In this document: positions 1 through 64,000 of the stretch, piece after piece
Position numbering within the stretch: position 1 is the first letter of the stretch
Layout: each line of letters starts with the position of its first letter
Notes under the pieces: model-generated
Seen by the model: only the letters and a program-made list of their open reading frames with translations
The model's database searches: none
Told to the model about the DNA's origin: nothing
IMG/VR virus record: IMGVR_UViG_3300050014_000073
Coordinates: 1 to 64,000 of that record
Source: a virus
DNA length: 64,000 nucleotides
Reading direction: 5' to 3' (one strand)
Translations under genes and position numbers: made by a program

Positions 1-119
1 TCCCGTTCCGAGACGGGGACAAAGTCTGACAGGCGGACCAGATGAACCGGGTTGAAGCTTTCGCAGTCACAGGACGCAGCAGGCTCCCCGCAAAACTCAC
101 ATACAGGCTCTTGTTGCAT
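1..119 (-). CDS. small Cys-rich hypothetical protein (partial, runs off window)
   Basis: AAGGAGAG RBS then ATG at 119; MQQEPVCEFCGEPAASCDC... Confidence 0.6.
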   Translation of the reverse strand, partial: MQQEPVCEFCGEPAASCDCESFNPVHLVRLSDFVPVSER

Positions 120-132
120 TTGCTCTCCTTGT

Positions 133-189
133 TTTCCCTCTGTGTTTGGTACGGGCTTGGGACCGTTCTCTTTCGAGAGCCACATTACC
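133..189 (-). ncRNA. twister ribozyme (with P3 hairpin; P1 weak or absent)
   Basis: Minus strand reads UAA-UGU-GGC-[UCUC GAAA GAGA]-ACGG UCCC AAGC CCGU-ACCAAAC-ACA-GA-GGG; matches twister core with P2 UGU/ACA, P4 ACGG/CCGU, pseudoknot CCC/GGG. Confidence 0.88.
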
Positions 190-224
190 TTCAGCCCTGG
201 GGAGAGCTGAAGTGTTGAAAGAAG

Positions 225-581
225 TTAGGGATGGGACTGTTTCCAGCGAATGTTCCAGTCACTGATGATTTGATCCATTTCAACCGTTCCGAGAACCTTG
301 AATGGCACAATAGGTGCAACTATCGCGCAGCAGAAGTGGATCTTCAGCTCCATGCTAAATTTGTTGTTGATCTCAGTCACCAAATCCCGATAATGCTGAG
401 TTGACCAACCTGAAATCATCATAAACCCTTTCGCGAGGGGCTTGCTCAATGCTTGAGCGATAGGTTCCGTCATGTCAATAAACGGACCTGGATGAACCGG
501 CTGCACGAAAAGTGAGACCTGCTTGCCTTGTGACATGACGCTAATCATATTGCAAGACTTGAGTAAGTCAGTAGGGGTCAT
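225..581 (-). CDS. hypothetical protein (118 aa; true start 581, not 698)
   Basis: AAGGAGAG RBS before ATG 581; the upstream part of the track ORF is hairpin and ribozyme. Confidence 0.75.
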   Translation of the reverse strand: MTPTDLLKSCNMISVMSQGKQVSLFVQPVHPGPFIDMTEPIAQALSKPLAKGFMMISGWSTQHYRDLVTEINNKFSMELKIHFCCAIVAPIVPFKVLGTVEMDQIISDWNIRWKQSHP

Positions 582-595
582 TTTGCTCTCCTTTA

Positions 596-653
596 TTTCG
601 TCCTCCGCTTTCTTCCCGCTGGACTTGGAACCAGCCGTTGGCGCGTTACGAGA
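596..653 (-). ncRNA. twister ribozyme
   Basis: UCG-UAA-CGC-GC-CAACGG-CUGG UUCC AAGU CCAG-CGGGAAGAAA-GCG-GA-GGA-CGA; P1 UCG/CGA, P2 CGC/GCG, pseudoknot UCC/GGA. Confidence 0.82.
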
Positions 654-779
654 CCGTGCAGGTGGGGGCTTAACCGTCAGCCCCCACCTATCTCCCACCC
701 GACCGCTCCGGGACCGTCCTAGCGACCCGGAGAGGTCAAGTTTTCGGTGTTTTAGGCGTCCCGGGAGTCTTCCCGGGAG

Positions 780-1787
780 CTACGAGACCGTGATAGCACC
801 TCTTGCTTGAGCAGTACTGACCGCCCAGCCCACGTAGTCTCGCAGACCGATTGCTTGGAGCGCCTGCTTGTAGTCGGCGAGCGTCATCCCGTCGCGCAGG
901 ACGTTGATAGCTACCATCCGCTTGCCACCCACGCGAACCAGTCCAAGGTTGATGACGTGAATCGTAGCATGAGGCGAAACTTTTGGTGCACGAGGACCAG
1001 CTGCGGGACGCGGCGCTCCGGGAGTTGCAGCCTTCCGGCTTGCTCGTCCTGCCTTGGGAACCTTACCAACGGGCTTCATCAGACGGTCGGCTTTCGCAGC
1101 CCAGTCATATACGTTGCTGAGGACCGTAGGCAGCGTCGCGATGTACTTGACTCCGTCGAGCGAGGCAGTACCCTCTTCATCAGTCACGATGCTGAGAACC
1201 TGCGTGACCGTGGGAACTTCCCCAAGTACCGTTTTCAGCGGAGGGCGTCCGATCATCTGGTCGAGTTCAGCAGATGGGATCAGAACCTCTCCGTTGAGGA
1301 ACTCACGATCAGCGTTGAACGTGATCCGGAACTTTGTACCTGAGACAGCGAAGGCACCATTCAGGTTACCAAGTACCGTCATCACGTCCTGTACATGCTG
1401 TCCTTTCTGAGGAGCAGCAGCGTCCACTAGCGGCAAGCTGTTCTTCATAGCCCAGAGCTTCTCGAACAGCCGGATGGCCGTCGTCAGTGCCTGAGCCTTT
1501 TCACCTTCGGACGTATTGTTCTCGCCAAGAGCCTTCGCCTTGAGCGCCCTGTCATACGTCTTGATCTGGTCACTGTCCAACGGAGCGCCTGCAATCATCA
1601 TCGTGATGTTGTTGGCGTACCATTCGATTGCTAGCTGTAAGCCCAGCGTGACGCTGAGTGCCTTCCATTCGTAGGCTGTTTGCAAACCTGTGAGGTCCAG
1701 TCGGAGGGGCTGAACTGCGATGGGCGGCGGTACGGTGTTGGTGTTCACACCATACCCGTACCCACGCCTTCTACCGAATCTTGGCAT
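780..1787 (-). CDS. hypothetical protein with basic Pro/Ala linker and small C-terminal domain
   Basis: 335-aa ORF, AAGGAGAG RBS. Confidence 0.8.
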   Translation of the reverse strand: MPRFGRRRGYGYGVNTNTVPPPIAVQPLRLDLTGLQTAYEWKALSVTLGLQLAIEWYANNITMMIAGAPLDSDQIKTYDRALKAKALGENNTSEGEKAQALTTAIRLFEKLWAMKNSLPLVDAAAPQKGQHVQDVMTVLGNLNGAFAVSGTKFRITFNADREFLNGEVLIPSAELDQMIGRPPLKTVLGEVPTVTQVLSIVTDEEGTASLDGVKYIATLPTVLSNVYDWAAKADRLMKPVGKVPKAGRASRKAATPGAPRPAAGPRAPKVSPHATIHVINLGLVRVGGKRMVAINVLRDGMTLADYKQALQAIGLRDYVGWAVSTAQARGAITVS

Positions 1788-1820
1788 GTTGCTCTCCTTC
1801 TCTACTTACTTATTAGAACT

Positions 1821-1876
1821 TGATCCTTCCGCTTTCTTCCCGTCAGGCTGAGGACTGACCGTTGGCGCGTTAATCA
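1821..1876 (-). ncRNA. twister ribozyme
   Basis: UGAU-UAA-CGC-GC-CAACGG-UCAG UCCU CAGC CUGA-CGGGAAGAAA-GCG-GA-AGG-AUCA; P1, P4 and pseudoknot (CCU/AGG) covary against the 596-653 copy. Confidence 0.85.
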
Positions 1877-1930
1877 TTAGGAGTAGGGGGGAGGCTGAAG
1901 AACCTCCCCTTCGATTGTACGTGATGTGAA

Positions 1931-2911
1931 CTACGAGTTGGTGGGTGGCGGTAGGAGTTTGCGGTGAACGGCTTCGACGAACTTGGCTTCGAACTCTCTC
2001 TCAGAATTAACTACGCAGTATTCCCCGCCAAGTGCGACGCAAGCGGCGCGGAGTTCAGCATTGGCGCAGCCCTCTTCGCCAATGTGGATGTAGTCAAGAA
2101 CGATGCCGGAGGCTTTCAGATTTGGGACCCACGAGCTGATTGCCATGCTGGCGCTCCCATCTTCGCCGTCTGTCACCAAGATGAAGTGATGCAGCCCGAC
2201 GACGCTGGGGTGTTTGCGGCAGCAGTCAACGCCTTTCTTGATAGCCTTGAGAATGTCCGTCCCGCCGCCAAGCCCTTCGGCTAGGTTGCCCACGATCGGC
2301 CAGAGCTGTTCGGGCTTGCCGTCGTCAAATCGAACTTCGGCGGTTGACGCGAACGGGATGACGGCCACACGGGAGTTGGGGAACTTTGCGAACCGGGCTT
2401 GCAGTTCACTCTTGGCTAGCTTACGGACTAGCTCCAAACGCGTGGGAGGCTGCTGGTGCTTTTTGCTGAAGTCGACTGCGACTCCGAGGTACGCGATGAG
2501 ATCAGTCCGTAGGATGCGGGCTTTGAGGTCCTCGTCATCTTTGGGGTTGAACGCCGGACCAGCATTCACGGCTCCGACCGGAGCGTCGTCCACCAGTTTG
2601 AGCAAGTCGGACTCGTTGCAGCCCATCCCTCCGGACATGATGAACTCGTTGATTGCAGCAGCAACGCGGGTGCGGACGTCAGCGAGTAGTGCAGCTGGCC
2701 AAAGGTACTGGTCGGTGTAGGTTTGGCCCGTCTTGTCTGCCGCAACGCGCATACCCATCGAACCGCTGACGTCGAACAGGAAGACAATCTTGGCATGCTC
2801 GGTGTAAGTGTCTGAAACGGACTTGAGAACGGAAGTCTTTTGCACTTCGGTTTGGCGCAAGGTCAAGGCGCTACCCATGCTGCCGGAAAGATTCATGTTG
2901 TCGAGTTTCAC
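1931..2911 (-). CDS. von Willebrand factor A (vWA) domain protein
   Basis: MIDAS DVSGSM, GGTD, ILVTDG motifs. Confidence 0.9.
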   Translation of the reverse strand: MKLDNMNLSGSMGSALTLRQTEVQKTSVLKSVSDTYTEHAKIVFLFDVSGSMGMRVAADKTGQTYTDQYLWPAALLADVRTRVAAAINEFIMSGGMGCNESDLLKLVDDAPVGAVNAGPAFNPKDDEDLKARILRTDLIAYLGVAVDFSKKHQQPPTRLELVRKLAKSELQARFAKFPNSRVAVIPFASTAEVRFDDGKPEQLWPIVGNLAEGLGGGTDILKAIKKGVDCCRKHPSVVGLHHFILVTDGEDGSASMAISSWVPNLKASGIVLDYIHIGEEGCANAELRAACVALGGEYCVVNSEREFEAKFVEAVHRKLLPPPTNS

Positions 2912-3219
2912 TTTTGCTCTCCTTTTGATAGCCCTCGCAGGTTATTTAGCGCTTCGATACCTATGCCGATCACGTCCATGTGCGTGGACGTTTCCGGGTC
3001 GGCAACGGCTTCGATCAGCTTACGAGTGTTGCGAATTACTTCCTGCAAGCGATTGAGTTCAGAACTCATGTCCGCTGCGTCCGGTTTCCCGCTTCCGCCT
3101 TTGTACCAGTCACTCACAGTGCAGTCACGCATTGCGCCACGCGCCACTTGCAACCGCTTTTCGCGATCCAGGTAAATCTTTTCGCCTGGTTTCAGATCTA
3201 GCGTTCTAAACTTTGTCAT
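2908..3219 (-). CDS. hypothetical protein
   Basis: AAGGAGAG RBS before ATG 3219; stop overlaps vWA start. Confidence 0.7.
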   Translation of the reverse strand: MTKFRTLDLKPGEKIYLDREKRLQVARGAMRDCTVSDWYKGGSGKPDAADMSSELNRLQEVIRNTRKLIEAVADPETSTHMDVIGIGIEALNNLRGLSKGEQK

Positions 3220-3914
3220 TGGATTTGCTCTCCTTGTTTTGTCCCGTTGGCATACTGCTTCCAAGCGCACCTCGTGGCGGTGGGATCTTGCGCTCTGGGA
3301 ACGAGGATGTTTTCTCGCTCCCCTTGAAATTCAAAATTTTCCGTTTTCGTGATGAGTATTTGCCGGTTCCTTAAGAGCCGCACGGCGCTCGTCCTTGCAC
3401 TCGCCGTCTCCAACTCGCTTGTGGTATACGGCTAACGGCCCGGTTTGCGGTGCGGTCGCTATATATAGGTTGCGTTTGGCGCCTTTCCGGTTTTGGGGTA
3501 CTAGCTTCGGCCTCTCCTGCGCCTAACCCTCGTTGCTCCCAATGGCGTTTGCTAGTGGCTGTCCTAGCCGTCTGGGTACGGGGTGCGGCACGGTATGGGC
3601 GCTGCGTTCCGCCTCACGGTGTGGCTATTTAGTTGTCTAAAGAACTGGGCTCGGTACGGCCAGGGTGGCGTAATACCTAGCGCTCCCGGAGTTGCACCGT
3701 GGCGCTACTGGTACCGGGCGTCCCGCCCGTCCCGCCGCTACTGTCCGTACCGTTTTCATAACCTAATACCTTTATAAACCCTAGCGGGAGGTTTCGGGTG
3801 GTTTTGCGGAACTATTTTTTGAGTTCTAAGCCCTTTGTTTGCAACGGGGACCTGAACTTTGCGAATAAAAGCACATTGCGAAAGTTCGGATTTGACCAGT
3901 TTACGGCGTTACGA

Positions 3915-4433
3915 CTACGCTCCTTGAAAACGACGACGGACAAACTCCGCGAGAAGCAACGCCTCTGCACGGCCATCATCTTTCTTTCGAGTGAGCATCG
4001 GAGCAGCTTGGGGAAAGAGCATCTGTGCCCGAACGATAGAGGCAGACTTGTCGAATCCAGAACCTTTTCCTAACATCTCCTTCTTCCAAGCCTGCGGTGT
4101 CACTCGCTCTAAAGGCAGTCCGAGAGCTGCAATAATCCCTCTCCAGATCCCAACTCCTTCTCCCATAACGAACATTGAGTGAGTACCCTGGCCTGGCATA
4201 GCTCCTACAAGTTCCAGTCCTACCATTCCTACCGTTCCTTCATTCGCAATATCGATAAGGACTTGCGCCATTGTTCGAGGAAGGTAGACGTGCTGATGCT
4301 TCTTGCCTTTCTTGACTTCAGTGATTGGGGTGTCAACGATCTTGACAAGCTTCTTTTCAGAAGTCAGGACAGCAACAGCTCCGAAAAACCCGGGATCAAT
4401 CCCAACAAAAAGTTCAGATGGTTTCATGTACAT
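3915..4433 (-). CDS. RuvC-like Holliday junction resolvase
   Basis: VGIDPG, E motif, VTPQAWKK, DDGRAEALLLA. Confidence 0.88.
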   Translation of the reverse strand: MYMKPSELFVGIDPGFFGAVAVLTSEKKLVKIVDTPITEVKKGKKHQHVYLPRTMAQVLIDIANEGTVGMVGLELVGAMPGQGTHSMFVMGEGVGIWRGIIAALGLPLERVTPQAWKKEMLGKGSGFDKSASIVRAQMLFPQAAPMLTRKKDDGRAEALLLAEFVRRRFQGA

Positions 4434-4617
4434 CTTCTCCTATAACAAGTTCAGTTTCGTAGGCTTTCAGCTTACGAAGCGGGATGTTGAACCGAGGATT
4501 GACCGGGAACTCCAACTTGCTCTTTCGGGTCGTCCCGCAAAGCGTACAGGTCTGCACTCCATTCTGTGGCCAGCCGTATTCGTGAGTCCACGGAGTTTCA
4601 CAAGCAAAGATCTTCAT
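4414..4617 (-). CDS. small Zn-finger-like hypothetical protein
   Basis: C..H..CxxC pattern; coupled to neighbours. Confidence 0.5.
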   Translation of the reverse strand: MKIFACETPWTHEYGWPQNGVQTCTLCGTTRKSKLEFPVNPRFNIPLRKLKAYETELVIGEDVHETI

Positions 4618-4822
4618 GTTCTACGTTTCCGTTGCAGTCCCTGAAGTCGCTATCGCTTATACACTTCCACAACCAACGCTTCCACGTTCGCACTGCTGTG
4701 CCTAACCACCTATAGCTACGAAAATCGGAAAGTCCTTCCGGGTAGGCAGGCCACATTTCACCGAACTCGTTTATGTTGTTTGTCACCCAGCTCCCAAGCA
4801 CTGTATAACAAAAGCTTCGCAC
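4598..4822 (-). CDS. hypothetical protein
   Basis: Fills the operon gap; start uncertain. Confidence 0.4.
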   Translation of the reverse strand: MRSFCYTVLGSWVTNNINEFGEMWPAYPEGLSDFRSYRWLGTAVRTWKRWLWKCISDSDFRDCNGNVEHEDLCL

Positions 4823-4831
4823 GGACCACAG

Positions 4832-5611
4832 TTAATGATTATCTTGAACATTGCCTTTGACTCCCTTCATTGCATTGCGGAGCGCACGGATAGTCAACAC
4901 CTTACAGTGAATACTGTTCTCCGGCATCCATTTCTCAACTAGCGCCAACGCTTCCTCTATGTCAAGCACCTGCTCCGCAATCGCGGCCTGCAAGTCGTTA
5001 CGTTCAAGTGCTGTCTGCGCTAACGTGGAAGAGAGTTGCGTCCGCTCTACGTTGGCAATCGCGTACAACTCTTTCTGGGTTGCAAGCGTGGCCTGGACAG
5101 TCATCAATTTCTCCCGCATGTCGTCATAGCCTTCCAGCCGCGCCACCCGTCGGCCGTGGTCGTTGTCTTGGACAAGGGCCGCGAACTCATCCGGCGTAAT
5201 AAGCTCAGTCCCGAATAGTTCATGCCGCTGGTAGCGGACAAGATCGGTGAGGCGCTGGTTCACGGTCCCAAGTTTCTCCATCCCTGCCCTCAGAGGTTGC
5301 AACTTGGTCACATCCCAATTTAGAAGCGAACCCGCCAGGTCGGCATTCGCCTTCCTCAGCTGCTTGATCTCTGCCTCAGCAGTTTCGGCGCGCTTCTTCC
5401 ACTCCAGTGATTTGCCCAGGCTGATCCCAGGTGTGACGTTGATCGCCCGGAGTTCTCGGATGACACACAGACGCTCATTAGACTCTTGTGTGAGCCTATC
5501 GATCTCCGCCGCAGCCCGGCACAGAGGACACTTCTCATGCTCGCTGTCCAAATGCCCGATCTGTTGATGCCCATCACGGCACATGTGTGGATAACTTTCG
5601 GTGTTAGCCAT
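4832..5611 (-). CDS. coiled-coil hypothetical protein with N-terminal Cys/His motif
   Basis: GGAGG RBS; heptad-like composition. Confidence 0.7.
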   Translation of the reverse strand: MANTESYPHMCRDGHQQIGHLDSEHEKCPLCRAAAEIDRLTQESNERLCVIRELRAINVTPGISLGKSLEWKKRAETAEAEIKQLRKANADLAGSLLNWDVTKLQPLRAGMEKLGTVNQRLTDLVRYQRHELFGTELITPDEFAALVQDNDHGRRVARLEGYDDMREKLMTVQATLATQKELYAIANVERTQLSSTLAQTALERNDLQAAIAEQVLDIEEALALVEKWMPENSIHCKVLTIRALRNAMKGVKGNVQDNH

Positions 5612-5648
5612 TTCGCACCTCCAACACTGATATTATCTTAGACTTTGA

Positions 5649-8462
5649 TTATACGGGAAGTTCTCTTAGAGTTGAAATCCCGTCCTTCTTTGTAACTTCC
5701 CAATGGCGATCTGGTTCCAGTTCCGACAAGACGTAAGGTGAATGCGAAATCACGATGACGTGCTTGAACCGTTCAATTACGGAACTCAGTCCCTGTGCAA
5801 AAGCTCTTGCGTTCGAGGCATCTAGTCCCTCCGTAGGCTCGTCCATCACTAGGAGGTTATGAGGAACAAGTGCATCCCGGAAAGCAAGAGCCGTTATCAG
5901 GCCCGCGAGACGCATCTCTCCAGCGCTCTGGTCCTTTATGGATTTCCCCCCATGAAGATTGCAAACTCGGACGTCAATGTCTCCTCCCGAAATCTCGAAT
6001 TGGATTCCAATCTCTCCTTCCGAGAAGATCTCGCTGTATTTAGAAGCTGCAGAGTTGAGTGCCGGTGCTACGACGGAGCACAAGTAAGCCGGGAGCCCAT
6101 CACGTCCTACAACTTTGACACAAGTCTCAAGAAACTGAACTTCTTCTAACCAGGCAAGATTTGCTCTTTCATGAACAGACCGCTTTTGCTTCAGTTCTGC
6201 TCCACGTGACATCTTGGAAGAGAGAATTGTTTCCAGACGCCGACGAGCATCAGCTTGCTCTTTTAGAACGGTCAAACTGCTGTTCAAGGCAGTCAAAGTT
6301 CGTCGCATCTTATCGCTCTGGAAATTATTCGCTTGGATCTTTTCAATGAGAGTTCGACGAGTAGTTCGGTTCTCGTTTTGCAATCCTTCATAGCGTTCAA
6401 GAGTGACTTCTTCACAGGCAATCTTCGACTTGATCTCCTCTTGGTATTTCTCGAGAGTTTCAACGGATACTTTCCCTCCGCAGACATAGCAGCGTCCAGA
6501 GACTTTTGCACTCGCGTCGTACTGTTCCTTAAGAGTTTCGATCTTCGTTTCCGATTCCGTTGCTTTCGAGAGATAGCTTTCAAACTCCTGCTGGTTCTTT
6601 TCCATTGTTGGCTCCAGCGTCTTATTCATTAGGGCGTTCCGACGAATTGAAGCCTCTTCCTCAGCAACGGCTTTCTCTGTCTCGGAAACTTTCTTCGAAT
6701 CAACTTCGGGAGTTGTTGTAAGAGTCTCCTGTATCTCGGTCAGTCCTCTGACAGTCTCTTCAAGAGCGGAATCAAGCGAACGGATTTCACCTTCGGTATC
6801 TTCGACATTATTACGGCAGCGTGAAAGGACTTTCCGGATCTTCTCCTGAGCTTCCAGGAATCGGTCAAGTCCAAGAAGACGGCTGAACAGTTCCTTCCTG
6901 TCTTTCTCGGTTCCGAACACTGAACCAATCTCGCGCTGCCCAATATAGACAGCATTCGTCAGAACAGACCAGGTCAAGTTTGTCAGGCGTTCAATGCGCA
7001 TCTGAGTGGCCTCAGCTGTTCCCATTGAAATCTCACTTCCGTCAAGATAAATCCGCAGCCGTCCAGGACGCCGTCCTCGTTCGATTCGGAGACTTCGTCC
7101 GTCCGGTATCTCCAAACTTTGTGTGACAAGTGCTGGAAGAGTGGACTCCTGACGCGCCCAGCCGTCAAATGTCTGGCCTTTGAAAGTTCGTCCGAAAAGA
7201 GCAAGAAAGGGCAATGCAGTAACGCTTGATTTCCCACTTCCGTTACTTACACTCTCGTCCGGGTTCCAGTCCAGGTTCTTTCCGGTGATGAGAGTGAGTC
7301 CTTTTTGGTCCAGGTTCAGCTTGATGTCTTTGAAACAGAGAACTTCCTTCGCAGTGACCTCTCCGAACTTCAATCCCTGAACGCCGAATACTCCAATTGA
7401 CTTGAGGTACGTCTGCAAATATGCAATAACTTGATCGACTGTCACTCCTGCTGGAAGCACCAGCTTCTCAAGGTAGTCACGAAGAAGTCCCTCGTCGTTC
7501 TTGGTTGTGTCAATACTGGTGGGAACAGCTTGTGGAGCAACAAACTCGGGAACGAGGTGAAGGTTTGCTCCTGGATAATGCTTTTCGCAGATCTTTCTAG
7601 CTGAGGCGAGTTCCTTTGGAACGTCGTTCTCAATGGGCACTGAAATGCGAACTCTTGTTCCCGTCCAGTCTATCGGGGAAAAGAAGTCTTTCTTAGAAGG
7701 GTCGTACCAGCCGGGAACTCGACTGGGAACGAGAGTGACGCAGTGCTTGAGGGTCTTCTCATCGATGTCAAGGCAGAAGATGCTCTTCAGTTCATTCACT
7801 TCGCTCCAAGTTTGGCAAAACGGGGAACCTGCGAAATAGATTGGAGTTCCTTTTCCTCCCTTGGGAACTAATAGTTGTGGGAGGTGAATGTGACCTCCAA
7901 CGCAGATATTATAAGTTTCAGCAGAGAGGTAAGGACGAATGAGACCTTTCCCTTTCGTATAGGTGCTTTGCTGACACCCTTCGACCTCGTTGTGGAAAAC
8001 AAGGATGCCAAAATCGCTAGAAGGGTATTTCGTAGCTTCCTGAGCGGCTGCTGCAAACTCCTTCCGTTGAGATTCCGGATCACGCAGGTATGGAACTAAG
8101 AACAGCCGGACGTGAGGTCCTAGCTTCGCAACTTTCCAACCGTGATCCGCGACAACGTCTGCTCCAAGAGCTTCGATAAGAGTAGCGCAGGACGGTGAAC
8201 CATCATGAATAGTCACGCTGTCATGATTTCCGCGAAGGAAATAAACTCCTTGACACTGTTCCCGAATCCTTCGAACGGATTCAACCAGGAAATTTGTAAC
8301 TCTCTGATCAATCAAAGTTGCTGGACCGTTGGCGCTCCCGACAATGTCTCCCAGATGAACAACGAAATCTGGTTTCAGGGAAAGGATCTGATCGACGATG
8401 ATTTGGCAGCGATCTAAGTTCTCGAGGAAGCAATGCCAATCTCCACTCATGATGACACGCAT
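5649..8462 (-). CDS. fused SbcD (Mre11-like metallophosphoesterase)-SbcC (Rad50-like ATPase)
   Basis: GDWH, LGD, GNHD, GHIH nuclease motifs; NGSGKS Walker A, coiled coil with CYVC hook, SAGE signature, LLVMDEP Walker B, VISH. Confidence 0.9.
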   Translation of the reverse strand: MRVIMSGDWHCFLENLDRCQIIVDQILSLKPDFVVHLGDIVGSANGPATLIDQRVTNFLVESVRRIREQCQGVYFLRGNHDSVTIHDGSPSCATLIEALGADVVADHGWKVAKLGPHVRLFLVPYLRDPESQRKEFAAAAQEATKYPSSDFGILVFHNEVEGCQQSTYTKGKGLIRPYLSAETYNICVGGHIHLPQLLVPKGGKGTPIYFAGSPFCQTWSEVNELKSIFCLDIDEKTLKHCVTLVPSRVPGWYDPSKKDFFSPIDWTGTRVRISVPIENDVPKELASARKICEKHYPGANLHLVPEFVAPQAVPTSIDTTKNDEGLLRDYLEKLVLPAGVTVDQVIAYLQTYLKSIGVFGVQGLKFGEVTAKEVLCFKDIKLNLDQKGLTLITGKNLDWNPDESVSNGSGKSSVTALPFLALFGRTFKGQTFDGWARQESTLPALVTQSLEIPDGRSLRIERGRRPGRLRIYLDGSEISMGTAEATQMRIERLTNLTWSVLTNAVYIGQREIGSVFGTEKDRKELFSRLLGLDRFLEAQEKIRKVLSRCRNNVEDTEGEIRSLDSALEETVRGLTEIQETLTTTPEVDSKKVSETEKAVAEEEASIRRNALMNKTLEPTMEKNQQEFESYLSKATESETKIETLKEQYDASAKVSGRCYVCGGKVSVETLEKYQEEIKSKIACEEVTLERYEGLQNENRTTRRTLIEKIQANNFQSDKMRRTLTALNSSLTVLKEQADARRRLETILSSKMSRGAELKQKRSVHERANLAWLEEVQFLETCVKVVGRDGLPAYLCSVVAPALNSAASKYSEIFSEGEIGIQFEISGGDIDVRVCNLHGGKSIKDQSAGEMRLAGLITALAFRDALVPHNLLVMDEPTEGLDASNARAFAQGLSSVIERFKHVIVISHSPYVLSELEPDRHWEVTKKDGISTLRELPV

Positions 8463-8473
8463 GTATTTTCCTT

Positions 8474-8572
8474 TTTAGCGACCCTAGGACCGTCGCTGCA
8501 TCCTAACCTATGGAAAAGTACCTAACAACCCGTCCGGACGTGTCCTAGCGACCCGTAGCGATCAGGTTTAGG
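8474..8572 (-). repeat. dispersed two-box element, copy 1
   Basis: CTACGGGTCGCTAGG-47 nt-GCGACGGTCCTAGGGTCGCTAAA; 32 bp identical to 41687-41718. Confidence 0.8.
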
Positions 8573-8587
8573 TCCCTAATGGACAGT

Positions 8588-8687
8588 GTTTCAATCCACG
8601 CCGCTCGCGCGGGCAGCGACGACATTTTAGTTACGCTCCTAATGCCACCACCTGATTTCAATCCACGCCGCTCGCGTGGGCGGCGAC
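8588..8687 (-). CRISPR. type I-C-like CRISPR mini-array (2 repeats, 1 spacer)
   Basis: 33-nt repeats 8655-8687 and 8588-8620 (GTCGCYGCCCRCGCGAGCGGCGTGGATTGAAAY) around a 34-nt spacer 8621-8654; no cas genes in window. Confidence 0.92.
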
Positions 8688-8762
8688 TTCTCGCCTCTCA
8701 AACTGTAATTGCTCCGCCGAGGAATACAGATAACAGAACCAGACTTCCGTATTCTAGAAGCT

Positions 8763-9752
8763 TCACTGTCTAGCTCCGTAACGTGAACATATCTGATAGA
8801 GTTCAGCGTGTAGCCAATGAACCCACATCGCGTCATCGTAAGGAGGCGAGCAAAGCTCTAACAAACATTTCGCTGCCCGGGCTTGCCCTACTGGAGTGGG
8901 CTCCTTGACGAGAATCCCCTTGAGCCATCCTGCCATACAAGCGCGAAGAAAGCGGCTGTCTTCTGGAGTTGTGTCTTTCAGAAGAGTGCAGGTCTCTTTC
9001 CAGTTCCCGGAAGTCACTGCTCGACAAAGCCGGAACGTGTCAACCGAAGATCCGTCAGCTCCAGCAGCAGCATCACTTGCTGTTGCACCAGCAGCGTACT
9101 TCTCGAGAGCTTGAAGCAGAAGCCCTGGAGCGCTGACGCGCATGATATGAACAGCTTCAATTAAAGGATCAAGAGCACGAGTCACTTCAGCTTTGGCTGC
9201 ATACTTCTTAAGAAAGTTCTCAGTGTCTGTAATTCCAAGAGTCTTCAACTGGTACTTCGTGCAGCGCCGGATGCTTGCTACAGGAACTTTCCGTATCTCA
9301 GACGTGCAGAGAATCCAGACGGTGAATTCAGGAGGCTCCTCCATAGGAGTCAAGATGGCATTCCAAGCCTGTTTACTCAGACCGTGGCATTCGTCGAGTA
9401 TGATAATGCGCTTCATCCCAGTGATAGGACGGTGCTGGCTTAGTTCGGCGATCTTCTCGAGTTCGTCTACTCCGGAATGCTCTGATGCATTGATCTCGTG
9501 AATTGGGAAGTTGGAGAAATTCTTCCAGCAGTCTTCACAAGGGTCACCCCAGAGTTTCATGTGGGAGCACTGGAATGCAAGCGCAATAATACGTGCCAAT
9601 GTTGTTTTCCCTGATCCGGATTCACCGTAGAACAACCAGGTTCTTGGTGGGCGTTTTGCCATGTGCTGCCGGATCGCGGAAACAATTGCCGTCTGCCCGT
9701 ATAGTCCACTTAGAGTTCTCGGGCGCATTGAGAGATTGAGCGTTCTTGGCAT
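8763..9752 (-). CDS. clamp loader, DnaX/RFC-like AAA+ ATPase
   Basis: GESGSGKTT, C-x-PCxxC zinc motif, EINAS, IILDECH, EEPP, SIRRC. Confidence 0.92.
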   Translation of the reverse strand: MPRTLNLSMRPRTLSGLYGQTAIVSAIRQHMAKRPPRTWLFYGESGSGKTTLARIIALAFQCSHMKLWGDPCEDCWKNFSNFPIHEINASEHSGVDELEKIAELSQHRPITGMKRIIILDECHGLSKQAWNAILTPMEEPPEFTVWILCTSEIRKVPVASIRRCTKYQLKTLGITDTENFLKKYAAKAEVTRALDPLIEAVHIMRVSAPGLLLQALEKYAAGATASDAAAGADGSSVDTFRLCRAVTSGNWKETCTLLKDTTPEDSRFLRACMAGWLKGILVKEPTPVGQARAAKCLLELCSPPYDDAMWVHWLHAELYQICSRYGARQ

Positions 9753-9755
9753 GGT

Positions 9756-9968
9756 TTACCAGCGACTAGGATTGCGTGAAGCTTTGATTATGAAAACGAC
9801 GAAGGCTCCTAAACAGATTAAAAGAACTATCCCTGCCGTAATCCAAATCGGCGGCAGAACCCACCACCAAGACCAGTTGATCTTCCCAATTAGCTTCAGC
9901 GTAATGAAAACAATCGTAAGGAGACCGGCAAATCCGATTCCTCCTGAACTGCTACTTGACTCACTCAT
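9756..9968 (-). CDS. small two-TM phage membrane protein
   Basis: SGGIGF...LKLIGKINWSWWWVLxPIW motif. Confidence 0.8.
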   Translation of the reverse strand: MSESSSSSGGIGFAGLLTIVFITLKLIGKINWSWWWVLPPIWITAGIVLLICLGAFVVFIIKASRNPSRW

Positions 9969-9970
9969 TG

Positions 9971-11695
9971 TTACTCTCCTTCCTTCTTCTTGACATCGTC
10001 AGCCGGGACAAATTCTAGCGGTCCGTTGAAAAGTAATCTGTAGCCAATCTCCGAGGATTCTCCTCCACCCGTCTTGTTCTTGAGGCATTTCATGATTCCA
10101 CGAATACCGATCACTTCGCCCTTATCCATAATCTTGCTCCCCGCAACGCGGTGAACTCGAACTCGAACGTGGCTGTAGAACTTTGGGGCATTGCCTCCCG
10201 GTGTATGAGAAGAGTCACCAAACGATGATTTGGGGCCTTCACGAAGCTGGTTGACAAGAATGATAAGTGCATTATGAACTTGCGCACATCCTACCCAACG
10301 CCGAAGAAGCCTCCCCATGAAAAGAGGAAGGTCCATATTCGTTCGCATGTTGGCATCTTCAAGGCCCGTGAGGGATTCACCTTCAGTAAGGAGTGCTGCG
10401 ATGGAGTCTAAGACAACAACTCGTTTCGTATGCCCTTTTTGTTGCATTGACGCTTCGATCTCACTACAGAGCTCTTGAGCAGTCGAGAGCCGAGGATTCT
10501 TCTCTTGGTGAGTCTTCCCGGTCTTCTTGTCAACGTAACTGAACTGACCAACATAGGGCTGAATCAAAGTCAGTTTGGATACATCGAGACCAGCCGTCGT
10601 AGCTTCAGGACCGCCGCAGGAAATGCATTCGGTAAGAATAGCAGGGTCTTTCACTGTTGGACGGGTTCCAGTTCCATTGCAGTGCGGGCACTTTGCCATC
10701 CCACGGACCCTTGCCCAACCGGGATCGAAACTGTTCTCGACGTCACCGTATACAACATGGGCCCCGTCGTATTGAGCAAGAGCCGCGATTGACATCACGA
10801 GGGCCGACTTTCCCTGTGAGTTATGGACCACGACGCCGTTCGCAACGAAGTTGTCGATCCCTGGAACGGTCATGTCGTAGACGTCTTCGTAGCCGTAGAA
10901 TTCCACCTTCTTGACTTTGCCGGATCTTCCTTCTAAGTTCCGTTTTGTTGCGTGGTACGAGAGGTGATCGAAGCAAGTCTTCCATTCGAGGTTGTCGACG
11001 GAATGATTATGGTCGTTCTCGTCTTTATGATGCCCGTCCCATTCATCTGTCGGACGATCACCATAAATCTCTGAAAGAATGAACCGATGCTCCGAAAAAT
11101 TCTCACCGTTGTTCAAATGAATTACAGAATGCCCGTTCGTCAGCTTCCGAAAGAAGGGCATGATGCGATCTCCCGGCTTCAGATCTGAAAGTTTTCGGTA
11201 TCCTTGTGACTCCCAATCGTAAGCGGAACTGTACTTCGATCGAGAGGTTGAACGTTCACGAAGCATGAACGGATGAGAAGCAGTCGCGATAATGAACTCG
11301 GGTTGCTTTCCATAGATACGAACTGAGTTCTTAGGGACTTGGAAGGTTACTTTGTAGACAGGACGCTTTCCTACTTTCCAGACACAAGACGCCTGTCGAA
11401 GTACGATGCGTCCTAACTTCTGATCAAAGCCATACACCCATGGCTTGGTCCCGACAAGGTTTTTGATGGGGATTCCTTTCGGGAATCTATCAAGGTCTCG
11501 CGGACAGTCGATTAAAGTTTCTCCGGCGAGACACTCCCACCCAGAAACTTCGATCATCCTCCCATACGGGATTCCGCGATCCTTGTGTCCTAGAACAGTA
11601 TTCAGTCCGGGGATTTTCGTGTCAAGCCAGAGCTGAGGCGTCCATTTGAGAGTAAGATGCCCCAGAGCTTGCCGTATCCTGTCTAATTCAGTCAT
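9971..11695 (-). CDS. recA: RecA/UvsX-like recombinase containing an intein
   Basis: GIPYGRMIEVSGWE/SQGKS split P-loop, VVLDSIAAL, NQLR, TPGGNAPKFY, KNK. Confidence 0.93.
   Translation of the reverse strand: MTELDRIRQALGHLTLKWTPQLWLDTKIPGLNTVLGHKDRGIPYGRMIEVSGWECLAGETLIDCPRDLDRFPKGIPIKNLVGTKPWVYGFDQKLGRIVLRQASCVWKVGKRPVYKVTFQVPKNSVRIYGKQPEFIIATASHPFMLRERSTSRSKYSSAYDWESQGYRKLSDLKPGDRIMPFFRKLTNGHSVIHLNNGENFSEHRFILSEIYGDRPTDEWDGHHKDENDHNHSVDNLEWKTCFDHLSYHATKRNLEGRSGKVKKVEFYGYEDVYDMTVPGIDNFVANGVVVHNSQGKSALVMSIAALAQYDGAHVVYGDVENSFDPGWARVRGMAKCPHCNGTGTRPTVKDPAILTECISCGGPEATTAGLDVSKLTLIQPYVGQFSYVDKKTGKTHQEKNPRLSTAQELCSEIEASMQQKGHTKRVVVLDSIAALLTEGESLTGLEDANMRTNMDLPLFMGRLLRRWVGCAQVHNALIILVNQLREGPKSSFGDSSHTPGGNAPKFYSHVRVRVHRVAGSKIMDKGEVIGIRGIMKCLKNKTGGGESSEIGYRLLFNGPLEFVPADDVKKKEGE
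10820..11533 (-). mobile_element. intein (238 aa) with HNH homing endonuclease in the RecA Walker A motif
   Basis: Starts CLAGET, block B TASHPF, EHR..HHKDENDHNHSVDNL, ends VYDMTV..NFVANGVVVHN followed by Ser. Confidence 0.93.
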
Positions 11696-11802
11696 TGTTT
11701 GATTTACCTTAAAACGGGTGGGATCTTGCGAACGACCCCACCCTAATTTTATAAACTACCAAGCTGACCCGACCGCGCTGCCCTAGCGATTCGTAACGTT
11801 CG

Positions 11803-12828
11803 CTATCGACGTCTTGCAGGAGTAGCGGGAGCCGGAGCCGTCCGTTTTGGCGGCGTTGCGGTTGGTGCTGCTCTTCGCGTGGGAGGCGGAGGAGAGGCAC
11901 GTCTGCTCGGGGCAGGACGAGCCGGTTCCGGTTCCGGTTCGGGTTCTGGCTCTTGCTCCTCTTCTTCAGCGGGAGGCTCTTCGTCAGGTGCGTACTCTTC
12001 GGGAACCTCCGGATCGGAGGCTTCCTCAAAAGGGGTTTCTTCGTCCTCGACAATCGTTCCTTCACCTGCTTCTTCTACTGCTTCGGTCTCGGATGATTGC
12101 TCCGTCTCTTCCGTAGCTTCGGACTCTGGCTCGGAGTCAGTTGCCTCGTCCTTACGAGGACGGCCGAAATACCGGCTCTTTTGGTCCTCTTCGTCATAAG
12201 CCGGAATGAGACTGTCGAGATCCTTGATTTGAAGCCGGACGCTCAACGGAACCTTGGACGGCGACTCGTCGCCTTCGATTTCGGGATACCGCGTTTTGAG
12301 GCCCTCGCCCGTCCGAGTGATGTTGAGGTTGTACCCCTTGTCAGGATCAACGTAGTCCTTCTTCGAAGAAGTCAGTTTGGAATAGATGCGAACGGCAAGG
12401 CTCCCGCCTCCGCCAGATCCCATCCACCAGGCTTTCGGGGGTTGAAACTTCTGGGTGTTTGGATCGAATCGCGAAGCTTGAACTAGAAGCTTCTCCTGGT
12501 AGCCGATCTTGCCTGCAACGACGCGCTTCTGTGCGTTGCCGCTTGCTTCCAGTTCCGGTATCTTCACGTCGCAGAGCCAACAGCTACCAACACCCGCGAT
12601 GTTCTTTCCGCATCCTGTCATTGCGCTGTCGGGACCGACGTTGCTATGGATTCGAAATTCACGGATGGGTGGATGAATCACACCCTTCGGACCGAGACGC
12701 CCGTCAGGCAAAAAGTCCTTCTTGTCGGGGAGAACACGGATGCAGTTTTCACCTGCTAGCATCTTTAGAGTGTTCCCTTCACTTTTCTCTTTCACACGAT
12801 CGCGACCTTGCGATCTCCAGTCAGCCAT
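11803..12828 (-). CDS. single-stranded DNA-binding protein (gp32-like) with acidic/Pro tail
   Basis: IRVLP, H..C...CxxC, DPDKGYNLNITRTGEGLKTRY. Confidence 0.8.
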   Translation of the reverse strand: MADWRSQGRDRVKEKSEGNTLKMLAGENCIRVLPDKKDFLPDGRLGPKGVIHPPIREFRIHSNVGPDSAMTGCGKNIAGVGSCWLCDVKIPELEASGNAQKRVVAGKIGYQEKLLVQASRFDPNTQKFQPPKAWWMGSGGGGSLAVRIYSKLTSSKKDYVDPDKGYNLNITRTGEGLKTRYPEIEGDESPSKVPLSVRLQIKDLDSLIPAYDEEDQKSRYFGRPRKDEATDSEPESEATEETEQSSETEAVEEAGEGTIVEDEETPFEEASDPEVPEEYAPDEEPPAEEEEQEPEPEPEPEPARPAPSRRASPPPPTRRAAPTATPPKRTAPAPATPARRR

Positions 12829-12836
12829 GGTAGTTA

Positions 12837-13010
12837 TTACTCCTTGTCCTTGTTATCGTTGTCTTTAGAGTTGTCGAAGTTCAACATGCGACGTAGATGT
12901 TGCCGTTTCTCTTCGAAGAATGTTCGTACGGAAATTCTGATGACCGCCGTCACCGCAATCACAACGAGAAGCGGCCCAGCTACGAATTCGATGACGGGAG
13001 TGAGTGCCAT
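12837..13010 (-). CDS. small membrane protein (57 aa, not in ORF track)
   Basis: MALTPVIEFVAGPLLVVIAVTAVIRI..., GGAG RBS, fills operon gap. Confidence 0.6.
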   Translation of the reverse strand: MALTPVIEFVAGPLLVVIAVTAVIRISVRTFFEEKRQHLRRMLNFDNSKDNDNKDKE

Positions 13011-13016
13011 AATTAT

Positions 13017-13505
13017 TTACTCTCCGGGGAAGCGATCTTTCAGTCGGCGGCGGGACTCTTTCGTTTTCTCAGCAGCAGCTTCGATGGATCGCCCCATCGA
13101 ATACTCGGACTGCACCATATTCTCAACAATACGCAAACAGTCTCTCCGCATCCGAAACGCTTCCACAACAAGTTGGGAATAGATATCGAGAGTCTCGGTG
13201 CGAGCCAACTTCTTTGCGAAGTCTTCGACGATTGTGTTGGTGAGAAGCAGTGCGTCAATGTTCCCTTCAGTAAGCTTATTGCCGTTGGCGCGGGCGTCTT
13301 CTCGGATTTTGAGCTCCTTCTCAGCACGAATCTTCTCCCACGCCATTTTCGCTGCTGTCTTGTTTTCGAGGCATTGAAGACGATAGTCTATCGCTGTCAC
13401 GAAGAGGACACTATTTTCAGCAGCTGCTTGTACGACGTTATCGGGAGAGAAGTCAATCTTCTCAAGAAGGACTGAGACGTTGATAGGTTTGCTAACGGGA
13501 TTCAT
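13017..13505 (-). CDS. helical protein, UvsY-like recombination mediator candidate
   Basis: KLTEGNIDA motif, helical, next to SSB and RecA. Confidence 0.55.
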   Translation of the reverse strand: MNPVSKPINVSVLLEKIDFSPDNVVQAAAENSVLFVTAIDYRLQCLENKTAAKMAWEKIRAEKELKIREDARANGNKLTEGNIDALLLTNTIVEDFAKKLARTETLDIYSQLVVEAFRMRRDCLRIVENMVQSEYSMGRSIEAAAEKTKESRRRLKDRFPGE

Positions 13506-13511
13506 AACTGA

Positions 13512-13880
13512 TTATACGGTCTTGCCGTCTTTTCCTTTCGATAGAAAACGTAGTGCGAGCCACTTTCCAATGTAGTCTGCTATCGAACTGACGAAGGGTA
13601 TCTGCGGGTCACCTGTAACTCCCTGAGGTTCGAAATGAAGATTCGTTAACTTCTCAGAAATCTTTTCGAGAGGGACGCCGTACTGAAGCGCCAAGCTGAT
13701 CATAAGAGCCAATGCGTGACAGAGACCTCGTTCAAATGATCCCATTTGTTTGATTACGAGGAATACTTCACCGGGAGTTCCATCTGGCCATAAGCCTACG
13801 GTGATGAAACCTTTCATATTCCCGATTTTGAGCTTCTTCGTAACAGACTCGCGATCTTCGGACATCGGCTTTCGAATCAT
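13512..13880 (-). CDS. stand-alone TSCPD-type domain (C-terminal part of class II ribonucleotide reductase)
   Basis: DGTPGEVF, ISLALQYGVPLE, FEPQG, SSIADYI. Confidence 0.8.
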   Translation of the reverse strand: MIRKPMSEDRESVTKKLKIGNMKGFITVGLWPDGTPGEVFLVIKQMGSFERGLCHALALMISLALQYGVPLEKISEKLTNLHFEPQGVTGDPQIPFVSSIADYIGKWLALRFLSKGKDGKTV

Positions 13881-14138
13881 TCAGTTTGCTCCGTAAACAG
13901 GCTTCCCGTCTTTCATGATCCAGATGGGCGCTCCGTGGACTTCTTTCTCTTCGAACGCAGGCCGGATCTTAACAGGATACTTGGGCTTATATCCTGTCAC
14001 TGTCGCAGGAACGATGAACTTTAGGCAGATATCGTTTGGCTCGGGATCTCTGCTTGAGACATAATGCTGCGTAGGAAGTCCTTTAGCTCTCTGCCTCTCT
14101 CGCCACTGCCGAATACGTTCTTTCCCAGGAGTAGTCAT
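13881..14138 (-). CDS. hypothetical protein
   Basis: ATGA overlap with the polymerase stop. Confidence 0.5.
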   Translation of the reverse strand: MTTPGKERIRQWRERQRAKGLPTQHYVSSRDPEPNDICLKFIVPATVTGYKPKYPVKIRPAFEEKEVHGAPIWIMKDGKPVYGAN

Positions 14139-15049
14139 AATGAAACTACCGGCATCAGGTCGTTCCAATCCTTTGCGTCTATCTCTTTCTGCTTCACACG
14201 CCACTTTGTGAGGAACTCATCTAGAGGCTCGCCTTCGTATTCGATCATGCTTCCCATTGTCATTCCGGCTGTTGCTTCAGCTAGGATAGGAACACGAAGC
14301 TTCAACTTGAACTGCGTTTGGGCGTACTCATAAGCACCAACTTCGAACAAATGCATGAGCTGTTGATGCGCTTTAGCAATATCGCCGAGACGGACAATGA
14401 AATACAACGCATCGTGAACTTCCATGATGCAACGCTGGAGCAGATTATAAGTTCGTGGTTTCAGGTCCAGAAGGGCCAACGCAATGAGAAGGAACTGGTG
14501 AGCCGTTCCTTGAACAGGAGTGTTGATTGCTTGATTCCCCCAGTAGGTACTTCGAGTCGAGTCGTTCTCTCGAATCTCGCGCCGGAATCCGAACAGAGTC
14601 TCTACATAGTGGTTCTTCATAGCGAAGTCTCGCTGGCTATCGATGTAAGCAGCTACTCCACGGTACTTCTTGAAGTAATTGCGATGAAGTTGAATCATTC
14701 GGACTTTAGTGATTCCGGTTAGATCTGCGTTGGCGCCGTCTCTAGCACGTATTCGCGAGACAGTTGAAGGATAGATACTCTCCTCACCAAGACCAAACAC
14801 AATTCCGAAGTGGAGCTCTTTGCACATGCGACGAGTTTTCTTGTCTTTGGCTATACGCTCGAAATCCCATCCTGTGAGAGTATGACCAACTTGGCAGTGG
14901 ATGTCCTTCAACTTATTCTTGCGGTCCAGGGCAGCTTCCTGAAGCTGACGGATGAGTAACGGATCACCAGATATCTCTGCCAAAGCTCTTATCTCTATCT
15001 GGCTTCCATCTGCAGCTAACAAACAAAGAAGATCGGAAACATCTTTCAT
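14135..15049 (-). CDS. family A DNA polymerase, C-terminal catalytic part
   Basis: Motif A DGSQIEIR, motif B RRMCKELHFGIVFG, NTPVQGTA, motif C VHDAL. Confidence 0.92.
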   Translation of the reverse strand: MKDVSDLLCLLAADGSQIEIRALAEISGDPLLIRQLQEAALDRKNKLKDIHCQVGHTLTGWDFERIAKDKKTRRMCKELHFGIVFGLGEESIYPSTVSRIRARDGANADLTGITKVRMIQLHRNYFKKYRGVAAYIDSQRDFAMKNHYVETLFGFRREIRENDSTRSTYWGNQAINTPVQGTAHQFLLIALALLDLKPRTYNLLQRCIMEVHDALYFIVRLGDIAKAHQQLMHLFEVGAYEYAQTQFKLKLRVPILAEATAGMTMGSMIEYEGEPLDEFLTKWRVKQKEIDAKDWNDLMPVVSL

Positions 15050-16824
15050 AGAGCTTGTCTCCAATCCTCGTCTGCGATAAGAAGGTTTTGCAGCAAAATG
15101 TTTCCGTGGAGGTTCTGGAAATTTGTGATCCCCTCGGCTTCGGCACGGTCACCTTTTCCGCTTCGCAGCCTCCCAGTGATTGCGCCTGTGAGCCACCAAA
15201 TTGTACGGAGTTCCCCGTCATAAAGGCGTGCTCCCGTCTCATAACCTTTCAAGAACGTTGATTTAATCACACCTAAAGACCGGCGTTTTAGCACAATGTC
15301 TAAGGTGTTATTCTGCGTCTCGGCTTGAAGCAGACGGAGAACGTCTTTCTGAGTGGATCGGCCTTCATCTCCTTGCGGTAGCTGTAAGACGTCGTAGATC
15401 AACTTAGCAACCTGCTCTGGTGCGTTGCAATTGAAATTTGGATCCCCTGAAATCTGTTGGAGTTGCCGGTCGAGCTTCTCGATCATCTCCGGAACGATCT
15501 CCATAGCTTTCTTCCAATTGGGCCAGTCTAAACGGGGACCCCGAGTCTCCATTCGGTCTAGAGTTTTCCCGGCATGAATATAGACCTCGACAAGAGGCTG
15601 GCTGACTTGTGAAGAGAACCGTTGTTCTAGACGTTGCGTGATGTCACAGTCCCCAGAGTTCCTAAGAGAGAGACGGTCTATTGGTGCGTCGGCGAAATGT
15701 CCGCTCCATTCATCAACCGTACTCTTATAGTCACAAAATTCCGGGAAGAACCGATATGTTAAGTTCTCAAGGCTGCAACTTCTCAGAAAGCTGTAGCGCA
15801 AATATGTTCCGTATTGAGTATCATACGAGTAGCCTCGCAACGGAACACGAATAGTTTCTATACAGACGTCTGAATCGTACGAGCCATTCTGCAACGACTT
15901 TTTCAAGTCATGGTCAGCTACTAGTTTTGCAACTCGCTTCCGGATCTCTGAGAGATGAGTAGGCTCGTATCCTGATTGCGGATGATCAACTACAACTGAG
16001 AAGCATCGTCCCGTCCATGAACTAAAATCCTTTGGGTTCTGGTAATGACCCGTCCCGAATCCTGCGAGGAGTAACAGACGCTTCCCGTCTACGACATCAT
16101 CTTCAATGTCGAAACTGACTCGTCGATGCTGCCGTTGTTCAGTTCGTAGAATGCGTTCCATCTCATCGAACTCAGCGAGAGTCCTGACCGTTGTGTAGTT
16201 TTGTGCTTTGACGTAACCCCACCTCCCTGGATGGTCTAGGATCGCTCTAACAGCACGGAAGCGGTCACGCCAGGTAAAGTACTCCCATCCTGCTTGGACG
16301 CCTCCCTGCTGGTAGATGTAGCTTGGATGCCAGGACAATACAACGTAGCAGTCCCACGGTGGGAACCAAAATATGGGCTTGTCTTTCTTGAAGTTCTTTC
16401 CGAGAAGCTGATTCCCGGCAACGTCTCCAAGTATGACGTGAACAGCAGCACGTCCCGCGTTGAGGCGCAAGGCTTCGTCATTATACGGACTACAACACTG
16501 AAGTTCACGTTTGGTAGGTTCATGCTCTTCACCATCCGTCCCAAGAGGTTGACAGCGAAGGACATTGTTCACATCGAACTCTTCTCGCGAAAGTCCGGAG
16601 AGCTTCATCGTATCCCAAAGAAAAGTTCCTGTCGGTCCAACAAGTTCTATACGCTTCGCGTTCTCGTGGCCATCTGGCGACTGAGCCCATAGGAACCCCT
16701 TTCGTCCCTTAATTCGTTCGAGTCTCTTGACTTTGTTGACTCCAGGCATCTTGTCGAGAGGGCACTGCGAACATCCAAGGATTCCTTCACGAGATACCGG
16801 CTGCTCGAAGAGATTGAAAGGCAT
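15046..16824 (-). CDS. family A DNA polymerase, N-terminal part (UDG-like domain, 3'-5' exonuclease, thumb)
   Basis: CxxCPL, LVGPTG, NVLRCQP, WHPSY (UDG4-like); FDIED, NGSYD, YDTQ exonuclease motifs; TGRLRS..NFQN. Confidence 0.88.
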   Translation of the reverse strand: MPFNLFEQPVSREGILGCSQCPLDKMPGVNKVKRLERIKGRKGFLWAQSPDGHENAKRIELVGPTGTFLWDTMKLSGLSREEFDVNNVLRCQPLGTDGEEHEPTKRELQCCSPYNDEALRLNAGRAAVHVILGDVAGNQLLGKNFKKDKPIFWFPPWDCYVVLSWHPSYIYQQGGVQAGWEYFTWRDRFRAVRAILDHPGRWGYVKAQNYTTVRTLAEFDEMERILRTEQRQHRRVSFDIEDDVVDGKRLLLLAGFGTGHYQNPKDFSSWTGRCFSVVVDHPQSGYEPTHLSEIRKRVAKLVADHDLKKSLQNGSYDSDVCIETIRVPLRGYSYDTQYGTYLRYSFLRSCSLENLTYRFFPEFCDYKSTVDEWSGHFADAPIDRLSLRNSGDCDITQRLEQRFSSQVSQPLVEVYIHAGKTLDRMETRGPRLDWPNWKKAMEIVPEMIEKLDRQLQQISGDPNFNCNAPEQVAKLIYDVLQLPQGDEGRSTQKDVLRLLQAETQNNTLDIVLKRRSLGVIKSTFLKGYETGARLYDGELRTIWWLTGAITGRLRSGKGDRAEAEGITNFQNLHGNILLQNLLIADEDWRQAL

Positions 16825-16828
16825 TTCC

Positions 16829-17887
16829 TTACAAATCTGCTGCGAGAATGACGTTGTTCCGCGTTCCGTCCGTACAACGGAACACGCTGGCATTCGAGGT
16901 CTTAGCGAAAGTGACTTCGCATTCATCGTCGATCCCCGTAACGTATTCGAACCATGACGTAATACGGCGAACGGGCCACTTGACAGAAGCTGGCAGCGGA
17001 GTTCCTGTTTTGACAAGATCAATCGAACGTTGGAACTTGCTCGTATTAAGATCAACTGTCACAGTCAGGACGTTTGCCTTGACTTCGATCTCAGCAGCTT
17101 CGTTTTTGTCTACCAGAAATTGACTTGCTACCTGAAGAGCTTTGAGAAGCTCAGATCCTTTGATGACTGCGACGGCTGGGGATTTGACTCTCTCAGCAAG
17201 AGCATCTTTGCACTTGTCGATGGGGTATCCGGCAAGTTTCACGGACAGTGACTGGTAGACGTATCCGTTGGAGAGATCGACGCCGACGCCCGTCTTGTCA
17301 GCGGCAATCTTCCCGTCGTGACCAACGAGGAACTTTGCTACTTCAGCCGGTAGCATGAAATCGTGTTTGACGAGACTTCCAAGACATGCCATCATGAACA
17401 GCGTGTCCGTGACGAGAACTCCGTATCCAGAGCCAAAATAGACAGCCTCGACGTTTTCAGTTCCAGCCATGTTCGGGAGATACTTCACGGCAGTCTTGAG
17501 AGTGGTCTTCTGGTCGTCAGTCAAATCGAACGAGGCAGCGGGCTTCCAGCTTTCATATCCCGTGACGGGAGTGCGTGCGGCGACTTCGAGACGCTGACCG
17601 GACTTCAGCGTGAGCTTGTCTTTCGCGCAGTAAATCTCGATCTCGGTTCCGGTCGCAGTATCTAAGAACGCTTTCAAAGGGCGGCGGTCTAGGAACGACG
17701 TCCAGGCTCCTTTTCCTTCCGTTCCAGCGGCGTGAGCTTCCGCCCAGAGAGCTCCGGTAAGAGCAAGTGATATACTCTTGCCATCTGACTTCAGTCTAAC
17801 GAATTGACTGGAGTCTAGGACGGGACTTGTCTGAACGGAGTCAACGATCTTGAAAGCAGCTTGTAGGTCTTTGGTAGAGATTTTCAT
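16829..17887 (-). CDS. DNA sliding clamp (beta-clamp-like)
   Basis: 352 aa with DnaN-like alternating strand/helix pattern; adjacent to polymerase; loader present. Confidence 0.7.
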   Translation of the reverse strand: MKISTKDLQAAFKIVDSVQTSPVLDSSQFVRLKSDGKSISLALTGALWAEAHAAGTEGKGAWTSFLDRRPLKAFLDTATGTEIEIYCAKDKLTLKSGQRLEVAARTPVTGYESWKPAASFDLTDDQKTTLKTAVKYLPNMAGTENVEAVYFGSGYGVLVTDTLFMMACLGSLVKHDFMLPAEVAKFLVGHDGKIAADKTGVGVDLSNGYVYQSLSVKLAGYPIDKCKDALAERVKSPAVAVIKGSELLKALQVASQFLVDKNEAAEIEVKANVLTVTVDLNTSKFQRSIDLVKTGTPLPASVKWPVRRITSWFEYVTGIDDECEVTFAKTSNASVFRCTDGTRNNVILAADL

Positions 17888-18067
17888 GAAGTTTTCTCGG
17901 CATAGATCCGTTCTAGGATCTCTTCTTGACGGTCAGATAGGGAACCTGAGTCGTCGAACTGTTCCTGAATGGACTCAACGAAGTTTTTCCTCCCACTTCG
18001 TAAGATTCCGTCCTTCTGACTGGATCTTTTCAATCCAGTCTTTGATATCAGAGGCTTTATGAGTCAC
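17884..18067 (-). pseudogene. small phage protein with +1 frameshift in an A5 run (error or pseudogene)
   Basis: VTHKASDIKDW..LTKWEE / NFVESIQEQFDDSGSLSDRQEEILERIY join if one A at 17984-17988 is removed. Confidence 0.6.
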
Positions 18068-18073
18068 AACTAA

Positions 18074-18511
18074 TTATACGGTTTCGGGCTTTGGTTTCCC
18101 TAGCAGAGCAAGCTGACAGACTTTTGAATCAGGACAGAGAAACTTACACTCATTCGCAGAAGGGTCATATCCTAGCAGCTCAGTTCCATTGAGGAGAATT
18201 GTTGTTGGCTTCCCAAAACAGGAGATAGAGTAAGGAGCTTTCTGCATTGCTACATAGCAGAACGAACAGATCATCGTCTCGAGACGGTATAGACCTGAAA
18301 TGATCTCCTTCCTGGTAAATCTTCTTTGACAGCGTAAGCACTCAAGTGCCTTGCAGTCTTTAGGAAGCTTGCGGGTCTCTAGGATCGCTGCGTCGGGTAA
18401 GGTCCCCAGCCTAGCTGCTATTCCACCTAACGGACGCGTCCTAGCGACCCGTATGCCTCGCCGTAGCTCTTTAGGGATAGGCGTACCGAAAATATTCGCT
18501 CTAGGAAGCAT
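18074..18511 (-). CDS. Cys-rich zinc-binding hypothetical protein
   Basis: CxxC..CxxC and CFG..C..C..C. Confidence 0.65.
   Translation of the reverse strand: MLPRANIFGTPIPKELRRGIRVARTRPLGGIAARLGTLPDAAILETRKLPKDCKALECLRCQRRFTRKEIISGLYRLETMICSFCYVAMQKAPYSISCFGKPTTILLNGTELLGYDPSANECKFLCPDSKVCQLALLGKPKPETV
18372..18453 (-). repeat. dispersed two-box element, copy 2 (inside CDS)
   Basis: TACGGGTCGCTAGG-48 nt-GCAGCGATCCTAGAGACCCG. Confidence 0.6.
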
Positions 18512-19142
18512 AAGTCATAACTGTACGGAAGTCATCTAGCGAAGCATGGCAGCGAGCAAATGTATTGCGAAGGTCTTGAATCATGGAAAGCAGATCAGGA
18601 CTTCCGGCTTTCAGCTCCCCACGAAGTCCAATGAGTACTCCCTCTTGACCGAAGACAATCCAGGTACCGTTCCCATCTGTCTTATAGAATCGTTTCTCGC
18701 GAAGGGCAAATCCGTTCAGCAGACGGTCAACGAATTCCACGACACGATCTGATCCAAATTCGATCACGCGTTCGACAGCGTCGAAAGCAATCTTCCGGCG
18801 TTCGAAACTAGGAATCGACAGATGCTTTGCGTTGCTCAGCTCAACAGTTTCGGCGCTCAGCTTCTTCCGTTGGTAGTGAGCCAGTATCGTGAGGCACTCA
18901 CGCTCGGCGACCCACCAGACCCAGGTACTTTCCTTTACACGAGTCCGGTCGTACTTCTTTCTCTGCTTGTGGATGTGAAGAGCTACGTCGGCAATCATGT
19001 CCTCCACATCATATCCGCTTTGGACGTTGGGAGGAAGCATCTTCCACCAGTGAAGAACTCTCTGACTGACAATACCAAGATTTCGTGTGATCAGATTAGA
19101 CTGATACGCGGCTTGGGAGTACGAACGATAGGAGGAGGGCAC
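18501..19142 (-). CDS. sigma-factor-like protein
   Basis: Region-2-like YDVEDMIAD..KYDRTRVKESTWVWW. Confidence 0.6.
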   Translation of the reverse strand: MPSSYRSYSQAAYQSNLITRNLGIVSQRVLHWWKMLPPNVQSGYDVEDMIADVALHIHKQRKKYDRTRVKESTWVWWVAERECLTILAHYQRKKLSAETVELSNAKHLSIPSFERRKIAFDAVERVIEFGSDRVVEFVDRLLNGFALREKRFYKTDGNGTWIVFGQEGVLIGLRGELKAGSPDLLSMIQDLRNTFARCHASLDDFRTVMTYAS

Positions 19143-20116
19143 GAAGGCGGAGTCCTTTCTGTATTTGATTTGACTTCGAAGAACTTGTGACGGAGCGCTA
19201 GAAGCGACACCATGTTGCGGTCCGCAAGAAACTGTTCGAACTTCAGCTTGGCAGCTGCTCGTTCAATATTACTTCTCCAAAACGGTTCGGTTCGGTAAGA
19301 TGGGATTCCATGAGCTTCGATGCAGGACTTGATTCGGGGATCGTACCAGGAAGTAGGAATCTGAGCAGCGTAATATGACTTCTTGATCTCGGGCCAGATT
19401 GGTTCTAGGTTTGCGTGAAGAAGCCGGAAGCTAGGAATCTGGTCTTTAAATCCTGGAAGTCCTAAGTCAGCGCCGTCTTTCAGCAGCTTGATTGCCGTCT
19501 TCGGTCCCATCCCGCGCATTGGCTTGATATTGTCACAGGAGTCCCCGCCAAGTGCGAGGTATTCATCCCAGACGTGAACCGGGATTCCGAACTCCTTCTC
19601 GACGTCGGTGTGTGAGATCCGGCGGAAGTTTCCGTTTTCCTTCTTGGGAACGAGAACTTGTACGCGGGAGTTGAGCAACTGGTAGAAGTCTTTGTCAGTA
19701 CTGAATATGAGCACGTCGTCCTTCAAGATCTTCGACAGTACTCCAATGACATCGTCAGCCTCAAGTCCCATCACGCTGACGCTGGAATAGCCTAGCAATG
19801 TCAGGATGTTGAAAACTTCTGGAAGTTGAGCGAGAATCCCTCGGTACTCGTCATTGTTATGATTGCGGTTTGCTTTGTACTTCGTGACTACGTCTTCGCG
19901 CCAGTTGCGGGGTTTTGCTGCGCCTGGAATTGGAATGCCATGGTCCCATACCCACAAGATCCTTGGAGAGACGTTTTGCCGTAAGTCATGAAGGGTTTTC
20001 AGGATGCCGTATATGATACCAGTGGGTTTGCTTTCGTACGAGAGGTTGTGGAATGCGTAGTGAGCCCGAAATACGGTGTTCATTACATCCACGAGGATTA
20101 CAGGAGACTGTGGCAT
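19091..20116 (-). CDS. 5'-3' exonuclease (FEN / PolI N-terminal / T4 RNase H type)
   Basis: ILVD, YKANR, EADDVI, STDKDFYQL, GDSCDNI, GMGPKTA. Confidence 0.93.
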   Translation of the reverse strand: MPQSPVILVDVMNTVFRAHYAFHNLSYESKPTGIIYGILKTLHDLRQNVSPRILWVWDHGIPIPGAAKPRNWREDVVTKYKANRNHNNDEYRGILAQLPEVFNILTLLGYSSVSVMGLEADDVIGVLSKILKDDVLIFSTDKDFYQLLNSRVQVLVPKKENGNFRRISHTDVEKEFGIPVHVWDEYLALGGDSCDNIKPMRGMGPKTAIKLLKDGADLGLPGFKDQIPSFRLLHANLEPIWPEIKKSYYAAQIPTSWYDPRIKSCIEAHGIPSYRTEPFWRSNIERAAAKLKFEQFLADRNMVSLLALRHKFFEVKSNTERTPPSCPPPIVRTPKPRISLI

Positions 20117-20117
20117 G

Positions 20118-20291
20118 TTACGCTACGTTCTTGTAAGTCTTACCACGCAGGATGTTGGAAATGGTTGCTTGGGTGACCCCGAGTTTATCCGCAACCTTTT
20201 TCTGGGTCAGTTCTTCACGAGGCTGAAGAACTTTGCGTACCCACTCGACTTGAGCAGATGAGAGAGAAGCAGAACCTTTTTTACGTGCCAT
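20118..20291 (-). CDS. small HTH (XRE/Cro-like) regulator, 57 aa (not in ORF track)
   Basis: LTQKKVADKLGVTQATISNILRGKTY. Confidence 0.8.
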   Translation of the reverse strand: MARKKGSASLSSAQVEWVRKVLQPREELTQKKVADKLGVTQATISNILRGKTYKNVA

Positions 20292-20329
20292 ACTTTATAA
20301 AGTATAACGTATTGATTGGGAGTAGTAAA
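20290..20329 (-). promoter_or_regulatory. sigma70-like promoter with perfect 16-bp palindromic operator
   Basis: TTTACT-17-TATACT; palindrome ATACTTTATAAAGTAT at 20290-20305 spans the -10 box to the start codon. Confidence 0.65.
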
Positions 20330-20344
20330 GGAATATTTATTCCG

Positions 20345-21235
20345 CTACTTTAGGAGCAGACGAGCTCGGGTTCCCCACGTGTAAGGAACCAAGTTATTCG
20401 TGATCAGAGCTTGTAGTTCTTCTAGCGGAGCTTCATCAGCAGGAAGTCGGACGGGCCACACGATACTGACAGGATTCTTCCAGCGTTCAACGAGCTTCTC
20501 GGCGACGTGAACCGTTCCCTTCCGTCCTACGGAATCCGGGTCAGGATAGAGAACCAAGTGTTTGCAGGAACTCTCGGAAATCTGTTGGAGTTGAATATCC
20601 GTCAAATCGTGTCCTAGGAGTGAAGCGGAGCCGGAATCCGTGACCTGAGCAATCCGGAGTGCTTTGATTGCTCCTTCACTGAGAATCGTCACTTCCTGCT
20701 TCGGGTCAAATCTGAACAGGTATTTTTCCCCGCGACTATTGAGGTACTTCGGCGTAGAGTCGGTGAACGTTCGGGCGTTGATTGCCTTTAGCTCCTTGTC
20801 TACGAAAACCGGGAACAGGATTCGATAAGCATATCTTCCACCGTACGAAACTCCGATACGATTCTCCCGGATCTGCTCTTCCGTGATTCCACGGTCTAGG
20901 ATATACTTCTTGGCTTGGCAATCGAGATCGTCATAGACGCGAGTGAGAACCTGGAAATCCTTTGGGAACTCAACGCGCTCAAAGTTCCCGGAATCTGGAG
21001 CTTTCTCGACTCCTGTGACCTCGGCTGAAATCCCAAGTTGCTTGAGAACAGGAACGATAGCGTATCTATGCTTCCAATTGCACTTCCCGTTAAAACACCT
21101 GCCCCATTGTTGGGTTGTATGCACACACAGAAGAAGTCGAGGATCATTGCAAAAAGGACACGCGATGTGAATCTTACCGTCATGCCCCTGGCGGAACTTA
21201 ATACCTCTGCGAAGGAGAGCTTCCTGGAAAGTCAT
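20345..21235 (-). CDS. DNA primase (Zn finger plus TOPRIM)
   Basis: CPFC..C..C, RILFPV, PKYLN, SEG, YPDPD. Confidence 0.9.
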   Translation of the reverse strand: MTFQEALLRRGIKFRQGHDGKIHIACPFCNDPRLLLCVHTTQQWGRCFNGKCNWKHRYAIVPVLKQLGISAEVTGVEKAPDSGNFERVEFPKDFQVLTRVYDDLDCQAKKYILDRGITEEQIRENRIGVSYGGRYAYRILFPVFVDKELKAINARTFTDSTPKYLNSRGEKYLFRFDPKQEVTILSEGAIKALRIAQVTDSGSASLLGHDLTDIQLQQISESSCKHLVLYPDPDSVGRKGTVHVAEKLVERWKNPVSIVWPVRLPADEAPLEELQALITNNLVPYTWGTRARLLLK

Positions 21236-21298
21236 GTCAACTTTATAAAAGGGCGGATTACGCGCCGCCCCGCGTGGTTGAACTGCCCTTTTCTTTCG

Positions 21299-21907
21299 CT
21301 ACTGGATGGGCTCTGGCCGCCTGCGCCGCATTAGACTCAATGCCAAAAGTCCCGCCCCGAGCAGAAATAGCGAGGTTGGCTCAGGCGCATTGGAGGATGC
21401 CACGAAAGCCTGGGTGCCACTCCCGGCCACTGGCTCGATATATTCCACCGAGCCGAAATTGAACGTTGGGATCTCGGAGCTTGCCGTCCAGAGGTAGGAA
21501 GCCATACTCGCGGTCGTCGCAAAGGCCCCCTGGTCGAAGACGTTCCACATATCCTGCTGGATGTCGATCTGCGACTGCGGTGTAGGCGTTAGCAGTGTCG
21601 AAAGCACGCCAATCAATTCGTAGCCTTGGAGTGCTCCCCGATCGGCGGAGAACATGCCGGAGGACGCCGCCTCGCCCAGCGTGTCGATATTGGCCATCCA
21701 GCTTTCGCCGGTTGTGATTTCGTTGAATAGGTCGTAGCAGTCGGCGGATATGTCCAGACTTCCGACTGTGAGAAAGTAAGGCAGAACGTAATCGGAGCCG
21801 TTGTTTACCCCGGTTGTCCCGTTGAATGTGACCTGAATCGTTTCCGCATTCAGGCAAATTGTACCCACCAATAAGGCCATGGCGAGCAGTTTAATCGTCG
21901 TTTTCAT
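21299..21907 (-). CDS. PEP-CTERM sorted surface protein
   Basis: Signal peptide MKTTIKLLAMALLVG; C-terminal APEPTSLFLLGAGLLALSLMRRRR. Confidence 0.92.
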   Translation of the reverse strand: MKTTIKLLAMALLVGTICLNAETIQVTFNGTTGVNNGSDYVLPYFLTVGSLDISADCYDLFNEITTGESWMANIDTLGEAASSGMFSADRGALQGYELIGVLSTLLTPTPQSQIDIQQDMWNVFDQGAFATTASMASYLWTASSEIPTFNFGSVEYIEPVAGSGTQAFVASSNAPEPTSLFLLGAGLLALSLMRRRRPEPIQ

Positions 21908-22120
21908 GTTGTGTTCATTCCTCCTGGGCGGATTACGCACCGCCCCGCGCTGTACCTGGTCCACTAGATTCTGCAAGGCGTGATAGGTTTTCTCAAGCAT
22001 CTTCGTCTCCTTTTTGATCCAGTTTCTAATCCCTTAATTTGCTCTCAGTCCGGGATCGACATTATTGGGACTTGCAAGATAGACTGTCATGTGTTTGCTC
22101 AACAGGGTGAGTCTTTAAAG

Positions 22121-22532
22121 TCATGTCAACTTTACAGGAATCAGGTACTCTTGTATACAGTCGAGAGTGTAGTTCTGATTCGGATTCGGATCGTGGGCAA
22201 TATCCGCCTTCCAATAGACCTTATTTGGATCGGGGCCTTCTTCTGAAAGGAATTTCAAAACGACGGAATGTCTCTCCTCAGTTCCTACTACTGAAAAGAA
22301 CCCTAGTCCGTATACTCCGATAGCACAGACGGAGTCTTCCGGGTGGAAGTAGAGAAATCCATATCCTTGCTCTTCTAGCCAGTCCATTGCAGGATCAAAC
22401 CAAGCCTTTCCCGGTCCAAATTCAGAGAAGTTAGGTACCTCGTCGAGAGGCAGGTCCAAGATACTAGCAAAAGCTGCTTGCAGACAATTGCCTTGAAGCT
22501 TCCCGAACTTATTTTTGAAATACCGGCGTCAT
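22121..22532 (-). pseudogene. phage protein with GNCLQAAxASIL motif (peptidase-like); +1 frameshift in A5 run near the start
   Basis: MTPVFQ + NKFGKLQGNCLQAAFASILDLPLDEVP in frame if one A at 22512-22516 is removed. Confidence 0.6.
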
Positions 22533-22553
22533 GGTTCCTCCGGGAACACTAGG

Positions 22554-23420
22554 TCATATCACAAGTTTTCTTGCAAGAACTCTTTGTATTCCAGCATCAG
22601 TATCAAGAACAGACCACGACTTGATTTTACTGCTTGCCTTCTTGATCTCTATAGCAATTGCTTCCGCGACGGCGGGAACGACTGCGTTCCCACACATTCG
22701 TTTACGAACGGCATCAGAAAATCCCGAAGTCCAGCCAATTGGAAATCCAAATCCGTATTCATACTCTTCCGCCAAAAGACGCCGTAACCCTTTTCCGGAC
22801 TTCCAAACGAAATTTGCATTACGAACATTTCCGCCTTCTTGTGACATAAGACAACCCAAAACTGCATGTTGAACTTTAGACAGCGCTTTACGAGATGATG
22901 GATTAGTTGCTTGGACATGAAACATTCGAATTGCAGTTTTGGAAGTACAGCCAACGACAAAGGCTCTTTCGCGGTTTTGAGGTACAAATTGGGAGGCGTT
23001 CGCCCAGATAACAACGACTGCGTATCCGCAGGCTTCCAGTGCGAGAGCGAACTCGTTAACATTTGGTGAAGGAACATTCTCGCGGACCACCCACCGAGGC
23101 GCGAGTCGTGCTGCCACGGCAAGGTAGTATCCGGACAAGTCGGGATGACGGCTTTCATGATTTCCTTTCGCAATAGAGCGCGCGGGGCAGGGGTCTCCTC
23201 CGATGATTACATCTGGAACTGGAATGGGATTGTTCCCTAAAAGTCTAGTTTTTAGAAGATCCTTGACATCAGAATAAATTGGAACTCCAGGAAACTTGTT
23301 ATGAAGCCGTTGACAGGATCGGTCTTTCTCACAGAACCAGATTGTCTTGAATCCTGCGTTGCAAAAGCCGAGATCCATTCCTCCGATTCCTGAGAACAGA
23401 CTTCCAACCGTCAGCTTCAC
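22554..23420 (-). CDS. C5 cytosine DNA methyltransferase
   Basis: SLFSGIGG, GDPCP, ENV, QNRER, GNAV. Confidence 0.92.
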   Translation of the reverse strand: MKLTVGSLFSGIGGMDLGFCNAGFKTIWFCEKDRSCQRLHNKFPGVPIYSDVKDLLKTRLLGNNPIPVPDVIIGGDPCPARSIAKGNHESRHPDLSGYYLAVAARLAPRWVVRENVPSPNVNEFALALEACGYAVVVIWANASQFVPQNRERAFVVGCTSKTAIRMFHVQATNPSSRKALSKVQHAVLGCLMSQEGGNVRNANFVWKSGKGLRRLLAEEYEYGFGFPIGWTSGFSDAVRKRMCGNAVVPAVAEAIAIEIKKASSKIKSWSVLDTDAGIQRVLARKLVI

Positions 23421-24787
23421 GGTTCCTCCGGAACGGCATTCATTTTCGCATACCGGGCCGTCGCTTCTGCGTCGTATATGCTTCCCTGCTTCAAGTCCGG
23501 GACGATCTCACACCCAATTTCCATCCGGGCGTTTTTATGCGCCGCAACCCATAAGTAAATCGAATCTTCAGTCCAGTCCCCTTTTCCCATCGAGATTCCA
23601 CAAGCGACTTTCCGCATCTTGCCGATGTCTTCGGCAACACGATCCCCGCTCAGGATCTTGAGATTCCGCGTATCACGCTGGGTCTGAGCAGCTACCCAGC
23701 CCACCTGGTTGTACCGAGCCATGAACTGCCGCAAGCCTCGATAGACATCGTCAGATTCAAACCGCTTCTCGGAATATTTCCGGCTCGGTCGGATTTCCTC
23801 ATCATAGTCAATGAGCGTCGCATCAGGTATGAATCCCTCATCTCGAAATGACCCGACGGCAGATTCAAGAGTTGCAAGAGTAAATCCCCCCTCCGTCCCA
23901 TCATAGATCTTGATCTTCCCGTGAACTGAGTTCTTGAACTTCTCAAATCTCTTGGTAAGAGTCTGAGGATAGTCTGCCAGTCCAATCATCGAAATATGCG
24001 AGACGATTGCGTCCAGCCGGTCCTCGACAGTTTTTCGTGGGTCTTCAAGTGTGACGTACAGTACATTGAGCCTCTGCCGTGCGTAGGCGATCGCTAGCCA
24101 CTCTAAGAACATACTTTTGCCCCGTTTGTACGGGGCCAGGACCATGCCCAGCTCCTTAGGTGCTACAAGAGGGACGATCTGGTCGAGAGGTTCAATAAGA
24201 GAGTAGGGAACCCGAACATGCTTTCGTTCAGCTAGACGGCGGGCGATACGGTCATCGAGAGTTGACAGATAGTCAGTAGTCCGGTTCTCGTTCTGGAGAA
24301 CAAGAACTCCCTTCCTGACGATCTCTGCCCACTTCTCGTCTGTGAGCTGTCCCGAAGAGTGAAGATCGACTAACTCTTCTATCGCGTTCTTGCGAAGCTG
24401 GTTGCTTTTGAACTTGACAACCTTTTCTACTAAGGCATCCGGAGCTGAGAGCTTGAGTTTCTCTATTGAAGCAACGTACTCGAAAAGTTCGGCTTTCTGC
24501 ATTGCCCCAAGATCAAGCTGATGGGCATACTCTAAGACGTCGGACTGCGCCAGTTTCCCGAGAGGTTCGTGATGTTTCTTCCAGAACTCCAACGCTCGTT
24601 CCGCTACAATCCAGCGAGCTCGGCCGCGAGGCGCTGCTTTGTCAGGACGGAAATCTTCGGGTGACAGTAACGTTCCACACTGCTTCAGAGTATGATGATC
24701 GAGAACGAGAAGAGCAACCAGACTGTCCTGGAAGTGTGTGTCGTCCCACCAGCGGCTTGGAGATGGATGTTTGGAGGCTATAGACAT
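23417..24787 (-). CDS. replicative DNA helicase (DnaB/gp41-like SF4)
   Basis: APYKRGKS, YVTLED, LIDY, AAQTQR, AED, KNAR. Confidence 0.88.
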   Translation of the reverse strand: MSIASKHPSPSRWWDDTHFQDSLVALLVLDHHTLKQCGTLLSPEDFRPDKAAPRGRARWIVAERALEFWKKHHEPLGKLAQSDVLEYAHQLDLGAMQKAELFEYVASIEKLKLSAPDALVEKVVKFKSNQLRKNAIEELVDLHSSGQLTDEKWAEIVRKGVLVLQNENRTTDYLSTLDDRIARRLAERKHVRVPYSLIEPLDQIVPLVAPKELGMVLAPYKRGKSMFLEWLAIAYARQRLNVLYVTLEDPRKTVEDRLDAIVSHISMIGLADYPQTLTKRFEKFKNSVHGKIKIYDGTEGGFTLATLESAVGSFRDEGFIPDATLIDYDEEIRPSRKYSEKRFESDDVYRGLRQFMARYNQVGWVAAQTQRDTRNLKILSGDRVAEDIGKMRKVACGISMGKGDWTEDSIYLWVAAHKNARMEIGCEIVPDLKQGSIYDAEATARYAKMNAVPEEP

Positions 24788-24796
24788 TGAACTAGG

Positions 24797-24997
24797 TTAT
24801 GACCGCGACTCCGACCCCGACCGCGACCCCGACCCCGACCGCGGCCTCAACCCCGACTGCGACCACGACCGCGACCCCGACCCCGACCACGACCTCGACC
24901 ACGACCGCGACCCCGACCCCGACCGTGACCTCAACCCCGACTGCGACCACGACCGCGACCCCGACCCCGACCATTTATGAAGTTTGTTCCAACGCAT
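24797..24997 (-). repeat. 6-bp tandem repeat encoding S[RWG] dipeptide micro-protein, copy A
   Basis: MRWNKLHKW then SGSGSRSWS... from CGACCN hexamers. Confidence 0.85.
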
Positions 24998-24998
24998 A

Positions 24999-25568
24999 TC
25001 ACGCTCTCCTGAAATTCCTTCTGGGATGAAGTTCCCGAAATCGCTGTCGACGAATCTCGTTCTCGAATTGAATCCGTTTCTGAGGTATTGTCTTTAGATA
25101 GTTTTTCAGTTCCCTATCCGGATCGAGATCTTCTTTTCCCGACCAAGCTAGTTTTATACTTGGTAGATTGTAGGACTTCCGGTTCTCACCATTCGGATAT
25201 GTCTTGATGACGGCTTCTTCGAGACGCTGTCGAGCTGAGGCGCTTGCAATGAGAGAAGCCGGAAGCCCAAGGTGGAGTTCCTTATCGTTGTTCGGATCGT
25301 ACTTCCGTCCCTGCTTATAGACAAGAGTCAAGACGTCGAGAATAAACTCAGGCGTAACGCAGTAGCGCATCGACCATACTTTGAGAGTAAGTAGTAGGAG
25401 TTCAGCATTCGGTCCTAGAGGCATCCATACAATGACATCTTCTGAATAAGGTTTCCGGTTGGTTCGCTGTCTACGAGAGTTCTCGACTTGCAATAAAGCT
25501 TTCTCAAGTCGAGACGCCCAGGCAGTGACAGCCTCCCGCAGTGCATGTTTAAGTTCAAGGTCTACCAT
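24999..25568 (-). CDS. hypothetical protein
   Basis: 189-aa ORF in operon. Confidence 0.7.
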   Translation of the reverse strand: MVDLELKHALREAVTAWASRLEKALLQVENSRRQRTNRKPYSEDVIVWMPLGPNAELLLLTLKVWSMRYCVTPEFILDVLTLVYKQGRKYDPNNDKELHLGLPASLIASASARQRLEEAVIKTYPNGENRKSYNLPSIKLAWSGKEDLDPDRELKNYLKTIPQKRIQFENEIRRQRFRELHPRRNFRRA

Positions 25569-25783
25569 CTGGAGTGGTCTTGGAGAAGCGTACCATCTAT
25601 GAAATGAGAGGGTAGTACGACGATGCCTCCGGGAAGGTCAAGGGTAACGAAAGCGTAGGATTGCCGCATTACTAGACCTTCCTGTCCTGCGAAAGCTCCT
25701 TGATTGATGCGAAGCTGAAGGCCATCGCGGTCGAACACTTCGCCTACAATATAGATTTTTTCGCCTTTGATGACTTTGGGCAT
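25562..25783 (-). CDS. small KOW-motif protein
   Basis: LRINQGAFAGQEGLV resembles a KOW motif. Confidence 0.5.
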   Translation of the reverse strand: MPKVIKGEKIYIVGEVFDRDGLQLRINQGAFAGQEGLVMRQSYAFVTLDLPGGIVVLPSHFIDGTLLQDHSRW

Positions 25784-25797
25784 TGTGTTAGATTTTC

Positions 25798-26010
25798 TAT
25801 AGCTGCGACCCCGACCCCGACCCCGACTCCCGACCGCGACTCCGACCCCGACCGCGACCTCAACCCCGACCACGACCACGACCGCGACCACGACCCCGAC
25901 CGCGACCTCAACCCCGACCACGACCACGACCGCGACCCCGACCACGACCCCGACCACGACCGCGACCCCGACCACGACCCCGACCATTTATGAAGTTTGT
26001 TCCAACGCAT
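25798..26010 (-). repeat. 6-bp tandem repeat encoding S[RWG] dipeptide micro-protein, copy B
   Basis: Same MRWNKLHKW start as copy A; one-base phase break near 25828. Confidence 0.85.
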
Positions 26011-26018
26011 CGGAAATC

Positions 26019-26282
26019 CTACTTCCCTTCGCCGAAACTTTCGATAGCTCCACGCTGCACATACCAAGACGTGCCCGGAAGCGGTTGAGCATCTTTGTAG
26101 CCCCGTTCGGTAAACGCACCCGTTTCGTAAACGATCTTGGCGTCGGTTAGCAGAACGCAAGACTCATTCACTCCGGAAAGAGTTCCGGCATAGATGTAGT
26201 TCAAGCAGAATAGAAGGACTGACTTTCCAATAAGAGAAAGCAATCCTTCTTCGTCTTCGGAAACTTCAATAAGCTTTTTCAT
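26019..26282 (-). CDS. Sm/LSm-like small beta-barrel protein
   Basis: LIGKSVLLF..NYIYAGTLSGVNESCVLLTDA..WYVQRGAIESF pattern. Confidence 0.65.
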   Translation of the reverse strand: MKKLIEVSEDEEGLLSLIGKSVLLFCLNYIYAGTLSGVNESCVLLTDAKIVYETGAFTERGYKDAQPLPGTSWYVQRGAIESFGEGK

Positions 26283-26288
26283 GATTGA

Positions 26289-26624
26289 TTATACGGTTAC
26301 TGGATCACTGTTCCTTCTGGCAATTTTCCTAGACTGTAACACAGCGCGCCTTTGATGGTTAACGGAATGCAGGTAGGGAGTACCCACGCCCTCTCCAAAG
26401 TTCTCAGCGATTTCCGGTGCGAAGGTGAAGTAGCAGTATAGTGGGTCTTTCAGGACTGGCATAAGCATCCTCTCCGCGTGGGCCTTTCCTATGCCGCGAG
26501 ACCGCAGGTAGAACAGCGCCTCTTCGGGGAAACCCGCCGTGGACGGAGACAGGAAGTGCTGCTGTTGGAGTTTATCGTCTTCGCCTGGAGTCCATTCGGG
26601 ATTCGGAATCATTTTGGGAATCAC
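26289..26624 (-). CDS. small protein with SufB/SufD C-terminal-like motif
   Basis: EEALFYLRSRGI..AERML. Confidence 0.55.
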   Translation of the reverse strand: MIPKMIPNPEWTPGEDDKLQQQHFLSPSTAGFPEEALFYLRSRGIGKAHAERMLMPVLKDPLYCYFTFAPEIAENFGEGVGTPYLHSVNHQRRAVLQSRKIARRNSDPVTV

Positions 26625-26679
26625 GCAGAACCTCCACTTCAATTATACGGTTGTGAAAAGACCACGGAATAAAAATCGC

Positions 26680-26708
26680 TTTACTTTGCACTGCTACCGT
26701 AGTATAAA
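26680..26708 (+). promoter_or_regulatory. sigma70-like promoter at the strand switch
   Basis: TTTACT-17-TATAAA. Confidence 0.5.
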
Positions 26709-27491
26709 AAAGGTAGCGTCGTTGGCTGGCAAGCTGGTGGCGTCGGACTTCTTCTGAGAAGTTCAAGGAATCGGGGCGGGTTTCAGTTCCACGAAACCTG
26801 TTACCCGCCCCTTCCGTTTTGTGGAAATGACAACTTCTTCAAATTCGGCCAGCAGCAAAATATCCCCTAGGCATACCGTAAGCCTCTCTAAGAGGCAAGG
26901 ACTGGCGCTTAGGGTAATACGCTCTGCAAGTACTAGCGGTCTCCATACGTTCGGTTGCAGGGTGGGTAGTGTCTCTATGAAGCCCGTAAGGGCGGTTCCA
27001 CAAGAGACAGCGCGGGGGTTTGAGACAGAAGCGCGGAACCGATCGAACTGCAACAGAGGAAACTCTCGGTCAAATTCTGTCAACGTCACCATCCTACAAA
27101 TTCCCATATCTGGAATACCAAATGGCACAGATTCACGCCAGGTCGTGAGGAGAGACGTAAGAGTTGCATCTTACGTCACGTCTGCGGACGCGGCGATTTC
27201 TTACATTCAAGGTACGCTAGAGAAAAATCCTAGCGTGAAAGTTTTCTTATCAGGCAGCAGTCAACATTTCTTAAGCCTCGATATGGGCGTCTTGAGTGGC
27301 TTACGCTTCGCGCAGGGCAGGTTCTCCCTAGAGTCCTTTCGAGTAGTAAACTTCCTTCATGTACTGGGGTCTTAGAACCTCTTAAATTTGTGAAGAGGAA
27401 GTTTGCGTTTTGACCTCGATTGGGCCTAGGGGGAGCTCTGCCCCTTTCAAGAGAGGAAACCGCAGCTACGCTGCTCTTCCTATTCTCTTGA

Positions 27492-27809
27492 AAGTGTCTT
27501 TACATCGCTTCGCGATACAAGCGGCCTGCTCAACCAAAGCGAAAATCAAGAAAGTATCCTTTACGAGAAACAAAAGGAAAAAGCTCGTTTTATCGTACAT
27601 ACATCCATTCTCCTGAGTGGTTCTCTTTCCGAGAACGGATTCTTCTTGCCCGCGGAAGTCACTGTGAAGTATGCAAAGCATACCGAAGTCCACTTCATCT
27701 CCACCACGACACTTATGAAAACCTTGGGCACGAGAAAGACGAAGACGTCCGTTTGCTTTGCGTTCCTTGCCACGAGACTTTCCACGGAAGGAAATTCAGA
27801 AACGTATAA
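27492..27809 (+). CDS. HNH endonuclease lacking a canonical start (not in ORF track)
   Basis: YIHSPEW..RERIL..CEVC..LHLHHDTYENLGHE..LLCVPCHETFH. Confidence 0.75.
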   Translation, partial: KCLYIASRYKRPAQPKRKSRKYPLRETKGKSSFYRTYIHSPEWFSFRERILLARGSHCEVCKAYRSPLHLHHDTYENLGHEKDEDVRLLCVPCHETFHGRKFRNV

Positions 27810-27818
27810 TTAGCTATC

Positions 27819-28157
27819 ATGATTACCGTAACCGTTTCCGGTCCTTCCAAGTGCGGAAAAACCGCCGTTGCTGTATTCCTTGCTCGTCAGTTAGACGGTC
27901 TAACGAAATCCGTTCAGCTCCGTGACGAGACAAGCAATACTCTTACTTTCCAAGCCGTCCTTGACGTTCTCGAAGATGCTGAAGTAACCGTCATTGCAAA
28001 AGATGACATAGAGATAAAACTTCCCCATGAACAAGACATCCTCTTCCCCGACGAGAAGAGCTACACTCCTCCTGTTCCTGAGACGGAGCATCCCGAACCG
28101 GAAGAGAATCTGCTCACCGAAGACGAAGCTCTTTCCCGAATCCTTACGAACGCCTAG
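27819..28157 (+). CDS. hypothetical protein with P-loop-like N-terminus
   Basis: GPSKCGKT; follows ACGTATAAT. Confidence 0.6.
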   Translation: MITVTVSGPSKCGKTAVAVFLARQLDGLTKSVQLRDETSNTLTFQAVLDVLEDAEVTVIAKDDIEIKLPHEQDILFPDEKSYTPPVPETEHPEPEENLLTEDEALSRILTNA

Positions 28158-28167
28158 GATTTAAATT

Positions 28168-28371
28168 ATGGAATCCTATGCACTTGTCATATCGGAACAG
28201 TATCGTATCCTAGTTCACGAAGCAGGACTGAAAGAGGGTCGGAGTGGGAAGATTATGTATCCCGGTCCACTTCCTGTAGGAGCAATCCTGAAAGCTGACT
28301 GGGATCAGGGAGTTGAAGAGGGTCTCAAGGTGTTCAAGCAATCCAAGTCTCGCGAGAGGCTAGATTGCTAG
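28168..28371 (+). CDS. hypothetical protein
   Basis: In operon. Confidence 0.5.
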   Translation: MESYALVISEQYRILVHEAGLKEGRSGKIMYPGPLPVGAILKADWDQGVEEGLKVFKQSKSRERLDC

Positions 28372-29162
28372 ACGTCATCACTTTCGGAGAGACGCTCTTA
28401 CAAACACGGGACCTCGATCCAGTATACGTTATGCTGTACCGTTCTCAATTTTCGTTCTTCCAAAAAGAACGCTTTACCGTAGCGTACTGGCTATTCTATC
28501 ATTCAGGAGTTTCTGCACTGCTTTCTGAAAAGATGGGGCATGCGTTCTGGGACGCTTGCCAGGAACAGTTAACTCTTGCTCCAAGGGGAACGGAGAGACG
28601 ACACTTCCGTGGATCTGCTGCAACGAAAGCAGTCCAGGCTCTTCATAGTCTCTATCCAGATCCTGAAGATTTTGTGGAAGCAATGTGTCCATCTCAGAGT
28701 ACATGCGAGACGTTCCACACAGTTTCATCGCGAGTGGAAAAGCTTCCGCAGTTCGGACCTTGGATTGCTTTCAAAGTCTGTGATATGCTAGAACGTGTTC
28801 TAGATCGTCAGATTGATTCCTCAGGATGCATAGATCTTTGGTTTCGAGAGCCTCTTACTGGTGCAGAGAAAGCTGCTACTGCTTTCTCTCTTCCTTCCCG
28901 CGATGCTGCGATTCAGTTCCTTCTTGAGAAGTTTCATAGCTGGGGCGCTCCACCTGACTACAAGCGTAAAGTCAACTTGCAGGAGATCGAAACAATCTTA
29001 TGCAAGTGGAAGGCACATCTTGGAGGCCATTACGAGATTGGGAAGGATACTTACGAGATATTGCATGGACTCCGAAAGTATTCCTCACGCTCTTCTAGTG
29101 CTGCGCACCTGATAGACTGTTTGCAAGAAGGGACTTTGTGCAAGAGGAATACTCTTTGCTGA
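28365..29162 (+). CDS. amino acid:DNA transferase (aGPT-Pplase2 family)
   Basis: TRDLDPVY, RGTERRHFRG, FGPWIAFKVCDM, QEIETILCKWK. Confidence 0.85.
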   Translation: MLDVITFGETLLQTRDLDPVYVMLYRSQFSFFQKERFTVAYWLFYHSGVSALLSEKMGHAFWDACQEQLTLAPRGTERRHFRGSAATKAVQALHSLYPDPEDFVEAMCPSQSTCETFHTVSSRVEKLPQFGPWIAFKVCDMLERVLDRQIDSSGCIDLWFREPLTGAEKAATAFSLPSRDAAIQFLLEKFHSWGAPPDYKRKVNLQEIETILCKWKAHLGGHYEIGKDTYEILHGLRKYSSRSSSAAHLIDCLQEGTLCKRNTLC

Positions 29163-29737
29163 AACCACCTCACGTTCCGGTTATCAACATCCGTGGAGTA
29201 AACGGAAGTGGGAAGAGTTATCTAGTCCGTTCTTGGATGAAACTGCTTGGAGCGAAACCATATCCGCAGCGGTCAAATTTGTTTGGAGGAGAGACTGCAA
29301 CTGGAGCGGAGTACTATTTGCTTTCAGACGATGGAAGGGTGATCGGGGACTACCGTACCAATTGCGGAGGCTGTGACCGCATCCACTCCCAAGATGAAGT
29401 TGCGGACCATATTCGGTTAGGGATTTCCTCTGGTTCACGTTACGTTCTGTTCGAAGGTGTGATTCTCTCAACAGTGTTTGAGTATTGGCATCAGTTCAGC
29501 CAGTCCATCAACGGGATGCTCTGGGTCTATCTTGACACCCCACTGGAAGTTTGTTTGAAGAGGGTTTCCGAGCGAAACAAGAACAAGGCATTCAAAGAGA
29601 ATCTCGTTCGGGACAAGTTCCGGCAGGTTGCTTCCACGCGCCGTCGAGCAGAAGCCGCTGGAGAGAAAGTGTTTGAGATTCATTGGGAGAACGCAGAGAA
29701 AGAGCTAGAAAACCTCATAGCAGGATTAAACATATGA
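29138..29737 (+). CDS. P-loop kinase (5-hmdU DNA kinase type)
   Basis: NIRGVNGSGKS, GGCD, FEG, LDTPLEVCLKRV. Confidence 0.85.
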   Translation: MQEEYSLLKPPHVPVINIRGVNGSGKSYLVRSWMKLLGAKPYPQRSNLFGGETATGAEYYLLSDDGRVIGDYRTNCGGCDRIHSQDEVADHIRLGISSGSRYVLFEGVILSTVFEYWHQFSQSINGMLWVYLDTPLEVCLKRVSERNKNKAFKENLVRDKFRQVASTRRRAEAAGEKVFEIHWENAEKELENLIAGLNI

Positions 29738-29859
29738 AACTTCCTAAAGTTCGTATGCTCCGGCAGATTCTATATTGGATGGAGGAGCGACAGAGACGAA
29801 TGCGCCTGGCAAACGCCGCCGTATGGGTGTTACGGAAACAGAAGAGGAGACTTATATGA
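29734..29859 (+). pseudogene. 41-aa truncated paralog of the downstream aGPT-Pplase1 gene
   Basis: MKLPKVRMLRQILYWMEERQR vs MKLPPVRNLKKFLWFMEERQR. Confidence 0.7.
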
Positions 29860-30773
29860 AGTTGCCTCCGGTAAGGAACTTGAAGAAGTTTTTGTGGTTT
29901 ATGGAGGAGCGCCAAAGGGTTTATTTAAGGCGACAGGCAGGTGAACCTTATCCTTGGACTTCGGATCCCATCTTACGCCGCTTTCGATTTTGCAATGTTT
30001 ATCGAGAGCAGGATCGGGTGACGACTTTTTGGCGAGAACGTTGGGCAAAGAAATACGCTGATCACTCGAACTTATGGTTTGCTGCTTGCTTGTTTCGGCA
30101 CATCAACTGGCCCAATACGCTCGAAGAAATTGGATTCCCCAAAGAGTGGAATCCTCGTAAGGTCCTTCGCATTCTCGAGAAGCGGAAAGCACGGGGAGAT
30201 AAAGTCTACACAAGTGCTTATCTTCTCGGAGGCGGAAACACCAAGCATGAAACCAAAGTCCGCTACACGGTGATGACAGTATTGAATCCTGTGTGGAAGT
30301 GGGTTGAGAAGGCTCTTCCTGGAACGGGTCGTATTGCTCCTTGGTTAACTGACGGAACTGATGACGTTCCCTGTACGTTACGCGAAATGTTCGATTGGCT
30401 CTGCCAGTTCCACGGCTTCGGGAAGTTTCTCTCCTACGAAATCGTCACCGATCTTCGTCATACTCGTTATCTATGCAACGCTCCTGACATAATGACTTGG
30501 GCGAATCTCGGTCCGGGAGCGCAGCGCGGATTGAACCGTCTTTACGAACGGGAGCTGAATCAGTCACATCCCCAGGCTCAGCTTCTCGAAGAGCTTCTGG
30601 CAATTCAAGAGTGGGTGGTTAAGAACCGTGATTCGAGAGTTCTTCCTACGATAGAGCCACGAGATCTCGAACATAGTTTTTGCGAGTGCGACAAACTTCT
30701 TAGAGCCAAGGAGCGCCTTGTGCAAGGACGTATAATCGGTCTAGAAAGATTCAGACATCCAGGCTTGATTTGA
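29856..30773 (+). CDS. aGPT-Pplase1 family DNA hypermodification protein
   Basis: ERQRVY..PWTSDPIL..FCNVYREQDRVT, FRHINW, GKFLSYEIVTD, GPGAQRGL, EHSFCECDK. Confidence 0.88.
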   Translation: MKLPPVRNLKKFLWFMEERQRVYLRRQAGEPYPWTSDPILRRFRFCNVYREQDRVTTFWRERWAKKYADHSNLWFAACLFRHINWPNTLEEIGFPKEWNPRKVLRILEKRKARGDKVYTSAYLLGGGNTKHETKVRYTVMTVLNPVWKWVEKALPGTGRIAPWLTDGTDDVPCTLREMFDWLCQFHGFGKFLSYEIVTDLRHTRYLCNAPDIMTWANLGPGAQRGLNRLYERELNQSHPQAQLLEELLAIQEWVVKNRDSRVLPTIEPRDLEHSFCECDKLLRAKERLVQGRIIGLERFRHPGLI

Positions 30774-30791
30774 CGAAGGAGAAATCATAAC

Positions 30792-31274
30792 ATGATAAAC
30801 GCAAGTGAGTTTTACGGACCGCGCCGTCTCAAGGCGCGAAACAACAATACGCTGCTCAAGGGCAACATGATCCCGCGACGGTTCAAGTCCATCGTCATTC
30901 GTGTGACGGGAGTTCGTTCAGCTCCTTCTGACTGGGACTGCCGGCTTATTCTGGACTTCGATTTCCATCCCGAAGCTCTCGAAGCTCTTCGAGGATCGGA
31001 AGCAGCTAGTGCTCATTCCTGGGCTGTAAACAAGACTAATGGCCAGCGGCTTCGTTCGTACTTATCAGCTTCTGACGACTTCGAGGAACTGGTCGACTGC
31101 CGTGTCCGTCTCAAGGTCATTCCGCAACGTGACCCGAAGTCGGGCGAGCGTGTTCGTTCGCTGGAAGTGACTTCTCTAGCACGCGAAGGGTCAACTCATT
31201 GGGAAGTGCTGGCCTCCTCCGGTAGAGATTGCGGAAGAAGACGAAACGTATTTTTCGTATCCTCCTGTTTTTGA
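30792..31274 (+). CDS. hypothetical protein (3' end may be frameshifted)
   Basis: AAGGAG RBS. Confidence 0.6.
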   Translation: MINASEFYGPRRLKARNNNTLLKGNMIPRRFKSIVIRVTGVRSAPSDWDCRLILDFDFHPEALEALRGSEAASAHSWAVNKTNGQRLRSYLSASDDFEELVDCRVRLKVIPQRDPKSGERVRSLEVTSLAREGSTHWEVLASSGRDCGRRRNVFFVSSCF

Positions 31275-31296
31275 GGAGGAGAAAACGGAACTGTTT

Positions 31297-32190
31297 TTGA
31301 AGATCTTCATCCCCACTAAAGGACGTCCGGTTCGGATCAGTACTCACAAGTACTTCCCTTCCGCTTACGTTGTTGTACACAACGAGCAGGAAGCGGAGCA
31401 GTATCGCGCGAATGCAACGATCGATCCTAAACGGATTCTCATTAGTGGAGCGAAGACCGATGCGTTCGGCCTAACTCGACAACGTGAATGGGTGTGCCAG
31501 ACGCAAGCAAAGAAGAATGAGTGGATTCTGTTCGCTGACGATAACATCTATTACTTGCTAGCGATGGATAAGGAACACTATGGTTTTCCAGAAGTTCTAC
31601 TGACGGCAGACCATACCAGATTGTCGGAAGAAGAGAAAGCGACGGCTCGCAAGGAAGGTGCGATCTGGCGTCCTCGTTTCAACACGCGAGTCCCGGTAGA
31701 ACGGTTCTTGAGGGAGATCGTTCCGGATACAGTTTCTCATTGTGAGATTATCGGAGCACACCTTGCAGGGTTTTCTCTTACAGATAACATCTTATTTCGG
31801 CGAAAGAAGTTTGTTGACGTCGGATACGTCATAGGCAAGTTGATGCTCTGGCACAACACTGGGCATGTCCCCTTCGACCATACAGTCACGATGGAAGACT
31901 TCTATCACACAGCCGAGAACCTGAAGCGATACGGAGTTTGCGTAGTAAACAACTTCGTTGCGGTCCGCCCGACGAATTGTCACTATCTTCCAGGCGGAAT
32001 GGGAACGTATGACGAGCGAGTTCCGTATCGCAAGCGGGACGTGGAAACTTTGTTAGCACGGTATCCTGGGATGTTGGCAGTGAAGGACAGAGAGGGATTT
32101 GTTCCAGGAACTGACTTGCGTCTTCTCTTGCATTCACGTGAGGATGTTCAACGATGGCAACGAGCGCAGAAGCGCACAAGATTGTTTTAG
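31297..32190 (+). CDS. GT-A fold glycosyltransferase (phage DNA-modification type)
   Basis: IFIPTKGR, LFADDNI, MEDF, PGGMG. Confidence 0.8.
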   Translation: MKIFIPTKGRPVRISTHKYFPSAYVVVHNEQEAEQYRANATIDPKRILISGAKTDAFGLTRQREWVCQTQAKKNEWILFADDNIYYLLAMDKEHYGFPEVLLTADHTRLSEEEKATARKEGAIWRPRFNTRVPVERFLREIVPDTVSHCEIIGAHLAGFSLTDNILFRRKKFVDVGYVIGKLMLWHNTGHVPFDHTVTMEDFYHTAENLKRYGVCVVNNFVAVRPTNCHYLPGGMGTYDERVPYRKRDVETLLARYPGMLAVKDREGFVPGTDLRLLLHSREDVQRWQRAQKRTRLF

Positions 32191-32196
32191 GAGGAT

Positions 32197-33222
32197 TTGA
32201 TGCGAACTGTGGATCTTAGTCGTGGTGAGCAGGTTCGTCTGTTCAACGGTTTGGCAATCGAGATTGCAAGCAAGTGCAATCGAACTTGCTACTTCTGCCC
32301 GAACGGATACAACCAGCGTGAAGATGTCTTCATGCTGGAGGAAACGGTCTCACGTTTGCTGGAAGAGCTCTCACGCTTGAAGTACTCTGGGCGTATCGAG
32401 TGGTACATCTACAACGAACCGACACGTGACGAACGGCTGAAGATGTTCATTCGTTGGGCGCGAGTTCAGGTTCCGCGCGCTTGCCAGATGATCAACACGA
32501 ACGGTGACTATTTCAAGGATAAGTTTGACATCGCTGCATTGTTCTTTGCTGGTCTCAATCAGATGCAGATCAACATCTACAGCGCGCAGGATAACGCAGA
32601 GAATGATAAGACGTTTGAGAACGGCGTTGCGCAAGCGCGAAAGCGTGAAGCGCAGCTACAATCGTGGGTTGATAAGATCTCCCCAACAATGAATATCCAT
32701 TCGGATGCGAGTCTCTACTTGAACTCAGGCCCGCGAAAGCGTATTTGCAAAGTCGTGGCGAAGTATGGCGTCCGTCCCAGTTTCAAGGATAGTGATCTCG
32801 AGGGGCCAAATCACTTCTCGAACCGCAGTGGAAACATTCCTGGTTTCCGCAATGGGCTTACAGAACCACTGAAGAAGATGTGTGTGCGCCCGTTCAGGTT
32901 TCTCAATATAGATTACCAGGGCGATGCCCTTCTTTGTTGTAACGACTACCATGGAGTTGTTAAGATCGGGAACGTGAAGGACCATACGCTGGTGGAATTG
33001 TGGAACTCTTCGGTTCTCAATCGTTATCGTGTCAAGTTGCAAGGTCATGATCGTAATTCAGCACTGTGCGACAAATGCGACTACAACGGGGGACACTATC
33101 AACATCAGGTGGGACACGTTACGACGGGGTCAGCGGAACAGGATGTGGAGTGGGTACAGGAGCCGTTTTATCCGGGCGGACTGGTTCAGATCGCGCCGAA
33201 GACGGATAAGAGGTTGATTTAG
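32197..33222 (+). CDS. radical SAM enzyme with SPASM/twitch domain
   Basis: CNRTCYFC, NEP, NTNG, CVRPF..LCCND..CDKC. Confidence 0.92.
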   Translation: MMRTVDLSRGEQVRLFNGLAIEIASKCNRTCYFCPNGYNQREDVFMLEETVSRLLEELSRLKYSGRIEWYIYNEPTRDERLKMFIRWARVQVPRACQMINTNGDYFKDKFDIAALFFAGLNQMQINIYSAQDNAENDKTFENGVAQARKREAQLQSWVDKISPTMNIHSDASLYLNSGPRKRICKVVAKYGVRPSFKDSDLEGPNHFSNRSGNIPGFRNGLTEPLKKMCVRPFRFLNIDYQGDALLCCNDYHGVVKIGNVKDHTLVELWNSSVLNRYRVKLQGHDRNSALCDKCDYNGGHYQHQVGHVTTGSAEQDVEWVQEPFYPGGLVQIAPKTDKRLI

Positions 33223-33228
33223 AGCTAT

Positions 33229-33313
33229 TACGGATTGCTAGGTCGTTTCCGTGGCATCCGGTTTGTGGAAAGTACCGTATAACTAGTCTAGCGACGGTCC
33301 TAGGGTCGCTAAA
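33229..33313 (+). repeat. dispersed two-box element, copy 3
   Basis: TACGGATTGCTAGG-48 nt-GCGACGGTCCTAGGGTCGCTAAA. Confidence 0.75.
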
Positions 33314-33360
33314 CACAAACGTCTTCGACTTCTTTCTGGAAATCGGAAAGGAAAGAAACA

Positions 33361-34374
33361 ATGCAAGTAATACGAGTAAGAAACATCAACCAAGCGTGGG
33401 ATCATGCAAAGATCCTTCTCAATGCCAATCACACAACTCGTCCCAGTCGGGTCGGGGAGGTGATTGAATACCCCGACCCAGTCACGACGGTCTACGAGAA
33501 GCCGTGTGAGCGTGTCCTCTTCAATGAGAAGCGGAATGCTAATTGCTTTTTCAATTTCATGGAAGCAATGCATATGCTTGCGGGCCGAAATGATGTCGCG
33601 TGGCTGGAACGATTCAATTCCAAGATTCGCGATTTCATCGGTAACGTGGAAGTGCAGCATGGTGCATACGGCTACCGCTGGCGAAAGTTCTTCGACATGG
33701 ACGGGGGCGCAGAGGATGACTATGCGGACCAGATTCTCAAGATCATTCGGATGCTGAAGAAGAACCCCGATGAACGCCGCGCTGTTCTTACCATGTGGAG
33801 TCCGTTGGCGGACTTGGAACGACCAGATCTTGCAGACGTGCCGTGCAATTTGATCTGCACGTTCAAGATTCGAGGCGGTGCTCTCGACATGATTGTCTTC
33901 TGTCGTTCAAATGACATTGTGTTTGGCGCGTATTCTGCAAATCAAGTGCACTTCAGCTTTCTGCTGGAGTACATGGCTTCTATGATCGGAGTACCGGTTG
34001 GGCGTTACTTTCAGATCTCGGACTCTTGGCACGCTTACACTTCTCGTTGGTCCGAATTTGGCGGTCTTGATCCCACTCCGACGATTGATCGCTATGCGTT
34101 GGGCATGGTTCCGTTCCCGCTGGTTGATCATCCTGAGACGTGGGACGAAGATCTGAAGCGGTGGATGGAACGAGACTTCACGCAAGAGTTCTCCAATCGG
34201 TTCTTCTCACGAGTTGCTGAGCCGATGTGGCTCTCATGGTCAGAATACAAGCATAACAATCTCGACAACGCAATTAGGGTTATACGGAATTGTGATGCAG
34301 CTGACTGGCGCTGGGCGGGAACAGAGTGGTTGCTCAACATCCAGAGGAAGCGAGCAGAGAAGGGGAAGAAATGA
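33361..34374 (+). CDS. thymidylate synthase-fold enzyme, likely dUMP hydroxymethylase
   Basis: AYGYRW, RRAVL, PCN, RSND..GAYSAN (Asn indicates dUMP specificity), HAY. Confidence 0.88.
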   Translation: MQVIRVRNINQAWDHAKILLNANHTTRPSRVGEVIEYPDPVTTVYEKPCERVLFNEKRNANCFFNFMEAMHMLAGRNDVAWLERFNSKIRDFIGNVEVQHGAYGYRWRKFFDMDGGAEDDYADQILKIIRMLKKNPDERRAVLTMWSPLADLERPDLADVPCNLICTFKIRGGALDMIVFCRSNDIVFGAYSANQVHFSFLLEYMASMIGVPVGRYFQISDSWHAYTSRWSEFGGLDPTPTIDRYALGMVPFPLVDHPETWDEDLKRWMERDFTQEFSNRFFSRVAEPMWLSWSEYKHNNLDNAIRVIRNCDAADWRWAGTEWLLNIQRKRAEKGKK

Positions 34375-34562
34375 GACAGGAAGATCCAAAGTCGACTTTA
34401 ATTGAACGATTTCGGGTATGGCGTCTCTTCTGGGTTGCTTGCCGTGTCCCGAGACGGAACGATCTCTATATCAACAAGAACGGCTTGCTTCAACGTTGTA
34501 AGACGACGAACTACTCGCGTCGCGCTCAAAAGCGTACAATTGTGAAAGAGGGATGGAAGTGA
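34371..34562 (+). CDS. small hypothetical protein
   Basis: ATGA overlap with the TS-fold gene. Confidence 0.45.
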   Translation: MRQEDPKSTLIERFRVWRLFWVACRVPRRNDLYINKNGLLQRCKTTNYSRRAQKRTIVKEGWK

Positions 34563-35149
34563 AGAATCTTTTTGAAAATCTGATGTGGTTCCGAAGATTT
34601 GGTTCAACGAGACGCTTCCATTCTGAGACGTTCATCGGAACACCAGAGACAGTTCTACACCACTCTGCTAGTACAGCTCTTATCCTGATTCAGGTCTTAG
34701 GAGAAAACGTCTCCGTCAACTTGCTCAAGGCTGCTCTGTGCCACGATCTCGAAGAGGGACTTACAGGCGACGTCCCCGCGCCGGTCAAGTGGGCTATTGG
34801 AAATACGTTCGAAGAGTTGGAGCGTCGGATTCGTGTGTTCCACGATATTCCGTTCCCAGGATTGAACGGCGAGGAACAGCATCAGCTCAAGGCTGCGGAT
34901 TTTCTGGACTGCGCGATGACGTGTCTCATGCAGCGAAAGATGGGGAACTCTCTAATTGATACGGTTTTCGAGAACTTAGTCGAGTATGAAAACCGAAGTC
35001 CGATCTTGGGCTACGTTGAGACAATTCTGTTCCTCTATCTCTGGCGAGAAGTCAAAGCGGAATACAGACAGACGGTTAGCGGAAGCCGATATGGAAGCGT
35101 CGGTCACCCCTTCTGGAGTCAAGATGCCAAAAGTGAGAAGCAAAGCTGA
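34553..35149 (+). CDS. HD-domain deoxynucleotide phosphohydrolase (YfbR/DatZ-like)
   Basis: RRFH, HHS, CHDLEE..TGDVPAPVK, AAD. Confidence 0.88.
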   Translation: MEVKNLFENLMWFRRFGSTRRFHSETFIGTPETVLHHSASTALILIQVLGENVSVNLLKAALCHDLEEGLTGDVPAPVKWAIGNTFEELERRIRVFHDIPFPGLNGEEQHQLKAADFLDCAMTCLMQRKMGNSLIDTVFENLVEYENRSPILGYVETILFLYLWREVKAEYRQTVSGSRYGSVGHPFWSQDAKSEKQS

Positions 35150-35741
35150 GTTCTTCCGGCTGTCACAGGAAATGGTCTTCGGGAATCGTCTTCAGCAATT
35201 CGGGTGGAAACTCTTCGATGAAATGTTTCAAGACTGCCGGAACGCAAGATGTATTGGTCGCGAACCTTGGTACGATAGCGAACTTCCTCCTATGCCTGAA
35301 AAGGTCAGTGTTAGGAACGTACTTGCAGGTGGCGATGAACGGGTTCAACGGTATCGTCTCGGACCAGCTTTCGCTCATGCTCATTGTGTCTCGTTGATCA
35401 AGACCCACATCGTCACTCCTGAACAGCTCATACTTGATGAGAGTGCTCCAGATCATCTAGTCACGTTGCAAGCAGAAGTCCGGAATAGCGAAAGGTTTAT
35501 TGACATGCGATTCGCGCTGCATTCTGGAGTAGGGATGCGACCTGCTTATGCCGCAATGAAGCCCGTGAGTGGGATTCGGGCCGTGACAATCCTGAAAGAG
35601 TACCTGGACGCACCGTCTTGGGACAACCTCTGTGAAATTCTTCATGTATATAGCGAAAGTGTCGTAGAGCTGAGTTCGTACTCAGTTCCAGTAGGAGTTC
35701 TGGGTCTCTCGACAATTATTTGGGAAGTGAGGAATTATTGA
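35124..35741 (+). CDS. hypothetical protein
   Basis: GGAG RBS before ATG 35124. Confidence 0.65.
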   Translation: MPKVRSKAEFFRLSQEMVFGNRLQQFGWKLFDEMFQDCRNARCIGREPWYDSELPPMPEKVSVRNVLAGGDERVQRYRLGPAFAHAHCVSLIKTHIVTPEQLILDESAPDHLVTLQAEVRNSERFIDMRFALHSGVGMRPAYAAMKPVSGIRAVTILKEYLDAPSWDNLCEILHVYSESVVELSSYSVPVGVLGLSTIIWEVRNY

Positions 35742-35742
35742 T

Positions 35743-35978
35743 ATGAGAGTTCTTGTTGTTGTTGGTGGCCAGCCTGGATCTGAAGCTAAAGGAAAGGCAT
35801 GCGTATTTGTCTGGATTACCTAGACGCAAAGGACAGAAACGTTCGTAGGAGCGTCGATTTGGGTAAGAGATCTCACAAGTTCCTTCACGAGTTGGAGACC
35901 CGTACGGAACTGAGAGTAGGTCTTGCATTCACAGGTCCGCATCAAGACGATCTCGTTTATTGGGATTCTGTTTTGTGA
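35743..35978 (+). pseudogene. internally deleted adenylosuccinate-synthetase-family gene (PurZ-like)
   Basis: N-terminus MRVLVVVGGQPGSEAKGK; out-of-frame C-terminus ICLDYLD..FLHELETRTELRVGLAFTGP. Confidence 0.75.
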
Positions 35979-36009
35979 TGTCAATCTCCTTTTGCCAAAA
36001 ACCATTCGC

Positions 36010-36038
36010 TTTACTTTTCTATCGCGTTAGGGTAAAGT
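36010..36038 (+). promoter_or_regulatory. sigma70-like promoter
   Basis: TTTACT-17-TAAAGT; same CGCTTTACT context as 26680. Confidence 0.4.
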
Positions 36039-36145
36039 AGTAAGTTAAAGTACTCTTTGGGGTCCTATCTCGTTGATAGGATTAGCTTGCGGCGCGAGTA
36101 GAGACGTTTTCAACGGCTCGTTTGCCAGACAGGTGACCATACTCC

Positions 36146-36523
36146 GTGTCTCCTCGTAAATCACACAAGCTTCTTAAGGGCCCAGCTCTGTCCGAGATCC
36201 TTCGGGTCACAGTTCACCAAGTCAAGTGGTTCGTCGCGGGCCAGCCTACTCTTTTGATTCCTCCTTCAACGGCGCTTGCTCTTGTGAGAGAGGGCGAGTA
36301 TGAAGGTAAGGCAAGTGCCCAGCGAGTCTACTACATACGTGAAATTGACAATTGTCCAAAGCCTGTATGCAATCCTTCGTATTGGGACGACCGTGCTGTC
36401 TACCCTGGTGAAACAGATTCGCCTTCACGACATACTGTAGACCTCTGGGACCAAATTCTCAAGCGCCGTTCCAGTCGCGTAGCTGTTCAAGTTGTCGCCG
36501 CCCACGCGAGCGGCGTGGATTGA
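36146..36523 (+). CDS. hypothetical protein whose stop codon lies inside a CRISPR repeat
   Basis: 125-aa ORF. Confidence 0.55.
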   Translation: MSPRKSHKLLKGPALSEILRVTVHQVKWFVAGQPTLLIPPSTALALVREGEYEGKASAQRVYYIREIDNCPKPVCNPSYWDDRAVYPGETDSPSRHTVDLWDQILKRRSSRVAVQVVAAHASGVD

Positions 36524-36526
36524 AAT
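36494..36526 (+). CRISPR. solitary type I-C-like repeat
   Basis: GTCGCCGCCCACGCGAGCGGCGTGGATTGAAAT, identical to reverse complement of 8655-8687. Confidence 0.88.
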
Positions 36527-36540
36527 CAGGTATTTGAAGA

Positions 36541-36873
36541 ATGGCTTCTCCTTCTTCCGGTTTCCTCGCAGCGTCGCTTTCATCTGCAGCTCCCGCTATT
36601 AGTTCCCGCCTTCGTTCCTCTGTTCGTTCCGCTCTTAACTCGCATCAGTCATTGAAAGCCGTCCGCGGTCGCGGATCAGAAGTTCAGTCACATCGTTCAG
36701 CTCTTGTCTACTTGCGCGAGCTTGAAGCTGAACTTTGTTTGGTCCAGAACTTGTTGTTGGACGCTTGGAAAGAGTGCGACTACTCGCGGGATTTCCGGAA
36801 GTTTATTCGTCATACTGACCAGGCTCAGCAGCGACTTCATCAAGCGATCAAGAAGCTTGCCAGGACCGTATAA
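36541..36873 (+). CDS. hypothetical protein
   Basis: Ends ACC GTA TAA. Confidence 0.6.
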   Translation: MASPSSGFLAASLSSAAPAISSRLRSSVRSALNSHQSLKAVRGRGSEVQSHRSALVYLRELEAELCLVQNLLLDAWKECDYSRDFRKFIRHTDQAQQRLHQAIKKLARTV

Positions 36874-36874
36874 T
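36866..36874 (+). promoter_or_regulatory. CCGTATAAT promoter-like motif (representative copy)
   Basis: Exact copies also at 5648, 13511, 18073, 26288, 26642 (minus); variants at 27802, 30728, 33275 (plus). Confidence 0.7.
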
Positions 36875-36880
36875 CAGGTT

Positions 36881-37054
36881 ATGAGAAATTGGAAAGACGA
36901 TCCAAAGGCAGTTGAGGCAGTTGAGTATCTTCTGGGCATCGGAATGAATGCGGACGAGTTCCTTCAAGCAGATATAGAAGAGAGCAGTGATTTGGAATCT
37001 GATGATGCCGATCCGGAAGTAGAAAGCCGTATTCATGAGGTTGTTGAGGAATAG
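36881..37054 (+). CDS. small acidic protein, probably leaderless
   Basis: ATG 6 nt after TATAAT; very D/E rich. Confidence 0.6.
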   Translation: MRNWKDDPKAVEAVEYLLGIGMNADEFLQADIEESSDLESDDADPEVESRIHEVVEE

Positions 37055-37055
37055 T

Positions 37056-37319
37056 ATGCCTATCCGTCAATGCAAGAACGGCCACCTGACAGGCTTTCGA
37101 AACTGTTCACTATGCGGCAGCAAGCAGACTCGTGATGTAGCGTGGAAGGCAGTTGCATCTCCTGATGTTGAGGAAGTTGCATCTCCTGCTGCAGAAGTGA
37201 AGCCTCTTCACGTTTCGTTCCTCAATCAGTTCCGGGTTTGGAGAGAGAAGCATCGGAAGGCTGTTCAGCTTCGATTGCGTACTGCACGTTGGGGATTCAA
37301 GGTGCACGAGAGGATATGA
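37056..37319 (+). CDS. zinc-ribbon hypothetical protein
   Basis: CKNGH..CSLC. Confidence 0.5.
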   Translation: MPIRQCKNGHLTGFRNCSLCGSKQTRDVAWKAVASPDVEEVASPAAEVKPLHVSFLNQFRVWREKHRKAVQLRLRTARWGFKVHERI

Positions 37320-37530
37320 GCAGTGAAAGGCAGAGACAAGAGGCGAAGAGCCCAGTCGCGAAGGCGGACAGCTTTGGAGCACCGCTATACGACGAGCAAT
37401 ACGACTACTGGCTCCTCAAGTCTTACAGCAATCCCCGAAATGGTCTCTGGATCAGAATTGAGCTGGTCCGAGCAATTCGAGACACAGGCCAATCCAGAAA
37501 GTCCGATCTTTTTGGAGGGGGTGGAATGAA

Positions 37531-37794
37531 ATGAGCACTCACGTTGTTATCATCGACCGTGACAGCTTCACTCCTCGGCATCTGGAAGCACCGAATCAGT
37601 TCATCATTGAAGTCAACTCCCAAGGCTTCAACGCATACCAGACTACGAGCAAAGGCGAGCGTGAACTGATAGCAACTAGTGCCTCCGTTCTCACGTTTGC
37701 TGCAGTCATGGCGAGGATTATCCATGACGCAGGCTTTGCTGAGCAAGTTCACTTCCTGGCCGTGAAGCTGGACCCGATGGAGGTCAAGCCGTGA
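37531..37794 (+). CDS. hypothetical protein
   Basis: RBS and operon packing. Confidence 0.55.
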   Translation: MSTHVVIIDRDSFTPRHLEAPNQFIIEVNSQGFNAYQTTSKGERELIATSASVLTFAAVMARIIHDAGFAEQVHFLAVKLDPMEVKP

Positions 37795-38066
37795 TCACGA
37801 TTTGGAAATACCCTCTTCGTGTTCAATGTGAACAGAACATTGATATGCCTGAAGGTGCTCAGGTCCTCTGCGTACAGAATCAAGGTCCTGTTCATACACC
37901 TCTTCCTTTCCTTTGGGCGAAGGTTAACACTGAGAAGAAACTCGTTCCGAAAAAGATCTTGATTCGGGGAACAGGACACCCATTGGAAGGGGACGCGCAT
38001 TATATAGGAACGTTCCAGATAGATGGAGGAGATCTTGTCTTCCACGTCTTCGAGAGGTTTCTATGA
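37791..38066 (+). CDS. conserved phage hypothetical protein
   Basis: TIWKYPL..MPEGAQVL..GTGH..YIGTFQ..VFHVFE pattern. Confidence 0.75.
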   Translation: MITIWKYPLRVQCEQNIDMPEGAQVLCVQNQGPVHTPLPFLWAKVNTEKKLVPKKILIRGTGHPLEGDAHYIGTFQIDGGDLVFHVFERFL

Positions 38067-38377
38067 TCATTCGTGCTCTCGATCTTCAAGGAGTTCCAGT
38101 CCCGATGAAGGCTATGCGTCTTCATGGTATCTTTTCTTTAGAGGCACGATCTCATGAACATCTATACGTTGGTCCAATCGAGATCGAATCTGACGAAGAG
38201 TATGAACGGGAAGAAAGACAAGCATACGTTCCAATGGGGGTTTGCATCATGAACTGCCAGCCTCGAAAGAACTATAAGGAAGTTCCTCCCTGCGAGAAGT
38301 CAATCTCGTTGAAGGAGTACCTCCTGTGGTTCGGCTTCGTCGTACTCCTGGCAATCCTCAGTCGGTGGTGGAGTTAA
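38063..38377 (+). CDS. hypothetical protein with C-terminal TM
   Basis: ATGA coupling. Confidence 0.55.
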   Translation: MIIRALDLQGVPVPMKAMRLHGIFSLEARSHEHLYVGPIEIESDEEYEREERQAYVPMGVCIMNCQPRKNYKEVPPCEKSISLKEYLLWFGFVVLLAILSRWWS

Positions 38378-38594
38378 TGACTGCAATCCTCGAACGCCTG
38401 AACCGCTGGGTCCAAGCTCTTCCCAGCAATGATTCAATACCTGTAACGCATCGGGAAGCTGATATCCTGGCAGAAGGCCTCTCAAAGAACTCTTTCTACT
38501 TCAAGATGTCAAACGCGAGTTCTGATCCTCACGTCCTCCGCAACTCCCTCCAGAAGGGAACATTCCGGTTCTGTAATCATAAGGTGTTCGTGCT

Positions 38595-38861
38595 ATGATG
38601 ACCCCTCACAATTCAAAAGCAATCCAAGAGATGATCGCAGTCGGCGTCATTCCCCAAAACTGCCAGAAGTTTGAGATGCTATCCGACGCCGAAGGAGCTG
38701 TTCTGTTCAAGTACGAAGTCTTTGCTACCGAGGAACAGGTTCAGCAGATTGCCGATGCTCTTAAACGGAATCCAGAAGAAGCTCAGCGGATTACCAGAAC
38801 AGTGTTGTTCGGGGTAAATGACAAGGACAGTTCCCCTACAGCTAAAGTAGAACTTCCATAA
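38595..38861 (+). CDS. hypothetical protein flanked by 21-bp direct repeats
   Basis: CATAAGGTGTTCGTGCTRTGA at 38578 and 38857. Confidence 0.6.
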   Translation: MMTPHNSKAIQEMIAVGVIPQNCQKFEMLSDAEGAVLFKYEVFATEEQVQQIADALKRNPEEAQRITRTVLFGVNDKDSSPTAKVELP

Positions 38862-38890
38862 GGTGTTCGTGCTGTGATTGATATCGTTCA

Positions 38891-38923
38891 GTCGCTGCCC
38901 GCGCGAGCAGCGTGGATTGAAAC
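38891..38923 (+). CRISPR. solitary type I-C-like repeat
   Basis: GTCGCTGCCCGCGCGAGCAGCGTGGATTGAAAC; one mismatch to reverse complement of 8588-8620. Confidence 0.88.
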
Positions 38924-38949
38924 AACCCTTACCTCCTATTAAAATTCCA

Positions 38950-39306
38950 ATGGCACAAGGAAGTCAGTATCACGTCAACGCCCGGGATAAAGACCGGGTC
39001 CAGTGTATGGCAGAGGGCGGAGTTCCAGAGACTCGGATTGCAGAAATCCTCGACATGGCTCCGAAGACCCTACGCAAGTATTACGGAAAGCTCATCAAGG
39101 ATTGTTTGGACGAAACCGTAGGCAAGATTGGTCACTCGATTGTCCAGAGAGCCTTAGATCTGAACTGCCGTGACGGGGCTTCCTGTGCAATGTTCTATCT
39201 CAAGACCCGAGGCAACAAGTACGGATGGTCCGAGAAGATTGGGTTTGATGACGCAGCTGCTAGCTTGATTAAGCGGGTCATTGGCGTGAAAGACGACGAA
39301 ATCTGA
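38950..39306 (+). CDS. terminase small subunit
   Basis: HTH IAEILDMAPKTLRKYY, AMFYLKTRG..GW; upstream of TerL. Confidence 0.8.
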   Translation: MAQGSQYHVNARDKDRVQCMAEGGVPETRIAEILDMAPKTLRKYYGKLIKDCLDETVGKIGHSIVQRALDLNCRDGASCAMFYLKTRGNKYGWSEKIGFDDAAASLIKRVIGVKDDEI

Positions 39307-39323
39307 TCCAGGTTGGAAACCCT

Positions 39324-39716
39324 TTGCGTGAACATCGTGTTACTCACCCAACGTTCGGAGTTGTTACCTGGTTCGAAATCAAAGCTGGAACTGCTTCTCT
39401 TACCAAGTCTCTCAAAAAGCGGATTTGTAGCTGGTGCCTTAAGGAAGTTCATGGGTCTCGCCGGACACGTTGTGGAAGTAAGGAATGCGATGAGGCCTTG
39501 CACCGTGCGCAGCGTTATTCATATTGTCGAGGCATTCAGCTTCGTGAACACCGATTCTGCGAGTGTGGAGTACGCGGATCTGAAGTTGACCACGTTGTTC
39601 CAGTCAGTCTTGGTGGAACTGGTGACAAGAGCAACCTCCGTACTTTGTGTCGTGCCTGCCATAAGGTTGCAACTGCTTTGCTTCGCGCAATGAAATCCAA
39701 GTACAAGGCTATATAA
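39324..39716 (+). CDS. HNH endonuclease
   Basis: EVDHVVPVSLGGTGDKSNLRTLCRACH. Confidence 0.88.
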   Translation: MREHRVTHPTFGVVTWFEIKAGTASLTKSLKKRICSWCLKEVHGSRRTRCGSKECDEALHRAQRYSYCRGIQLREHRFCECGVRGSEVDHVVPVSLGGTGDKSNLRTLCRACHKVATALLRAMKSKYKAI

Positions 39717-39720
39717 AGCA

Positions 39721-41259
39721 GTGGCTGCTCTCGCTCAACCTCCGATCAAGAAGCAAAAGTGGATACCGAGGAAGGAATTTCTCAAGCAGATCCACGACCC
39801 TGCTTTTCAAGCACCTAAGGTTCAGTACATCGACTACGAACCGAGGGGCAACGTCAAGGAGATGTTCCGTCATAAGGAACGTGAGATTATCCTTGCAGGT
39901 CCGGCTGGAACAGGTAAGAGCCGAGGGGCTCTTGAGAAGCTTCATTGGATTTGTGAGAAGTATCCTCGCGCTCGCTGCCTCATGCTGCGCAAGACTCGTC
40001 GCAGTTTGACGCAGTCGGGTATTATTACGTATGAGCAGCGTGTTCTTCCCGCTCCCAACTACGTTCCGTTCCACGGTGGCGAACAAGCCTACATCTATCC
40101 GAACGGGAGCATCCTAGCAGTAGGAGGCCTTGACGATCCGAACAAGCTGTTCTCTTCGGATTGGGATGTCATCTTCGTCCAACAGACTGAGGAGTTGAAC
40201 TTAGGGGAATGGGAGAGCTTGCTCCGGTCTCTTCGTTCATGGAAGGTTCCATATCAGCAGGTCATTGGTGACTGTAACCCTGGGCCTCCTACCCATTGGA
40301 TTCTGTCCCGCAAGTCAGCGGGGTCCTGTACCTTTTTAGAGACGCGTCATGAAGACAATCCGGAACTGTGGAACGGCTACTGCCCGATGCACGGGAAGAT
40401 CGAACCGGAGTGGACCTGTCGAGGACGCGAATACATCTCGGTGCTTGACGCCTATACAGGAGTCCGGTTCCTTCGTCTCCGCAAAGGGATCTGGGCAGCT
40501 GCTGAAGGGATTGTCTATGAAGACGTCTGGGATGTAGCGGTTCACGTCATTGATCGCTTTGTCACAACTCCTTTAGATAAGGACCAGGTTCCTAAGAGCT
40601 GGCCACGCTATTGGGGCGTTGACTTTGGCTATACGAACCCCTTCGTCTGGAGCGCCTTTGCGGAAGACCCTGACGGACGTCTGTTCCGGTACAAAGAGAT
40701 CTACCGGACGAAGACTCTTGTTGAGGACCATGCCAAGCGGATTCTAGAAGTGACGCAGGACGAACCTAAGCCTCAGTGGATTGTCTGCGATACGGATGCT
40801 GAAGACCGCGCTACTTTAGAGAAGCATCTTGGGATGAAGACAGTCGGAGCTTGGAAGTCCGTCAGTCCTGGAATCCAGGCGGTCTCAACGCGCCTCAAGA
40901 TTGCCGGCGACGGGAAGCCTCGGTTGTTCTATCTTAAGAACTCTGTCGTGGACGTTGATCCTTTGCTCCTGGCGGAACATAAGCCAACTTGCACTGAAGA
41001 AGAGTACCCAGTATATGTTTGGGACACATCGAACAACCGGAAGCGCGGTGAAGAGCCTGTAAAGGAATTTGACCACGGGCAAGACTTGAGCCGGTACGTC
41101 ATAACTAAAAAAGATGACACTTCCGGCAAGAAGCCGAAGTTCTTTGCGATTGGTTCCGTGACGAAGACGGGTGGTTCAGGAGAAGGTGGCAGCTTGGCTC
41201 GTCCTTCGCCTTGGAGAATGGGTGGAGGAATCGGATTGGGAACGCGGTGGGGACAGTGA
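39721..41259 (+). CDS. terL: terminase large subunit
   Basis: GPAGTGKS, DCNP, GVDFGYTNP, DHGQD..RY. Confidence 0.93.
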   Translation: MAALAQPPIKKQKWIPRKEFLKQIHDPAFQAPKVQYIDYEPRGNVKEMFRHKEREIILAGPAGTGKSRGALEKLHWICEKYPRARCLMLRKTRRSLTQSGIITYEQRVLPAPNYVPFHGGEQAYIYPNGSILAVGGLDDPNKLFSSDWDVIFVQQTEELNLGEWESLLRSLRSWKVPYQQVIGDCNPGPPTHWILSRKSAGSCTFLETRHEDNPELWNGYCPMHGKIEPEWTCRGREYISVLDAYTGVRFLRLRKGIWAAAEGIVYEDVWDVAVHVIDRFVTTPLDKDQVPKSWPRYWGVDFGYTNPFVWSAFAEDPDGRLFRYKEIYRTKTLVEDHAKRILEVTQDEPKPQWIVCDTDAEDRATLEKHLGMKTVGAWKSVSPGIQAVSTRLKIAGDGKPRLFYLKNSVVDVDPLLLAEHKPTCTEEEYPVYVWDTSNNRKRGEEPVKEFDHGQDLSRYVITKKDDTSGKKPKFFAIGSVTKTGGSGEGGSLARPSPWRMGGGIGLGTRWGQ

Positions 41260-41366
41260 ACGAGCAGAACCGCTTCCATAAGCATCATCGCGCCGTTCGG
41301 TTCTGTCTTCGTGTTATGGTTATCAGTCATCATCATTTCTGGGAAGAAAACAAAAGGAGAAAGCAT

Positions 41367-41684
41367 ATGAACAACTACAACGATGGACAGAATCTTTTGA
41401 TCCAAGTGGTCAATGTCGTCGATGTTTTCGGGCAACCGGCAGTATTGACTGTGGTCCCGTTCTGGAGTACTTCAGATGCAACGGTCTTCAATCCAGTTGC
41501 TGCTGCTGACGGTTTGTCAGCAACGGGAGTTGCCTTGAAGACCGGAACAGTGACTATCACTGCAACGACAACCGATCAGGGATCAGCGTCGGTTACGCTT
41601 CCTGTTGGAGCGGGCCAAGCGGTCAGTTTCCAGCTCCAGGTTAGTATAGTACCAGTGGCAACTACTCTCAATCCGATTGCCTAG
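41367..41684 (+). CDS. Ig-like domain protein
   Basis: WSTSDATV..DGLSA..GTVTITAT. Confidence 0.65.
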   Translation: MNNYNDGQNLLIQVVNVVDVFGQPAVLTVVPFWSTSDATVFNPVAAADGLSATGVALKTGTVTITATTTDQGSASVTLPVGAGQAVSFQLQVSIVPVATTLNPIA

Positions 41685-41686
41685 AC

Positions 41687-41783
41687 CCTAAACCTGATCG
41701 CTACGGGTCGCTAGGACAGTCTGTAGACTCTGGATAGGTACTTTTCTACGCCATAGTCAACGCTAGCCTTAAACGGTCTCTAA
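41687..41783 (+). repeat. dispersed two-box element, copy 4
   Basis: CCTAAACCTGATCGCTACGGGTCGCTAGGACA identical to copy 1; TAGGTACTTTTC shared; degenerate second box. Confidence 0.75.
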
Positions 41784-41784
41784 T

Positions 41785-42111
41785 ATGGGGACTTCATCCA
41801 CTAACAAAGGACCTGTCGCGGACGCCAAAGTCCCAATCGTTCCGGGCGTCTATCCTGTAAAGGATCTGATGCAGCGGATCGAGGAGACTAAAGAATCCAA
41901 GACTCCTTCCCCACCAATGTCAATGAAGTCCTCTCCACTTGCTGTGAAGTCTGCTTGGTACGAGATGGACTATCTTGTCAAGTATCGCGATCCGCTGCTG
42001 GCAGTTGGATTCGGATTGGTAGTTGTGGGAATCTTTCGTATCTATGTTCCAGCGGGGTTTGTGGTTCTGGGGCTAGGACTGACGGCAGCAAGTTTGTTCC
42101 TGTCGAAGTAG
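41785..42111 (+). CDS. membrane protein (2 C-terminal TM)
   Basis: Hydrophobic C-terminus. Confidence 0.65.
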   Translation: MGTSSTNKGPVADAKVPIVPGVYPVKDLMQRIEETKESKTPSPPMSMKSSPLAVKSAWYEMDYLVKYRDPLLAVGFGLVVVGIFRIYVPAGFVVLGLGLTAASLFLSK

Positions 42112-42118
42112 AGGAGAA

Positions 42119-42472
42119 ATGAAAATGAAACTTCGTTCAATCTTGTTGGTTCTGTTCCTGAGCATTGCAAGCGCCCAGGGACTTCTTGCTCCTGTCAGTA
42201 TCCCGGACATCTCGGGGACGGGATCAGCCGTTGCAATCGCAGCGTCAGGAACAGTAGTCCGCTTCTGTCAGCTCGTTGCTCCTTCGACGAACACGAACAA
42301 CGTTCGTTGGGGAGACTCAGCGATTACGACGTCACGAGGATCAATCATTGCTCCTGGAGGAGGACAGTTCATTCCTCCTGGCGGAGTTGGTTCTCCTTAC
42401 ACGATTGACCTTGGTCATTGGTACGTTCTGGTTCAGTCAGGCGACTATCTGACAGAGACTTGCGCGAAGTAA
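42119..42472 (+). CDS. secreted beta-rich protein
   Basis: Signal peptide ending ASA. Confidence 0.7.
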   Translation: MKMKLRSILLVLFLSIASAQGLLAPVSIPDISGTGSAVAIAASGTVVRFCQLVAPSTNTNNVRWGDSAITTSRGSIIAPGGGQFIPPGGVGSPYTIDLGHWYVLVQSGDYLTETCAK

Positions 42473-42485
42473 GGAGAGTACTACA

Positions 42486-44003
42486 ATGAAACGACTTCTT
42501 CTTCTTGTACTTCTTCCACTCGGACTATTTGCGCAGTACGTGCCGGGGAGCAGATCGTTCACCGCGCTCACTGGCGGTGCTACCAGCACGGCCACGGGCG
42601 GCGCAACCACGATCAACGGCCTGTACGTGGTCACCGACACTGGAACGGCCAACACCTACACGTCGGCAGTGGACGCGAGCGCCCCGGCCCTAGCAGACGG
42701 CATTCTCATCGACTTCGTGGCTGTTCATGCGAGCACCGGAGCCTCCACGTTTGCGTATCAGGGTGGGTCGGCCCGAGCCATTGTGGACCAGACCGAAACC
42801 GCGCTTACGTCGGGTATGATTCCAGTGGGGCACGTCTTACTGAAATACAAGGCGACGGGAACGAAGTGGATCTTGCTCGACGCATTGAATCAAAGTACGA
42901 CCGCCAACGCGGGGACGGCCACGACAGCGGCGAACCTCAGCGGAACGCCTGCCTTACCCAATGGGACCACTGCGACCACACAATCTCAGGCAGACGGCAC
43001 GACCAAGCTGGCGACCACGGCCTATGTGGATACTGGATTGGGCGGCAAGGCCGCGTCGGGTGCTTCCACGTCCGTCAATTCTCAAACATGCGCACTCGGC
43101 GGATCTTGCACCGTGACCGTTACACCGACCGGGGCTGGACTCAGCAACGTCACCAACGATACCCAAACCAAAGCGGCAGTCGTGCCTAACACCGCGCCAT
43201 CTGCTGGGCAGATTCTTGTGGGCAACGCGGGCGGGTCGGCCTACGCTCCTGTGTCGGTGAGTGGATGCACTCTCACAAGTACCGGGGAGCTGTCATGTAG
43301 CGGTTTGCAATGCCTCGACACCGGCGCGGTTAACGCGATCACCTGCACTCAGGCGGGCGTGACAGCTTACGCTGCCGGGCTCCAACTGACCGTTACCCCC
43401 TTGCATACAAATACCGGCGCAGCCACTTTGACTGTGAACTCGCTGGCATCTTTACCCGTGCAGCGCAATGGGGCGGCGTTGACAGGTGGCGACTACCTGA
43501 TCGGCCAGCCGGTCACAGTTATCTGCGGTCTGACGGCGTGCCAGATAGGGGGATCTGGCCCGTGGTCCGACGATGGCTCGACGATCAGCGCGGCGAGTGG
43601 GAGGAGCGTAGCGATACCGACTGCGTTGCCTGGAGCGTTGCCCACAACGACGGGAGGCAGCGGAGTGCTTGTCCCGGTTCTGATCTCCACCTCTGGGCCT
43701 GTATCGCCCGTCGCCACGGGTTTTTACATCAACAACGCGAGCAGGGCGCTCACCTACACACTGCCCGCCATCACATCGGCTAACGTCGGCCTTCAGGTTT
43801 GCGTCCGCAACGCTGTCACCAAGACGGGCGCAATCACGCTTACAGCACCAGCATCCACGTATATTGACGTTTCCGGTGCGGTGGGCAGCGCAGCGGGAAC
43901 GCTGGTAAGCGGTGGCGCGCTGGGGGATGCAGCGTGTGTGGTGGCGGTTGATACGACGCATTACTACGCTTTTATCGGCGTGGGGACTTGGAATAATAAC
44001 TAG
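42486..44003 (+). CDS. fibre-like Thr/Ala/Gly-rich protein with signal peptide
   Basis: MKRLLLLVLLPLGLFA; TKLATTAYV and NTGAATL tail-fibre-like motifs. Confidence 0.75.
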   Translation: MKRLLLLVLLPLGLFAQYVPGSRSFTALTGGATSTATGGATTINGLYVVTDTGTANTYTSAVDASAPALADGILIDFVAVHASTGASTFAYQGGSARAIVDQTETALTSGMIPVGHVLLKYKATGTKWILLDALNQSTTANAGTATTAANLSGTPALPNGTTATTQSQADGTTKLATTAYVDTGLGGKAASGASTSVNSQTCALGGSCTVTVTPTGAGLSNVTNDTQTKAAVVPNTAPSAGQILVGNAGGSAYAPVSVSGCTLTSTGELSCSGLQCLDTGAVNAITCTQAGVTAYAAGLQLTVTPLHTNTGAATLTVNSLASLPVQRNGAALTGGDYLIGQPVTVICGLTACQIGGSGPWSDDGSTISAASGRSVAIPTALPGALPTTTGGSGVLVPVLISTSGPVSPVATGFYINNASRALTYTLPAITSANVGLQVCVRNAVTKTGAITLTAPASTYIDVSGAVGSAAGTLVSGGALGDAACVVAVDTTHYYAFIGVGTWNNN

Positions 44004-44005
44004 CC

Positions 44006-46351
44006 ATGCGAAAACTCTCTATTCTCACTCTGCTGGTGTTAGCCGGATCTCTCGCCGCGCAGATCCTTGCACCGATTGTGGCCGGCGGCCCTCAGTGCTG
44101 CACCTACTATATCTCAAACACAGGCTCTGACTCAGCCAACGGCCTCACGCCTACAACTGCAAAGCAAACTATCGCAGCGGTCAATGCACTTACACTCTTG
44201 CCAGGTCAGTCGGTCGGTTTCAAGCGCGGCGGCACGTGGCGCGAGACGCTGACGCCGGGGCAGAGCGGCGCGGCGGGGAGCCCGATCACGTTCGGGTCGT
44301 ATGGGAGCGGAGCGCAGCCAATCATCAACGGGGCGGACGTATTTACTCCCTGGACTTCTCAGGCAGTTGGCGCTAGCGGTAATGTAGCTAAGGCCGACAT
44401 GAGGTTGAGTACAATCTCAGGGACGGCGTTCGTGGATTTTGGCGCGGCGGGCTCCCTGACTCCATACCTGGGATCTACATTGGTAATCACTGACAGCGCA
44501 GGAAAACATCTTACGGGCTACATTAAAGCCGCTGGGTCAAGTGAGACCCTTGGCACAACCGAGTACGTCCCCAATACCGCGTTTTCCAACACGTCTAATG
44601 TCTGGACAAGCAACGCCAACATGGCAACCTCAAGCGGTACGGGTTACGGCGGCAGCAACGCCCTTCAGGTAACCACCACGGCCGGATTTGGGTCTGCCCA
44701 TGAGAGCTTGACTACCTCGGCGGGAATGTTGATAAAGAGTTCTGCGTACCTGAAAGTGGGGACTGGATCAAGCGGCCAAAAACTTGAAATCACTGATACC
44801 GCATACGGATCTCTTGCGGTGACTGCTTGGGTTGCTCCCGCCAACTGGACACAGTACGTTCTCTACGCTACCTCGGGAGTAACGAACCAAGTCGGCAATC
44901 AGTATTACTCCAACTACAACAACGGTACGATGTCGCAGTACTCGGTGCCAAGTAGCAAACAGGTTATCACACCGAGCGCCACGGGCGTGACGATTACTTC
45001 TACTGCGGGCGGCTCTACCTATGCGTGGGCATCAGAGGAATCGGGGTTTAATCGCAACGACACAACCTATTCGTATGCGATCACCAGCAGCACGGTCTAT
45101 TACATTTCCTACACGACGGCCCCAACGCAAGTCTTTGAGGACGGCAGTCGCCTATCTCAGAATGTGACTTCTTACGCTTCCCTTGTGCCTGGACAATGGT
45201 ATCTGGATATGGTAGCCACCAAGATTTGGGTACGGCTGACCGGAGACGATGCCCCATCTAACGGGCACACCATTCAGGCCAGCCAGCGGGCAATGGCTAT
45301 TGACATTGGCGATGGCAACGCCTACGCGGGGGTGAGCTACATCACCGTGCAGGGAATCCATGCCACAATGTCAAACGGCGGCTATGGCAACATTGGGCTG
45401 GTTCACGCCGCGACGAACCACGTAATTATATCCGGGGTAACATCCGACTACAGCGCCAATGACGGGATCAAGATAAGCTCCACGGTTGAGGGCGGGGATA
45501 TCAACATCACCGGCAATGTCAGCAACAATAACCTGGGCATCGGGGTCAGCACTAATCAGTACTCGGGGGCATCGCTTGGGCACGAAGTCTACATTCAGTA
45601 CAACAATGTTTCCGCCAATCAAGCGGATGGCATCGAAACCTATGGGAATTACGCGATCATTCAGTACAACACCGTCCACGATAGCGGCACGACCTCGACC
45701 GACTGCATCGGCATTCACATTTATTCCGCGAGCGGTTCCGATGGGCTTGGGCAACACAACATTATTCGATACAATACGGTCTACAATCAGATGTCAAACG
45801 GTTTCGATGGTTCCGGCATAGAGACTGACCACTACGCGGCTAACAACTCACTGTATGGAAATGTGATTTACAACAACCAAGGTCCATGCATCGACCTGTG
45901 GGACAGTGCCTCTGTGCTGGTTTACAACAACACCTGCTACGGAAATTTGCGGAACCCGGCTTTCCCCGGAGGGCACGGCGAAATCGTCCTCGGTCAAGCT
46001 CTAGGGCTGACTAACAACATCACGGTGGAGAACAATATCACCTACCCCACAAGCTCAGGCGCGTATTCGATTTACATTGACGCGACGACGGCTGCAAAGA
46101 CCCTGGCATTCGTCCACAATCTTTGGTACGATCCGTCAAACTCGGATTGGTGGTATGCGGGGTCTGCCGGGAGTACGCTCGCGGCGTGGAACTCCCAAAC
46201 ATTCGCAGGGTCGGACTTGTATGGTAACCCGCTGATGGTCGCTCCCGCTAGTGCAAACTTCCTGCTACAGCCCACTTCCCCGGCCCTAGCCGCTGGTGTC
46301 TTCATCCCCGGCGTGAGCACGGCGAATCCGCCGAACATTGGAGCCAAATGA
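44006..46351 (+). CDS. right-handed beta-helix (pectin-lyase-like) protein with signal peptide
   Basis: YYIS..GSDSANG, FKRGGTWRE, GSYGSG, parallel beta-helix repeats, LQPTSPA..NIGA. Confidence 0.85.
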   Translation: MRKLSILTLLVLAGSLAAQILAPIVAGGPQCCTYYISNTGSDSANGLTPTTAKQTIAAVNALTLLPGQSVGFKRGGTWRETLTPGQSGAAGSPITFGSYGSGAQPIINGADVFTPWTSQAVGASGNVAKADMRLSTISGTAFVDFGAAGSLTPYLGSTLVITDSAGKHLTGYIKAAGSSETLGTTEYVPNTAFSNTSNVWTSNANMATSSGTGYGGSNALQVTTTAGFGSAHESLTTSAGMLIKSSAYLKVGTGSSGQKLEITDTAYGSLAVTAWVAPANWTQYVLYATSGVTNQVGNQYYSNYNNGTMSQYSVPSSKQVITPSATGVTITSTAGGSTYAWASEESGFNRNDTTYSYAITSSTVYYISYTTAPTQVFEDGSRLSQNVTSYASLVPGQWYLDMVATKIWVRLTGDDAPSNGHTIQASQRAMAIDIGDGNAYAGVSYITVQGIHATMSNGGYGNIGLVHAATNHVIISGVTSDYSANDGIKISSTVEGGDINITGNVSNNNLGIGVSTNQYSGASLGHEVYIQYNNVSANQADGIETYGNYAIIQYNTVHDSGTTSTDCIGIHIYSASGSDGLGQHNIIRYNTVYNQMSNGFDGSGIETDHYAANNSLYGNVIYNNQGPCIDLWDSASVLVYNNTCYGNLRNPAFPGGHGEIVLGQALGLTNNITVENNITYPTSSGAYSIYIDATTAAKTLAFVHNLWYDPSNSDWWYAGSAGSTLAAWNSQTFAGSDLYGNPLMVAPASANFLLQPTSPALAAGVFIPGVSTANPPNIGAK

Positions 46352-46595
46352 AACCCCTTCTCATCCTCTTGCTCTGCGCTCCGGCGTGGGGCACAAACAC
46401 CCAATCGCTGGCGGAAGCGGAGCAGCGGGCGGCAGATTTCGATGTAGCAGGAGACTTATGAAACGATCCGTTATCTTCTTGGTATTCGCAGCAATCGCGG
46501 CGGGGAATCCGCGCCCGGCCTCCGGCTCTTGGGACATCGGGGCGTATCAGTACGTGGCCGCTCCAGCATCCAACCTGCTGGCGGTGAGGCGGTAA
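46348..46595 (+). pseudogene. two collapsed secreted-protein remnants (37 aa and 45 aa)
   Basis: MKPLLILLLCAPAWG...; MKRSVIFLVFAAIAA joined directly to GNPRPASGSWDIGAYQY. Confidence 0.55.
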
Positions 46596-46760
46596 TGGCC
46601 CAAAACGACGCGGTGAGGATGGGCAGGGGTAAGCCCGGTGAAGCGTAGCGCACGGAAAGCCAAAATGATCGAATCCTCTGGTAGGTGTTTAATTGTGAAG
46701 TATAAGGTGGCAAAACAGATTTGCAATTTGGAGCAAAGAGTCAAAGAACTGGAGAATAAA

Positions 46761-47042
46761 ATGGCAACATTTGCAGCAGACTTGGCGGCCTTGCAGGCTG
46801 TCGTGACGAAGATGACGGGCGACTTGACCGCGATTGCGTCAGGTATCTCAAACCTAGTAACGGAAGTAGCTACGCTTACCAGCGAACTGGCGTCGGGAAG
46901 CATTACTCCAGCTCAGCAAGATGCGCTGGACACGGTTACAGCATCCCTCGCCTCTCTGGGGGTGACTGCCGACGCCGCTGTAGCTAGTCTTCCAGCTTCC
47001 TCAGCTCCCCCAGTGCCTGCACCTCCCGCCCCGCCCGCTTAG
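46761..47042 (+). CDS. coiled-coil protein with Pro tail
   Basis: GGAG RBS, MATFAADLAALQA. Confidence 0.6.
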   Translation: MATFAADLAALQAVVTKMTGDLTAIASGISNLVTEVATLTSELASGSITPAQQDALDTVTASLASLGVTADAAVASLPASSAPPVPAPPAPPA

Positions 47043-47053
47043 GAGTGGTATAT

Positions 47054-47740
47054 ATGCGGCGGTTGATTCCATTTCTTCTGCTGGCGTCTGGTTCACTCAT
47101 GGCACAGACGCCAGTAGGGCCTGGGCAGGTTGGCACGATGTACTGCATGGCTGTTCAACGGGCAGTCTGTGTGCTTCCGCCTGCTAACTGCCCGCCAGCA
47201 CAGGTGCAGACGTATTGCTATCAGTATCCCGCAAACCCAACTTGGGTGCTGGTTCATAACTCTATCGACAGTCTTCCTGCTAGCGGCGGATCGTTGACGG
47301 TCTCGTTTAATTGGGCGAGTGACCTCATCACTTGGTATTTTGTCTTGTCCGGCCCGGGCGATGGCGGAGGCACTGTAACTGCGCCAGCAGCCTTGGAATG
47401 GGAATACACGGCTGACCAAGATCCTATCCAGTATGGAATCTTCGGTCCGTTGACTTCCGCCGCTTGCGTCAGTACGCTTTGCACAGTCTACACGGACGCC
47501 TACGGCGCTGACATGATGGTGGGGATCGGGGCTTATCCAGCGGGAGTCAGCGGGCCGAGTTCGTTGGTCATTTTAGCTGGGTCCACTACGGCGCAGTTCA
47601 CTATTGTGTTTGCGGGCACTCCGGTAGTGGTAAGTCCTACAGTGACAAATTGGAACTATGGGGCGCTGCCGGGAAGCAATATGCTTTATACCCCTGGGCC
47701 AAACTTCCAGCCTACAGTATGGATGGGTGGAGTAAATTGA
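47054..47740 (+). CDS. secreted protein
   Basis: Signal peptide MRRLIPFLLLASGSLMA. Confidence 0.7.
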   Translation: MRRLIPFLLLASGSLMAQTPVGPGQVGTMYCMAVQRAVCVLPPANCPPAQVQTYCYQYPANPTWVLVHNSIDSLPASGGSLTVSFNWASDLITWYFVLSGPGDGGGTVTAPAALEWEYTADQDPIQYGIFGPLTSAACVSTLCTVYTDAYGADMMVGIGAYPAGVSGPSSLVILAGSTTAQFTIVFAGTPVVVSPTVTNWNYGALPGSNMLYTPGPNFQPTVWMGGVN

Positions 47741-48045
47741 AGAACATTCGTACCTGTGTTAAGTGTGGCCATCCGTTTCCTGCTTTTCAGCGTGAATCGA
47801 AATGTCAGCCTTGTAAGCAAGTTCCTGGCACGGTAGTTTGTCCCCCAGGAAGGGAGATGGGGATATTGGCGCTGCTTGAAACTGGAGCGACCAATAAAGA
47901 GATTGGCGCCGCACTGGCTCTTACTAAGGGGGCTATCAAGCAGTATATAATGGGTCTGCGTGTAAAATACCAATGCAAGAATCGCACAGACCTCGCGGTA
48001 CACTTTGCGACTGGAACGCTTCTTAAGGAGAACACCAATGCATAA
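47737..48045 (+). CDS. Zn ribbon plus LuxR-type HTH regulator
   Basis: CVKC..CQPC; GATNKEIGAALALTKGAIKQY..NRTDLA. Confidence 0.8.
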   Translation: MKNIRTCVKCGHPFPAFQRESKCQPCKQVPGTVVCPPGREMGILALLETGATNKEIGAALALTKGAIKQYIMGLRVKYQCKNRTDLAVHFATGTLLKENTNA

Positions 48046-48562
48046 GTTTTCTATTTTCGCCGCCGTTGCTCTGCTCCTGCCGCTCGTAGGATGCAATGCT
48101 CCAGTCGTCACGGCTGTCACTCAGGCGACTATCGACAACGCTGCTCTAATCGCGTTGCTCTCAGACCCGAACCTTACATCCGTGCAGAAAACCGAAGTGA
48201 TGAACTACGCTCAGGCAGCCTCAGTCGCTGTCGGGCAGGTGAGCATCATTCTGGCAGCAGGCGGGACCGCTGCGCAGATGAGTTTGGAGATTGCGTCGGC
48301 GCTGGCGCCGGTCGCTTCTCCGCTTCTGCCAGGACTGCCTGCGGATATCGTGACAGCCATCGGGTATGAGGCGCGGGACATTCAAGCTATCCTGACGGCC
48401 TACGGCGTGCCCGTGGCAGCAACAGCGTCCAGCGCACGCACCGCAACGGTACAGACACAAGGCAAGGTTATCAATCTCAGTTCCGGAGACATTGCCAATC
48501 TGAAGGCAGCACATGCCAAGGTAGTGTTGAATGAGGCAGCCATCGCACAGGCAAAGAAATGA
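48038..48562 (+). CDS. lipoprotein
   Basis: Lipobox LVGC. Confidence 0.75.
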   Translation: MHKFSIFAAVALLLPLVGCNAPVVTAVTQATIDNAALIALLSDPNLTSVQKTEVMNYAQAASVAVGQVSIILAAGGTAAQMSLEIASALAPVASPLLPGLPADIVTAIGYEARDIQAILTAYGVPVAATASSARTATVQTQGKVINLSSGDIANLKAAHAKVVLNEAAIAQAKK

Positions 48563-49128
48563 AATCTTCTCTACTCATCTTCATTGTCCCTCTCGTTGCC
48601 TTTGGGCAGACCTCTGGTTCTGGTATTCCTGTCCCGAACCCACCCGCTGTGCCGCAGTTCACGCAGCTCGTGGTTGGGACCGTGTACGACCAGCTCTATG
48701 GCTGGCGAGCCGCCTTCGCCGGTCTGCTTCCAGTGTCTAAGGGTTTCTGGTTCGCGGTCACAGCACTCGTGTCCCCAGAGCACTTGAACGACCCGAATAC
48801 AGGTACGCGTGTGATGAGTCTGACTTCTACATTGTATGCGGAAGGCTATAAGTCACTCTACACGGGTCACAAGTTCAGTGCATGGATTGGTAGTGGCCTT
48901 CGTGTTAATATATCAAACTCTGGACAGGTTCAATCATTGAATGGTTCTACCGGACTGAACCCTCCGATTAGCACGATGGTCCGCTATGCCATAAGCAGCA
49001 AGTGGTCCGTGGATGTCGGCACTCGAACTACGTACATCTCACCGCCCAACGGGAGCACTGCGAAGGGCTGGTGGGACTTCGCTCTAACGACAGGGATTGG
49101 GTACGACCTCCCGAAATCGCTGAACTAG
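48559..49128 (+). CDS. secreted protein, outer-membrane beta-barrel-like
   Basis: Signal peptide, amphipathic strands, C-terminal GIGY. Confidence 0.55.
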   Translation: MKSSLLIFIVPLVAFGQTSGSGIPVPNPPAVPQFTQLVVGTVYDQLYGWRAAFAGLLPVSKGFWFAVTALVSPEHLNDPNTGTRVMSLTSTLYAEGYKSLYTGHKFSAWIGSGLRVNISNSGQVQSLNGSTGLNPPISTMVRYAISSKWSVDVGTRTTYISPPNGSTAKGWWDFALTTGIGYDLPKSLN

Positions 49129-49137
49129 GATAAGTAC

Positions 49138-50142
49138 ATGGACCCGCTTAATCTTGAAGTCATCCAAGCTGCAGTCAAGACCGTCAACGAGAACACCATC
49201 CCGCTTCTCGAAGCAGCGTTCGCTAGGCAGCTGGCGCAGGCGACGAAGGACATGACCGACGTTGTGGATCGTGCCAACGTGCAGATAGCGAACCAGGTTC
49301 AGGGAGCACTGATTGGCTTTCAGGCAGTAGCTGACAAGGCCGCAAAGGATCATGCCCCAGAATCCGGCGCTCTGGTGCTCCGGCCACGATGGCGAGGCGG
49401 TGGGGGCCGTGCCGTTCTGCGCGGGCGGGAAGGTGCTGCTGGGGACGATGGGGGCGTTATGAAGCAGGAGAGCACAATGGTAAACACAACGGACATTCCG
49501 AACCTGCCGAGTTTCGATGAGCAGATCCGCGACTTGACCGGCCGCCAGGGGGATCTCCAGCGCGAGATCGACAACCTCAGCGAAGATTATCGGAGTGAGA
49601 TCGACATACTGGTTTCTTCAAAGCAAACCATCCAAGCAAAGATAGATCGCTGCCGGTCTGAGGAGGACGCCCGTAAGGAAGGTGGATGGCGTTGCCCGCT
49701 TTGCGGAAACCGATACAGCTTTGCGGATGGGGTTCGTTATCTCACGGCTTCCAAGGTTTGCCCGTGTCCAGAGATGCCTGCGGGAATCCGCACGGTGCGC
49801 GAAAGAAGGAATCAGCAGGTTCTCCAGTGCAACGTCGGTTATCAGACGGGCGTTGACCATACCGTCGGGGCACAGAAACATCACGGCGAGACACCGACGC
49901 TATGGGCAAAGGTCCGCCTGAAAGACGGGGGCGAATGGGAGTCGGGAGGAATCCTGAGCGTTCACCCCGCGGCTGATGTCAACCTCCAGTTCGATAAGCC
50001 CAACAACCTCGGGGTTGTGTTCTTTCTGGATAAAATCGAGTCGGTCACGCTTCGGGTTGAACGGGAGCCCACGAGCTTGGGAGCAGGCGGTTATGACTGC
50101 CGTTCCGACATTGATGGAGAGGATACGTTAGGAAGTAGGTAA
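49138..50142 (+). CDS. composite hypothetical ORF (probably more than one gene or remnant)
   Basis: Internal RBS/ATG near 49477; unrelated-looking segments. Confidence 0.45.
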   Translation: MDPLNLEVIQAAVKTVNENTIPLLEAAFARQLAQATKDMTDVVDRANVQIANQVQGALIGFQAVADKAAKDHAPESGALVLRPRWRGGGGRAVLRGREGAAGDDGGVMKQESTMVNTTDIPNLPSFDEQIRDLTGRQGDLQREIDNLSEDYRSEIDILVSSKQTIQAKIDRCRSEEDARKEGGWRCPLCGNRYSFADGVRYLTASKVCPCPEMPAGIRTVRERRNQQVLQCNVGYQTGVDHTVGAQKHHGETPTLWAKVRLKDGGEWESGGILSVHPAADVNLQFDKPNNLGVVFFLDKIESVTLRVEREPTSLGAGGYDCRSDIDGEDTLGSR

Positions 50143-51042
50143 GTGCGATACATTATTTCAATTCAAGGGGGTGGCCTTCGTGGCATCATCCCCTGCCTGG
50201 CACTAGCCAAACTCGAAGCCCAAACCGGGATGCTTACGCGTGATTGGATCACGAGGCATGATGGCCTTATTGCAGGCACTTCAACTGGCGCTCTACTGGC
50301 TGCGTGTGTGGCCTGTGGCGTTCCGGCCGCCGATGCCTTGAAGGTCTACACCGAACAGGGCGCCAAAGTGTTCAGCCCGACGAATGACGTGGAACGTAAA
50401 GTCAGGCTCGTCGTCACTGGCCACCAGTTTGACAATCAGGTACTCGCGTCGGTCGTGAGGAACACATTGAAGTTTGATCCTATTCTCAACGACTTGCCGA
50501 TTAGGGTGCTCATCACAGCCACGGCCATGGACGGGAATCCTTGGTATTTCGTCCGAGATAACCCGAACAATTCCCAGGTGATTGGAACGTACAAGTTGGC
50601 AGACGCCGCGATAGCTTCTGCTTGCGCTACGACGTATCACGCGCCTTGGCCGATTGATGGTCTTGGCTGGTTTGCGGATGGTGGGTGCGGTGGGTTGTGC
50701 GACCCAGTCTACCAGGCTGCGGTGGAAGCGTTCTACTATGATGCGTTTGATCCAGCGCAAACGCGGATTATCAGCCTGGGGACAGGTTGCTTACCGGCGA
50801 ACACGCAACCGAAACCTCCGAGTGACCTACTAGAGAACATCTCTTGGGTGATTGATGCTTTGCTGGGTGATTCCAAGACGTTCGCAGAACAGGCGGTGGA
50901 TCGGCACTGGCCGGATCTATTGACAGTCTTCAATCCTCAGCTTCCTTACAGCATCGATGAAGCTGAAGTTAACCAGATCCCGACATTGTTGAAGATAGGA
51001 CAGGCAGCAGCGGACAAGATGGACTGGAGCATATTTTCATGA
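50143..51042 (+). CDS. patatin-like phospholipase
   Basis: GGGLRG, AGTSTG nucleophile, DGG, ISLGTG. Confidence 0.92.
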   Translation: MRYIISIQGGGLRGIIPCLALAKLEAQTGMLTRDWITRHDGLIAGTSTGALLAACVACGVPAADALKVYTEQGAKVFSPTNDVERKVRLVVTGHQFDNQVLASVVRNTLKFDPILNDLPIRVLITATAMDGNPWYFVRDNPNNSQVIGTYKLADAAIASACATTYHAPWPIDGLGWFADGGCGGLCDPVYQAAVEAFYYDAFDPAQTRIISLGTGCLPANTQPKPPSDLLENISWVIDALLGDSKTFAEQAVDRHWPDLLTVFNPQLPYSIDEAEVNQIPTLLKIGQAAADKMDWSIFS

Positions 51043-51353
51043 ACGGCAACGGCAACATGAAAGCAAGCTCCTGGGTAGTGCTCGAATGCCTGATCATCTT
51101 AGCCGTGCTGGGTGGTGCGTGTTTCTTCGTGACTCCGAAATATGAGGCAGGCGTGTCCATCGTTCTCGGTGCGGTAATCGCGGTTCTCAATCATCAGATG
51201 GGATCGGTTGCGGGCGGCAAGCTGCCTGAGCAGATTGGTTCCCCGCAACCCGGCCAAACATCACAGACAGATACCCACACGCAGTCCACGGAACCAGCAC
51301 CGGCGCATCTTCCCCCGAATCCTCAATCTGAAAGCCTTCACAACCCTCAATGA
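51039..51353 (+). CDS. two-TM membrane protein, holin candidate
   Basis: Two hydrophobic segments and a polar tail. Confidence 0.55.
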   Translation: MNGNGNMKASSWVVLECLIILAVLGGACFFVTPKYEAGVSIVLGAVIAVLNHQMGSVAGGKLPEQIGSPQPGQTSQTDTHTQSTEPAPAHLPPNPQSESLHNPQ

Positions 51354-51580
51354 CGCCTTCAAACAGCGATGTTGAAAAATTAGCGTTCCCAGTCTGTCCT
51401 TACTGCGGAGCCGATCCGATGAACATCTCCAGTCTTCCGTTCAATATTGGACCTGCTCAGTTCCTAATAATCTTCTGCGGAAATGATGCCTGCCGGAAGC
51501 ATCTGAGTATGCAGATGGTTGGTGTGCAGCAGACGGATATTCTGACTCCCTTTCACCGTGGCCCGAAGCTGGTAGTGTAG
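51350..51580 (+). CDS. small zinc-ribbon protein
   Basis: CPYC..C..C. Confidence 0.6.
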   Translation: MTPSNSDVEKLAFPVCPYCGADPMNISSLPFNIGPAQFLIIFCGNDACRKHLSMQMVGVQQTDILTPFHRGPKLVV

Positions 51581-51609
51581 CCCCCTTCAGAAAAACAGGT
51601 AGAAACTCC

Positions 51610-53193
51610 ATGGCACTCACTGACAGAATCGTGAAGTCCTTTAGTGGGCCAGTCTATTCTGGGACCGGTCAGGAGTTTACTCCGATTCCGGGAAGCGAGT
51701 ACAGTGCTCTTCCTAAGACTCCTCCGTTTTCGGAAATTGGCGTTTCTGGAGTTCTCAGGACTCGCGGCGTCGGGTATCTATACGAGGAATGGTTAGCTTC
51801 TCTATCCACTTCTCGAGGCAAGATGGTCTACCGTGAGATGCGGGACAACGACGCGGTTATTGGGTCGATGTTCTTCGCTCTCGAAATGATTCTCCGCCGC
51901 GCTCAGTGGCATATGGAACCCGGACCCGGAAAGAAAGGCGACGACTACGGACAGTTCATTGATGAGTGCTTCAACGATATGAGCCATACGTTCGAGGACT
52001 TCATTGCTGAGTGCGTCAACATGTTTGTCTTCGGGTATTCACTGTTCGAGACAGTCTACAAACGCCGCCAGGGACCCAAAGGAAAGAAAGCTTCCAAGTT
52101 CGACGATGGGTTGATCGGCTGGAGGAAGTTTGCCCCTCGCGCTCAAGAGAGCATCCTCTACTGGATTTGGGATGACGAAGGAGGACTGCAAGGTGCCGTT
52201 CAGCTTGCTGCTCCCGATTACCATACCGTCCCGATCCCAATCTCGAGATTGCTTCTCTTCCGCACAACTTCTGTCAAGAACAACCCTGAAGGGCGGTCTC
52301 TTCTCCGTAACTGCTTCCGAAGCTGGTTCTTCAAACGCCGTATTGAAGAGGTTGAGGGGATTGGTATTGAGCGCGACCTTTGCGGCATTCCAGTATTGTA
52401 CGCAAGCGCTGAAGCTCTCGCTGCAATGGGAGGACAAGCTGCTGCTGAGAAGTTGGTTAGTAACATCCGAGTTGATGACCAGGCCGGAATCATCCTCCCG
52501 TTGGCGTTTGACGAGAAGGGGAATCAGCTTGTTAAGATTGAACTGATGCGGACTGCCGGTCAGAAGCAGATGAATCCGTCGGAGACAATCGGACGTTATA
52601 ACTCCGACATGTTGAATACTATGTTGGCAGGGTTCGTTCAGTTCGGACAGACGTCAGTTGGATCTCGGGCGCTTCACATGAGCGCCACACAGATCTTCAG
52701 TCTGGCGATCACGGCATTCATGGACTCAATTGCAGCAATCATCAACCGTATTGCGATTCCCCGGCTGATGGCAATGAACTCGATGGACCTCTCGTCCGCG
52801 CCAAAGCTGGTTCCTGGTGAAATCGGGGTTCGTGATCTCGAAGAACTGAGTCAGTATGTTTATCAGTTGAGTCAGTCAGGTCTGACGTTCTTCGACAAGG
52901 AAACTACCAACTACCTTCGGAAGACTGCACGCCTGCCTGAAATGCCTGAGGACGACGAAGCCGGACCGGAAGAGAATCCGAATCAGGCTCCTCCTCCCCA
53001 ACTGACTCCTGATCAGCAAGCTCAAGCACAAGTACAAGGTGAACCTCCAGATCCCAACGCACCTCCAGCTCCGGCAGCTCCCAGTGCTGCGTCTCCGAAA
53101 ACACCTCCGGCGCTGAAGCCGAAGAAGCCGATTGCGGCAACTCCGCCTTCCAGTCAAGCTTCTGCTGGTGAAAAACTTAGGCAAACCGCGTGA
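51610..53193 (+). CDS. portal protein
   Basis: YREMRDND..FGYSLFE..NPEGRSLLR..GIERDLCG; position before MuF. Confidence 0.88.
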   Translation: MALTDRIVKSFSGPVYSGTGQEFTPIPGSEYSALPKTPPFSEIGVSGVLRTRGVGYLYEEWLASLSTSRGKMVYREMRDNDAVIGSMFFALEMILRRAQWHMEPGPGKKGDDYGQFIDECFNDMSHTFEDFIAECVNMFVFGYSLFETVYKRRQGPKGKKASKFDDGLIGWRKFAPRAQESILYWIWDDEGGLQGAVQLAAPDYHTVPIPISRLLLFRTTSVKNNPEGRSLLRNCFRSWFFKRRIEEVEGIGIERDLCGIPVLYASAEALAAMGGQAAAEKLVSNIRVDDQAGIILPLAFDEKGNQLVKIELMRTAGQKQMNPSETIGRYNSDMLNTMLAGFVQFGQTSVGSRALHMSATQIFSLAITAFMDSIAAIINRIAIPRLMAMNSMDLSSAPKLVPGEIGVRDLEELSQYVYQLSQSGLTFFDKETTNYLRKTARLPEMPEDDEAGPEENPNQAPPPQLTPDQQAQAQVQGEPPDPNAPPAPAAPSAASPKTPPALKPKKPIAATPPSSQASAGEKLRQTA

Positions 53194-53231
53194 CGAGCTC
53201 GAAATGGACCGCTACAGTCGTAAAACTGAGT

Positions 53232-53320
53232 GCTACGGGTCGCTAGGGCAGCTTGCAAGGGTCTAACTAGTATATTTCATAGGGTAGCCGGTCAGAGACC
53301 GTCCTAGGGTCGCTAAACAC
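53232..53320 (+). repeat. dispersed two-box element, copy 5
   Basis: GCTACGGGTCGCTAGG-47 nt-GAGACCGTCCTAGGGTCGCTAAACAC. Confidence 0.8.
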
Positions 53321-53332
53321 CTCGTAATTACA

Positions 53333-53812
53333 ATGCCAGTCAAAATGAGATTCCGGACCGACGGTTGGCACTACGCTAACTTGAAAACTCATGGCTGGAC
53401 GCGGGAGAGGTTCGTTGCTGAGATGCATCACGAGCCTGATTACATCAATACGTTTGAAGCAACTCCTATTGCAGAACCCGGCGATGTCTGGAGGATGTAC
53501 TGGTACAAAGAAAACGGCGATCGCCCCTTGAATGGATACGCCATCTGTTGCATCAAGTGCGGTCACGTTCATCTATGGGGAACGGCGGGCAACTGCCAGA
53601 CTGATGTTCAGGAAGTTCACTACAAGGACGATGCTGGGAACGCCAAGTCGTATAAGTCTTGTGTGCATAAGCGGACTGGAACCGGGTCGTGCTGGAACTG
53701 GACGGGATGCGCGGAAGACAACACTCTTGATTGTAAGCCTTCCTTGTTAGTGACGCACAGCGATTGCAACTTCCACGGATTTCTTGATAATGGAATGCTG
53801 AGATTTTGTTAG
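53333..53812 (+). CDS. Cys-rich protein with WxWxG..L..PS..C.FHGF..NG motif
   Basis: Motif as stated (DUF6527-like). Confidence 0.6.
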   Translation: MPVKMRFRTDGWHYANLKTHGWTRERFVAEMHHEPDYINTFEATPIAEPGDVWRMYWYKENGDRPLNGYAICCIKCGHVHLWGTAGNCQTDVQEVHYKDDAGNAKSYKSCVHKRTGTGSCWNWTGCAEDNTLDCKPSLLVTHSDCNFHGFLDNGMLRFC

Positions 53813-53832
53813 AGAGGAGGTGAAAAGCAAAA

Positions 53833-54126
53833 ATGGAAAGACCTGACTTGTCGGGACTTCTAGTTGGAGGCAGGGTTATTTATGTTGATCCTGTTGCAGT
53901 CCAGCATGAAGCTCTGGTGACAACTGTTTTCGGCGATCCTTCAACTTGCGTTCCTTGCGTAAATGTCGTCTATGTTTCCGACGAAGAGAAGATGCAAGAT
54001 CCGTATGGACGGCAGATCGCGCGTCAGTCGTCACTTTGTCATCGGTCTGTCAATCCGGCACATGGGAACTATTACATGATGCCTGGCGATGAACCGAATT
54101 TGATCCAAGAAGCCTTTCAGAAGTAG
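53833..54126 (+). CDS. hypothetical protein (SH3-like)
   Basis: GGAGG RBS. Confidence 0.65.
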   Translation: MERPDLSGLLVGGRVIYVDPVAVQHEALVTTVFGDPSTCVPCVNVVYVSDEEKMQDPYGRQIARQSSLCHRSVNPAHGNYYMMPGDEPNLIQEAFQK

Positions 54127-54199
54127 GATCATTTAGGTTATCTGCGGAACCGATGAGGGACCACAAGCAGATAGCCTCCAAATTGCTTTTCACAATTCC

Positions 54200-55201
54200 A
54201 TGCCTCTCTCTTTCATCCGAAAAGCCAAAGCCACCGACGCAGTACTGCAAGCTGCGTCGCGTATGGAAGCTTCGCTGGCGCAGGCTTTTCTGGACGCCGT
54301 CGACGCGATGCAGGACGACGTTGCTCTTACCAAGCTCTCTGCTGCTATCGAAGCTGGTGACATGAACCAGGCTCTGGCGATTATGGCAGTGGATCAGGGG
54401 TTCGTACAGGCGCTTCAGGGGAAGGGACTTGAAGCCGGAGTGAAATCATTCCGAGATGCCGTTCAAGCAACGTTTGCAGCGGGAGCTCAAGCAGCTATTA
54501 CTCAACTCCCGAAATCCGTATCATTGGATCTGGCATTCAACTTGATGAGTCCCGAAGCGATCAATCATCTTGAGACATACTCGTTCAGCCTCATCCAGCA
54601 GATCTCCGAACAGACTCGTGAAGCAATTCGACAGACGATCTTGCGGGCATTCAAAGAGGGTGGTCATCCTTACGAACAAGCGCGCAGCATTCGGAACGTC
54701 ATTGGACTGACGGCGCGACAAGAGCAAGCTGTAGCGAACTACGAAGCTTCGTTGTCTGGGAACTCTGCTACACGAGACGCCCTGACTCGTGCTCTCCGAG
54801 ACGGAAGGTTCGACTCAACGGTTGCCCGTTCAATCACCAACCAGACTCCGCTGTCTCAAGCCCAGGTTGACAAGATGGTTGACCGATACCGAAGTCGGTT
54901 CATTGACTATCGGGCAAAGACCATTGCGAGAACAGAGTCCGTGCGAGCTTCAAATCTAGGACAACGAGAAGTCTGGCGTCAGGCAAAGCAACAGGGATTG
55001 ATCGAAGAGGATCAGAAGCGGGTCTGGATCACTTCAGGCGACGACAAAACTTGCGATGACTGCGCCGGTCTTGACGGAACTGAAGTCGGTCTTGATGAAG
55101 AGTTTGAGGATGGAGTCATGGACCCACCTGACCCCCATCCGGATTGCCGGTGTACTACTGCTCTATCAATTAAGAAACGGGACTCATTACGAGTTGCATA
55201 A
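54200..55201 (+). CDS. head morphogenesis protein (MuF / SPP1 gp7 family)
   Basis: RAKTIARTE, KRVWIT..D..TCDDC, PHPDCRC. Confidence 0.92.
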   Translation: MPLSFIRKAKATDAVLQAASRMEASLAQAFLDAVDAMQDDVALTKLSAAIEAGDMNQALAIMAVDQGFVQALQGKGLEAGVKSFRDAVQATFAAGAQAAITQLPKSVSLDLAFNLMSPEAINHLETYSFSLIQQISEQTREAIRQTILRAFKEGGHPYEQARSIRNVIGLTARQEQAVANYEASLSGNSATRDALTRALRDGRFDSTVARSITNQTPLSQAQVDKMVDRYRSRFIDYRAKTIARTESVRASNLGQREVWRQAKQQGLIEEDQKRVWITSGDDKTCDDCAGLDGTEVGLDEEFEDGVMDPPDPHPDCRCTTALSIKKRDSLRVA

Positions 55202-55217
55202 AAGAGGGAGATGAAAA

Positions 55218-55718
55218 ATGATTAATATTTATGATCCGGAAAACAGAGATGCGCAAAACAAGGATGCATCTCTCGAACCCGAACAGGAGCCCGTCATTCT
55301 GGCAAACAACCAGCGCGTCCGTTACGCCATCCATAGCGTTCCTGAGCACAACATCATCAAGGCAGTTGTGACCTCGTCTGACGCGTCGGCTATCAAAGTC
55401 GTTCCCGACGTCAACACGGAACAGGGGACCGTTGCTTCCGGATTTCTGGTTGGAGGTTACTCAGTTCGACGGAGCGCACTGCCAGGAGGTAGAGAATCTG
55501 AAGCACCTCTCGTGGTGGTTTCCGCCGAACTGACTTACGGAAACGACGGTGTCACGCGAACCATATCACAGACTTTCGGCGTGGAGGACCCGTTCGAAGG
55601 AGTTCATGAGTTCACTTTCGGTGAACCAGAACTCACACCGGCACCTCCGACGGCCGAAGAGTTGCAAGAGAGAGCTTCGCATCCTGCGGAGTTTCCGGTC
55701 TCGAAGAATCGGAGATAA
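55218..55718 (+). CDS. hypothetical protein
   Basis: RBS, 166 aa. Confidence 0.65.
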   Translation: MINIYDPENRDAQNKDASLEPEQEPVILANNQRVRYAIHSVPEHNIIKAVVTSSDASAIKVVPDVNTEQGTVASGFLVGGYSVRRSALPGGRESEAPLVVVSAELTYGNDGVTRTISQTFGVEDPFEGVHEFTFGEPELTPAPPTAEELQERASHPAEFPVSKNRR

Positions 55719-55723
55719 TTCCT

Positions 55724-56149
55724 ATGGAGTCCCGTTTCGGCGGGACTCCGGTTCTTTTATCTGGTATGACTTGTCTTATCTGCTCAGGGAAATGCGTGAA
55801 GAACGGGCGCTGGCCTAATGGCGGACAACGCTGGAAGTGTAAGTCGTGTCGTAAATGGTACAGTGACGAACTCCATCCCATTCCAGGTTTCTACCTGCGA
55901 CCTGGGCAGATTGTGACATTGAAAAGAAACTTCCTTTATGGGATTTCCGTTCAGGCAACAGTCGCAGAGTACCAGTATAATGACAGGACTATCCTGAAGT
56001 TCTTTCGCTATTGCCATTCTATCGGAATGAAGCGCAGTCACTGTCCTTGCGGCCGACCAGCAGGACATCGTGCCTGTTGTAGGGAAATGAGACAGATTCA
56101 CGACCATCTCACGAAAAGGAAAGGAAAACGAACATGCCAACTAGCTTAG
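55724..56149 (+). CDS. IS1 InsA-like zinc-ribbon/HTH protein
   Basis: CLIC..VKNG..GGQRWKCKSC; no DDE domain or IS ends seen. Confidence 0.6.
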   Translation: MESRFGGTPVLLSGMTCLICSGKCVKNGRWPNGGQRWKCKSCRKWYSDELHPIPGFYLRPGQIVTLKRNFLYGISVQATVAEYQYNDRTILKFFRYCHSIGMKRSHCPCGRPAGHRACCREMRQIHDHLTKRKGKRTCQLA

Positions 56150-56307
56150 TTCTTCTGGGCATCATCACACTGGTGCTCCATCTGCTGTTTACGTATCTGC
56201 TGCCAGTTCCGAATCCTCCAAGCCGGTACTTCCGTCCGCTGGTCGCCACAGCGGTGATAATCATCGTACTGCTCCTGTGGTACGTTCTTCCCGTTCACGT
56301 CGGGTAA
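56134..56307 (+). CDS. two-TM small protein, holin candidate (not in ORF track)
   Basis: 57 aa, directly upstream of the cell-wall hydrolase. Confidence 0.6.
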   Translation: MPTSLVLLGIITLVLHLLFTYLLPVPNPPSRYFRPLVATAVIIIVLLLWYVLPVHVG

Positions 56308-56311
56308 CTAC

Positions 56312-56749
56312 ATGCCCCTCGCTCCACTGAATGAACCTTACGCTTCCGATCCTACTCTACTCTTGGCTCTCTGTATCTGGAGAGAAGCAAGAGGGGAGTC
56401 GCATGATGCCAAGGTCGGAGTTGCGTCCGTAGTCATGAACCGTTGCGTTATGGCCCCCGCTCAAGGCTTCAAGAGGTCCGTAACTGGGAATATTCTCCAT
56501 CCGTGGGCCTTCAGTTCGTTTATGGAAGGTGACCCGAATGCAGTGAAGTATCCTGCGAGTGGGGATTCCTCCTGGACTGATTCTCAATTGGTTGCTCAAA
56601 ACGAAATGCGGAATCATCTCAGTACTGATCCAACGGACGGAGCCATCTTCTATCACAGTAACGCGGAAGCTCTGCCTCCTCCTAAAGATTGGGGAAACGT
56701 GACGTTCACTGGAACCATCGATCATCTCCATTTCTTCAAGATTGCCTAA
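56312..56749 (+). CDS. SleB-like cell wall hydrolase
   Basis: IWREARGE..VASVVMNR..AFSSF..DPTDGAIFYH..HLHFF. Confidence 0.9.
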   Translation: MPLAPLNEPYASDPTLLLALCIWREARGESHDAKVGVASVVMNRCVMAPAQGFKRSVTGNILHPWAFSSFMEGDPNAVKYPASGDSSWTDSQLVAQNEMRNHLSTDPTDGAIFYHSNAEALPPPKDWGNVTFTGTIDHLHFFKIA

Positions 56750-57242
56750 CATGGGAACGTTGGCAGAGTACCTGGTTGAGAAGTACAGTCCGGATCAGTC
56801 TCGCGCTGCGAATGGTGAGTTTGGTGAAGGTAGCATTGAGTTCAAGCCTTCTGCCCGGATGCAACGAGCCCTGGAATCGCGTGTTCCATGCGGAGTTGAA
56901 AAACAGCGTATCGCAGATGAGCAGGAACGGATAGTGAGCAAGGCCGTTGGTATCCCTCGTACGAAAGATAACTCTGCGTTCGACATGCGCAATGATGAAG
57001 TTGGTCTTGAACTTAAGTGTATGCAAGACAGTCGAAATGGCAAAATTACGATGTCAAAGACTGCCCTAGGTCGTAAGCTTGCTGAATCACAAGCTGAGGG
57101 GTTGAAGACTTACACCATCGTTGCAGATAAGCGTTCAGGAGGTGGCGGGACGCGTTACTACATCAAGTCCGGTCTCGGTTCATTTCACGTAAGCAATATG
57201 ACTCCCACAACGCTGTCTGAAATACGGAGCATGGTTCGATGA
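56742..57242 (+). CDS. PD-(D/E)xK-like nuclease with head-protein-like N-terminus
   Basis: VEK-YSPDQSRAANGEF leader; E..FD..LELK. Confidence 0.55.
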   Translation: MPNMGTLAEYLVEKYSPDQSRAANGEFGEGSIEFKPSARMQRALESRVPCGVEKQRIADEQERIVSKAVGIPRTKDNSAFDMRNDEVGLELKCMQDSRNGKITMSKTALGRKLAESQAEGLKTYTIVADKRSGGGGTRYYIKSGLGSFHVSNMTPTTLSEIRSMVR

Positions 57243-60200
57243 GCATCGAACTCACAAACGAAACTGGTTTGCTTGGGCAGGTGGCTAGCAATGCAGGCTA
57301 CTCTGATCTCATCGAATCTGCGAAGGGCATCCCGGTTCTTAAGACTTTCTTTCAGCAGGGTGCTACTGAAGATGTTCCTCCTGTTGTTGAAGCTCTCAAG
57401 AAGCTGGACGGTCCGAAAGACGTTCTCGAAACGGCATTCTCTCTGGCGAAGCTGATGGAAGGACAGGAGCTGGTCATCATAACGGATGGAACCTCAGACG
57501 ACGAAGTAGAAAAGGGTGGTCCTGGTTCCGGACCTCATGGACAAGGCGGGAACAAGGTTGTTGCTTGGATTCAGCATCCAGCTTTGGGTGTTCGTTCAAT
57601 AGGGAGATCTGGGAATTCATCAGCAGTACGGATTCCTACTCATGCGGAAGTTCTCGATCAAGCGCGAAAAGATACAGGGACGAATGTTAAGTACGACGCG
57701 CTAAATCGCGGCTATGCAACTGTTCGCGGAGGCTTTGCGAACGTTGTGACTCATACTCAGGATTCGTCTAGGGCTCTCGTTGATCGCCCTATGCTGGATC
57801 ACTCCGCCGTTGAAGAGCATCTGAAGAATACTTACGGAGCGAAGGACGCAATCTGGTTGACTGGGAAAGTCGCTGAGGCAGAGAACGAGGAGATTAACAA
57901 GATGAAGCTCTCGGTCATTCACTTCGGTTCCGATGCAGACCTCCCAGCTTCGGTTCGCAATGCTATTCCTTCGTTCGCTCTGTCAGTCTTCCGCAATGCC
58001 TTCAATGAAGCGACAGGCAGCGGCAAGTCCGAGATGAACGCCTATATCAAGGGATACCGGGCTCTTGAAGACGCGGGCTATGTTTATGATGACGCAGGTA
58101 AATGGTCAGTGAAGAAGGACGGTCCTACTCTTGGAACGGTTCACATCAATCGACCTCTTGGTAGAGTACTCCCGAAAGATCAGAATGATCCTTTTGATGA
58201 GGCAATTGATGACGTTCTGCATCCGAAGAAGAGAATCAAAAAGATTGACCTCTCCCTTCCGTTGTTTGAGCATCTCATGATCGAGTGCGGGGATTTCACC
58301 CTGGGTGGTGACGTCGTGATGAAAGAAGATCAGATCACGGTGGACGTTCCTCTGTTCATTCGGCTTCTCGAACTTGCCCGCGAAGACATCAAGACCGATC
58401 CTCCAATCCACGAGGTCACCGAAAAGATCACTGAGCTGATGGGCGACAAGACCTGCCTTGACATGGACGACTACGAAAAGATCGTATCCGTATTGAAGCG
58501 GAAGAAGAAAGAAAAGGACGATCCAGGAACCGAGGACGTTGACATCCCTGACGACATGTTCGTCGAGAACCCTCCTGCTGCTGGTCAGTCTACTACTTTG
58601 AAGAAACGTATCAGCGGCAACTCTGATATCGCACTCAACACTAAGGGTCAGAAACTGGCCGACGCACTAGGGAAGCAGATTGCTCTTCGGGGCGGTCTCG
58701 ATATTTTGTATTCCAGTCCTCTTCCCCGAGCTGTCGAAACAGCCGACGCAATTATCGAAAATGCCAACACGAGTATCAAACGGGCTTCCCCGCTTCCAGC
58801 TCTTTGCCCTTGGCACCTAGGTGAGTATGAAGGACGGATGCCGGATGCTGTTCATAACCTAATCGACGGCTACATCGCCCATCCTGACGAAGCTCCTCCT
58901 GGAAAGTGTGCCGATGGCTCTCCATCCGAGTCATTCAACTCAGCTAAGAACCGGCAGCTTTCTTGCTTGAAGAAGCTCTATGAAGACTGGGCTGAACAGG
59001 ACCCCACTCTCAAGATTGGTGTCGTGATGCACTCCCGGGGGATGGAACTCTTACAGTCCTGGGTTGACGAAGATTGCCCCGAAGACTTCGACCTGAAAGA
59101 CTCTGATCTGGTTCATCCCGATGATCCCGAACACGCTACTATGCTTCGCTGGCACAAAGACAATATCAAGGACGTGGATTTGGACGATGATGCTCCGCTG
59201 ACTCCTGGAGTATATCTCATTCTTCACAGCTTGACTGATGACGATACTGATGAGGGAAATCCTGAACTGACGAAGAGGCAGGAGAGAGAGGAGGCGATCC
59301 ATTCCGTAGTTAAGAAATACCTCCCGCCTCTTGAGGTCCATCAAGCTGCAAAACGCGCGTACGACGTGGGAATGGCAGTCATTGATATCACAGCTCCTTT
59401 GGCTGAAGGTGAAGGGCTTCCTGTTTCCGAAATTCAGAAGATTGCTGATCACTTCGCTGAGACAACCTCTATTACCGAGCCGCAGACAACTCGTGATGCA
59501 TGGGGCGGGAAATACGCAGCTAAGTGGGCAGCACGCGTCTTCAAGAAAGCTGCTAAGGACTTTCCAGAATGGCAAGGCATCGATTTGGACGGGACGTTAT
59601 GCGAACCAACGGAACCTTATGATTCCACGAAAATCGGAAAGCCTATTGACGCGATGGTTGCACATGTCAAGTCTCTCCTCGCTGAAGGGAAGACGATCAA
59701 AATCTTCACCGCTCGTGTTGCTGACGATCCTGACGGTAAAGTCAAAGCTGCTATCGAAGCGTGGTGCAAAAGTCACCTCGGTCAAGTCCTACCTGTTACG
59801 AACGAGAAAGATCCCGGAATGATGGATCTCATCGATGACCGGAGCCACCGACCAGAAGAGGTTACCAAAGCTGGTGACGGAGTCATGGTTGCTCTATGGC
59901 CTGACCCTGATACCGCCAAACAGATTGCTGTAAAGGACGGTGAGTCTTCTGACGATCTTCATATCACGTTGGCGTACTTCGGTAAGAGTGTTGACGCGGA
60001 TAAACTCCCGTTCTTGGAAGCAGCTCTCAAACACTTCGCTGAAACTCACTCTCCAATCAAGCTTCAGCTAGGTGGCTTGGGACGGTTCCCGGCCACTCCT
60101 TCGTCAGACGGTCAGGACGTTGCCTACCTAGGAGTTCACTCTCCCGAAATCCAGAAGTTCCGTCAAGACCTGGTTGACAGCGTAAAGGGAATGGGAGTTG

Positions 60201-60826
60201 ATCCGAAAGCCAACTTCGGTTACAATCCGCACATGACGTTGAAATTCGTTGCTCCTCATGCGCCGCATCTGCTTCCTACTCCTGACTCGAAGAACTTGAA
60301 GTTCACTGAAATCGTGCTCAGTGTCGGAACGGAAAAGAAAGTCTTTCCTCTGACCGGTCTGAAAAGCGCAGTCACGAAGAATACTGATGAGTTCGAAATC
60401 TCTGGCGACATCATCAAGGTTGACAAAGACCGGCAAATGGTTTGGGGATGGTTTTCAATTGTTAGTGTTAATGGAAAGCCATTCGCTGATTCCCAGGGAG
60501 ACGTAATCACGCCCGAAACAATCGAGGAGAGCGCATACGACTTCGTTCTCAATGCTCGTAAGGGTGGTGAGATGCATGAAGCAAAGAAGGACGGTGATGT
60601 TGAAGGTGTAGGACGCCTTATCGAATCGGTAGTCTTCACGGATGAGAAACAGAAGGTAATGCAAGACAGCCTCCGTGAACAGGGGATTGATGCAGTACTC
60701 GCGCTGGGATGTGTGGCATGGTGGGGCGGAATGCACATAGACGATTCTGACACCTGGGATAAGGTAAAGACTGGGAAGCTTCGTGCCTGGTCAATAGGCG
60801 GGCGTGGAAAAAGAGCTTCTCTGTAA
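57239..60826 (+). CDS. multidomain polyprotein: ChaB-like, permuted histidine phosphatase, HAD phosphatase, 2H phosphoesterase, XkdF-like prohead protease
   Basis: DLPASVR..FRNAFN; YSSPLPRAVET; GIDLDGTL..IFTAR..IDD; LHITL..PHMTL; VWGW..DSQGD..EMH..WSIGG. Confidence 0.85.
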   Translation: MSIELTNETGLLGQVASNAGYSDLIESAKGIPVLKTFFQQGATEDVPPVVEALKKLDGPKDVLETAFSLAKLMEGQELVIITDGTSDDEVEKGGPGSGPHGQGGNKVVAWIQHPALGVRSIGRSGNSSAVRIPTHAEVLDQARKDTGTNVKYDALNRGYATVRGGFANVVTHTQDSSRALVDRPMLDHSAVEEHLKNTYGAKDAIWLTGKVAEAENEEINKMKLSVIHFGSDADLPASVRNAIPSFALSVFRNAFNEATGSGKSEMNAYIKGYRALEDAGYVYDDAGKWSVKKDGPTLGTVHINRPLGRVLPKDQNDPFDEAIDDVLHPKKRIKKIDLSLPLFEHLMIECGDFTLGGDVVMKEDQITVDVPLFIRLLELAREDIKTDPPIHEVTEKITELMGDKTCLDMDDYEKIVSVLKRKKKEKDDPGTEDVDIPDDMFVENPPAAGQSTTLKKRISGNSDIALNTKGQKLADALGKQIALRGGLDILYSSPLPRAVETADAIIENANTSIKRASPLPALCPWHLGEYEGRMPDAVHNLIDGYIAHPDEAPPGKCADGSPSESFNSAKNRQLSCLKKLYEDWAEQDPTLKIGVVMHSRGMELLQSWVDEDCPEDFDLKDSDLVHPDDPEHATMLRWHKDNIKDVDLDDDAPLTPGVYLILHSLTDDDTDEGNPELTKRQEREEAIHSVVKKYLPPLEVHQAAKRAYDVGMAVIDITAPLAEGEGLPVSEIQKIADHFAETTSITEPQTTRDAWGGKYAAKWAARVFKKAAKDFPEWQGIDLDGTLCEPTEPYDSTKIGKPIDAMVAHVKSLLAEGKTIKIFTARVADDPDGKVKAAIEAWCKSHLGQVLPVTNEKDPGMMDLIDDRSHRPEEVTKAGDGVMVALWPDPDTAKQIAVKDGESSDDLHITLAYFGKSVDADKLPFLEAALKHFAETHSPIKLQLGGLGRFPATPSSDGQDVAYLGVHSPEIQKFRQDLVDSVKGMGVDPKANFGYNPHMTLKFVAPHAPHLLPTPDSKNLKFTEIVLSVGTEKKVFPLTGLKSAVTKNTDEFEISGDIIKVDKDRQMVWGWFSIVSVNGKPFADSQGDVITPETIEESAYDFVLNARKGGEMHEAKKDGDVEGVGRLIESVVFTDEKQKVMQDSLREQGIDAVLALGCVAWWGGMHIDDSDTWDKVKTGKLRAWSIGGRGKRASL

Positions 60827-60899
60827 GAAATTTCTGGGATTCGCCCACCAGCCTGCGCCTCACGGGGACGGACAAGGATGGGCCACCCTTAAGATAGAC

Positions 60900-61274
60900 A
60901 TGACTGATTTATCCATCGTACTGACGGCAGCTGGCATGGCGTCAGCCGCGACCGCTTGGGTGTCAATCCAAGTTACCCGCTCCGCTGCCGCTGCACGTAA
61001 AGAAGCATGCCGTGTAGCTAAAGAATTACAGCACTTCAAAGAGCACTTGCCGGTTTACCTGAATGGCACGTATCGCCGCACGCCAGAATGTGAACTCTTG
61101 CACAAGTCTGTTGAGAAACAATTTTCTTCTCTGCCTGCATTACTGGCTGGGTCGGAAGAGTTCCGCCGCCTTATAAGCGTTTCTGTATCAGACGGCATCG
61201 TTTCTGTATCAGACGGCATCTGGGCTTCAAAGGCTAGGCGGCATTCGCATGGGGTGTCAGATGAAACTAAGTAG
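60900..61274 (+). CDS. membrane-anchored hypothetical protein
   Basis: N-terminal TM; 21-bp tandem duplication at 61178-61219. Confidence 0.5.
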   Translation: MTDLSIVLTAAGMASAATAWVSIQVTRSAAAARKEACRVAKELQHFKEHLPVYLNGTYRRTPECELLHKSVEKQFSSLPALLAGSEEFRRLISVSVSDGIVSVSDGIWASKARRHSHGVSDETK

Positions 61275-61830
61275 AGTTTGGATCACCATGCTGTGCGTCT
61301 TGCTTTTGTGGACAGTGGTGTCCTTTGCAGAATCAAAAGTCGAAGTTGACCCCCGCGCCAAGTTGGCTGCTTCCGAATCCGCCCGAGCACAGGCGTTGCA
61401 AGAGAAAGCATCTCTGTCCGCCGCCATAGTGCGGTTAAACAAAAGCCAATCCGTTACAAGGACAGCTTCCCAGGATGCTGGACTTGCCCAAGACACAGCA
61501 GAGAGCACTGCCCTTATTATTCAAAAAGCGGCAGCCGATGCTAGTTCGGCAGCAGTTCTCGCTGAGATTGAGGCAAACCGATTCAATAGCAATGCAATGG
61601 CGCTGATTGGTGTGCAGGCCCTTGTCTTATTGGGAATATTAGGAGGCTTTATAAACAGCGCATACTCATCTTCACGTGATCACAAGTGGGCTATGGATGC
61701 CACTGCCCGGACGGAAAAGCAAGTCCAGGAAACGCACTCTGTTATGAGGGCAGTGGAGAAGAATACAAACTCCATGGTTGAAAAAGATGCAAGCGTCGTC
61801 TTACAGGGAAGGATTTACTGCGGGGTCTAA
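61261..61830 (+). CDS. membrane/coiled-coil protein
   Basis: Signal/TM, coiled coil, second TM; probable frameshift near 61781. Confidence 0.6.
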   Translation: MKLSRVWITMLCVLLLWTVVSFAESKVEVDPRAKLAASESARAQALQEKASLSAAIVRLNKSQSVTRTASQDAGLAQDTAESTALIIQKAAADASSAAVLAEIEANRFNSNAMALIGVQALVLLGILGGFINSAYSSSRDHKWAMDATARTEKQVQETHSVMRAVEKNTNSMVEKDASVVLQGRIYCGV

Positions 61831-61850
61831 AGAGTGAGAGGAGGACAACA

Positions 61851-62117
61851 ATGATTTCTAAACTTACGGCCAAAAAGAAAGCAGCGGCAGTGAAATTGAA
61901 GTTGAAAAAGCTTGTTGCTGTGCAAGAGCACATTCGTTTGGAGCACGAAGCTGTGGTGAAAGACATTGAAGAGGTTGAGGTTGCGCTCCACAACCACGAA
62001 ATCCAACAAGAGGCAGATGAACCGGAACCTGTGATCATAGAAAATGATCCTGTCATACAGGAGAAGCCTGTTGTTCTGGAACGCTCGCGGTGGCAACGAT
62101 TTCTGGATTCGTTTTGA
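61851..62117 (+). CDS. hypothetical protein
   Basis: GGAGGA RBS. Confidence 0.6.
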   Translation: MISKLTAKKKAAAVKLKLKKLVAVQEHIRLEHEAVVKDIEEVEVALHNHEIQQEADEPEPVIIENDPVIQEKPVVLERSRWQRFLDSF

Positions 62118-62148
62118 TAGCGTGAATCCACACTTAAAGGAGTAAACA

Positions 62149-63771
62149 ATGCCTCAGTCACTCAGCGAACTTCGGGTCAACGAGATTTCATTAGTTGACG
62201 CCCCGGCCTGCCGCCAGGTAGTCGATGGGAAGAAGATCCCGAGAGCAACTGTTGCGATCTGGAAACGAGACTCTTCCAACTTTGATGATGTTCTCAAAGC
62301 CGCCAAGGGTGTCAAGTTCCTGATCGGTTCCAAGGATGACGTCTCTAAGGTCCAGTCTGTCGTATTCGACGCCGCTCAGTGGAACGAGACTTCTGCTAAG
62401 AAGTGGCTGACGGACAACATATTCAAAGCAGAGACGATGGACAAGACGGAGAAAACTCTGCGGTTCCGTCAGGAGGACGCAGGACAGTTCACTCGGTTCA
62501 CGGTTGTGGACTCAGGTCAGTTCCAGAAAGCTGAGGCTGAGGAGTGGGACGACAAGGACGAGACTTGCAAGGCAGTCGATGGGAAGACGTATGACGGGAC
62601 GTCTTATCCAAAGAGCGACTTTGCCTACACTCCAACGGACACACCATCCGATTGGAAACTACGACTTACGAAAACTCCAGGTGGCAGGCCCGACGCTGGT
62701 ATTGTTGGCGCGGCGGTAGCTGCTCTGGGAAAAGGATTCCGGGGGAAGAAAGTCATTATTCCGGCCGACGCGCTCCCCGGCGTGAAAGCCAAGGTCAGTG
62801 CCGCATGGCACAAAGCAAACCCGGACCGTAAGGAAGAAGAGCTTCCTCCGATCCTCAAATCCGAACAAGGAGAAAATAACACCATGACTCTAGCCGAATT
62901 GGAGACGAAGGTCACCAAGTTGGATGAGAACGTCGTGTCTCTGACTAGCGAGCGCGATGTTCTGAAAGCCGAGAACGCCTTGGTTCTCAAGATGTCGAAG
63001 AAGGAGCGCAAGCTCTACGCTTCGATGGACGAGGCCAAGCGCAAAGACTACATGACTGCCGACGAACAGAAGCGCAAAGCGCTCCTCGACGGTGCGCAGT
63101 CCCAGAAACGCCAGAAGAAGCTCTGTGACACAATGGATGAAGCCACCAAGGGCGCATTCGAGAAAGCAGGGCCGAAGGAACGCGCTACGATGCTGGCTGA
63201 CGCCGACGCAAAGTGCAAGGCAGCGAAGGCCGGCAAGAAAAAGTCGGGTTCCAAGTCAGTTCCCAAGCCGGGCGATGCTGATTTCGATCCTGACGGTGAC
63301 GATGACAACGACAGTGGTGATGACGAGGCAACCAAGACGCTGACCAAGAAGCTTGCCGCTGCCGAAGACAAGATCGCCAAGAACGATGCTCAGTTGGAAG
63401 TGATGACCAAGCGCGACCGGCTGGTCAGCTTCACCAAGCGGGCTGAATCCGAACTGCCTAACACTCCCGGAACGCCGGAAGAGAAGGGTGACATTCTCAT
63501 GAAGCTGGCAGACAGCTTCGGGGAGAAGTCCGAGACTTTCACGAAGATGCTCTCGCAGTTGAAGAAAGCTGACGAGGCTTTCAAGAGCAGCTTCTCTGAA
63601 ATCGGAAAGACCGGTGGCAACATCCCGGCAGCGGCAGCTTGGATGGCCAAAGTCGCGGAGATTCAGAAGCGCGACAACATCAGTGAGGGGCAGGCTTCGT
63701 TGAAAGCCTATGAAGAGGCTCCCGATCTGGTCATGGACTACGACCGCCAGCGTCCGGCGATGCGGGTCTAA
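62149..63771 (+). CDS. capsid scaffolding protein
   Basis: EISLVDAPA..AIWKRD N-terminus, long charged coiled coil; follows the protease. Confidence 0.75.
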   Translation: MPQSLSELRVNEISLVDAPACRQVVDGKKIPRATVAIWKRDSSNFDDVLKAAKGVKFLIGSKDDVSKVQSVVFDAAQWNETSAKKWLTDNIFKAETMDKTEKTLRFRQEDAGQFTRFTVVDSGQFQKAEAEEWDDKDETCKAVDGKTYDGTSYPKSDFAYTPTDTPSDWKLRLTKTPGGRPDAGIVGAAVAALGKGFRGKKVIIPADALPGVKAKVSAAWHKANPDRKEEELPPILKSEQGENNTMTLAELETKVTKLDENVVSLTSERDVLKAENALVLKMSKKERKLYASMDEAKRKDYMTADEQKRKALLDGAQSQKRQKKLCDTMDEATKGAFEKAGPKERATMLADADAKCKAAKAGKKKSGSKSVPKPGDADFDPDGDDDNDSGDDEATKTLTKKLAAAEDKIAKNDAQLEVMTKRDRLVSFTKRAESELPNTPGTPEEKGDILMKLADSFGEKSETFTKMLSQLKKADEAFKSSFSEIGKTGGNIPAAAAWMAKVAEIQKRDNISEGQASLKAYEEAPDLVMDYDRQRPAMRV

Positions 63772-63835
63772 CTTCGGAGAGCCTTCCGCCAAAGAGGGCT
63801 CGCCAGAACAAATTCACTAACAGGAGAACAACTCA

Positions 63836-64000
63836 ATGGCTTACGATCTCGTACGAACCAAATCGATCGTTTCCGCAATCAACTGCCAGCCGTCGATTCC
63901 GACTCAGGGCTCCCCTTTGCAGTACATCTTCGTTGCCCTGAACTCGTCTGGACAGCTTGTCAAACCGAATCCCTACGGGTATTCCATCGGCGTGTTGCAA
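63836..64000 (+). CDS. head decoration/cement protein (partial)
   Basis: AGGAG RBS; QYIFVALNSSGQL..IGVLQ; follows scaffold. Confidence 0.6.
   Translation, partial: MAYDLVRTKSIVSAINCQPSIPTQGSPLQYIFVALNSSGQLVKPNPYGYSIGVLQ

What the first reader, a model, noticed from the sequence alone, without database searches (positions are those of the whole stretch)
121..1910. Gene cassettes punctuated by hairpin + twister ribozyme + RBS modules
Seen: three successive junctions share the order stop, GC hairpin without U-tract (1888-1909, 660-689, 189-212), twister ribozyme (1821-1876, 596-653, 133-189), AAGGAGAG RBS, ATG. P4 and the pseudoknot covary across copies (CCC/GGG, UCC/GGA, CCU/AGG). Known: twister cleaves U|A leaving 5'-OH and 2',3'-cyclic phosphate; 5'-OH RNA resists 5'-monophosphate-dependent decay; these ends are RtcB substrates. 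Inference: the phage self-processes an early polycistron into insulated monocistronic mRNAs without host RNases. Genes 225-581 and 780-1787 lie between two ribozymes and could be ligated into circular mRNAs.
Basis: partly seen in the sequence, partly recalled or inferred. Interest (0 to 1): 0.9.

Follow-up and report, generated by a model that had tools for sequence, protein, structure and literature searches.

The report
Twister ribozymes between phage genes
Three copies of a known self-cutting RNA, the twister ribozyme, sit between consecutive genes of an uncultivated peat phage and probably cut one long message into single-gene messages; this is a small, clean example of an arrangement already proposed for phages.

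Summary
On the minus strand, three successive junctions read stop, GC hairpin without U-tract, twister-like element, AAGGAGAG, ATG, at the stated coordinates.

Rfam gives no hit at gathering score. Below it, twister-P1 matches copy A (132-191, 38.5 bits) and copy B (597-652, 30 bits), but not copy C. A model built without B and C finds B (E 2.5e-5 in 64 kb) and ranks C third (10.4 bits, E 0.15 in 6 kb).

The strongest support comes from relatives. Four metagenome contigs encoding homologues of the flanked proteins carry 12 more twisters on the coding strand, 9 of them above Rfam's cut-off, at the same kind of junction. The T1 pseudoknot is Watson-Crick in 15 of 15, in four covarying versions.

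The processing idea, and the circular-RNA idea, were printed in 2011 for prophage hammerhead arrays. A synthetic system (pRAP) uses the same stem-loop, twister, RBS design. I found no support for circular mRNA.

This scan has already noted twister arrays in at least 35 other genomes. Verdict: a real new member of a known kind, of moderate interest.

The parts
1931..2911 (-). Upstream gene (326 aa, von Willebrand factor A domain). Its stop codon at 1931-1933 opens junction C.
   Evidence: ORF list; Pfam VWA_2 and VWA above their cut-offs; homologues at 47-52% identity precede a twister in L003-L006.
1888..1909 (-). GC hairpin of junction C: 7-bp stem, 8-nt loop, no U-tract. It ends 15 nt before the scissile bond.
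   Evidence: In one search RNAfold extends the stem to 9 pairs with a 4-nt loop (-16.3 kcal/mol, z -3.2). No terminator-like call there.
1821..1876 (-). Twister copy C, type P1 without P3. P1 1873-1876 pairs with 1821-1824; predicted cleavage U1872|A1871; P2 1867-1869 pairs with 1830-1832; P4 and loop 1842-1860; L1 (GAAGG) 1825-1829.
   Evidence: No Rfam hit. R1 gives 10.4 bits, E 0.15 in 6 kb, third-best hit, full length. T1 CCU/AGG and four P4 pairs are Watson-Crick. Flanks are identical to copy B. One loop A is replaced by C.
1792..1799 (-). Shine-Dalgarno-like AAGGAGAG of the 335-aa gene.
   Evidence: the same module occurs at five consecutive starts.
780..1787 (-). Gene of 335 aa, no Pfam or PHROG family, flanked by copies C and B. 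The predicted C-to-B fragment is 1224 nt (1871 to 648).
   Evidence: homologues P0001-P0003 and in L003-L006.
706..732 (-). Hairpin in junction B that contains box A of a dispersed element of this genome. A further hairpin lies at 760-777.
661..688 (-). GC hairpin of junction B (about 10-bp stem, no U-tract). It ends 12 nt before the scissile bond.
   Evidence: (-26.1 kcal/mol, z -4.6).
597..652 (-). Twister copy B, type P1 without P3. P1 is 3 bp (649-651 with 598-600); predicted cleavage U648|A647; P2 643-645 pairs with 606-608; P4 and loop 618-635; L1 (GAGGA) 601-605.
   Evidence: RF03160 30.0 bits, E 7.6e-4 in 2.4 kb and 0.02 in 64 kb. R1, built without it, gives 26.8 bits, E 2.5e-5 in 64 kb. 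T1 UCC/GGA.
586..593 (-). Shine-Dalgarno-like AAGGAGAG of the 118-aa gene.
225..581 (-). Gene of 118 aa, no Pfam or PHROG family, flanked by copies B and A. The predicted B-to-A fragment is 461 nt (647 to 187).
   Evidence: 8 distant relatives in the representative library.
189..212 (-). GC hairpin of junction A (10-bp stem). It ends 1 nt before the scissile U, where type-P5 twisters have their closed P1. Its 5' strand and loop hold a 7-nt complement of the downstream SD.
   Evidence: -14.8 kcal/mol, z -5.5. The Twister-P5 model reads 151-216 at 20.6 bits. SD complement: 48 of 2000 shuffles reach it. A hairpin with a nearly identical loop and a covarying stem precedes the twister at L005:50.
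132..191 (-). Twister copy A, type P1 with a P3 hairpin (167-179). Predicted cleavage U187|A186; P2 181-184 pairs with 141-144; P4 and loop 151-166; L1 (GAGGG) 136-140. No canonical P1 (0 of 4 pairs).
   Evidence: RF03160 38.5 bits, E 2.8e-6 in 2.4 kb and 7.4e-5 in 64 kb. T1 CCC/GGG.
123..130 (-). Shine-Dalgarno-like AAGGAGAG of the last visible gene.
3..119 (-). Start of a further gene (39 codons seen) that runs off the end of the record.
   Evidence: The window starts at base 1 of the 83,140-bp record. An RNA-library contig runs on beyond base 1.

Best explanation
The three elements are type-P1 twister self-cleaving ribozymes, transcribed as part of the minus-strand message that runs through the VWA gene, the 335-aa gene, the 118-aa gene and at least one more gene.

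Inferred mechanism:
- Each ribozyme folds as it is made and cuts at its own 5' edge (U1872|A1871, U648|A647, U187|A186).
- The upstream cistron is then left with a short 3' tail that ends in a stable GC hairpin and a 2',3'-cyclic phosphate.
- The downstream cistron starts with a 5'-OH and the folded ribozyme body. Its Shine-Dalgarno sequence lies 56-74 nt and its start codon 66-84 nt after the cut.
- The result is separate single-gene mRNAs with defined, hairpin-capped ends, so each gene's stability and translation no longer depends on its neighbours.

Shown here: the fold, its covariation, the module order, and its conservation in relatives.

Inferred, not shown: cleavage in the cell, co-transcription of the genes, and any effect on stability or translation.
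For: 1. Twister identity.
- Rfam twister-P1 hits A and B.
- An independent model finds B at E 2.5e-5 and puts C third.
- The T1 pseudoknot is fully Watson-Crick in 15 of 15 twisters (14 distinct), in four versions. None of 20,000 shuffles reaches this, and sliding the partner gives 0-2 of 15.
- A fifth version, CUC/GAG, occurs in L007.

2. Conservation.
- The 335-aa protein's homologues (40-46% identity to the window's protein) lie on four metagenome contigs.
- In those 12.6 kb, Rfam finds 12 twisters, all on the coding strand. Nine are Twister-P5 at 44-63 bits, above the gathering score of 37.6.
- Each sits between a stop codon and the next SD and start.
- On the nine type-P5 copies, 93.8% of cells pair and 12 of 18 pairs show changes on both sides. 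None of 500 shuffles reaches that.

3. Same junctions.
- The order VWA gene, twister, 335-aa gene is kept in the window and in L003, L004, L005 and L006.
- A twister also follows the 335-aa gene in the window, L003 and L004.

4. A hairpin ends 0-15 nt before the scissile bond in 15 of 15. It is the closed P1 itself in the type-P5 copies and a separate hairpin in the 6 type-P1 copies.

5. The engineered pRAP system uses exactly stem-loop, twister, RBS, ORF between cistrons.
- It yields monocistrons in E. coli.
- Its authors report that without the stem-loop the upstream cistrons were poorly expressed (PMC9872166, passages).

6. In vitro, three tandem prophage hammerhead arrangements cut about 2-kb polycistronic transcripts into the expected pieces (PMC3088659, passages).
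Against: - No copy reaches Rfam's gathering score for twister-P1 (67.2).
- Copy C has no Rfam hit, and a C at a loop position that is A in the 14 other tabulated copies.
- Copy A has no canonical P1. P1 is reported to be dispensable for cleavage (PMC6154101; PMC5113685).
- Nothing here shows cleavage, or that the genes share one transcript.
- Junction B holds box A of a dispersed element that elsewhere sits directly upstream of genes. If that is a promoter, copy B would trim a leader rather than split a polycistron.
- Two further starts in the same block (3219 and 2911) carry the same SD module without any ribozyme. A ribozyme is therefore not needed at every cistron.
- A 5'-OH is not always protective. 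The glmS ribozyme destabilises its mRNA; I saw only the title in a reference list, and the RNase J1 mechanism is recalled.
- The reason for the link between ribozymes and phage genes is called 'still unknown' in 2023 (PMC10085705).
Confidence: 0.6

Rival explanations
1. Cleavage-gated translation. In some type-P1 modules the Shine-Dalgarno sequence is paired with a pyrimidine stretch upstream of the scissile bond. Self-cleavage puts the two on different molecules and frees the ribosome-binding site. The ribozyme would then act as a translational switch or timer, not only as a cutter. This refines the best explanation rather than excluding it.
For: - In L004:5257 the 3' strand of P1 is the SD itself: a 6-nt complement ending at the cleavage site.
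- In copy A, a 7-nt complement of the SD lies in the upstream hairpin (48 of 2000 shuffles reach it).
- In L005:50, a 10-nt complement lies in the upstream hairpin (0 of 2000).
- The hairpins of copy A and L005:50 have nearly the same loop with different, still complementary stems.
Against: - It is seen in only 3 of 7 type-P1 modules. Copies B, C, L003:1906 and L004:1517 are at chance level.
- It is seen in none of the 8 type-P5 modules tested.
- In copy A and L005:50 the complement overlaps the hairpin stem, which should form first.
- The shuffle control is mononucleotide only, and I picked the window around the SD by eye.
Confidence: 0.2
2. Cassette-junction reading. The repeated ribozyme-plus-SD modules persist mainly because they travel with genes and serve as homology for gain, loss and shuffling of single-gene cassettes among related phages. 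RNA cleavage would be secondary.
For: - Five consecutive starts share the same 12-nt SD module.
- One contig from an RNA library joins 2907 to 3216. That removes exactly the 103-aa gene, from one SD-and-start module to the next.
- Gene content around the conserved VWA/335-aa pair differs between the window and L003-L006.
- The ribozyme at the orthologous VWA/335-aa junction is type P5 in the four relatives and type P1 in the window.
Against: - Compensatory changes in P1, P2, P4 and both pseudoknots show selection on the folded catalytic RNA, not just on a DNA repeat.
- The one observed indel lies between SD modules that have no ribozyme.
- Orientation is always sense to the genes: 12 of 12 in the four contigs.
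Confidence: 0.12
3. Circular mRNA. The 461-nt and 1224-nt fragments bounded by two ribozymes are ligated (5'-OH to 2',3'-cyclic phosphate) by a host RtcB into circular, exonuclease-proof mRNAs.
For: - The end chemistry of twister products fits RtcB substrates (established knowledge; the RtcB reference title was seen).
- Two genes are bounded by ribozymes on both sides.
Against: - No RtcB or PF09414 RNA ligase is encoded in the 83-kb record, which is estimated 80% complete. The PF09511 search was uninformative.
- The ends of each fragment show no obvious complementarity that would bring them together.
- Perreault et al. report that they could not detect circular or spliced products for hammerhead arrays.
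- Each 3' end is buried in a hairpin, and each 5' end lies in the ribozyme fold.
Confidence: 0.04
4. Decayed or inactive copies. Some or all of the window's three elements are relics of the type-P5 ribozymes seen in relatives and no longer cleave.
For: - All three score far below the relatives' copies (30-38 bits or no hit, against 44-63 bits).
- Copy C departs at a conserved loop adenine.
- Copy A lacks P1.
- A ribozyme-less junction upstream (3217-3330) keeps only the SD-proximal part of the module.
Against: - Compensatory changes in T1 (B and C) and in four P4 pairs between B and C, beside identical flanks, argue for continuing selection on the fold.
- 71% of single mutants of a twister keep detectable activity. 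Only four positions (G13, G30, A46, G48) tolerate no substitution at all (PMC5113685). Mapping the two loop adenines outside those four rests on my own recalled numbering of that ribozyme.
- The low scores partly reflect the high type-P1 threshold and the missing P3 and P1.
Confidence: 0.1

Closest known systems
Type-P1 twister ribozyme (Rfam RF03160). The class is that of Roth et al. 2014, known to me here only through citing passages and recall, because the paper is not held.
   Same: - UAA at the cleavage site.
- P2 and P4 helices and the 10-nt P4 loop.
- Both pseudoknots (T1, T2).
- An optional P3, present in copy A.
- The 5' and 3' ends on the P1 side.
   Different: - Scores are below Rfam's gathering cut-off.
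- P1 is absent (A) or only 3-4 bp (B, C).
- Copy C has a C at a conserved loop A.
- In copy A (and in L005:50) a closed hairpin abuts the scissile site where P1 would stack. The chain is therefore open between L1 and P1 rather than at the far end of P1.
Type-P5 twister ribozyme (Rfam RF02684)
   Same: It is the form found at the equivalent junctions of the relatives (9 hits above the cut-off). Its closed P1 hairpin sits immediately 5' of the cut, as the separate GC hairpins do in the window.
   Different: The window has no full type-P5 copy. The P5 model only reads hairpin-to-P4 pieces at 20.6 and 15.5 bits.
Clustered hammerhead ribozymes flanking single genes or short gene blocks in prophages (Perreault et al. 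2011, PMC3088659; passages read)
   Same: - Several self-cleaving ribozymes in one phage transcript, bracketing individual genes of varying identity.
- The same proposed role: cutting long phage transcripts into gene-length mRNAs.
- The same speculation about circular products.
   Different: - A different ribozyme class.
- In this phage lineage the ribozyme fills nearly every junction of a gene run.
- It comes with a fixed SD module, and a hairpin always precedes the cut.
pRAP, ribozyme-assisted polycistronic co-expression (synthetic; PMC9872166, passages read)
   Same: The same part order between cistrons: stem-loop, type-P1 twister cutting at its 5' end, RBS, ORF. The published rationale for the stem-loop (protecting the 3' end of the released upstream cistron) fits the natural hairpins.
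   Different: It is engineered, transcribed by T7 RNA polymerase, and uses one identical ribozyme at every junction. The phage modules are natural, diverged from each other, and of two permutation types in the lineage.
glmS ribozyme
   Same: A self-cleaving ribozyme inside a bacterial mRNA that sets the fate of the downstream message through its new 5'-OH end.
   Different: It is metabolite-dependent and, as recalled, destabilising through RNase J1. I saw only the paper's title. It shows that the sign of the effect proposed here depends on the host.

Membership tests
Twister ribozyme, type P1 (RF03160) | Covariance-model score at or above Rfam's gathering score (67.2 bits) | tested here: not met
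   A 38.5 bits, B 30.0 bits, C no hit. The relatives' type-P1 copies also stay below it (55.0, 49.7, 35.0 bits).
Twister ribozyme, type P1 (RF03160) | Statistically significant full-length match to a twister model | tested here: met
   A: E 7.4e-5. B: E 0.02 in 64 kb with Rfam, and E 2.5e-5 with model R1, built without it. For C this is inconclusive: R1 gives 10.4 bits, E 0.15 in 6 kb.
Twister ribozyme (class) | T1 pseudoknot between P4-loop positions 3-5 and the L1 strand next to P1 | tested here: met
   Three Watson-Crick pairs in A, B and C and in all 12 relatives' copies, in four covarying versions. None of 20,000 shuffles reaches this.
Twister ribozyme (class) | T2 pseudoknot between the two bases after P2 and P4-loop positions 8-9 | tested here: met
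   A and C have GC with GC; B has GC with GU (one wobble), read. In the relatives' type-P5 alignment 81% of cells pair, and both pairs show changes on both sides. Three type-P5 rows with a 2-bp P2 are ambiguous.
Twister ribozyme (class) | P2 and P4 helices and the conserved P4 loop | tested here: met
   P2 is 4, 3 and 3 bp; P4 is at least 3-4 Watson-Crick pairs in all three. The loop matches the Rfam consensus except for compensated T1 and T2 changes and one uncompensated A-to-C change in C.
Twister ribozyme (class) | U-A scissile step followed by A, directly 5' of P2 | tested here: met
   UAA at 187-185, 648-646 and 1872-1870.
Twister ribozyme (class) | P1 helix enclosing the ribozyme | tested here: inconclusive
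   A: 0 of 4 model pairs. B: 3 of 4. C: 4 of 4. P1 is reported as conserved but not essential for cleavage.
Twister ribozyme (class) | Site-specific self-cleavage giving 2',3'-cyclic phosphate and 5'-OH ends | not testable with these tools
   This needs in vitro transcription or end-specific RNA sequencing.
Ribozyme-punctuated phage operon (arrangement of Perreault et al. 2011) | Several self-cleaving ribozymes, sense to the genes, flanking single genes or short blocks in a phage genome | tested here: met
   Three in 1.9 kb of a virus record. There are 6 in 4 kb of L004 and 12 in the four related contigs, all on the coding strand.
Ribozyme-punctuated phage operon (arrangement of Perreault et al. 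2011) | The long transcript is actually cut at the ribozymes | not testable with these tools
   The only RNA material available consisted of assembled contigs, which cannot show RNA ends.

The most novel reading that the evidence does not exclude
In this phage lineage the selected unit is not the ribozyme alone. It is a three-part processing module: a hairpin that ends at the cut, the twister core, and a fixed SD.

- The module has been rebuilt in different strand orders at the same gene junction. It is type P5 in four relatives and type P1 plus a separate hairpin in the window.
- Copy A and L005:50 represent a twister form not yet described: P1 closed by a loop, with the chain open between L1 and P1.
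- In a subset the SD pairs with sequence upstream of the cut, so translation of each cistron would wait for self-cleavage.
Probability: 0.15. Interest if true: 0.6.

Novelty: new member of a known kind. Interest (0 to 1): 0.38.

Why it matters
Why self-cleaving ribozymes cluster near phage genes is an open question of long standing. It is called 'still unknown' in PMC10085705 and 'additional work is needed' in PMC6765202.

This lineage offers a compact test bed:
- short genes,
- a ribozyme at nearly every junction,
- two permutation types at orthologous sites,
- a hairpin always placed at the future 3' end,
- a constant SD.

The parts match a synthetic design that is known to work in E. coli, so the natural function can be tested with ordinary reporter and end-mapping experiments. 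The window's own share is small: three copies at the very end of an incomplete record, one of them of doubtful activity.

Tried and rejected
RNA evidence.
- The look-up of sequencing runs listed six RNA runs holding 7-14% of the sampled words of window 1-3000. I laid the four with the largest shares on 1-4000.
- All four are assembled contigs. They covered only 1-57, 991-1129 and parts of 1920-3284.
- None touched a ribozyme, so they say nothing for or against cleavage.

Searches for relatives that gave nothing.
- blastn of 1-6000 against the phage collection found no match.
- Single-protein scans of viral contigs with the 335-aa, VWA and 118-aa proteins found no relative. The scan with alignment A1 also found none.
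- My first DNA pattern was too strict and found nothing.
- The relaxed pattern found two IMG/VR contigs, L007 and L008, which share the same twister-bearing stretch. It also found one MAG contig, L009, whose match is not a twister: it has no twister loop and no Rfam hit.

More ribozymes in this record.
- Rfam at E up to 1 over 64 kb gave only copies A and B.
- RF03160 and RF02684 over the whole 83 kb gave nothing new.
- A loose loop-motif scan of both strands gave only the three copies in a twister-like context.

Phage-encoded RNA ligase. There was no match for RtcB or RNA_ligase. The RNA_lig_T4_1 search also gave no match, but its own control rang nowhere, so that one is uninformative.

The ORF-free stretch 3271-3914.
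- It has no similarity to L003-L008, and fold z-scores run from -2.2 to +1.0.
- The junction at 3217-3330 keeps the SD-proximal part of module A but has no twister core.

Alignments.
- MAFFT alignments A2, A6 and A7 misplace rows whose linkers differ in length. I did not count pairs on them and used anchor-based extraction instead.
- That count covered the 3 window copies and the 12 Rfam hits of L003-L006.
- It left out copies found later: L005:50, a copy cut by the start of L006, and those of L007 and L008. I read these by eye only.

Literature.
- Three full-text searches found no paper describing twister arrays with hairpin and SD modules in DNA phages. They found only general statements that ribozymes lie near phage genes.
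- Roth 2014, Weinberg 2015 and Felletti 2017 are not held, so what they show about twister gene contexts is taken from citing passages and recall.
- Supplementary files were not opened. Three could bear on the claims about copy C and copy A:
  - the full mutant matrix of PMC5113685 (is A-to-C at the loop adenine tolerated?);
  - Supplementary Figure S13 and File S1 of PMC10085705 (which twister permutations were searched for);
  - the supplementary figures of PMC3088659.


Full report
WHAT THE WINDOW IS. The window is bases 1-64000 of an 83,140-bp IMG/VR virus record, classed as linear and estimated 80% complete. Genes from about 27 kb down to base 1 lie on the minus strand. Upstream of the finding, on that strand, are a RecA-like protein with an intein, a clamp-loader-like ATPase, an SbcCD-like fusion and a Holliday-junction resolvase. 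Of 21 sequencing runs listed for window 1-3000, 13 hold at least half of the sampled words. All 13 are labelled peat metagenome, and 7 of them may be the source sample. No DNA match was found in the phage collection.

CHECK OF THE OBSERVATION. The three junctions have the stated order and coordinates on the minus strand:
- Junction C: stop 1931-1933, hairpin 1888-1909, UAA with the scissile step U1872|A1871, element 1821-1876, AAGGAGAG 1792-1799, ATG 1787.
- Junction B: stop 780-782, two extra hairpins (760-777, 706-732), hairpin 661-688, U648|A647, element 597-652, AAGGAGAG 586-593, ATG 581.
- Junction A: stop 225-227, hairpin 189-212, U187|A186, element 132-191, AAGGAGAG 123-130, ATG 119.

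The three hairpins are much more stable than shuffles (z -3.2, -4.6, -5.5). None is followed by a T-run. The terminator scan called nothing on the minus strand in these junctions and found no more sites than in shuffles.

ARE THEY TWISTERS?
- Rfam gives nothing at gathering scores.
- At the E-value threshold, twister-P1 (RF03160, gathering 67.2) matches copy A at 38.5 bits and copy B at 30.0 bits, both full length. E-values are 7.4e-5 and 0.02 for the whole window.
- Copy C is not reported, even when searched alone.
- I built a model from copy A and three type-P1 copies of relatives, leaving B and C out. It finds B at E 2.5e-5 in 64 kb. With filters off it puts C at exactly 1821-1876 as the third-best hit in 6 kb, but only at 10.4 bits and E 0.15.
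- Covariance models cannot score pseudoknots, and that is where C differs. Its P4 loop reads CCU where the consensus has CCC, and its L1 strand reads AGG where the consensus has GGG. The T1 pseudoknot is therefore kept.
- B and C have identical sequence on both sides of P4, while four P4 pairs are Watson-Crick in each with different bases.
- C's one uncompensated departure is a C at the first of the two loop adenines.
- A deep mutational scan of a rice twister found 71% of single mutants detectably active and only four positions intolerant of any change: G13, G30, A46 and G48 (PMC5113685, first part of the text read). By my recalled numbering the loop adenines are not among them. The mutant-by-mutant data are in supplements I could not open.
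- Copy A pairs at none of the four P1 positions of the model. P1 is reported to be conserved but dispensable.

RELATIVES.
- The 335-aa protein between copies C and B has three homologues in the large protein collection, at 99, 54 and 42% identity.
I therefore scanned the metagenome contigs with an alignment of the four proteins and obtained four contigs, L003-L006, totalling 12.6 kb.
- Rfam finds 12 twisters in them, every one on the strand of the genes. Nine are Twister-P5 at 44.3-62.7 bits, above that family's gathering score of 37.6. Three are twister-P1, at 55.0, 49.7 and 35.0 bits.
- In L004, six ribozymes lie within 4 kb. Each starts within a few bases of a stop codon or after a hairpin, and is followed by an SD of the same GGAGAG type and a start.
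- My model later picked up one more type-P1 copy at L005:50-109 and a copy cut by the start of L006.
- A relaxed DNA pattern found two IMG/VR contigs, L007 and L008, that share the same stretch. L007 has three twisters; L008 has one, plus a weak HDV-like hit.

COVARIATION.
- On the nine type-P5 copies (eight distinct), 93.8% of cells form standard pairs against 73% in shuffles. Twelve of 18 pairs have changes on both sides, no shuffle of 500 reaches the observed values, and slid partners give 27-40% paired.
- Across the 15 twisters of the window and L003-L006, T1 is fully Watson-Crick in 15 of 15, in four versions: UCC/GGA in 7, CCC/GGG in 5, CCU/AGG in 1 and CAC/GUG in 1 (counts among the 14 distinct sequences). 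No shuffle of 20,000 matches this, and slides give 0-2 of 15.
- L007 adds a fifth version, CUC/GAG.
- These sequences are related, so the counts are of sequences, not of independent events.

SYNTENY AND PERMUTATION TYPE.
- The VWA protein and the 335-aa protein are neighbours in the window and in L003, L004, L005 and L006, at 41-52% identity to the window's proteins.
- The junction between them holds a type-P5 twister in all four relatives, and the type-P1 copy C plus a separate hairpin in the window.
- The junction after the 335-aa gene holds a type-P1 twister in the window, L003 and L004.
- In type P5, the closed P1 hairpin ends at the scissile U. In all six type-P1 copies, an independent GC hairpin ends 1-15 nt before it. 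Whatever the strand order, the RNA upstream of the cut ends in a hairpin.
- In copy A the hairpin ends one base before the scissile U, and the Twister-P5 model reads hairpin-to-P4 there at 20.6 bits.
- L005:50 has the same layout, with a nearly identical hairpin loop on a different, still complementary stem.
- This looks like a twister whose P1 is closed and whose chain is open between L1 and P1. I have no test of whether the hairpin really takes P1's place.
- A 2023 search for further twister permutations reported no promising candidates (PMC10085705, passages). I could not see which patterns it used.

MECHANISM. My best reading has four steps:
- The message is transcribed through the junctions. 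This is inferred from co-orientation, short gaps and the absence of terminator-like sites.
- Each twister cuts at its 5' edge. This is inferred from the fold.
- The upstream cistron keeps a 38-132-nt tail ending in a hairpin and a cyclic phosphate.
- The downstream cistron begins with a 5'-OH, the ribozyme body, and 66-84 nt later its start codon.

The synthetic pRAP system has exactly this part order. It produces monocistrons in E. coli, and its authors found the stem-loop before the ribozyme critical for expression of the upstream cistrons (PMC9872166, passages). That makes the hairpin's role as a 3'-end cap the most economical reading. Whether the 5'-OH helps or harms depends on the host's RNases. 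The host is unknown.

A refinement is worth testing. In L004:5257 the 3' strand of P1 is the SD itself. In copy A and L005:50, a 7-nt and a 10-nt complement of the SD lie in the upstream hairpin (48 and 0 of 2000 shuffles reach them). The other four type-P1 modules and all eight type-P5 modules tested are at chance.

POINTS AGAINST A SIMPLE 'ONE POLYCISTRON, CUT EVERYWHERE' PICTURE.
- Two more starts in the same block (3219 and 2911) have the same SD module but no ribozyme.
- Junction B is 198 nt long and contains box A of a dispersed two-box element. That element's five full copies sit directly upstream of genes elsewhere in the window. If it is a promoter or an operator, the transcript structure is more complex.

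CIRCULAR mRNA. I found nothing for it. No RtcB or RNA ligase family is encoded in the 83-kb record (the third search was uninformative). The same idea was raised for hammerhead arrays, whose authors state that they could not detect such products.

WHAT IS KNOWN.
- Perreault et al. 2011 describe multiple hammerheads flanking single genes or short blocks in prophages. [quoted passage not shown]
- The 2019 review repeats the polycistron-processing idea for hammerhead and twister, and notes the location near phage genes (PMC6765202, passages).
- The 2023 paper states that bacterial hammerhead and twister ribozymes are enriched near particular genes, most strongly those of Mu-like phages, and near other ribozymes, for reasons still unknown.
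- My three full-text searches found no description of the hairpin, twister, SD module, or of P5/P1 exchange at one junction, in DNA phages.
- Notes of this scan report twister arrays in phage operons in at least 35 other genomes (37 findings). They are unchecked by me and did not set my score.

VERDICT. Copies A and B are twisters with good support. Copy C is a twister-fold relative of B whose activity is open. The 'early' label and circular mRNAs are unsupported. The class is a new member of a known kind. The added value lies in the conserved three-part module and its exchange of permutation type in this lineage.

Noticed in passing
window 2908-3215 (minus-strand gene 2908-3219): One contig from an RNA library (run X15) joins 2907 directly to 3216. 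On the minus strand this removes exactly the 103-aa gene and puts the VWA reading frame behind the upstream AAGGAGAGCAAA-plus-ATG module. It is probably a strain lacking this one-gene cassette, not splicing. It rests on a single contig of depth 7.6.
   Followed up: partly
window 3271-3914, minus strand: About 640 nt lack an ORF of 70 aa or more on the coding strand, between the resolvase gene and the ribozyme-bearing block. GC is 55% against 52% for the window. There is no Rfam hit, no similarity to L003-L008, and no clear fold signal (z -2.2 to +1.0). It is unexplained and may hold the block's promoter.
   Followed up: partly
window 706-732 (junction B); full copies near 8474-8572(-), 18372-18453(-), 33229-33313(+), 41687-41783(+), 53232-53320(+): Box A of a dispersed two-box element lies inside junction B as the loop and stem of a hairpin. 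The full elements sit directly upstream of genes. Their two boxes contain mutually complementary heptamers about 50 nt apart. The function is unknown (promoter, operator or structured RNA).
   Followed up: partly
window 2911-3233 and 117-130, 579-593, 1785-1799: Five consecutive gene starts share the same 12-nt translation-initiation module (AAGGAGAGCAAA-like). The GGAGAGC core precedes only two other ORF starts in the 83-kb record.
   Followed up: yes
L008:3423-3494 (minus strand of the locus): A weak HDV-like ribozyme hit (RF02682, 36.8 bits against a gathering score of 44, E 1e-3) lies on the same strand as a type-P1 twister about 1 kb away in an IMG/VR contig. It may be a mixed-class ribozyme array.
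   Followed up: no
window 9971-11695, minus strand: A RecA-like protein of 574 aa is interrupted by an intein splicing domain (Pfam).
   Followed up: no
window 1-57 and beyond the record's start: A 646-nt contig of RNA run X18 covers bases 1-57 and continues for about 590 nt past the start of the record. Sequence to the left therefore exists in public data, and the ribozyme array may continue there.
   Followed up: no

Follow-up and report, generated by a model that had tools for sequence, protein, structure and literature searches.

The element at positions 8588–8687 of the window (the whole stretch of DNA that was analysed, 64,000 nucleotides of an 83-kb IMG/VR virus from peat metagenomes, IMGVR_UViG_3300050014_000073) is, judged by its sequence, a genuine Cas-less type I-C CRISPR mini-array and one of four mimics of I-C repeats in this phage. 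The repeats most likely hijack or jam the CRISPR defence of the host, a trick already known from other phages. According to the explanation that we consider best, and to which we assign a probability of about 45%, host Cas5c processes the phage RNAs and these RNAs occupy Cascade, which would constitute a counter-defence of the Racr or Cracr kind. The argument draws on the following features:

8588–8620, minus strand: repeat R2, 33 nt, GTCGCTGCCCGCGCGAGCGGCGTGGATTGAAAC; type B (U6, G11, A16, G19, C33)
8621–8654, minus strand: spacer, 34 nt, in crRNA sense CAGGTGGTGGCATTAGGAGCGTAACTAAAATGTC
8655–8687, minus strand: repeat R1, 33 nt, GTCGCCGCCCACGCGAGCGGCGTGGATTGAAAT; type A (C6, A11, A16, G19, U33)
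8599–8665, minus strand: predicted mature crRNA, 67 nt (11-nt 5' handle, 34-nt spacer, 22-nt 3' stem-loop part)
5649–8462, minus strand: SbcD-SbcC-like fusion gene, downstream neighbour of the mini-array (Metallophos and SMC_N/AAA_23; phrog_77, 5.6e-56)
8763–9752, minus strand: clamp-loader gene, upstream neighbour of the mini-array (Pfam DNA_pol3_delta2, 2.2e-20; phrog_5846, 2.1e-50)
9971–11695, minus strand: RecA/UvsX-like gene flanking the mini-array
36494–36526, plus strand: solitary repeat S1, identical to R1 (type A)
38891–38923, plus strand: solitary repeat S2, type B with A19, giving the pair U6-A19

Two 33-nt repeats enclosing one 34-nt spacer had been described at this place in the initial annotation, and the sequence bears this out; a repeat search returned two 32-nt copies with 94% identity at a spacing of 67 nt. 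A contig from an independent peat run (X13) is identical across 8323–8687, so the mini-array did not arise by misassembly of a single sample. Among the matches listed, 20 runs contain the phage, 13 of them with at least half of the sampled words. The sense of the array is the minus strand, as in the surrounding replication and recombination operon, and its start lies 75 nt behind the stop codon of the clamp-loader gene; the proposed co-orientation with the operon thus holds for all three flanking genes (clamp-loader, SbcD-SbcC and RecA/UvsX-like). The phage itself encodes recombination proteins. The designation as Cas-less can be retained, because no cas5c, cas7c, cas8c or cas3 core was detected in the 83-kb record. 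No sigma-70-like promoter or terminator flanks the mini-array, which counts against the counter-defence explanation. No homology was found between its leader or flanks and those of host arrays or of other viruses with such repeats, and the whole array had no match among GenBank phages. No Rfam family reached its gathering score anywhere in the window: CRISPR-DR9 matched the mini-array with 17–18 bits against a gathering score of 45, S1 and S2 gave no match, and two twister-P1-like matches on the sense strand of the phage left arm (E 2.9e-06 and 7.9e-04) were likewise sub-threshold. The occurrence of GTCGCTA 68 and 70 nt after R2 (8552 and 8482) suggested decayed third and fourth repeats, but 8541–8574 is one of the five copies in the record of a separate dispersed phage motif, and no repeat alignment continues past GTCGCT.

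The solitary repeats S1 and S2, which had been left out of the earlier description of the mini-array, bring the number of copies in the window to four at ≤3 mismatches; none of 100 shuffles reached four, the shuffle maximum being zero. S1 is followed by CAGGT (to 36531), the same 5 nt with which the mini-array spacer begins, and the resulting identity of R1 and S1 over 38 nt suggests a recent duplication. S1 overlaps the stop codon of an ORF at 36146–36523 and ends 14 nt upstream of an ATG at 36541. The 118-aa ORF behind S2, which is followed by an HNH gene and TerL, has its ATG at 38950, 26 nt past the end of the repeat. Both are intergenic and have the same sense as their operon. Four copies of one I-C repeat family, all placed between genes and all in operon sense, argue for counter-defence, as does the fact that guiding is impossible for a solitary repeat. 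On the other side, no recognisable acr gene adjoins any copy; comparison of the small ORFs around S1 and S2 with Pfam, PHROGs and PDB sequences, and in one Atlas look-up, yielded only DUF7352/phrog_3848 and an HNH domain. The TTGAAA in the handle of S2, with TAAAAT 17 nt further on, has a promoter-like score of 10/12, to which we gave no weight, since the region contains three such sites against 2.6 expected.

The same positions would also suit a processing of phage mRNA, in which the repeats recruit host Cas5c to cut polycistronic transcripts at gene borders, namely those ahead of sbcCD, the small-gene block and the packaging genes. All copies lie between genes on the sense strand, S1 and S2 ending 14 and 26 nt before a start codon, and the two twister-P1-like matches, sub-threshold as they are, would be another possible route of transcript cutting. 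However, the expression of essential genes would then depend on a non-essential host system. To our knowledge, there is no precedent for the processing of phage mRNA by host Cas5c, and we regard this function as highly improbable. The order type A to type B is common to the mini-array (R1, 34 nt, R2) and to the 2,364-nt small-gene block (S1 to S2). A more far-reaching proposal, very unlikely in our estimation, is that the four repeats form one system coupling phage gene expression to the CRISPR status of the host: Cas5c would cut at the three borders and tag the downstream mRNAs with a handle, the 2,364-nt block would be released like a giant "spacer", and the bounding repeats could swap cassettes with host arrays. 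If this were true, the phage would, together with the twister-like elements, outsource its mRNA processing to ribozymes and a hijacked Cas nuclease.

The phage repeats show the layout of type I-C (32–33 nt, stem-loop, 11-nt 3' tail): each has 33 nt, a stem-loop and an 11-nt tail, UGGAUUGAAA followed by C or U, which is identical to the tail of host I-C repeats. Length and tail layout are also those of the I-C repeats described in PMC8524198, where Cas5c is reported to read the stem base, the UGG that follows the cut site and the 3' overhang but to disregard the loop. In all four phage copies positions 1–5, 20–22 and the handle (23–32) are invariant, and the stem pair 6–19 is C-G in R1 and S1, U.G in R2 and U-A in S2; the only remaining differences concern loop position 11 and the last base. 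This pattern, as far as four sequences can tell, fits the needs of Cas5c and speaks for counter-defence: drift appears only where Cas5c reportedly does not look, so that the sequence itself shows which parts of the repeat matter to the phage. All four copies share a C9.A16 mismatch in the upper stem, a position that is standard-paired in 557 of 557 host copies from 77 loci. Their hairpins reach −11 to −12 kcal/mol with alternative folds, compared with −16.6 kcal/mol for the fully paired 8-bp stem of an acidobacterial array (L087, see below). This mismatch may be neutral, because it lies in a hairpin part that Cas5c reportedly ignores (PMC8524198), a point that counts against counter-defence. 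The exact phage variant has no match elsewhere in 185,579 species genomes or in IMG/VR; its single occurrence in JGI metagenome contigs is a degenerate repeat at the trailer end. Since the variant is nearly absent elsewhere and C9.A16 is present in all copies, the four copies form, by sequence comparison, a lineage specific to the phage rather than repeats newly taken from a host. A phage-specific variant together with two solitary copies in the genome tips the interpretation towards anti-CRISPR RNA mimicry.

Alternatively, the repeats and the spacer might be a neutral relic, acquired by recombination with a host array, copied within the genome and functionless. None of the 59 related viral loci contains the elements (573 kb; the closest clamp loader is 55% identical, and clamp-loader homologues at 70–74% identity exist), from which a recent lineage-specific gain can be deduced. 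Such a gain, the recombination proteins of the phage and the 38-nt identity of R1 and S1 are all compatible with a relic. What makes it improbable is that four copies persist, all intergenic and sense-oriented, and that a compensated stem pair and an invariant handle stand against a varying loop and upper stem. Drift would not leave just the Cas5c determinants untouched, although with only four sequences this is suggestive and not a statistical test.

The closest cas-linked repeats, with 1–3 mismatches to the phage copies, belong to arrays of Acidobacteriota. One array repeat (loci L028 and L087, the latter being contig CAVPKW010000016.1 of an Acidobacteriaceae MAG, with 35 repeats) differs at one position from S2 and at two from R2. 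This array lies directly downstream of a complete I-C operon, cas3-cas5c-cas8c-cas7c-cas4-cas1c-cas2, whose cas1c matches TIGR03640 with 2.5e-148. The assignment to type I-C made in the initial annotation is thereby upheld, as it rests on the 33-nt stem-loop repeat, the I-C tail and this near-match at an I-C operon; an identical repeat was found in none of the cas-linked arrays. The refuting outcome named in that annotation, a repeat unmatched by any cas-linked array, therefore did not occur. The L087 array resembles that of the phage in repeat length, handle, 67-nt period and orientation relative to transcription, but has 35 repeats beside its cas genes, whereas in the phage the repeats number 2 + 1 + 1, cas genes are absent and the hairpin is weakened by the C.A mismatch. 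The host is probably an acidobacterium with a type I-C system: the nearest repeats belong to Acidobacteriota with I-C operons, and the phage originates from peat and carries a PEP-CTERM gene. That the host has such a system is a presumption, which weighs against the counter-defence explanation. The host spacers give no link of their own: among 528 distinct-locus spacers the best ungapped agreement with the phage was 25/35, and the best blast match of 16 nt had an E of 4e-4 per query, with about 0.2 such matches expected over all queries.

The main rival explanation concerns the spacer: the crRNA of the mini-array would guide host Cascade-Cas3 against a rival phage or plasmid in co-infection, and the solitary repeats would be separate Racr elements or leftovers. 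The architecture is fully canonical, with both 33-nt repeats intact and a spacer of 34 nt, which is the modal length in related host arrays (195 of 528 spacers from 77 host loci), and the Cas5c determinants are kept; it exceeds the needs of a decoy and looks like a working guide. Furthermore, most spacers of viral mini-arrays are reported to match related viruses, as validated for SPV1 and SPV2 (PMC11656645), which likewise favours a guide over a counter-defence element. The phage itself does not match the spacer, the best ungapped agreement in its own 83-kb record being 20/34, and the statement in the initial annotation that no full match exists elsewhere in the window holds, as no second copy was found at ≤3 mismatches. 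The phage would also escape cutting because the flank of the spacer itself is AAT and not TTC.

A target in a rival phage, as had been suggested, was not found. The spacer had no match in IMG/VR, either exactly or with two patterns having N at every sixth base; none when a relaxed 28-nt pattern was run against JGI metagenome contigs; none among GenBank phages by blastn at E ≤ 10; and none in 401 Acidobacteriota genomes at ≤3 mismatches. Nor was a protospacer present in 72 fetched loci, 59 of them the related viral loci, or in eight loci of other repeat-bearing viruses. The scans of the collections demand exact agreement at the specified bases and miss diverged targets. Most CRISPR spacers have no database match, and therefore these negative searches are weak evidence. 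Still, the missing protospacer in a well-sampled habitat is more in line with counter-defence than with a guide, and so are repeats that are identical to no host repeat found. Neither an integrase nor a resolvase was found in the phage record, which makes a role in excluding rivals from a lysogen less likely, and the phage is apparently virulent. Altogether, a guide against competitors is possible but rather doubtful.

A gene-repressing spacer had also been suggested, and would correspond to a regulator of the Cracr type: the spacer would be partly complementary to the promoter of host cas genes or of a CRISPR-guarding toxin, so that Cascade silences itself or its safeguard. Reports of viral crRNA-like regulators exist, among them nine arrays with two spacers directed against type I-C (bioRxiv 10.1101/2024.10.29.618823). 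Of the 13 acidobacterial loci returned around cas5c matches, three (G001, G002 and G420) do carry CreR-like elements, in which a solitary GTGGATTGAAAC handle is followed by an 18-nt palindrome with TTC or TTT on the far side, between cas3 and cas5c. The spacer contains words resembling a promoter and a ribosome-binding site; the gene-junction appearance ascribed to it is not diagnostic, as two reverse-complement frames are also open. By eye, the phage spacer and the sequences that follow S1, S2 and R2 bear no resemblance to any of the three CreR-like spacers. The seed of the spacer, CAGGTGGTGG, preceded by TTC occurred as a 10-nt match 71 times in 23 candidate host genomes, and none of these matches was ≤10 kb from the 13 located cas5c matches. 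The lone 10-nt seed match in a cas locus lies inside cas3 of G001 and is preceded by TCC, not TTC. Self-regulation finds no basis either, since neither the spacer nor the sequences after R2, S1 and S2 have a seed of at least 8 bases flanked by TTC, TTT, CTC or TCC in the phage. We thus consider a regulator of this type unlikely.

Counter-defence gains some support from other collections. Solitary I-C repeats of the same kind together with one mini-array occur in unrelated IMG/VR viruses (eight loci on seven contigs). Permafrost RNA libraries contain genes of this phage, the S1 locus, which is spanned by a 523-nt contig (X18), and other arrays whose repeats differ by 2–3 bases. These libraries are available as contigs only, from which RNA ends are not readable. 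The cover at 8510–8777 by X18 and X19 stems from S1, the dispersed motif and other arrays; none of the RNA-library contigs was found to cross the mini-array spacer, which is not evidence of silence.

In the proposed counter-defence, the mini-array would be read through from the clamp-loader operon, and processing by host Cas5c would release the 67-nt crRNA-like RNA composed of handle, spacer and hairpin part, while R2 and each solitary repeat would yield a handle-tagged RNA without a 3' hairpin. The phage RNAs could then nucleate the assembly of Cas5c, Cas7c and Cas8c, so that Cascade would be loaded with them instead of host guides. S1 and S2 would act in a Racr-like manner and the mini-array as a decoy guide or Cracr-like RNA, the main benefit presumably being counter-defence by RNA mimicry.

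That CRISPR repeats carried by phages can serve counter-defence has been recognised only recently, with Racr published in 2023 and the Cracr preprint dated 2026, and both have been tested in few model hosts only. A literature search returned no paper on viral mini-arrays or Racrs for Acidobacteriota; the phage contig may, however, already figure in the SRU list of PMC10651486 or in Table S2 of the Cracr preprint. The peat phage offers a compact natural case, in which one repeat family supplies both a full crRNA unit and two solitary copies, in a genome probably linked to Acidobacteriota. The repeat match provides a host lead for an uncultured 83-kb phage, and the three short RNAs could be directly tested against a cloned acidobacterial type I-C system.

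Three known systems invite comparison. Mini-arrays of the SPV1/SPV2 class likewise consist of one or two spacers flanked by repeats of host type, and occur in viruses that lack cas genes and depend on host Cas proteins, as this phage would. Repeats of this class are reported to be the same as those of the host (PMC11656645), whereas the phage repeats are 1–3 bases off every cas-linked repeat found and share a stem mismatch, a difference that again favours counter-defence. The marks of inter-viral conflict, host-identical repeats and a PAM-flanked match to a virus or other mobile element, were both absent from the mini-array in the collections searched, which may not include the true host. Cracrs are somewhat degenerate phage-borne repeat-spacer units that load host Cas proteins and act against immunity, with I-C examples predicted (Liu et al., bioRxiv 10.1101/2024.10.29.618823). 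The mini-array is likewise a phage-borne repeat-spacer unit with somewhat degenerate repeats, but the ≥9 PAM-proximal matches to a host CreR or CreA spacer that define membership in that preprint were not found among the candidate hosts, and the hosts it names are Pseudomonadota, Bacillota and Actinomycetota, not Acidobacteriota. RacrIC1, a Racr of type I-C, is a solitary repeat located 11 nt after an acrIC5 homologue, forms one bicistronic RNA with it and was shown experimentally to inhibit type I-C immunity (Camara-Wilpert et al., Nature 2023, PMC10651486), a precedent that argues for counter-defence in the phage. The mini-array differs in having two repeats and a full spacer, so that it is not a solitary repeat and SRUFinder, as described there, would set it aside as a (mini-)array; the phage copies have no recognised acr homologue nearby, their probable host phylum is Acidobacteriota and their inhibition of immunity is predicted. 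S1 and S2 themselves correspond to the Racr definition, as they lie between genes of a mobile element that lacks cas genes, more than about 100 bp away from any further repeat, and like Racrs, which are co-transcribed with the preceding ORF, these virus-borne I-C repeats follow a small ORF.

The phage sequence is a linear IMG/VR record of 83,140 bp (completeness rated at about 80%), the first 64 kb of which form the window; its genes are minus-strand as far as about 27.1 kb and plus-strand from about 27.8 kb onwards. Searches of the record revealed neither a tyrosine integrase nor a serine recombinase, and the phage looks virulent. The mini-array at 8588–8687, with two repeats (R1 and R2) and a 34-nt spacer, matches in sequence exactly what the initial annotation had described. 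An independent peat run yielded a contig that agrees with the window at every base of 8323–8687. The array sits in the 300 nt that separate a clamp-loader gene from an SbcD-SbcC fusion gene; further upstream are an SSB-like gene and a RecA/UvsX-like gene that bears an intein/HNH insert:

8687 to 8655, minus strand: R1, GTCGCCGCCCACGCGAGCGGCGTGGATTGAAAT
8654 to 8621, minus strand: spacer, 34 nt
8620 to 8588, minus strand: R2, GTCGCTGCCCGCGCGAGCGGCGTGGATTGAAAC
5649–8462, minus strand: SbcD-SbcC fusion gene, flanking the array
8763–9752, minus strand: clamp-loader gene, flanking the array
9971–11695, minus strand: intein-interrupted RecA/UvsX-like recombinase with HNH-like insert (RecA 9.6e-21, Intein_splicing 1.3e-10, HNH phrogs)

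The array was also correctly called Cas-less: cas5c, cas7c, cas8c and the cas3 core were not detected in the phage record; in host genomes, the cas8c and cas5c searches succeeded.

At up to 3 mismatches the window holds four repeat copies (0 of 100 shuffles reached four; shuffle maximum 0), and the remainder of the record contained no additional ones. The two solitary copies, S1 and S2, are both intergenic and in the sense of the plus-strand operon:

36494–36526, plus strand: S1, identical to R1
38891–38923, plus strand: S2, one base different from R2

The identity of S1 and R1 extends over a further 5 nt (CAGGT; 36494–36531 in all), which in the array are the first bases of the spacer. The stop codon of ORF 36146–36523 falls within S1, and the next ATG follows 14 nt past the end of S1; 26 nt separate S2 from a 118-aa ORF, after which come first an HNH gene and then the large terminase. 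Cas5c-dependent mRNA processing at such sites is a reading to which we give very little weight. The HNH endonuclease gene (39324–39716, plus; PF01844, 3.2e-10) lies directly 5' of the large terminase, in the usual HNH-terminase pairing. The order type A, then type B, is common to the flanks of the 34-nt spacer and those of the 2,364-nt small-ORF block between S1 and S2. A 23/33 match to the repeat (…GCGCAGCGCGGATTGAACC) at 30505–30537 (plus), within ORF 29775–30773, could have arisen by chance or be what is left of an old, decayed copy.

A scan of 185,579 species, one genome each, in which only the stem base and handle were fixed, yielded 77 loci. The nearest consensus repeats among these are GTCGCTGCCCGCGCGGGCAGCGTGGATTGAAAC, with 2 mismatches to R2 and 1 to S2 (the latter read from the strings), and GTCGCCGCCCGCGCGGGCGGCGTGGATTGAAAC, with 3 mismatches to R1 and S1. 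The former is carried by MAGs labelled Acidobacteriaceae, Terriglobia, Acidobacteria, Bryobacterales and one Hydrogenedentota, the latter by Bryobacterales, Sulfopaludibacter and one Hydrogenedentota. In an Acidobacteriaceae MAG, an array of 35 repeats sits immediately downstream of cas2, cas1c, cas4, cas7c, cas8c, cas5c and cas3, all on the repeat's sense strand and with NCBIfam names above cut-off or strong. Because a near-identical repeat (1–2 mismatches) thus adjoins a complete I-C operon of the same sense, both the proposed I-C type and the orientation are well founded; the nearest repeats, 1–3 mismatches away, belong to Acidobacteriota-type arrays, one of them cas-linked. The modal spacer length of the host arrays is 34 nt (195 of 528 spacers); none of these 528 spacers matches the phage, the best agreement being 25/35. 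Judged from the repeats alone, a link to an Acidobacteriota host is probable. Public runs labelled as peat or permafrost contain the phage (20 listed; in 13 of these, at least half of the sampled words were present), and its replication-side arm contains a 233-aa PEP-CTERM ORF (21299–22000, minus) with a PF07589 motif at the end (25.5 bits; cut-off 20.7). This gene hints at a Gram-negative host with exosortase and, together with the habitat, is consistent with a Gram-negative peat host, e.g., Acidobacteriota.

Across the four copies, positions 1–5, 20–22 and 23–32 (UGGAUUGAAA) are invariant. Stem pair 6–19 is C-G in R1 and S1, U·G in R2 and a compensated U-A in S2, and the remaining differences concern loop position 11 and the last base. 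Position 16 is A in every copy, giving C9·A16; in the hosts, pair 9–16 is standard in 557/557 repeat copies (50 distinct sequences, 77 loci). Owing to this mismatch the predicted phage hairpin is weaker and has competing folds (-11 to -12 kcal/mol, versus -16.6 kcal/mol for the host repeat). The exact variant (GAGC) had no match in the 185,579 species genomes or IMG/VR, its single JGI metagenome instance being a degenerate copy close to the trailer in a host-type array on contig L091. In this I-C array (3300–3700) the last repeats decay, and the GAGC variant is the second-last recognisable one. According to PMC8524198, Cas5c needs the stem base, UGG after the cut and a 3' overhang but not the loop, so the phage copies have changed only where Cas5c reportedly does not look. 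We read this pattern, seen in four sequences that allow no statistics, as putative selection for recognition by Cas5c and Cascade; that the copies are a neutral relic appears improbable. By analogy, the mature array product would extend from 8665 to 8599 (67 nt).

No protospacer was found in the phage itself, IMG/VR, JGI metagenome contigs, GenBank phages or 401 Acidobacteriota genomes, the collection scans having required exact agreement at specified bases, which diverged targets would escape. The suggestion that the spacer targets a rival phage or represses a gene was thus not borne out by these searches. Most natural spacers have no known match in any case. Mini-arrays are described as weapons against related viruses in PMC11656645; a guide of this kind, for which the fully canonical array unit speaks, stays a strong if doubtful alternative. 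Secondly, crRNA-like regulators (Cracrs) are reported in a preprint (10.1101/2024.10.29.618823) to silence cas genes or guarding toxins. Three acidobacterial I-C loci contain a solitary GTGGATTGAAAC (or ...AAGC) handle resembling CreR, the host's own regulator:

L087, about 12960–13040, minus strand: CreR-like handle between cas3 and cas5c
L154, about 1365–1450, plus strand: CreR-like handle between cas3 and cas5c
L157, about 2240–2325, minus strand: CreR-like handle between cas3 and cas5c

Two of these handles are followed by an 18-nt palindrome with TTC or TTT on the other strand at its far side, and these elements adjoin a TTGAC -35-like box; handle and palindrome together have the layout expected of a self-targeting, CreR-type self-repressor. 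The spacer of the phage array resembles none of the three elements, and of 71 TTC plus 10-nt seed matches in the genomes of 23 candidate hosts, none comes as close as 10 kb to any of the 13 cas5c matches that were located. A Cracr-type function of the array, to be judged in the true host, is given a low probability.

None of 59 related-virus loci (573 kb; clamp loader up to 55% and TerL up to 51% identical) contains an I-C-like repeat at 23/33 or better, and the elements are therefore a recent gain. The same repeat kind occurs at eight loci on seven IMG/VR contigs of unrelated viruses, including solitary units, one two-repeat mini-array and one longer array:

L161; L163/L164; L165/L168: solitary repeats, followed in L165/L168 by an RBS and ATG
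L166: two-repeat mini-array; the 12 nt preceding its first repeat are the same as the final 12 nt of the spacer

The habit thus recurs among viruses facing this I-C repeat family.

Three permafrost RNA libraries contain small shares of the window; contigs from two cover the clamp-loader, sbcCD and recA-like genes, and one of 523 nt spans S1. Short RNA-library contigs from other arrays have repeats 2–3 bases off the phage repeat. Since RNA ends cannot be read from contigs and DNA may be present in these libraries, this indicates only that the phage and host-type arrays co-occur in them. A dispersed motif of about 32–34 nt (sense reading ...CCTAAACCTGATCGCTACGGGTCGCTAGGACA) may be a promoter of the phage or an RNA element:

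8541–8574, plus strand: motif copy, beginning 13 nt past R2
715–748, plus strand: motif copy
41685–41718, minus strand: motif copy, covered by RNA-library contigs
53217–53250, minus strand: motif copy
74243–74276, plus strand: motif copy beyond the window

The four window copies all lie between genes, in the sense of the genes around them. Two twister-P1-like matches score under the Rfam gathering score of 67.2:

132–191, minus strand (sense): 38.5 bits, E 2.9e-06
597–652, minus strand (sense): 30 bits, E 7.9e-04

For the whole repeat set we favour RNA mimicry as counter-defence (probability roughly 0.45), because S1 and S2, half of the copies, could not serve as guides, the repeats are a lineage specific to the phage rather than copies of host repeats, no target was found despite a well-sampled habitat, and the phage looks virulent. 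Solitary repeats act as RNA anti-CRISPRs (Racrs), with a tested type I-C case, according to PMC10651486. All three kinds of viral element (I-C solitary repeats, mini-arrays and crRNA-like regulators) have thus been described previously. Added here are the probable link to Acidobacteriota, a phylum for which a literature search on viral mini-arrays and Racrs found no paper, a conservation pattern that mirrors the Cas5c determinants, and the presence, in one genome, of two solitary repeats alongside a full array of the same family.

What the first reader, a model, noticed from the sequence alone, without database searches (positions are those of the whole stretch)
28365..35741. Thymidine hypermodification cluster with an unusual enzyme mix
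TS-fold hydroxymethylase, P-loop kinase, both aGPT-Pplase1 and aGPT-Pplase2, a GT-A glycosyltransferase, a radical SAM/SPASM enzyme and an HD hydrolase form one cluster. Known pathways (ViI, M6, SP10, PhiW-14) phosphorylate 5hmdU in DNA and substitute amino acids or amines. Transferase plus sugar transferase plus radical SAM together predict one or more possibly uncharacterised bases.
Basis: partly seen in the sequence, partly recalled or inferred. Interest (0 to 1): 0.72.

Follow-up and report, generated by a model that had tools for sequence, protein, structure and literature searches.

The report
Phage thymine-decorating cluster, two routes combined
An uncultured phage carries the known genes for hanging an amino acid on its thymines, plus a sugar-adding enzyme paired with a radical enzyme, so its DNA probably holds modified bases that nobody has yet described.

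Summary
Nine co-directional genes at 28365-35741 of an 83-kb IMG/VR phage record encode AADT/aGPT-Pplase2, a P-loop 5-hmdU DNA kinase, aGPT-Pplase1, a 160-aa unknown, a TAGT-type GT-A glycosyltransferase, a radical SAM enzyme, a TS-fold dUMP-type hydroxymethylase and an HD hydrolase.

Five genes match phage M6 gp51/54/55/58/59 at 32-43% identity. M6's PLP decarboxylase and rSAM isomerase are absent.

The radical SAM enzyme is BtrN-like (profile E 1e-36, next PDB hit 1e-4), with all seven cluster cysteines. In 19 distinct related loci it sits beside a TAGT glycosyltransferase in 12 and a TS or TET/JBP gene in 13. AADT appears in 1, weakly.

Conversely, 0 of 77 AADT phage loci carry this glycosyltransferase or rSAM. 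The mix is therefore real and rare.

Best reading: two branches act on 5-hmdU DNA.
- Kinase plus AADT gives an amino-acid adduct, probably glycine.
- The glycosyltransferase gives a base-J-like sugar, which the rSAM tailors, probably by oxidation.

No product is shown. The scan has already reported the glycosyltransferase/BtrN-like module on at least five other genomes. I class this as a new variant of a known kind.

The parts
28365..29162 (+). Amino acid:DNA transferase (AADT / ADDT / aGPT-Pplase2), 265 aa
   Evidence: Pfam PF18724, E 2.1e-16, over its cut-off. 37% identical over 284 columns to M6 gp51, the tested glycine:DNA transferase (Lee 2021, section read). 35.9% to the PaMx11 homologue and 25.7% to PhiW-14 gp109. 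807 homologues.
29138..29737 (+). P-loop 5-hmdU DNA kinase (5-HMUDK), 199 aa
   Evidence: Pfam PF18748, E 1.9e-14. 40% identical to M6 gp54. Walker A motif GVNGSGKS is visible in the translation.
29775..30773 (+). aGPT-Pplase1 / 'HMUDK_hel' helical protein, 332 aa; biochemical role not established
   Evidence: Pfam PF18723, E 1.9e-51. 40% identical to M6 gp55. Present in 9 of 9 rSAM-clade loci that have a TS gene and in 0 of 8 that have TET. Mostly found there without a kinase (KIN in 2 of 19).
30792..31274 (+). 160-aa protein of unknown function
   Evidence: No hit in Pfam, PHROGs, NCBIfam or PADLOC. AGGAG lies upstream of the ATG. Atlas neighbours are phage hypotheticals only. Absent from the closest relative L084, where hel abuts GT.
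31297..32190 (+). TAGT-family GT-A glycosyltransferase, 297 aa
   Evidence: Pfam TAGT, E 3.8e-9. 49 homologues. Invariant R10, R63, D81, D82, D201 fit the R...DDD...EDY/F motif quoted in the Mahler preprint. Model pLDDT 95.7. GT-A matches in PDB. Phage TAGT proteins match at TM up to 0.84.
32197..33222 (+). BtrN-like twitch radical SAM enzyme, 341 aa
   Evidence: phmmer to BtrN 4m7s, E 4.9e-26. Family profile to BtrN, E 1.1e-36, with the next PDB hit at 1.3e-4. C27/C31/C34 and C229/C247/C291/C294 are invariant and align to BtrN cysteines. 225 homologues.
33361..34374 (+). TS-fold pyrimidine hydroxymethylase, dUMP type, 337 aa
   Evidence: Pfam Thymidylat_synt, E 3.8e-21. phrog_5131, E 7.9e-93. 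43% identical to M6 gp58. Catalytic Cys in DVPCNL. Asn at the position where TS has Asn and the CMP hydroxymethylase MilA has Asp.
34553..35149 (+). HD-domain hydrolase, YfbR-like 5'-deoxynucleotidase family, 198 aa
   Evidence: Pfam YfbR-like, E 4.6e-9, and HD_3. 32% identical to M6 gp59. His and HD motifs are visible.
35127..35741 (+). Small ATP-grasp-like protein, about 204 aa (the ORF is open from 34986)
   Evidence: No Pfam hit for it or for 46 relatives. 688 representative relatives. Model pLDDT 94.4. All top Foldseek and VIA matches are ATP-grasp enzymes, best Z 8.3, rmsd 3.9-4.0, 153-158 residues aligned, TM at most 0.5. Lies directly after TS or TS-HD in 5 of 5 loci where it was found.

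Best explanation
This is a thymidine hypermodification cluster that joins two post-replicative routes on one precursor.

Shown by homology: the TS-like enzyme is a dUMP-type hydroxymethylase of the M6 kind. It would supply 5-hmdUMP, so that 5-hmdU replaces T in new DNA. The HD hydrolase and the ATP-grasp-like protein, which always sits next to TS, probably act at the nucleotide-pool level. That role is inferred.

Branch A, inferred from 37-40% identity to tested enzymes: the P-loop kinase phosphorylates 5-hmdU in DNA. The AADT then displaces the phosphate with a free amino acid, most likely glycine, giving an N-alpha-glycinylthymidine-like base. No known tailoring enzyme follows, so this adduct may be the end product.

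Branch B, inferred from fold, motifs and conserved gene neighbourhood: the TAGT-type GT-A enzyme puts a sugar on the hydroxymethyl group of 5-hmdU, as in base J. The BtrN-like radical SAM enzyme then tailors that sugar or its nucleotide-sugar donor. The most likely reaction is oxidation of a secondary alcohol to a ketone.

aGPT-Pplase1 travels with the TS gene rather than with the kinase. It is probably a factor that handles 5-hmdU DNA; its exact role is unknown.
For: Synteny and identity to M6 gp51, gp54, gp55, gp58 and gp59 is 32-43%. Lee 2021 shows gp54 plus gp51 suffice to make N-alpha-GlyT.

The AADT is nearest to the two glycine transferases, M6-like at 37-38% and PaMx11 at 35.9%. It is further from the putrescine enzyme at 25.7%.

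The TS has Asn at the uracil/cytosine-discriminating position.

The GT has a GT-A fold, the TAGT family match and the conserved motif.

For the rSAM, BtrN is by far the closest solved enzyme, and all seven cluster cysteines are kept. [quoted passage not shown]

Neighbourhood of the rSAM clade, 19 distinct loci with at least 2 kb on each side: TAGT-type GT in 12, TS or TET in 13, HEL in 12, KIN in 2, ADDT in 1. Four more carry an adjacent 424-452-aa protein. One of these gives a weak, sub-threshold Glycos_transf_1 hit.

The Pfam tally of 131 flanking ORFs gave TAGT 15, HMUDK_hel 12, TS 9, Tet_JBP 5.

The GT family also occurs without the rSAM: 27 loci, 25 next to TET, 0 with rSAM. The rSAM therefore looks like an add-on to the GT, not the reverse.

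ADDT is absent from 3 of 3 complete relatives' genomes.
Against: There is no chemistry here; every step rests on homology or context.

BtrN similarity does not fix the substrate or the reaction type. Epimerisation or dehydration are equally radical-SAM-like.

Two of the 19 clade loci (L007, L116) show no GT and place the rSAM beside kinase and HEL. The rSAM might therefore act on the base or on another intermediate.

Distant rSAM relatives at 25-30% identity sit in other contexts. Of 132 flanking ORFs, 19 are SDRs and 1 is a TAGT.

The Pfam TAGT match covers only residues 1-89 of this GT.

Both branches would compete for the same 5-hmdU, and nothing shows that both are active.

The glycine assignment rests on only about 37% identity.

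The record is estimated 80% complete, so missing tailoring genes could lie in the unsampled part.

The ATP-grasp call is of middling strength: Z 8.3, TM at most 0.5.
Confidence: 0.55

Rival explanations
1. One linear pathway makes a composite base. The AADT first attaches an amino acid, for example serine, threonine or glycine. The GT then glycosylates that adduct, and the rSAM and/or the ATP-grasp protein finish it, giving a glyco-amino-acid thymine.
For: All the genes lie in one tight co-directional block. A probable second phage carries the same trio: the AADT, rSAM and GT homologues at 53-56% identity each report a longest contig of 68,330 bp. That suggests the combination is kept together. 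No known tailoring enzyme follows the AADT.
Against: The same GT and rSAM families work without any AADT in relatives: 0 of 3 complete genomes, 1 weak case in 19 loci, and 0 of 27 GT loci. Their ancestral acceptor is therefore the hydroxymethyl base itself. This GT is 52-56% identical to those relatives.
Confidence: 0.2
2. The rSAM acts on the base rather than on a sugar. For example, it could oxidise the 5-hydroxymethyl group to 5-formyl-dU, or rearrange the amino-acid adduct as M6 gp53 does. The GT would then be a separate decoration.
For: Radical SAM dehydrogenases oxidise alcohols (BtrN). L007 and L116 have the rSAM next to kinase and HEL with no GT detected. M6 does use an rSAM on the glycine adduct.
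Against: There is no sequence similarity to M6 gp53. 12 of 19 clade loci carry a TAGT-type GT, and 4 more carry an adjacent protein with only a weak GT-B signal. The rSAM also occurs in TET-based loci that have no kinase or AADT. BtrN's substrate is a sugar-like cyclitol.
Confidence: 0.15
3. The GT and rSAM do not modify DNA at all. They could be an auxiliary sugar-metabolism or host-surface module that happens to lie inside the nucleotide-metabolism region.
For: Distant rSAM relatives in phages sit beside SDRs, 2OG oxygenases and other GT families, in contexts not obviously linked to DNA. The Mahler preprint notes that about 65% of GT-A/GT-B contigs lack a base-modification neighbour.
Against: In this clade the pair is repeatedly wedged between aGPT-Pplase1 and the TS gene, or next to TET/JBP. 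The GT belongs by sequence and structure to the phage TAGT family, which includes the T-even beta-glucosyl-HMC alpha-glucosyltransferase type.
Confidence: 0.07

Closest known systems
Pseudomonas phage M6 5-NedU cluster (gp51 AADT, gp52 PLP decarboxylase, gp53 rSAM isomerase, gp54 5-HMUDK, gp55, gp58 TS-like, gp59 HD); Lee 2018 PMC5889632, Lee 2021 PMC8989533
   Same: The order is the same: AADT, kinase, Pplase1, TS-like, HD. Identities are 37, 40, 40, 43 and 32%. The logic is the same: 5-hmdU, then phosphorylation, then amino-acid substitution.
   Different: There is no homologue of gp52 or gp53, and no PALP-type PLP enzyme in the record. A TAGT GT, a BtrN-like rSAM and a 160-aa ORF lie between Pplase1 and TS. 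An ATP-grasp-like gene follows HD.
Pseudomonas phage PaMx11 5-AcNmdU cluster (gp46 AADT, gp47 FAD lyase, gp48 acetyltransferase, gp49 kinase); Lee 2021; structures in PMC11472151
   Same: The AADT is 35.9% identical. The kinase plus glycine-transferase start is the same.
   Different: No FAD lyase or acetyltransferase was found among the cluster ORFs. The sugar branch is absent from PaMx11 as described (Table 1 read).
Base J pathway of kinetoplastids (JBP hydroxylase plus JGT glucosyltransferase) and phage TET/5mYOX plus GT-A pathways (Burke 2021 PMC8256090; Mahler preprint 10.1101/2023.12.21.572611; T-dioxygenases PMC13229309)
   Same: A GT-A enzyme of the TAGT/JGT-like class is predicted to glycosylate a 5-hydroxymethylpyrimidine in DNA. 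Close relatives of this GT sit next to TET/JBP in 25 of 27 loci. The motif is the same.
   Different: Here the hydroxymethyl base comes from a pre-replicative TS-like enzyme, and no TET is in the record. A BtrN-like rSAM partners the GT. 'Radical SAM' occurs 0 times in the text of these three papers. An AADT/kinase branch coexists with it.
BtrN, the radical SAM 2-deoxy-scyllo-inosamine dehydrogenase of butirosin biosynthesis (PDB 4M7S/4M7T)
   Same: The family profile matches at E 1.1e-36. The CX3CX2C motif and four auxiliary-cluster cysteines align. N209-R210 align with BtrN N151-R152 and are invariant.
   Different: The phage enzyme has about 100 extra residues between the core and the twitch domain (query 111-208 is unaligned). 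It sits in a phage DNA-modification context rather than an aminoglycoside pathway. Substrate and reaction are untested.
TS + aG/PT-PPlase1 (+ 5'-deoxynucleotidase + 'beta-glucosyl-HMC-alpha-glucosyltransferase') partner genes of HTVC023P-type pelagiphages (PMC9599517)
   Same: The same four families are co-located near PolA. The authors note that this 'potentially broadens the functionality' (passages read). L244 shows exactly this set, HEL-GT-TS-HD.
   Different: That paper does not mention a radical SAM enzyme (0 occurrences), an AADT or a kinase. The set is uncharacterised there too.

Membership tests
Kinase/AADT thymidine hypermodification pathway (M6, PaMx11, ViI, PhiW-14 type) | TS-fold dUMP hydroxymethylase supplying 5-hmdU | tested here: met
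   TS family hit. 43% identical to M6 gp58. Catalytic Cys present, and Asn at the uracil-specifying position. Hydroxymethylase versus methylase chemistry is inferred, not shown.
Kinase/AADT thymidine hypermodification pathway (M6, PaMx11, ViI, PhiW-14 type) | P-loop 5-hmdU DNA kinase | tested here: met
   PF18748, 54.1 bits against a cut-off of 27. 40% identical to M6 gp54.
Kinase/AADT thymidine hypermodification pathway (M6, PaMx11, ViI, PhiW-14 type) | Amino acid:DNA transferase (aGPT-Pplase2) | tested here: met
   PF18724, 60.8 bits against a cut-off of 26.2. 37% identical to M6 gp51.
Kinase/AADT thymidine hypermodification pathway (M6, PaMx11, ViI, PhiW-14 type) | A known tailoring enzyme (PLP decarboxylase, gp53-type rSAM isomerase, FAD lyase or acetyltransferase) | tested here: not met
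   No blastp match to M6 gp52 or gp53. No PALP or DegT family match in the 83-kb record. None among the cluster Pfam hits. The record is about 80% complete.
Kinase/AADT thymidine hypermodification pathway (M6, PaMx11, ViI, PhiW-14 type) | Hypermodified thymidine detected in DNA | not testable with these tools
   Needs nucleoside LC-MS.
TAGT / JGT-like GT-A DNA glycosyltransferases | Family profile match over the curated cut-off | tested here: met
   PF20691, 37.2 bits against a cut-off of 27.5, but over residues 1-89 only. Relatives match the full length.
TAGT / JGT-like GT-A DNA glycosyltransferases | GT-A fold with the R...DD(D/N)...ED(Y/F) motif | tested here: met
   Model pLDDT 95.7. TarP, TarS and GpgS matches. 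Phage TAGT proteins at TM 0.6-0.84. R10, D81, D82 and D201 are invariant. The motif is as quoted.
TAGT / JGT-like GT-A DNA glycosyltransferases | Sugar transfer to a 5-hydroxymethylpyrimidine in DNA | not testable with these tools
   Supported only by context: next to TS or TET in relatives.
BtrN-like twitch radical SAM dehydrogenases | CX3CX2C radical SAM cluster motif | tested here: met
   C27, C31 and C34 are invariant in 30 sequences. They align to BtrN C16, C20 and C23, the RS-cluster ligands.
BtrN-like twitch radical SAM dehydrogenases | One auxiliary [4Fe-4S] cluster with four Cys ligands | tested here: met
   C229, C247, C291 and C294 are invariant and align to four BtrN cysteines. Four-Cys ligation in BtrN comes from the passages. 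Which BtrN residues are the ligands is recalled, not checked.
BtrN-like twitch radical SAM dehydrogenases | Two-electron oxidation of a secondary alcohol on a sugar-like ring | not testable with these tools
   Needs an anaerobic enzyme assay.
ATP-grasp superfamily (for the 35127-35741 product) | ATP-grasp nucleotide-binding fold | tested here: inconclusive
   All top Foldseek and VIA rows are ATP-grasp enzymes. However, the best Z is 8.3 (rmsd 3.9-4.0, 153-158 residues aligned) and TM is at most 0.5. There is no Pfam hit and no PDB sequence hit.
YfbR-like HD 5'-deoxynucleotidases | Family match over the cut-off and an HD motif | tested here: met
   PF12917, 36.7 bits against a cut-off of 25.9. 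The HD dyad is visible. Substrate is untested.

The most novel reading that the evidence does not exclude
This phage's DNA carries two chemically unrelated thymine hypermodifications at once: an amino-acid adduct, and a base-J-like sugar that a radical SAM enzyme has converted to a keto or otherwise altered sugar. Alternatively, they are fused into a single glyco-amino-acid base. Either outcome would be a nucleobase chemistry not yet described, and the first radical SAM enzyme shown to tailor a sugar on DNA.
Probability: 0.35. Interest if true: 0.8.

Novelty: new variant of a known kind. Interest (0 to 1): 0.62.

Why it matters
Phage DNA hypermodifications defeat restriction and CRISPR defences, and they supply enzymes for DNA labelling and sequencing chemistry.

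The tailoring enzymes described for thymidine are rSAM isomerases, PLP decarboxylases, flavin lyases and acetyltransferases. A glycosyltransferase coupled to a BtrN-like radical SAM enzyme would add sugar chemistry, possibly keto-sugar chemistry, to that list.

This window offers a natural case in which that module shares one precursor with the classical amino-acid route. It allows a direct test of whether a phage can partition 5-hmdU between two modifications.

The neighbourhood data raise a second question. aGPT-Pplase1, which Pfam now calls a 'kinase helical domain', follows the TS gene and not the kinase, so its role is open again.

Tried and rejected
**Nucleotide and protein similarity to cultured phages**
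- Megablast of the 7.4-kb cluster against 50,697 phage records gave no match, so no cultured close relative exists.
- tblastn of the rSAM against the same records gave 1 weak hit at 24.8%.

**Scans for related loci**
- Single-sequence scans of viral contigs with the rSAM and the GT found nothing usable. Alignment-based scans worked.
- The idea that the 25-30% identical phage rSAMs share the DNA-modification context was rejected. Their 132 flanking ORFs are mostly SDRs and oxygenases.

**M6-type chemistry**
- The idea that the rSAM is an M6 gp53-type isomerase was rejected; blastp found no match.
- A TET/JBP source of the hydroxymethyl base in this phage was rejected, despite a C5-cytosine methylase at 22554-23420.
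- A dCMP-type hydroxymethylase was rejected on the Asn/Asp position.

**The unnamed ORFs**
- orf160: no family, only phage hypotheticals.
- The Atlas search for the last ORF gave only chance-level LRR leads. I dropped these in favour of the fold result.

**The 68,330-bp contig**
- It probably carries AADT, GT and rSAM together, but I could not fetch it.
- The same-contig claim therefore rests only on equal contig lengths.

**Promoters and terminators**
- The scan was no better than shuffles: 7 promoter-like sites against 7.3 expected, 10 terminator-like against 8.4.

**Literature**
- I found no paper describing a glycosyltransferase or a BtrN-like rSAM in thymidine hypermodification. The in-paper finds were.
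The supplementary figures and tables of Lee 2021 and of the Mahler preprint list co-occurring domains, including 'annotated viperins'. They may already show this rSAM and I could not check them.
- The role of BtrN Arg152 as a catalytic base is recalled only. The structure paper is not held, and neither is Iyer 2013.

The rSAM itself was not folded.

Full report
**What the DNA is**

The window is bases 1-64000 of an 83,140-bp linear IMG/VR virus record, estimated 80% complete.

It carries phage replication genes on the minus strand:
- a PolA with a UDG domain
- a primase
- a DnaB-like helicase
- a clamp-loader-like ATPase
- a 5'-3' exonuclease
- a RecA-like protein with an intein
- a C5-cytosine methylase

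It carries packaging and head genes on the plus strand: a terminase and a Mu-type portal.

No tRNA was found. No cultured phage is close at the nucleotide level.

**The observation**

Nine plus-strand ORFs run from 28365 to 35741, with gaps of -25 to 178 nt. Pfam assigns seven of them:

| ORF | Pfam assignment | E-value |
|---|---|---|
| 28365-29162 | ADDT | 2.1e-16 |
| 29138-29737 | 5-hmdU DNA kinase | 1.9e-14 |
| 29775-30773 | HMUDK_hel | 1.9e-51 |
| 31297-32190 | TAGT, residues 1-89 | 3.8e-9 |
| 32197-33222 | SPASM / Radical_SAM | 4.4e-12 / 4.1e-5 (below cut-off) |
| 33361-34374 | thymidylate synthase | 3.8e-21 |
| 34553-35149 | YfbR-like HD | 4.6e-9 |

The ORFs at 30792-31274 and 34986-35741 have no hit. 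PHROGs, NCBIfam and PADLOC add little.

JGI names relatives of the first protein 'aGPT pyrophosphorylase clade 2' or 'Amino acid:DNA transferase'. The Pplase1 = PF18723 equation rests on the match to M6 gp55 and on my recall of the older Pfam name.

**Relation to the characterised pathway**

I fetched the M6 cluster and compared the proteins.

| Window protein | M6 protein | Identity |
|---|---|---|
| AADT | gp51 | 37% |
| kinase | gp54 | 40% |
| Pplase1 | gp55 | 40% |
| TS-like | gp58 | 43% |
| HD | gp59 | 32% |

The gene order is the same. Nothing matches gp52 (PLP decarboxylase) or gp53 (rSAM isomerase).

Lee 2021 shows that gp54 plus gp51 are sufficient to turn 5-hmdU DNA into N-alpha-glycinylthymidine. 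The same paper shows that ViI gp247 and PhiW-14 gp109 transfer serine and putrescine (section read).

Against all phage records the window's AADT is nearest to M6-like proteins (37-38%) and PaMx11 (35.9%). Both of those are glycine transferases. It is far from PhiW-14 gp109 at 25.7%. Glycine is therefore the best guess for the donor, at modest confidence.

The TS-like protein keeps the catalytic Cys. It has Asn where thymidylate synthases have Asn and where the CMP hydroxymethylase MilA has Asp. This fits a dUMP substrate. That this position sets uracil versus cytosine preference is established knowledge that I recall, not something read here.

The 83-kb record has no TET/JBP, no PALP-type PLP enzyme and no DegT aminotransferase.

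**The radical SAM enzyme**

Its best solved relative is BtrN at E 4.9e-26.

A profile of 30 family members (A1) hits BtrN at 1.1e-36. The next PDB sequence scores only 1.3e-4.

C27, C31 and C34 align to BtrN C16, C20 and C23. Four further invariant cysteines (C229, C247, C291, C294) align to four BtrN cysteines. The invariant N209-R210 aligns to BtrN N151-R152.

BtrN is a twitch-domain enzyme with a four-Cys auxiliary cluster. It oxidises 2-deoxy-scyllo-inosamine to the ketone (passages read).

The phage protein has about 100 extra residues between the core and the twitch domain.

The family is large: 225 proteins at E <= 1e-3 among 1056 candidates.

**The glycosyltransferase**

Forty-nine homologues were found. 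In a 47-sequence alignment R10, R63, D81, D82, D201, G233 and G234 are invariant. This matches the R...DDD...EDY/F signature that the Mahler preprint gives for phage GT-A DNA glycosyltransferases and JGT.

The AlphaFold model (pLDDT 95.7) matches several kinds of protein:
- GT-A enzymes in the PDB such as TarP, TarS and GpgS, at E about 1e-4
- phage TAGT-domain proteins, with TM up to 0.84

**Gene neighbourhoods**

*The rSAM alignment.* It retrieved 80 viral and 80 metagenome loci. With local HMMs, 44 loci score at least 200 bits for the rSAM. These collapse to 36 distinct loci, of which 19 have at least 2 kb on both sides.

| Gene family | Loci out of 19 |
|---|---|
| TAGT-family GT | 12 |
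| aGPT-Pplase1 | 12 |
| TS-like gene | 9 |
| TET/JBP gene | 4 |
| TS or TET | 13 |
| HD gene | 4 |
| kinase | 2 |
| AADT-like ORF | 1 |

The single AADT-like ORF is in L116, and Pfam did not confirm it.

Four of the seven loci without a TAGT-type GT (L004, L014, L093, L087) carry an adjacent 424-452-aa protein. These proteins are 31-38% identical between different phages. One gives a sub-threshold Glycos_transf_1 hit at 23 bits against a cut-off of 26.4, and two give no Pfam hit. Calling them glycosyltransferases is therefore tentative.

An independent Pfam tally was run on 131 neighbour ORFs. These were ORFs of at least 150 aa within 3.6 kb, from 22 loci that I chose from the better-flanked relatives. 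It gave TAGT 15, HMUDK_hel 12, Thymidylat_synt 9, Tet_JBP 5 and YfbR-like 4.

In whole virus records, ADDT is present in 1 of 10 (this one). It is present in 0 of 3 relatives that are at least 90% complete. The kinase is in 2 of 10, and one of those is below its cut-off.

The closest relative, L084 (rSAM 72% identical), has Pplase1-GT-rSAM-TS-HD-ATP-grasp in the same order. Its contig ends about 300 nt upstream of the Pplase1 ORF, so AADT and kinase cannot be judged.

*The opposite view.* 77 viral loci were fetched with a 56%-identical AADT.

| Gene family | Loci out of 77 |
|---|---|
| kinase | 75 |
| Pplase1 | 61 |
| TS | 52 |
| HD | 39 |
| this GT | 0 |
| this rSAM | 0 |

*The GT alignment.* The scan returned 28 viral loci. 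The GT profile finds the GT in 27 of them. Of those 27, 25 have TET/JBP adjacent, 1 has Pplase1-GT-TS-HD, 0 have the rSAM and 0 have an AADT.

*What follows from these tallies.* This GT family works on hydroxymethylpyrimidine DNA without the rSAM. The rSAM clade almost always comes with a GT. That pattern is what one expects if the rSAM tailors the sugar.

The combination with AADT and kinase seen in this window is rare. It may recur once. The AADT, rSAM and GT homologues P0321, P0025 and P0123 (56, 53 and 54% identity) each report a longest contig of 68,330 bp. I could not fetch that contig.

More distant rSAM relatives (25-30% identity) live in other contexts: SDRs are 19 of 132 flanking ORFs, and TAGT is 1. 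The inference therefore applies to this clade only.

**The remaining genes**

The last ORF (35127-35741) has 688 representative relatives and no Pfam or PDB sequence hit.

Its model (pLDDT 94.4) matches only ATP-grasp enzymes at the top of both Foldseek and VIA-align lists: succinyl-CoA synthetase beta, RimK, synapsin, PPDK, LysX and Ddl. The best Z is 8.3, rmsd 3.9-4.0, 153-158 residues aligned, TM at most 0.5. This is a middling match.

In all 5 loci where the family was found, the gene lies directly after TS or TS-HD. L176 and L177 look like the same phage. I therefore place it with the nucleotide-level steps. It could instead ligate something to the glycine carboxylate.

The 160-aa ORF has a ribosome-binding site but no relatives of known function. 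It is missing from L084.

**aGPT-Pplase1**

In the rSAM clade it accompanies the TS-like gene in 9 of 9 loci and TET in 0 of 8 loci. It is mostly found without a kinase.

The pelagiphage paper likewise reports TS always paired with Pplase1, sometimes with a 5'-deoxynucleotidase and a TAGT-type GT.

In Lee 2021, gp55 was dispensable for N-alpha-GlyT formation in lysates.

Its role is open. Pfam's label 'kinase helical domain' does not fit these kinase-free genomes.

**Mechanism proposed**

1. The TS-like enzyme makes 5-hmdUMP.
2. HD and perhaps the ATP-grasp protein bias the nucleotide pool.
3. 5-hmdU is incorporated into new DNA.
4. The kinase plus AADT convert part of it to a glycine-type adduct.
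5. The GT converts another part to a glycosyl-5-hmdU.
6. The BtrN-like rSAM alters that sugar, or the nucleotide-sugar donor, most simply by oxidising an alcohol to a ketone.

Every step after gene identity is inference. The rivals are a single composite pathway, an rSAM acting on the base, and a role unrelated to DNA. They are weighed in their own sections.

**Novelty**

The pieces belong to known kinds: thymidine hypermodification clusters, TAGT DNA glycosyltransferases and twitch rSAMs.

A GT plus BtrN-like rSAM pairing in a thymidine cluster was not found described in the papers I could search. The in-paper finds were. Supplements were closed.

The Mahler preprint mentions 'annotated viperins' near GT/ThyS pathways. 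This rSAM gives a weak PADLOC pVip hit at E 2.9e-7, so those annotations may be this family.

Earlier reports of this scan, which I saw only after my own analysis, describe the same GT/BtrN-like module on at least five other genomes. Their readings agree with mine.

What is particular here is its coexistence with a complete kinase/AADT branch.

Noticed in passing
window 33290-33313 (+), 8474-8497 (-), 53294-53320 (+): A motif of about 25 nt with an inverted repeat (GCGAC...GTCGC followed by TAAA) occurs three times in the genome. One copy lies in the rSAM-TS gap, 48 nt before the TS start. The others lie just upstream of the genes that start at 8462 (-) and 53333 (+). It is a candidate phage regulatory hairpin or promoter element.
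   Followed up: partly
loci (e.g. L004, L006, L084, L093 versus L010, L012, L085, L113): aGPT-Pplase1 (Pfam 'HMUDK_hel') accompanies the TS-like gene in 9 of 9 rSAM-clade loci and TET/JBP in 0 of 8. It is usually found with no kinase nearby. The 'kinase helical domain' label may therefore be misleading.
   Followed up: partly
window 35127-35741; L084:4875-5492, L104:10481-11050, L166:6322-6927, L177:12837-13400: A widespread family of ATP-grasp-like proteins of about 190 aa, absent from Pfam (688 representatives), sits immediately downstream of the TS-like hydroxymethylase, often with overlapping stop and start.
   Followed up: partly
window 15046-17055 (-) and 14135-15064 (-): The family A DNA polymerase is split over two adjacent ORFs, and the first carries an N-terminal UDG domain. 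A relative (L009:10842-12773) has UDG + exonuclease + PolA followed by a Hint domain, so an intein or a split gene is possible.
   Followed up: no
window 9971-11695 (-): A RecA-like protein is interrupted by an intein splicing domain.
   Followed up: no
window 22554-23420 (-): A C5-cytosine DNA methylase is present in a genome with no TET/JBP. The phage probably also carries 5-methylcytosine.
   Followed up: no
window 57239-60826 (+): A 1195-aa protein combines histidine phosphatase, LigT/2'-5' RNA ligase-like and XkdF-type protease domains next to the head genes.
   Followed up: no
window 35744-35821 (+): A short ORF right after the cluster begins with a P-loop-like VVVGGQPGSEAKGK stretch. 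Earlier notes read it as a fossil PurZ-like gene. I did not test that.
   Followed up: no
L116:647-5471: One metagenome locus has kinase, a weak AADT-like ORF, the BtrN-like rSAM and Pplase1, with no glycosyltransferase detected. It is a counter-example to the sugar-tailoring reading and is worth a look.
   Followed up: partly
L015-L083 (viral contigs): Phage rSAMs 25-30% identical to this one are flanked by short-chain dehydrogenases (19 of 132 flanking ORFs), 2OG oxygenases and JmjC proteins. This looks like a different, unexplained module.
   Followed up: no
window 32197-33222: The rSAM gives a weak PADLOC 'pVip' hit at E 2.9e-7. The 'annotated viperins' reported near GT/ThyS pathways in the Mahler preprint may be this family.
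   Followed up: no
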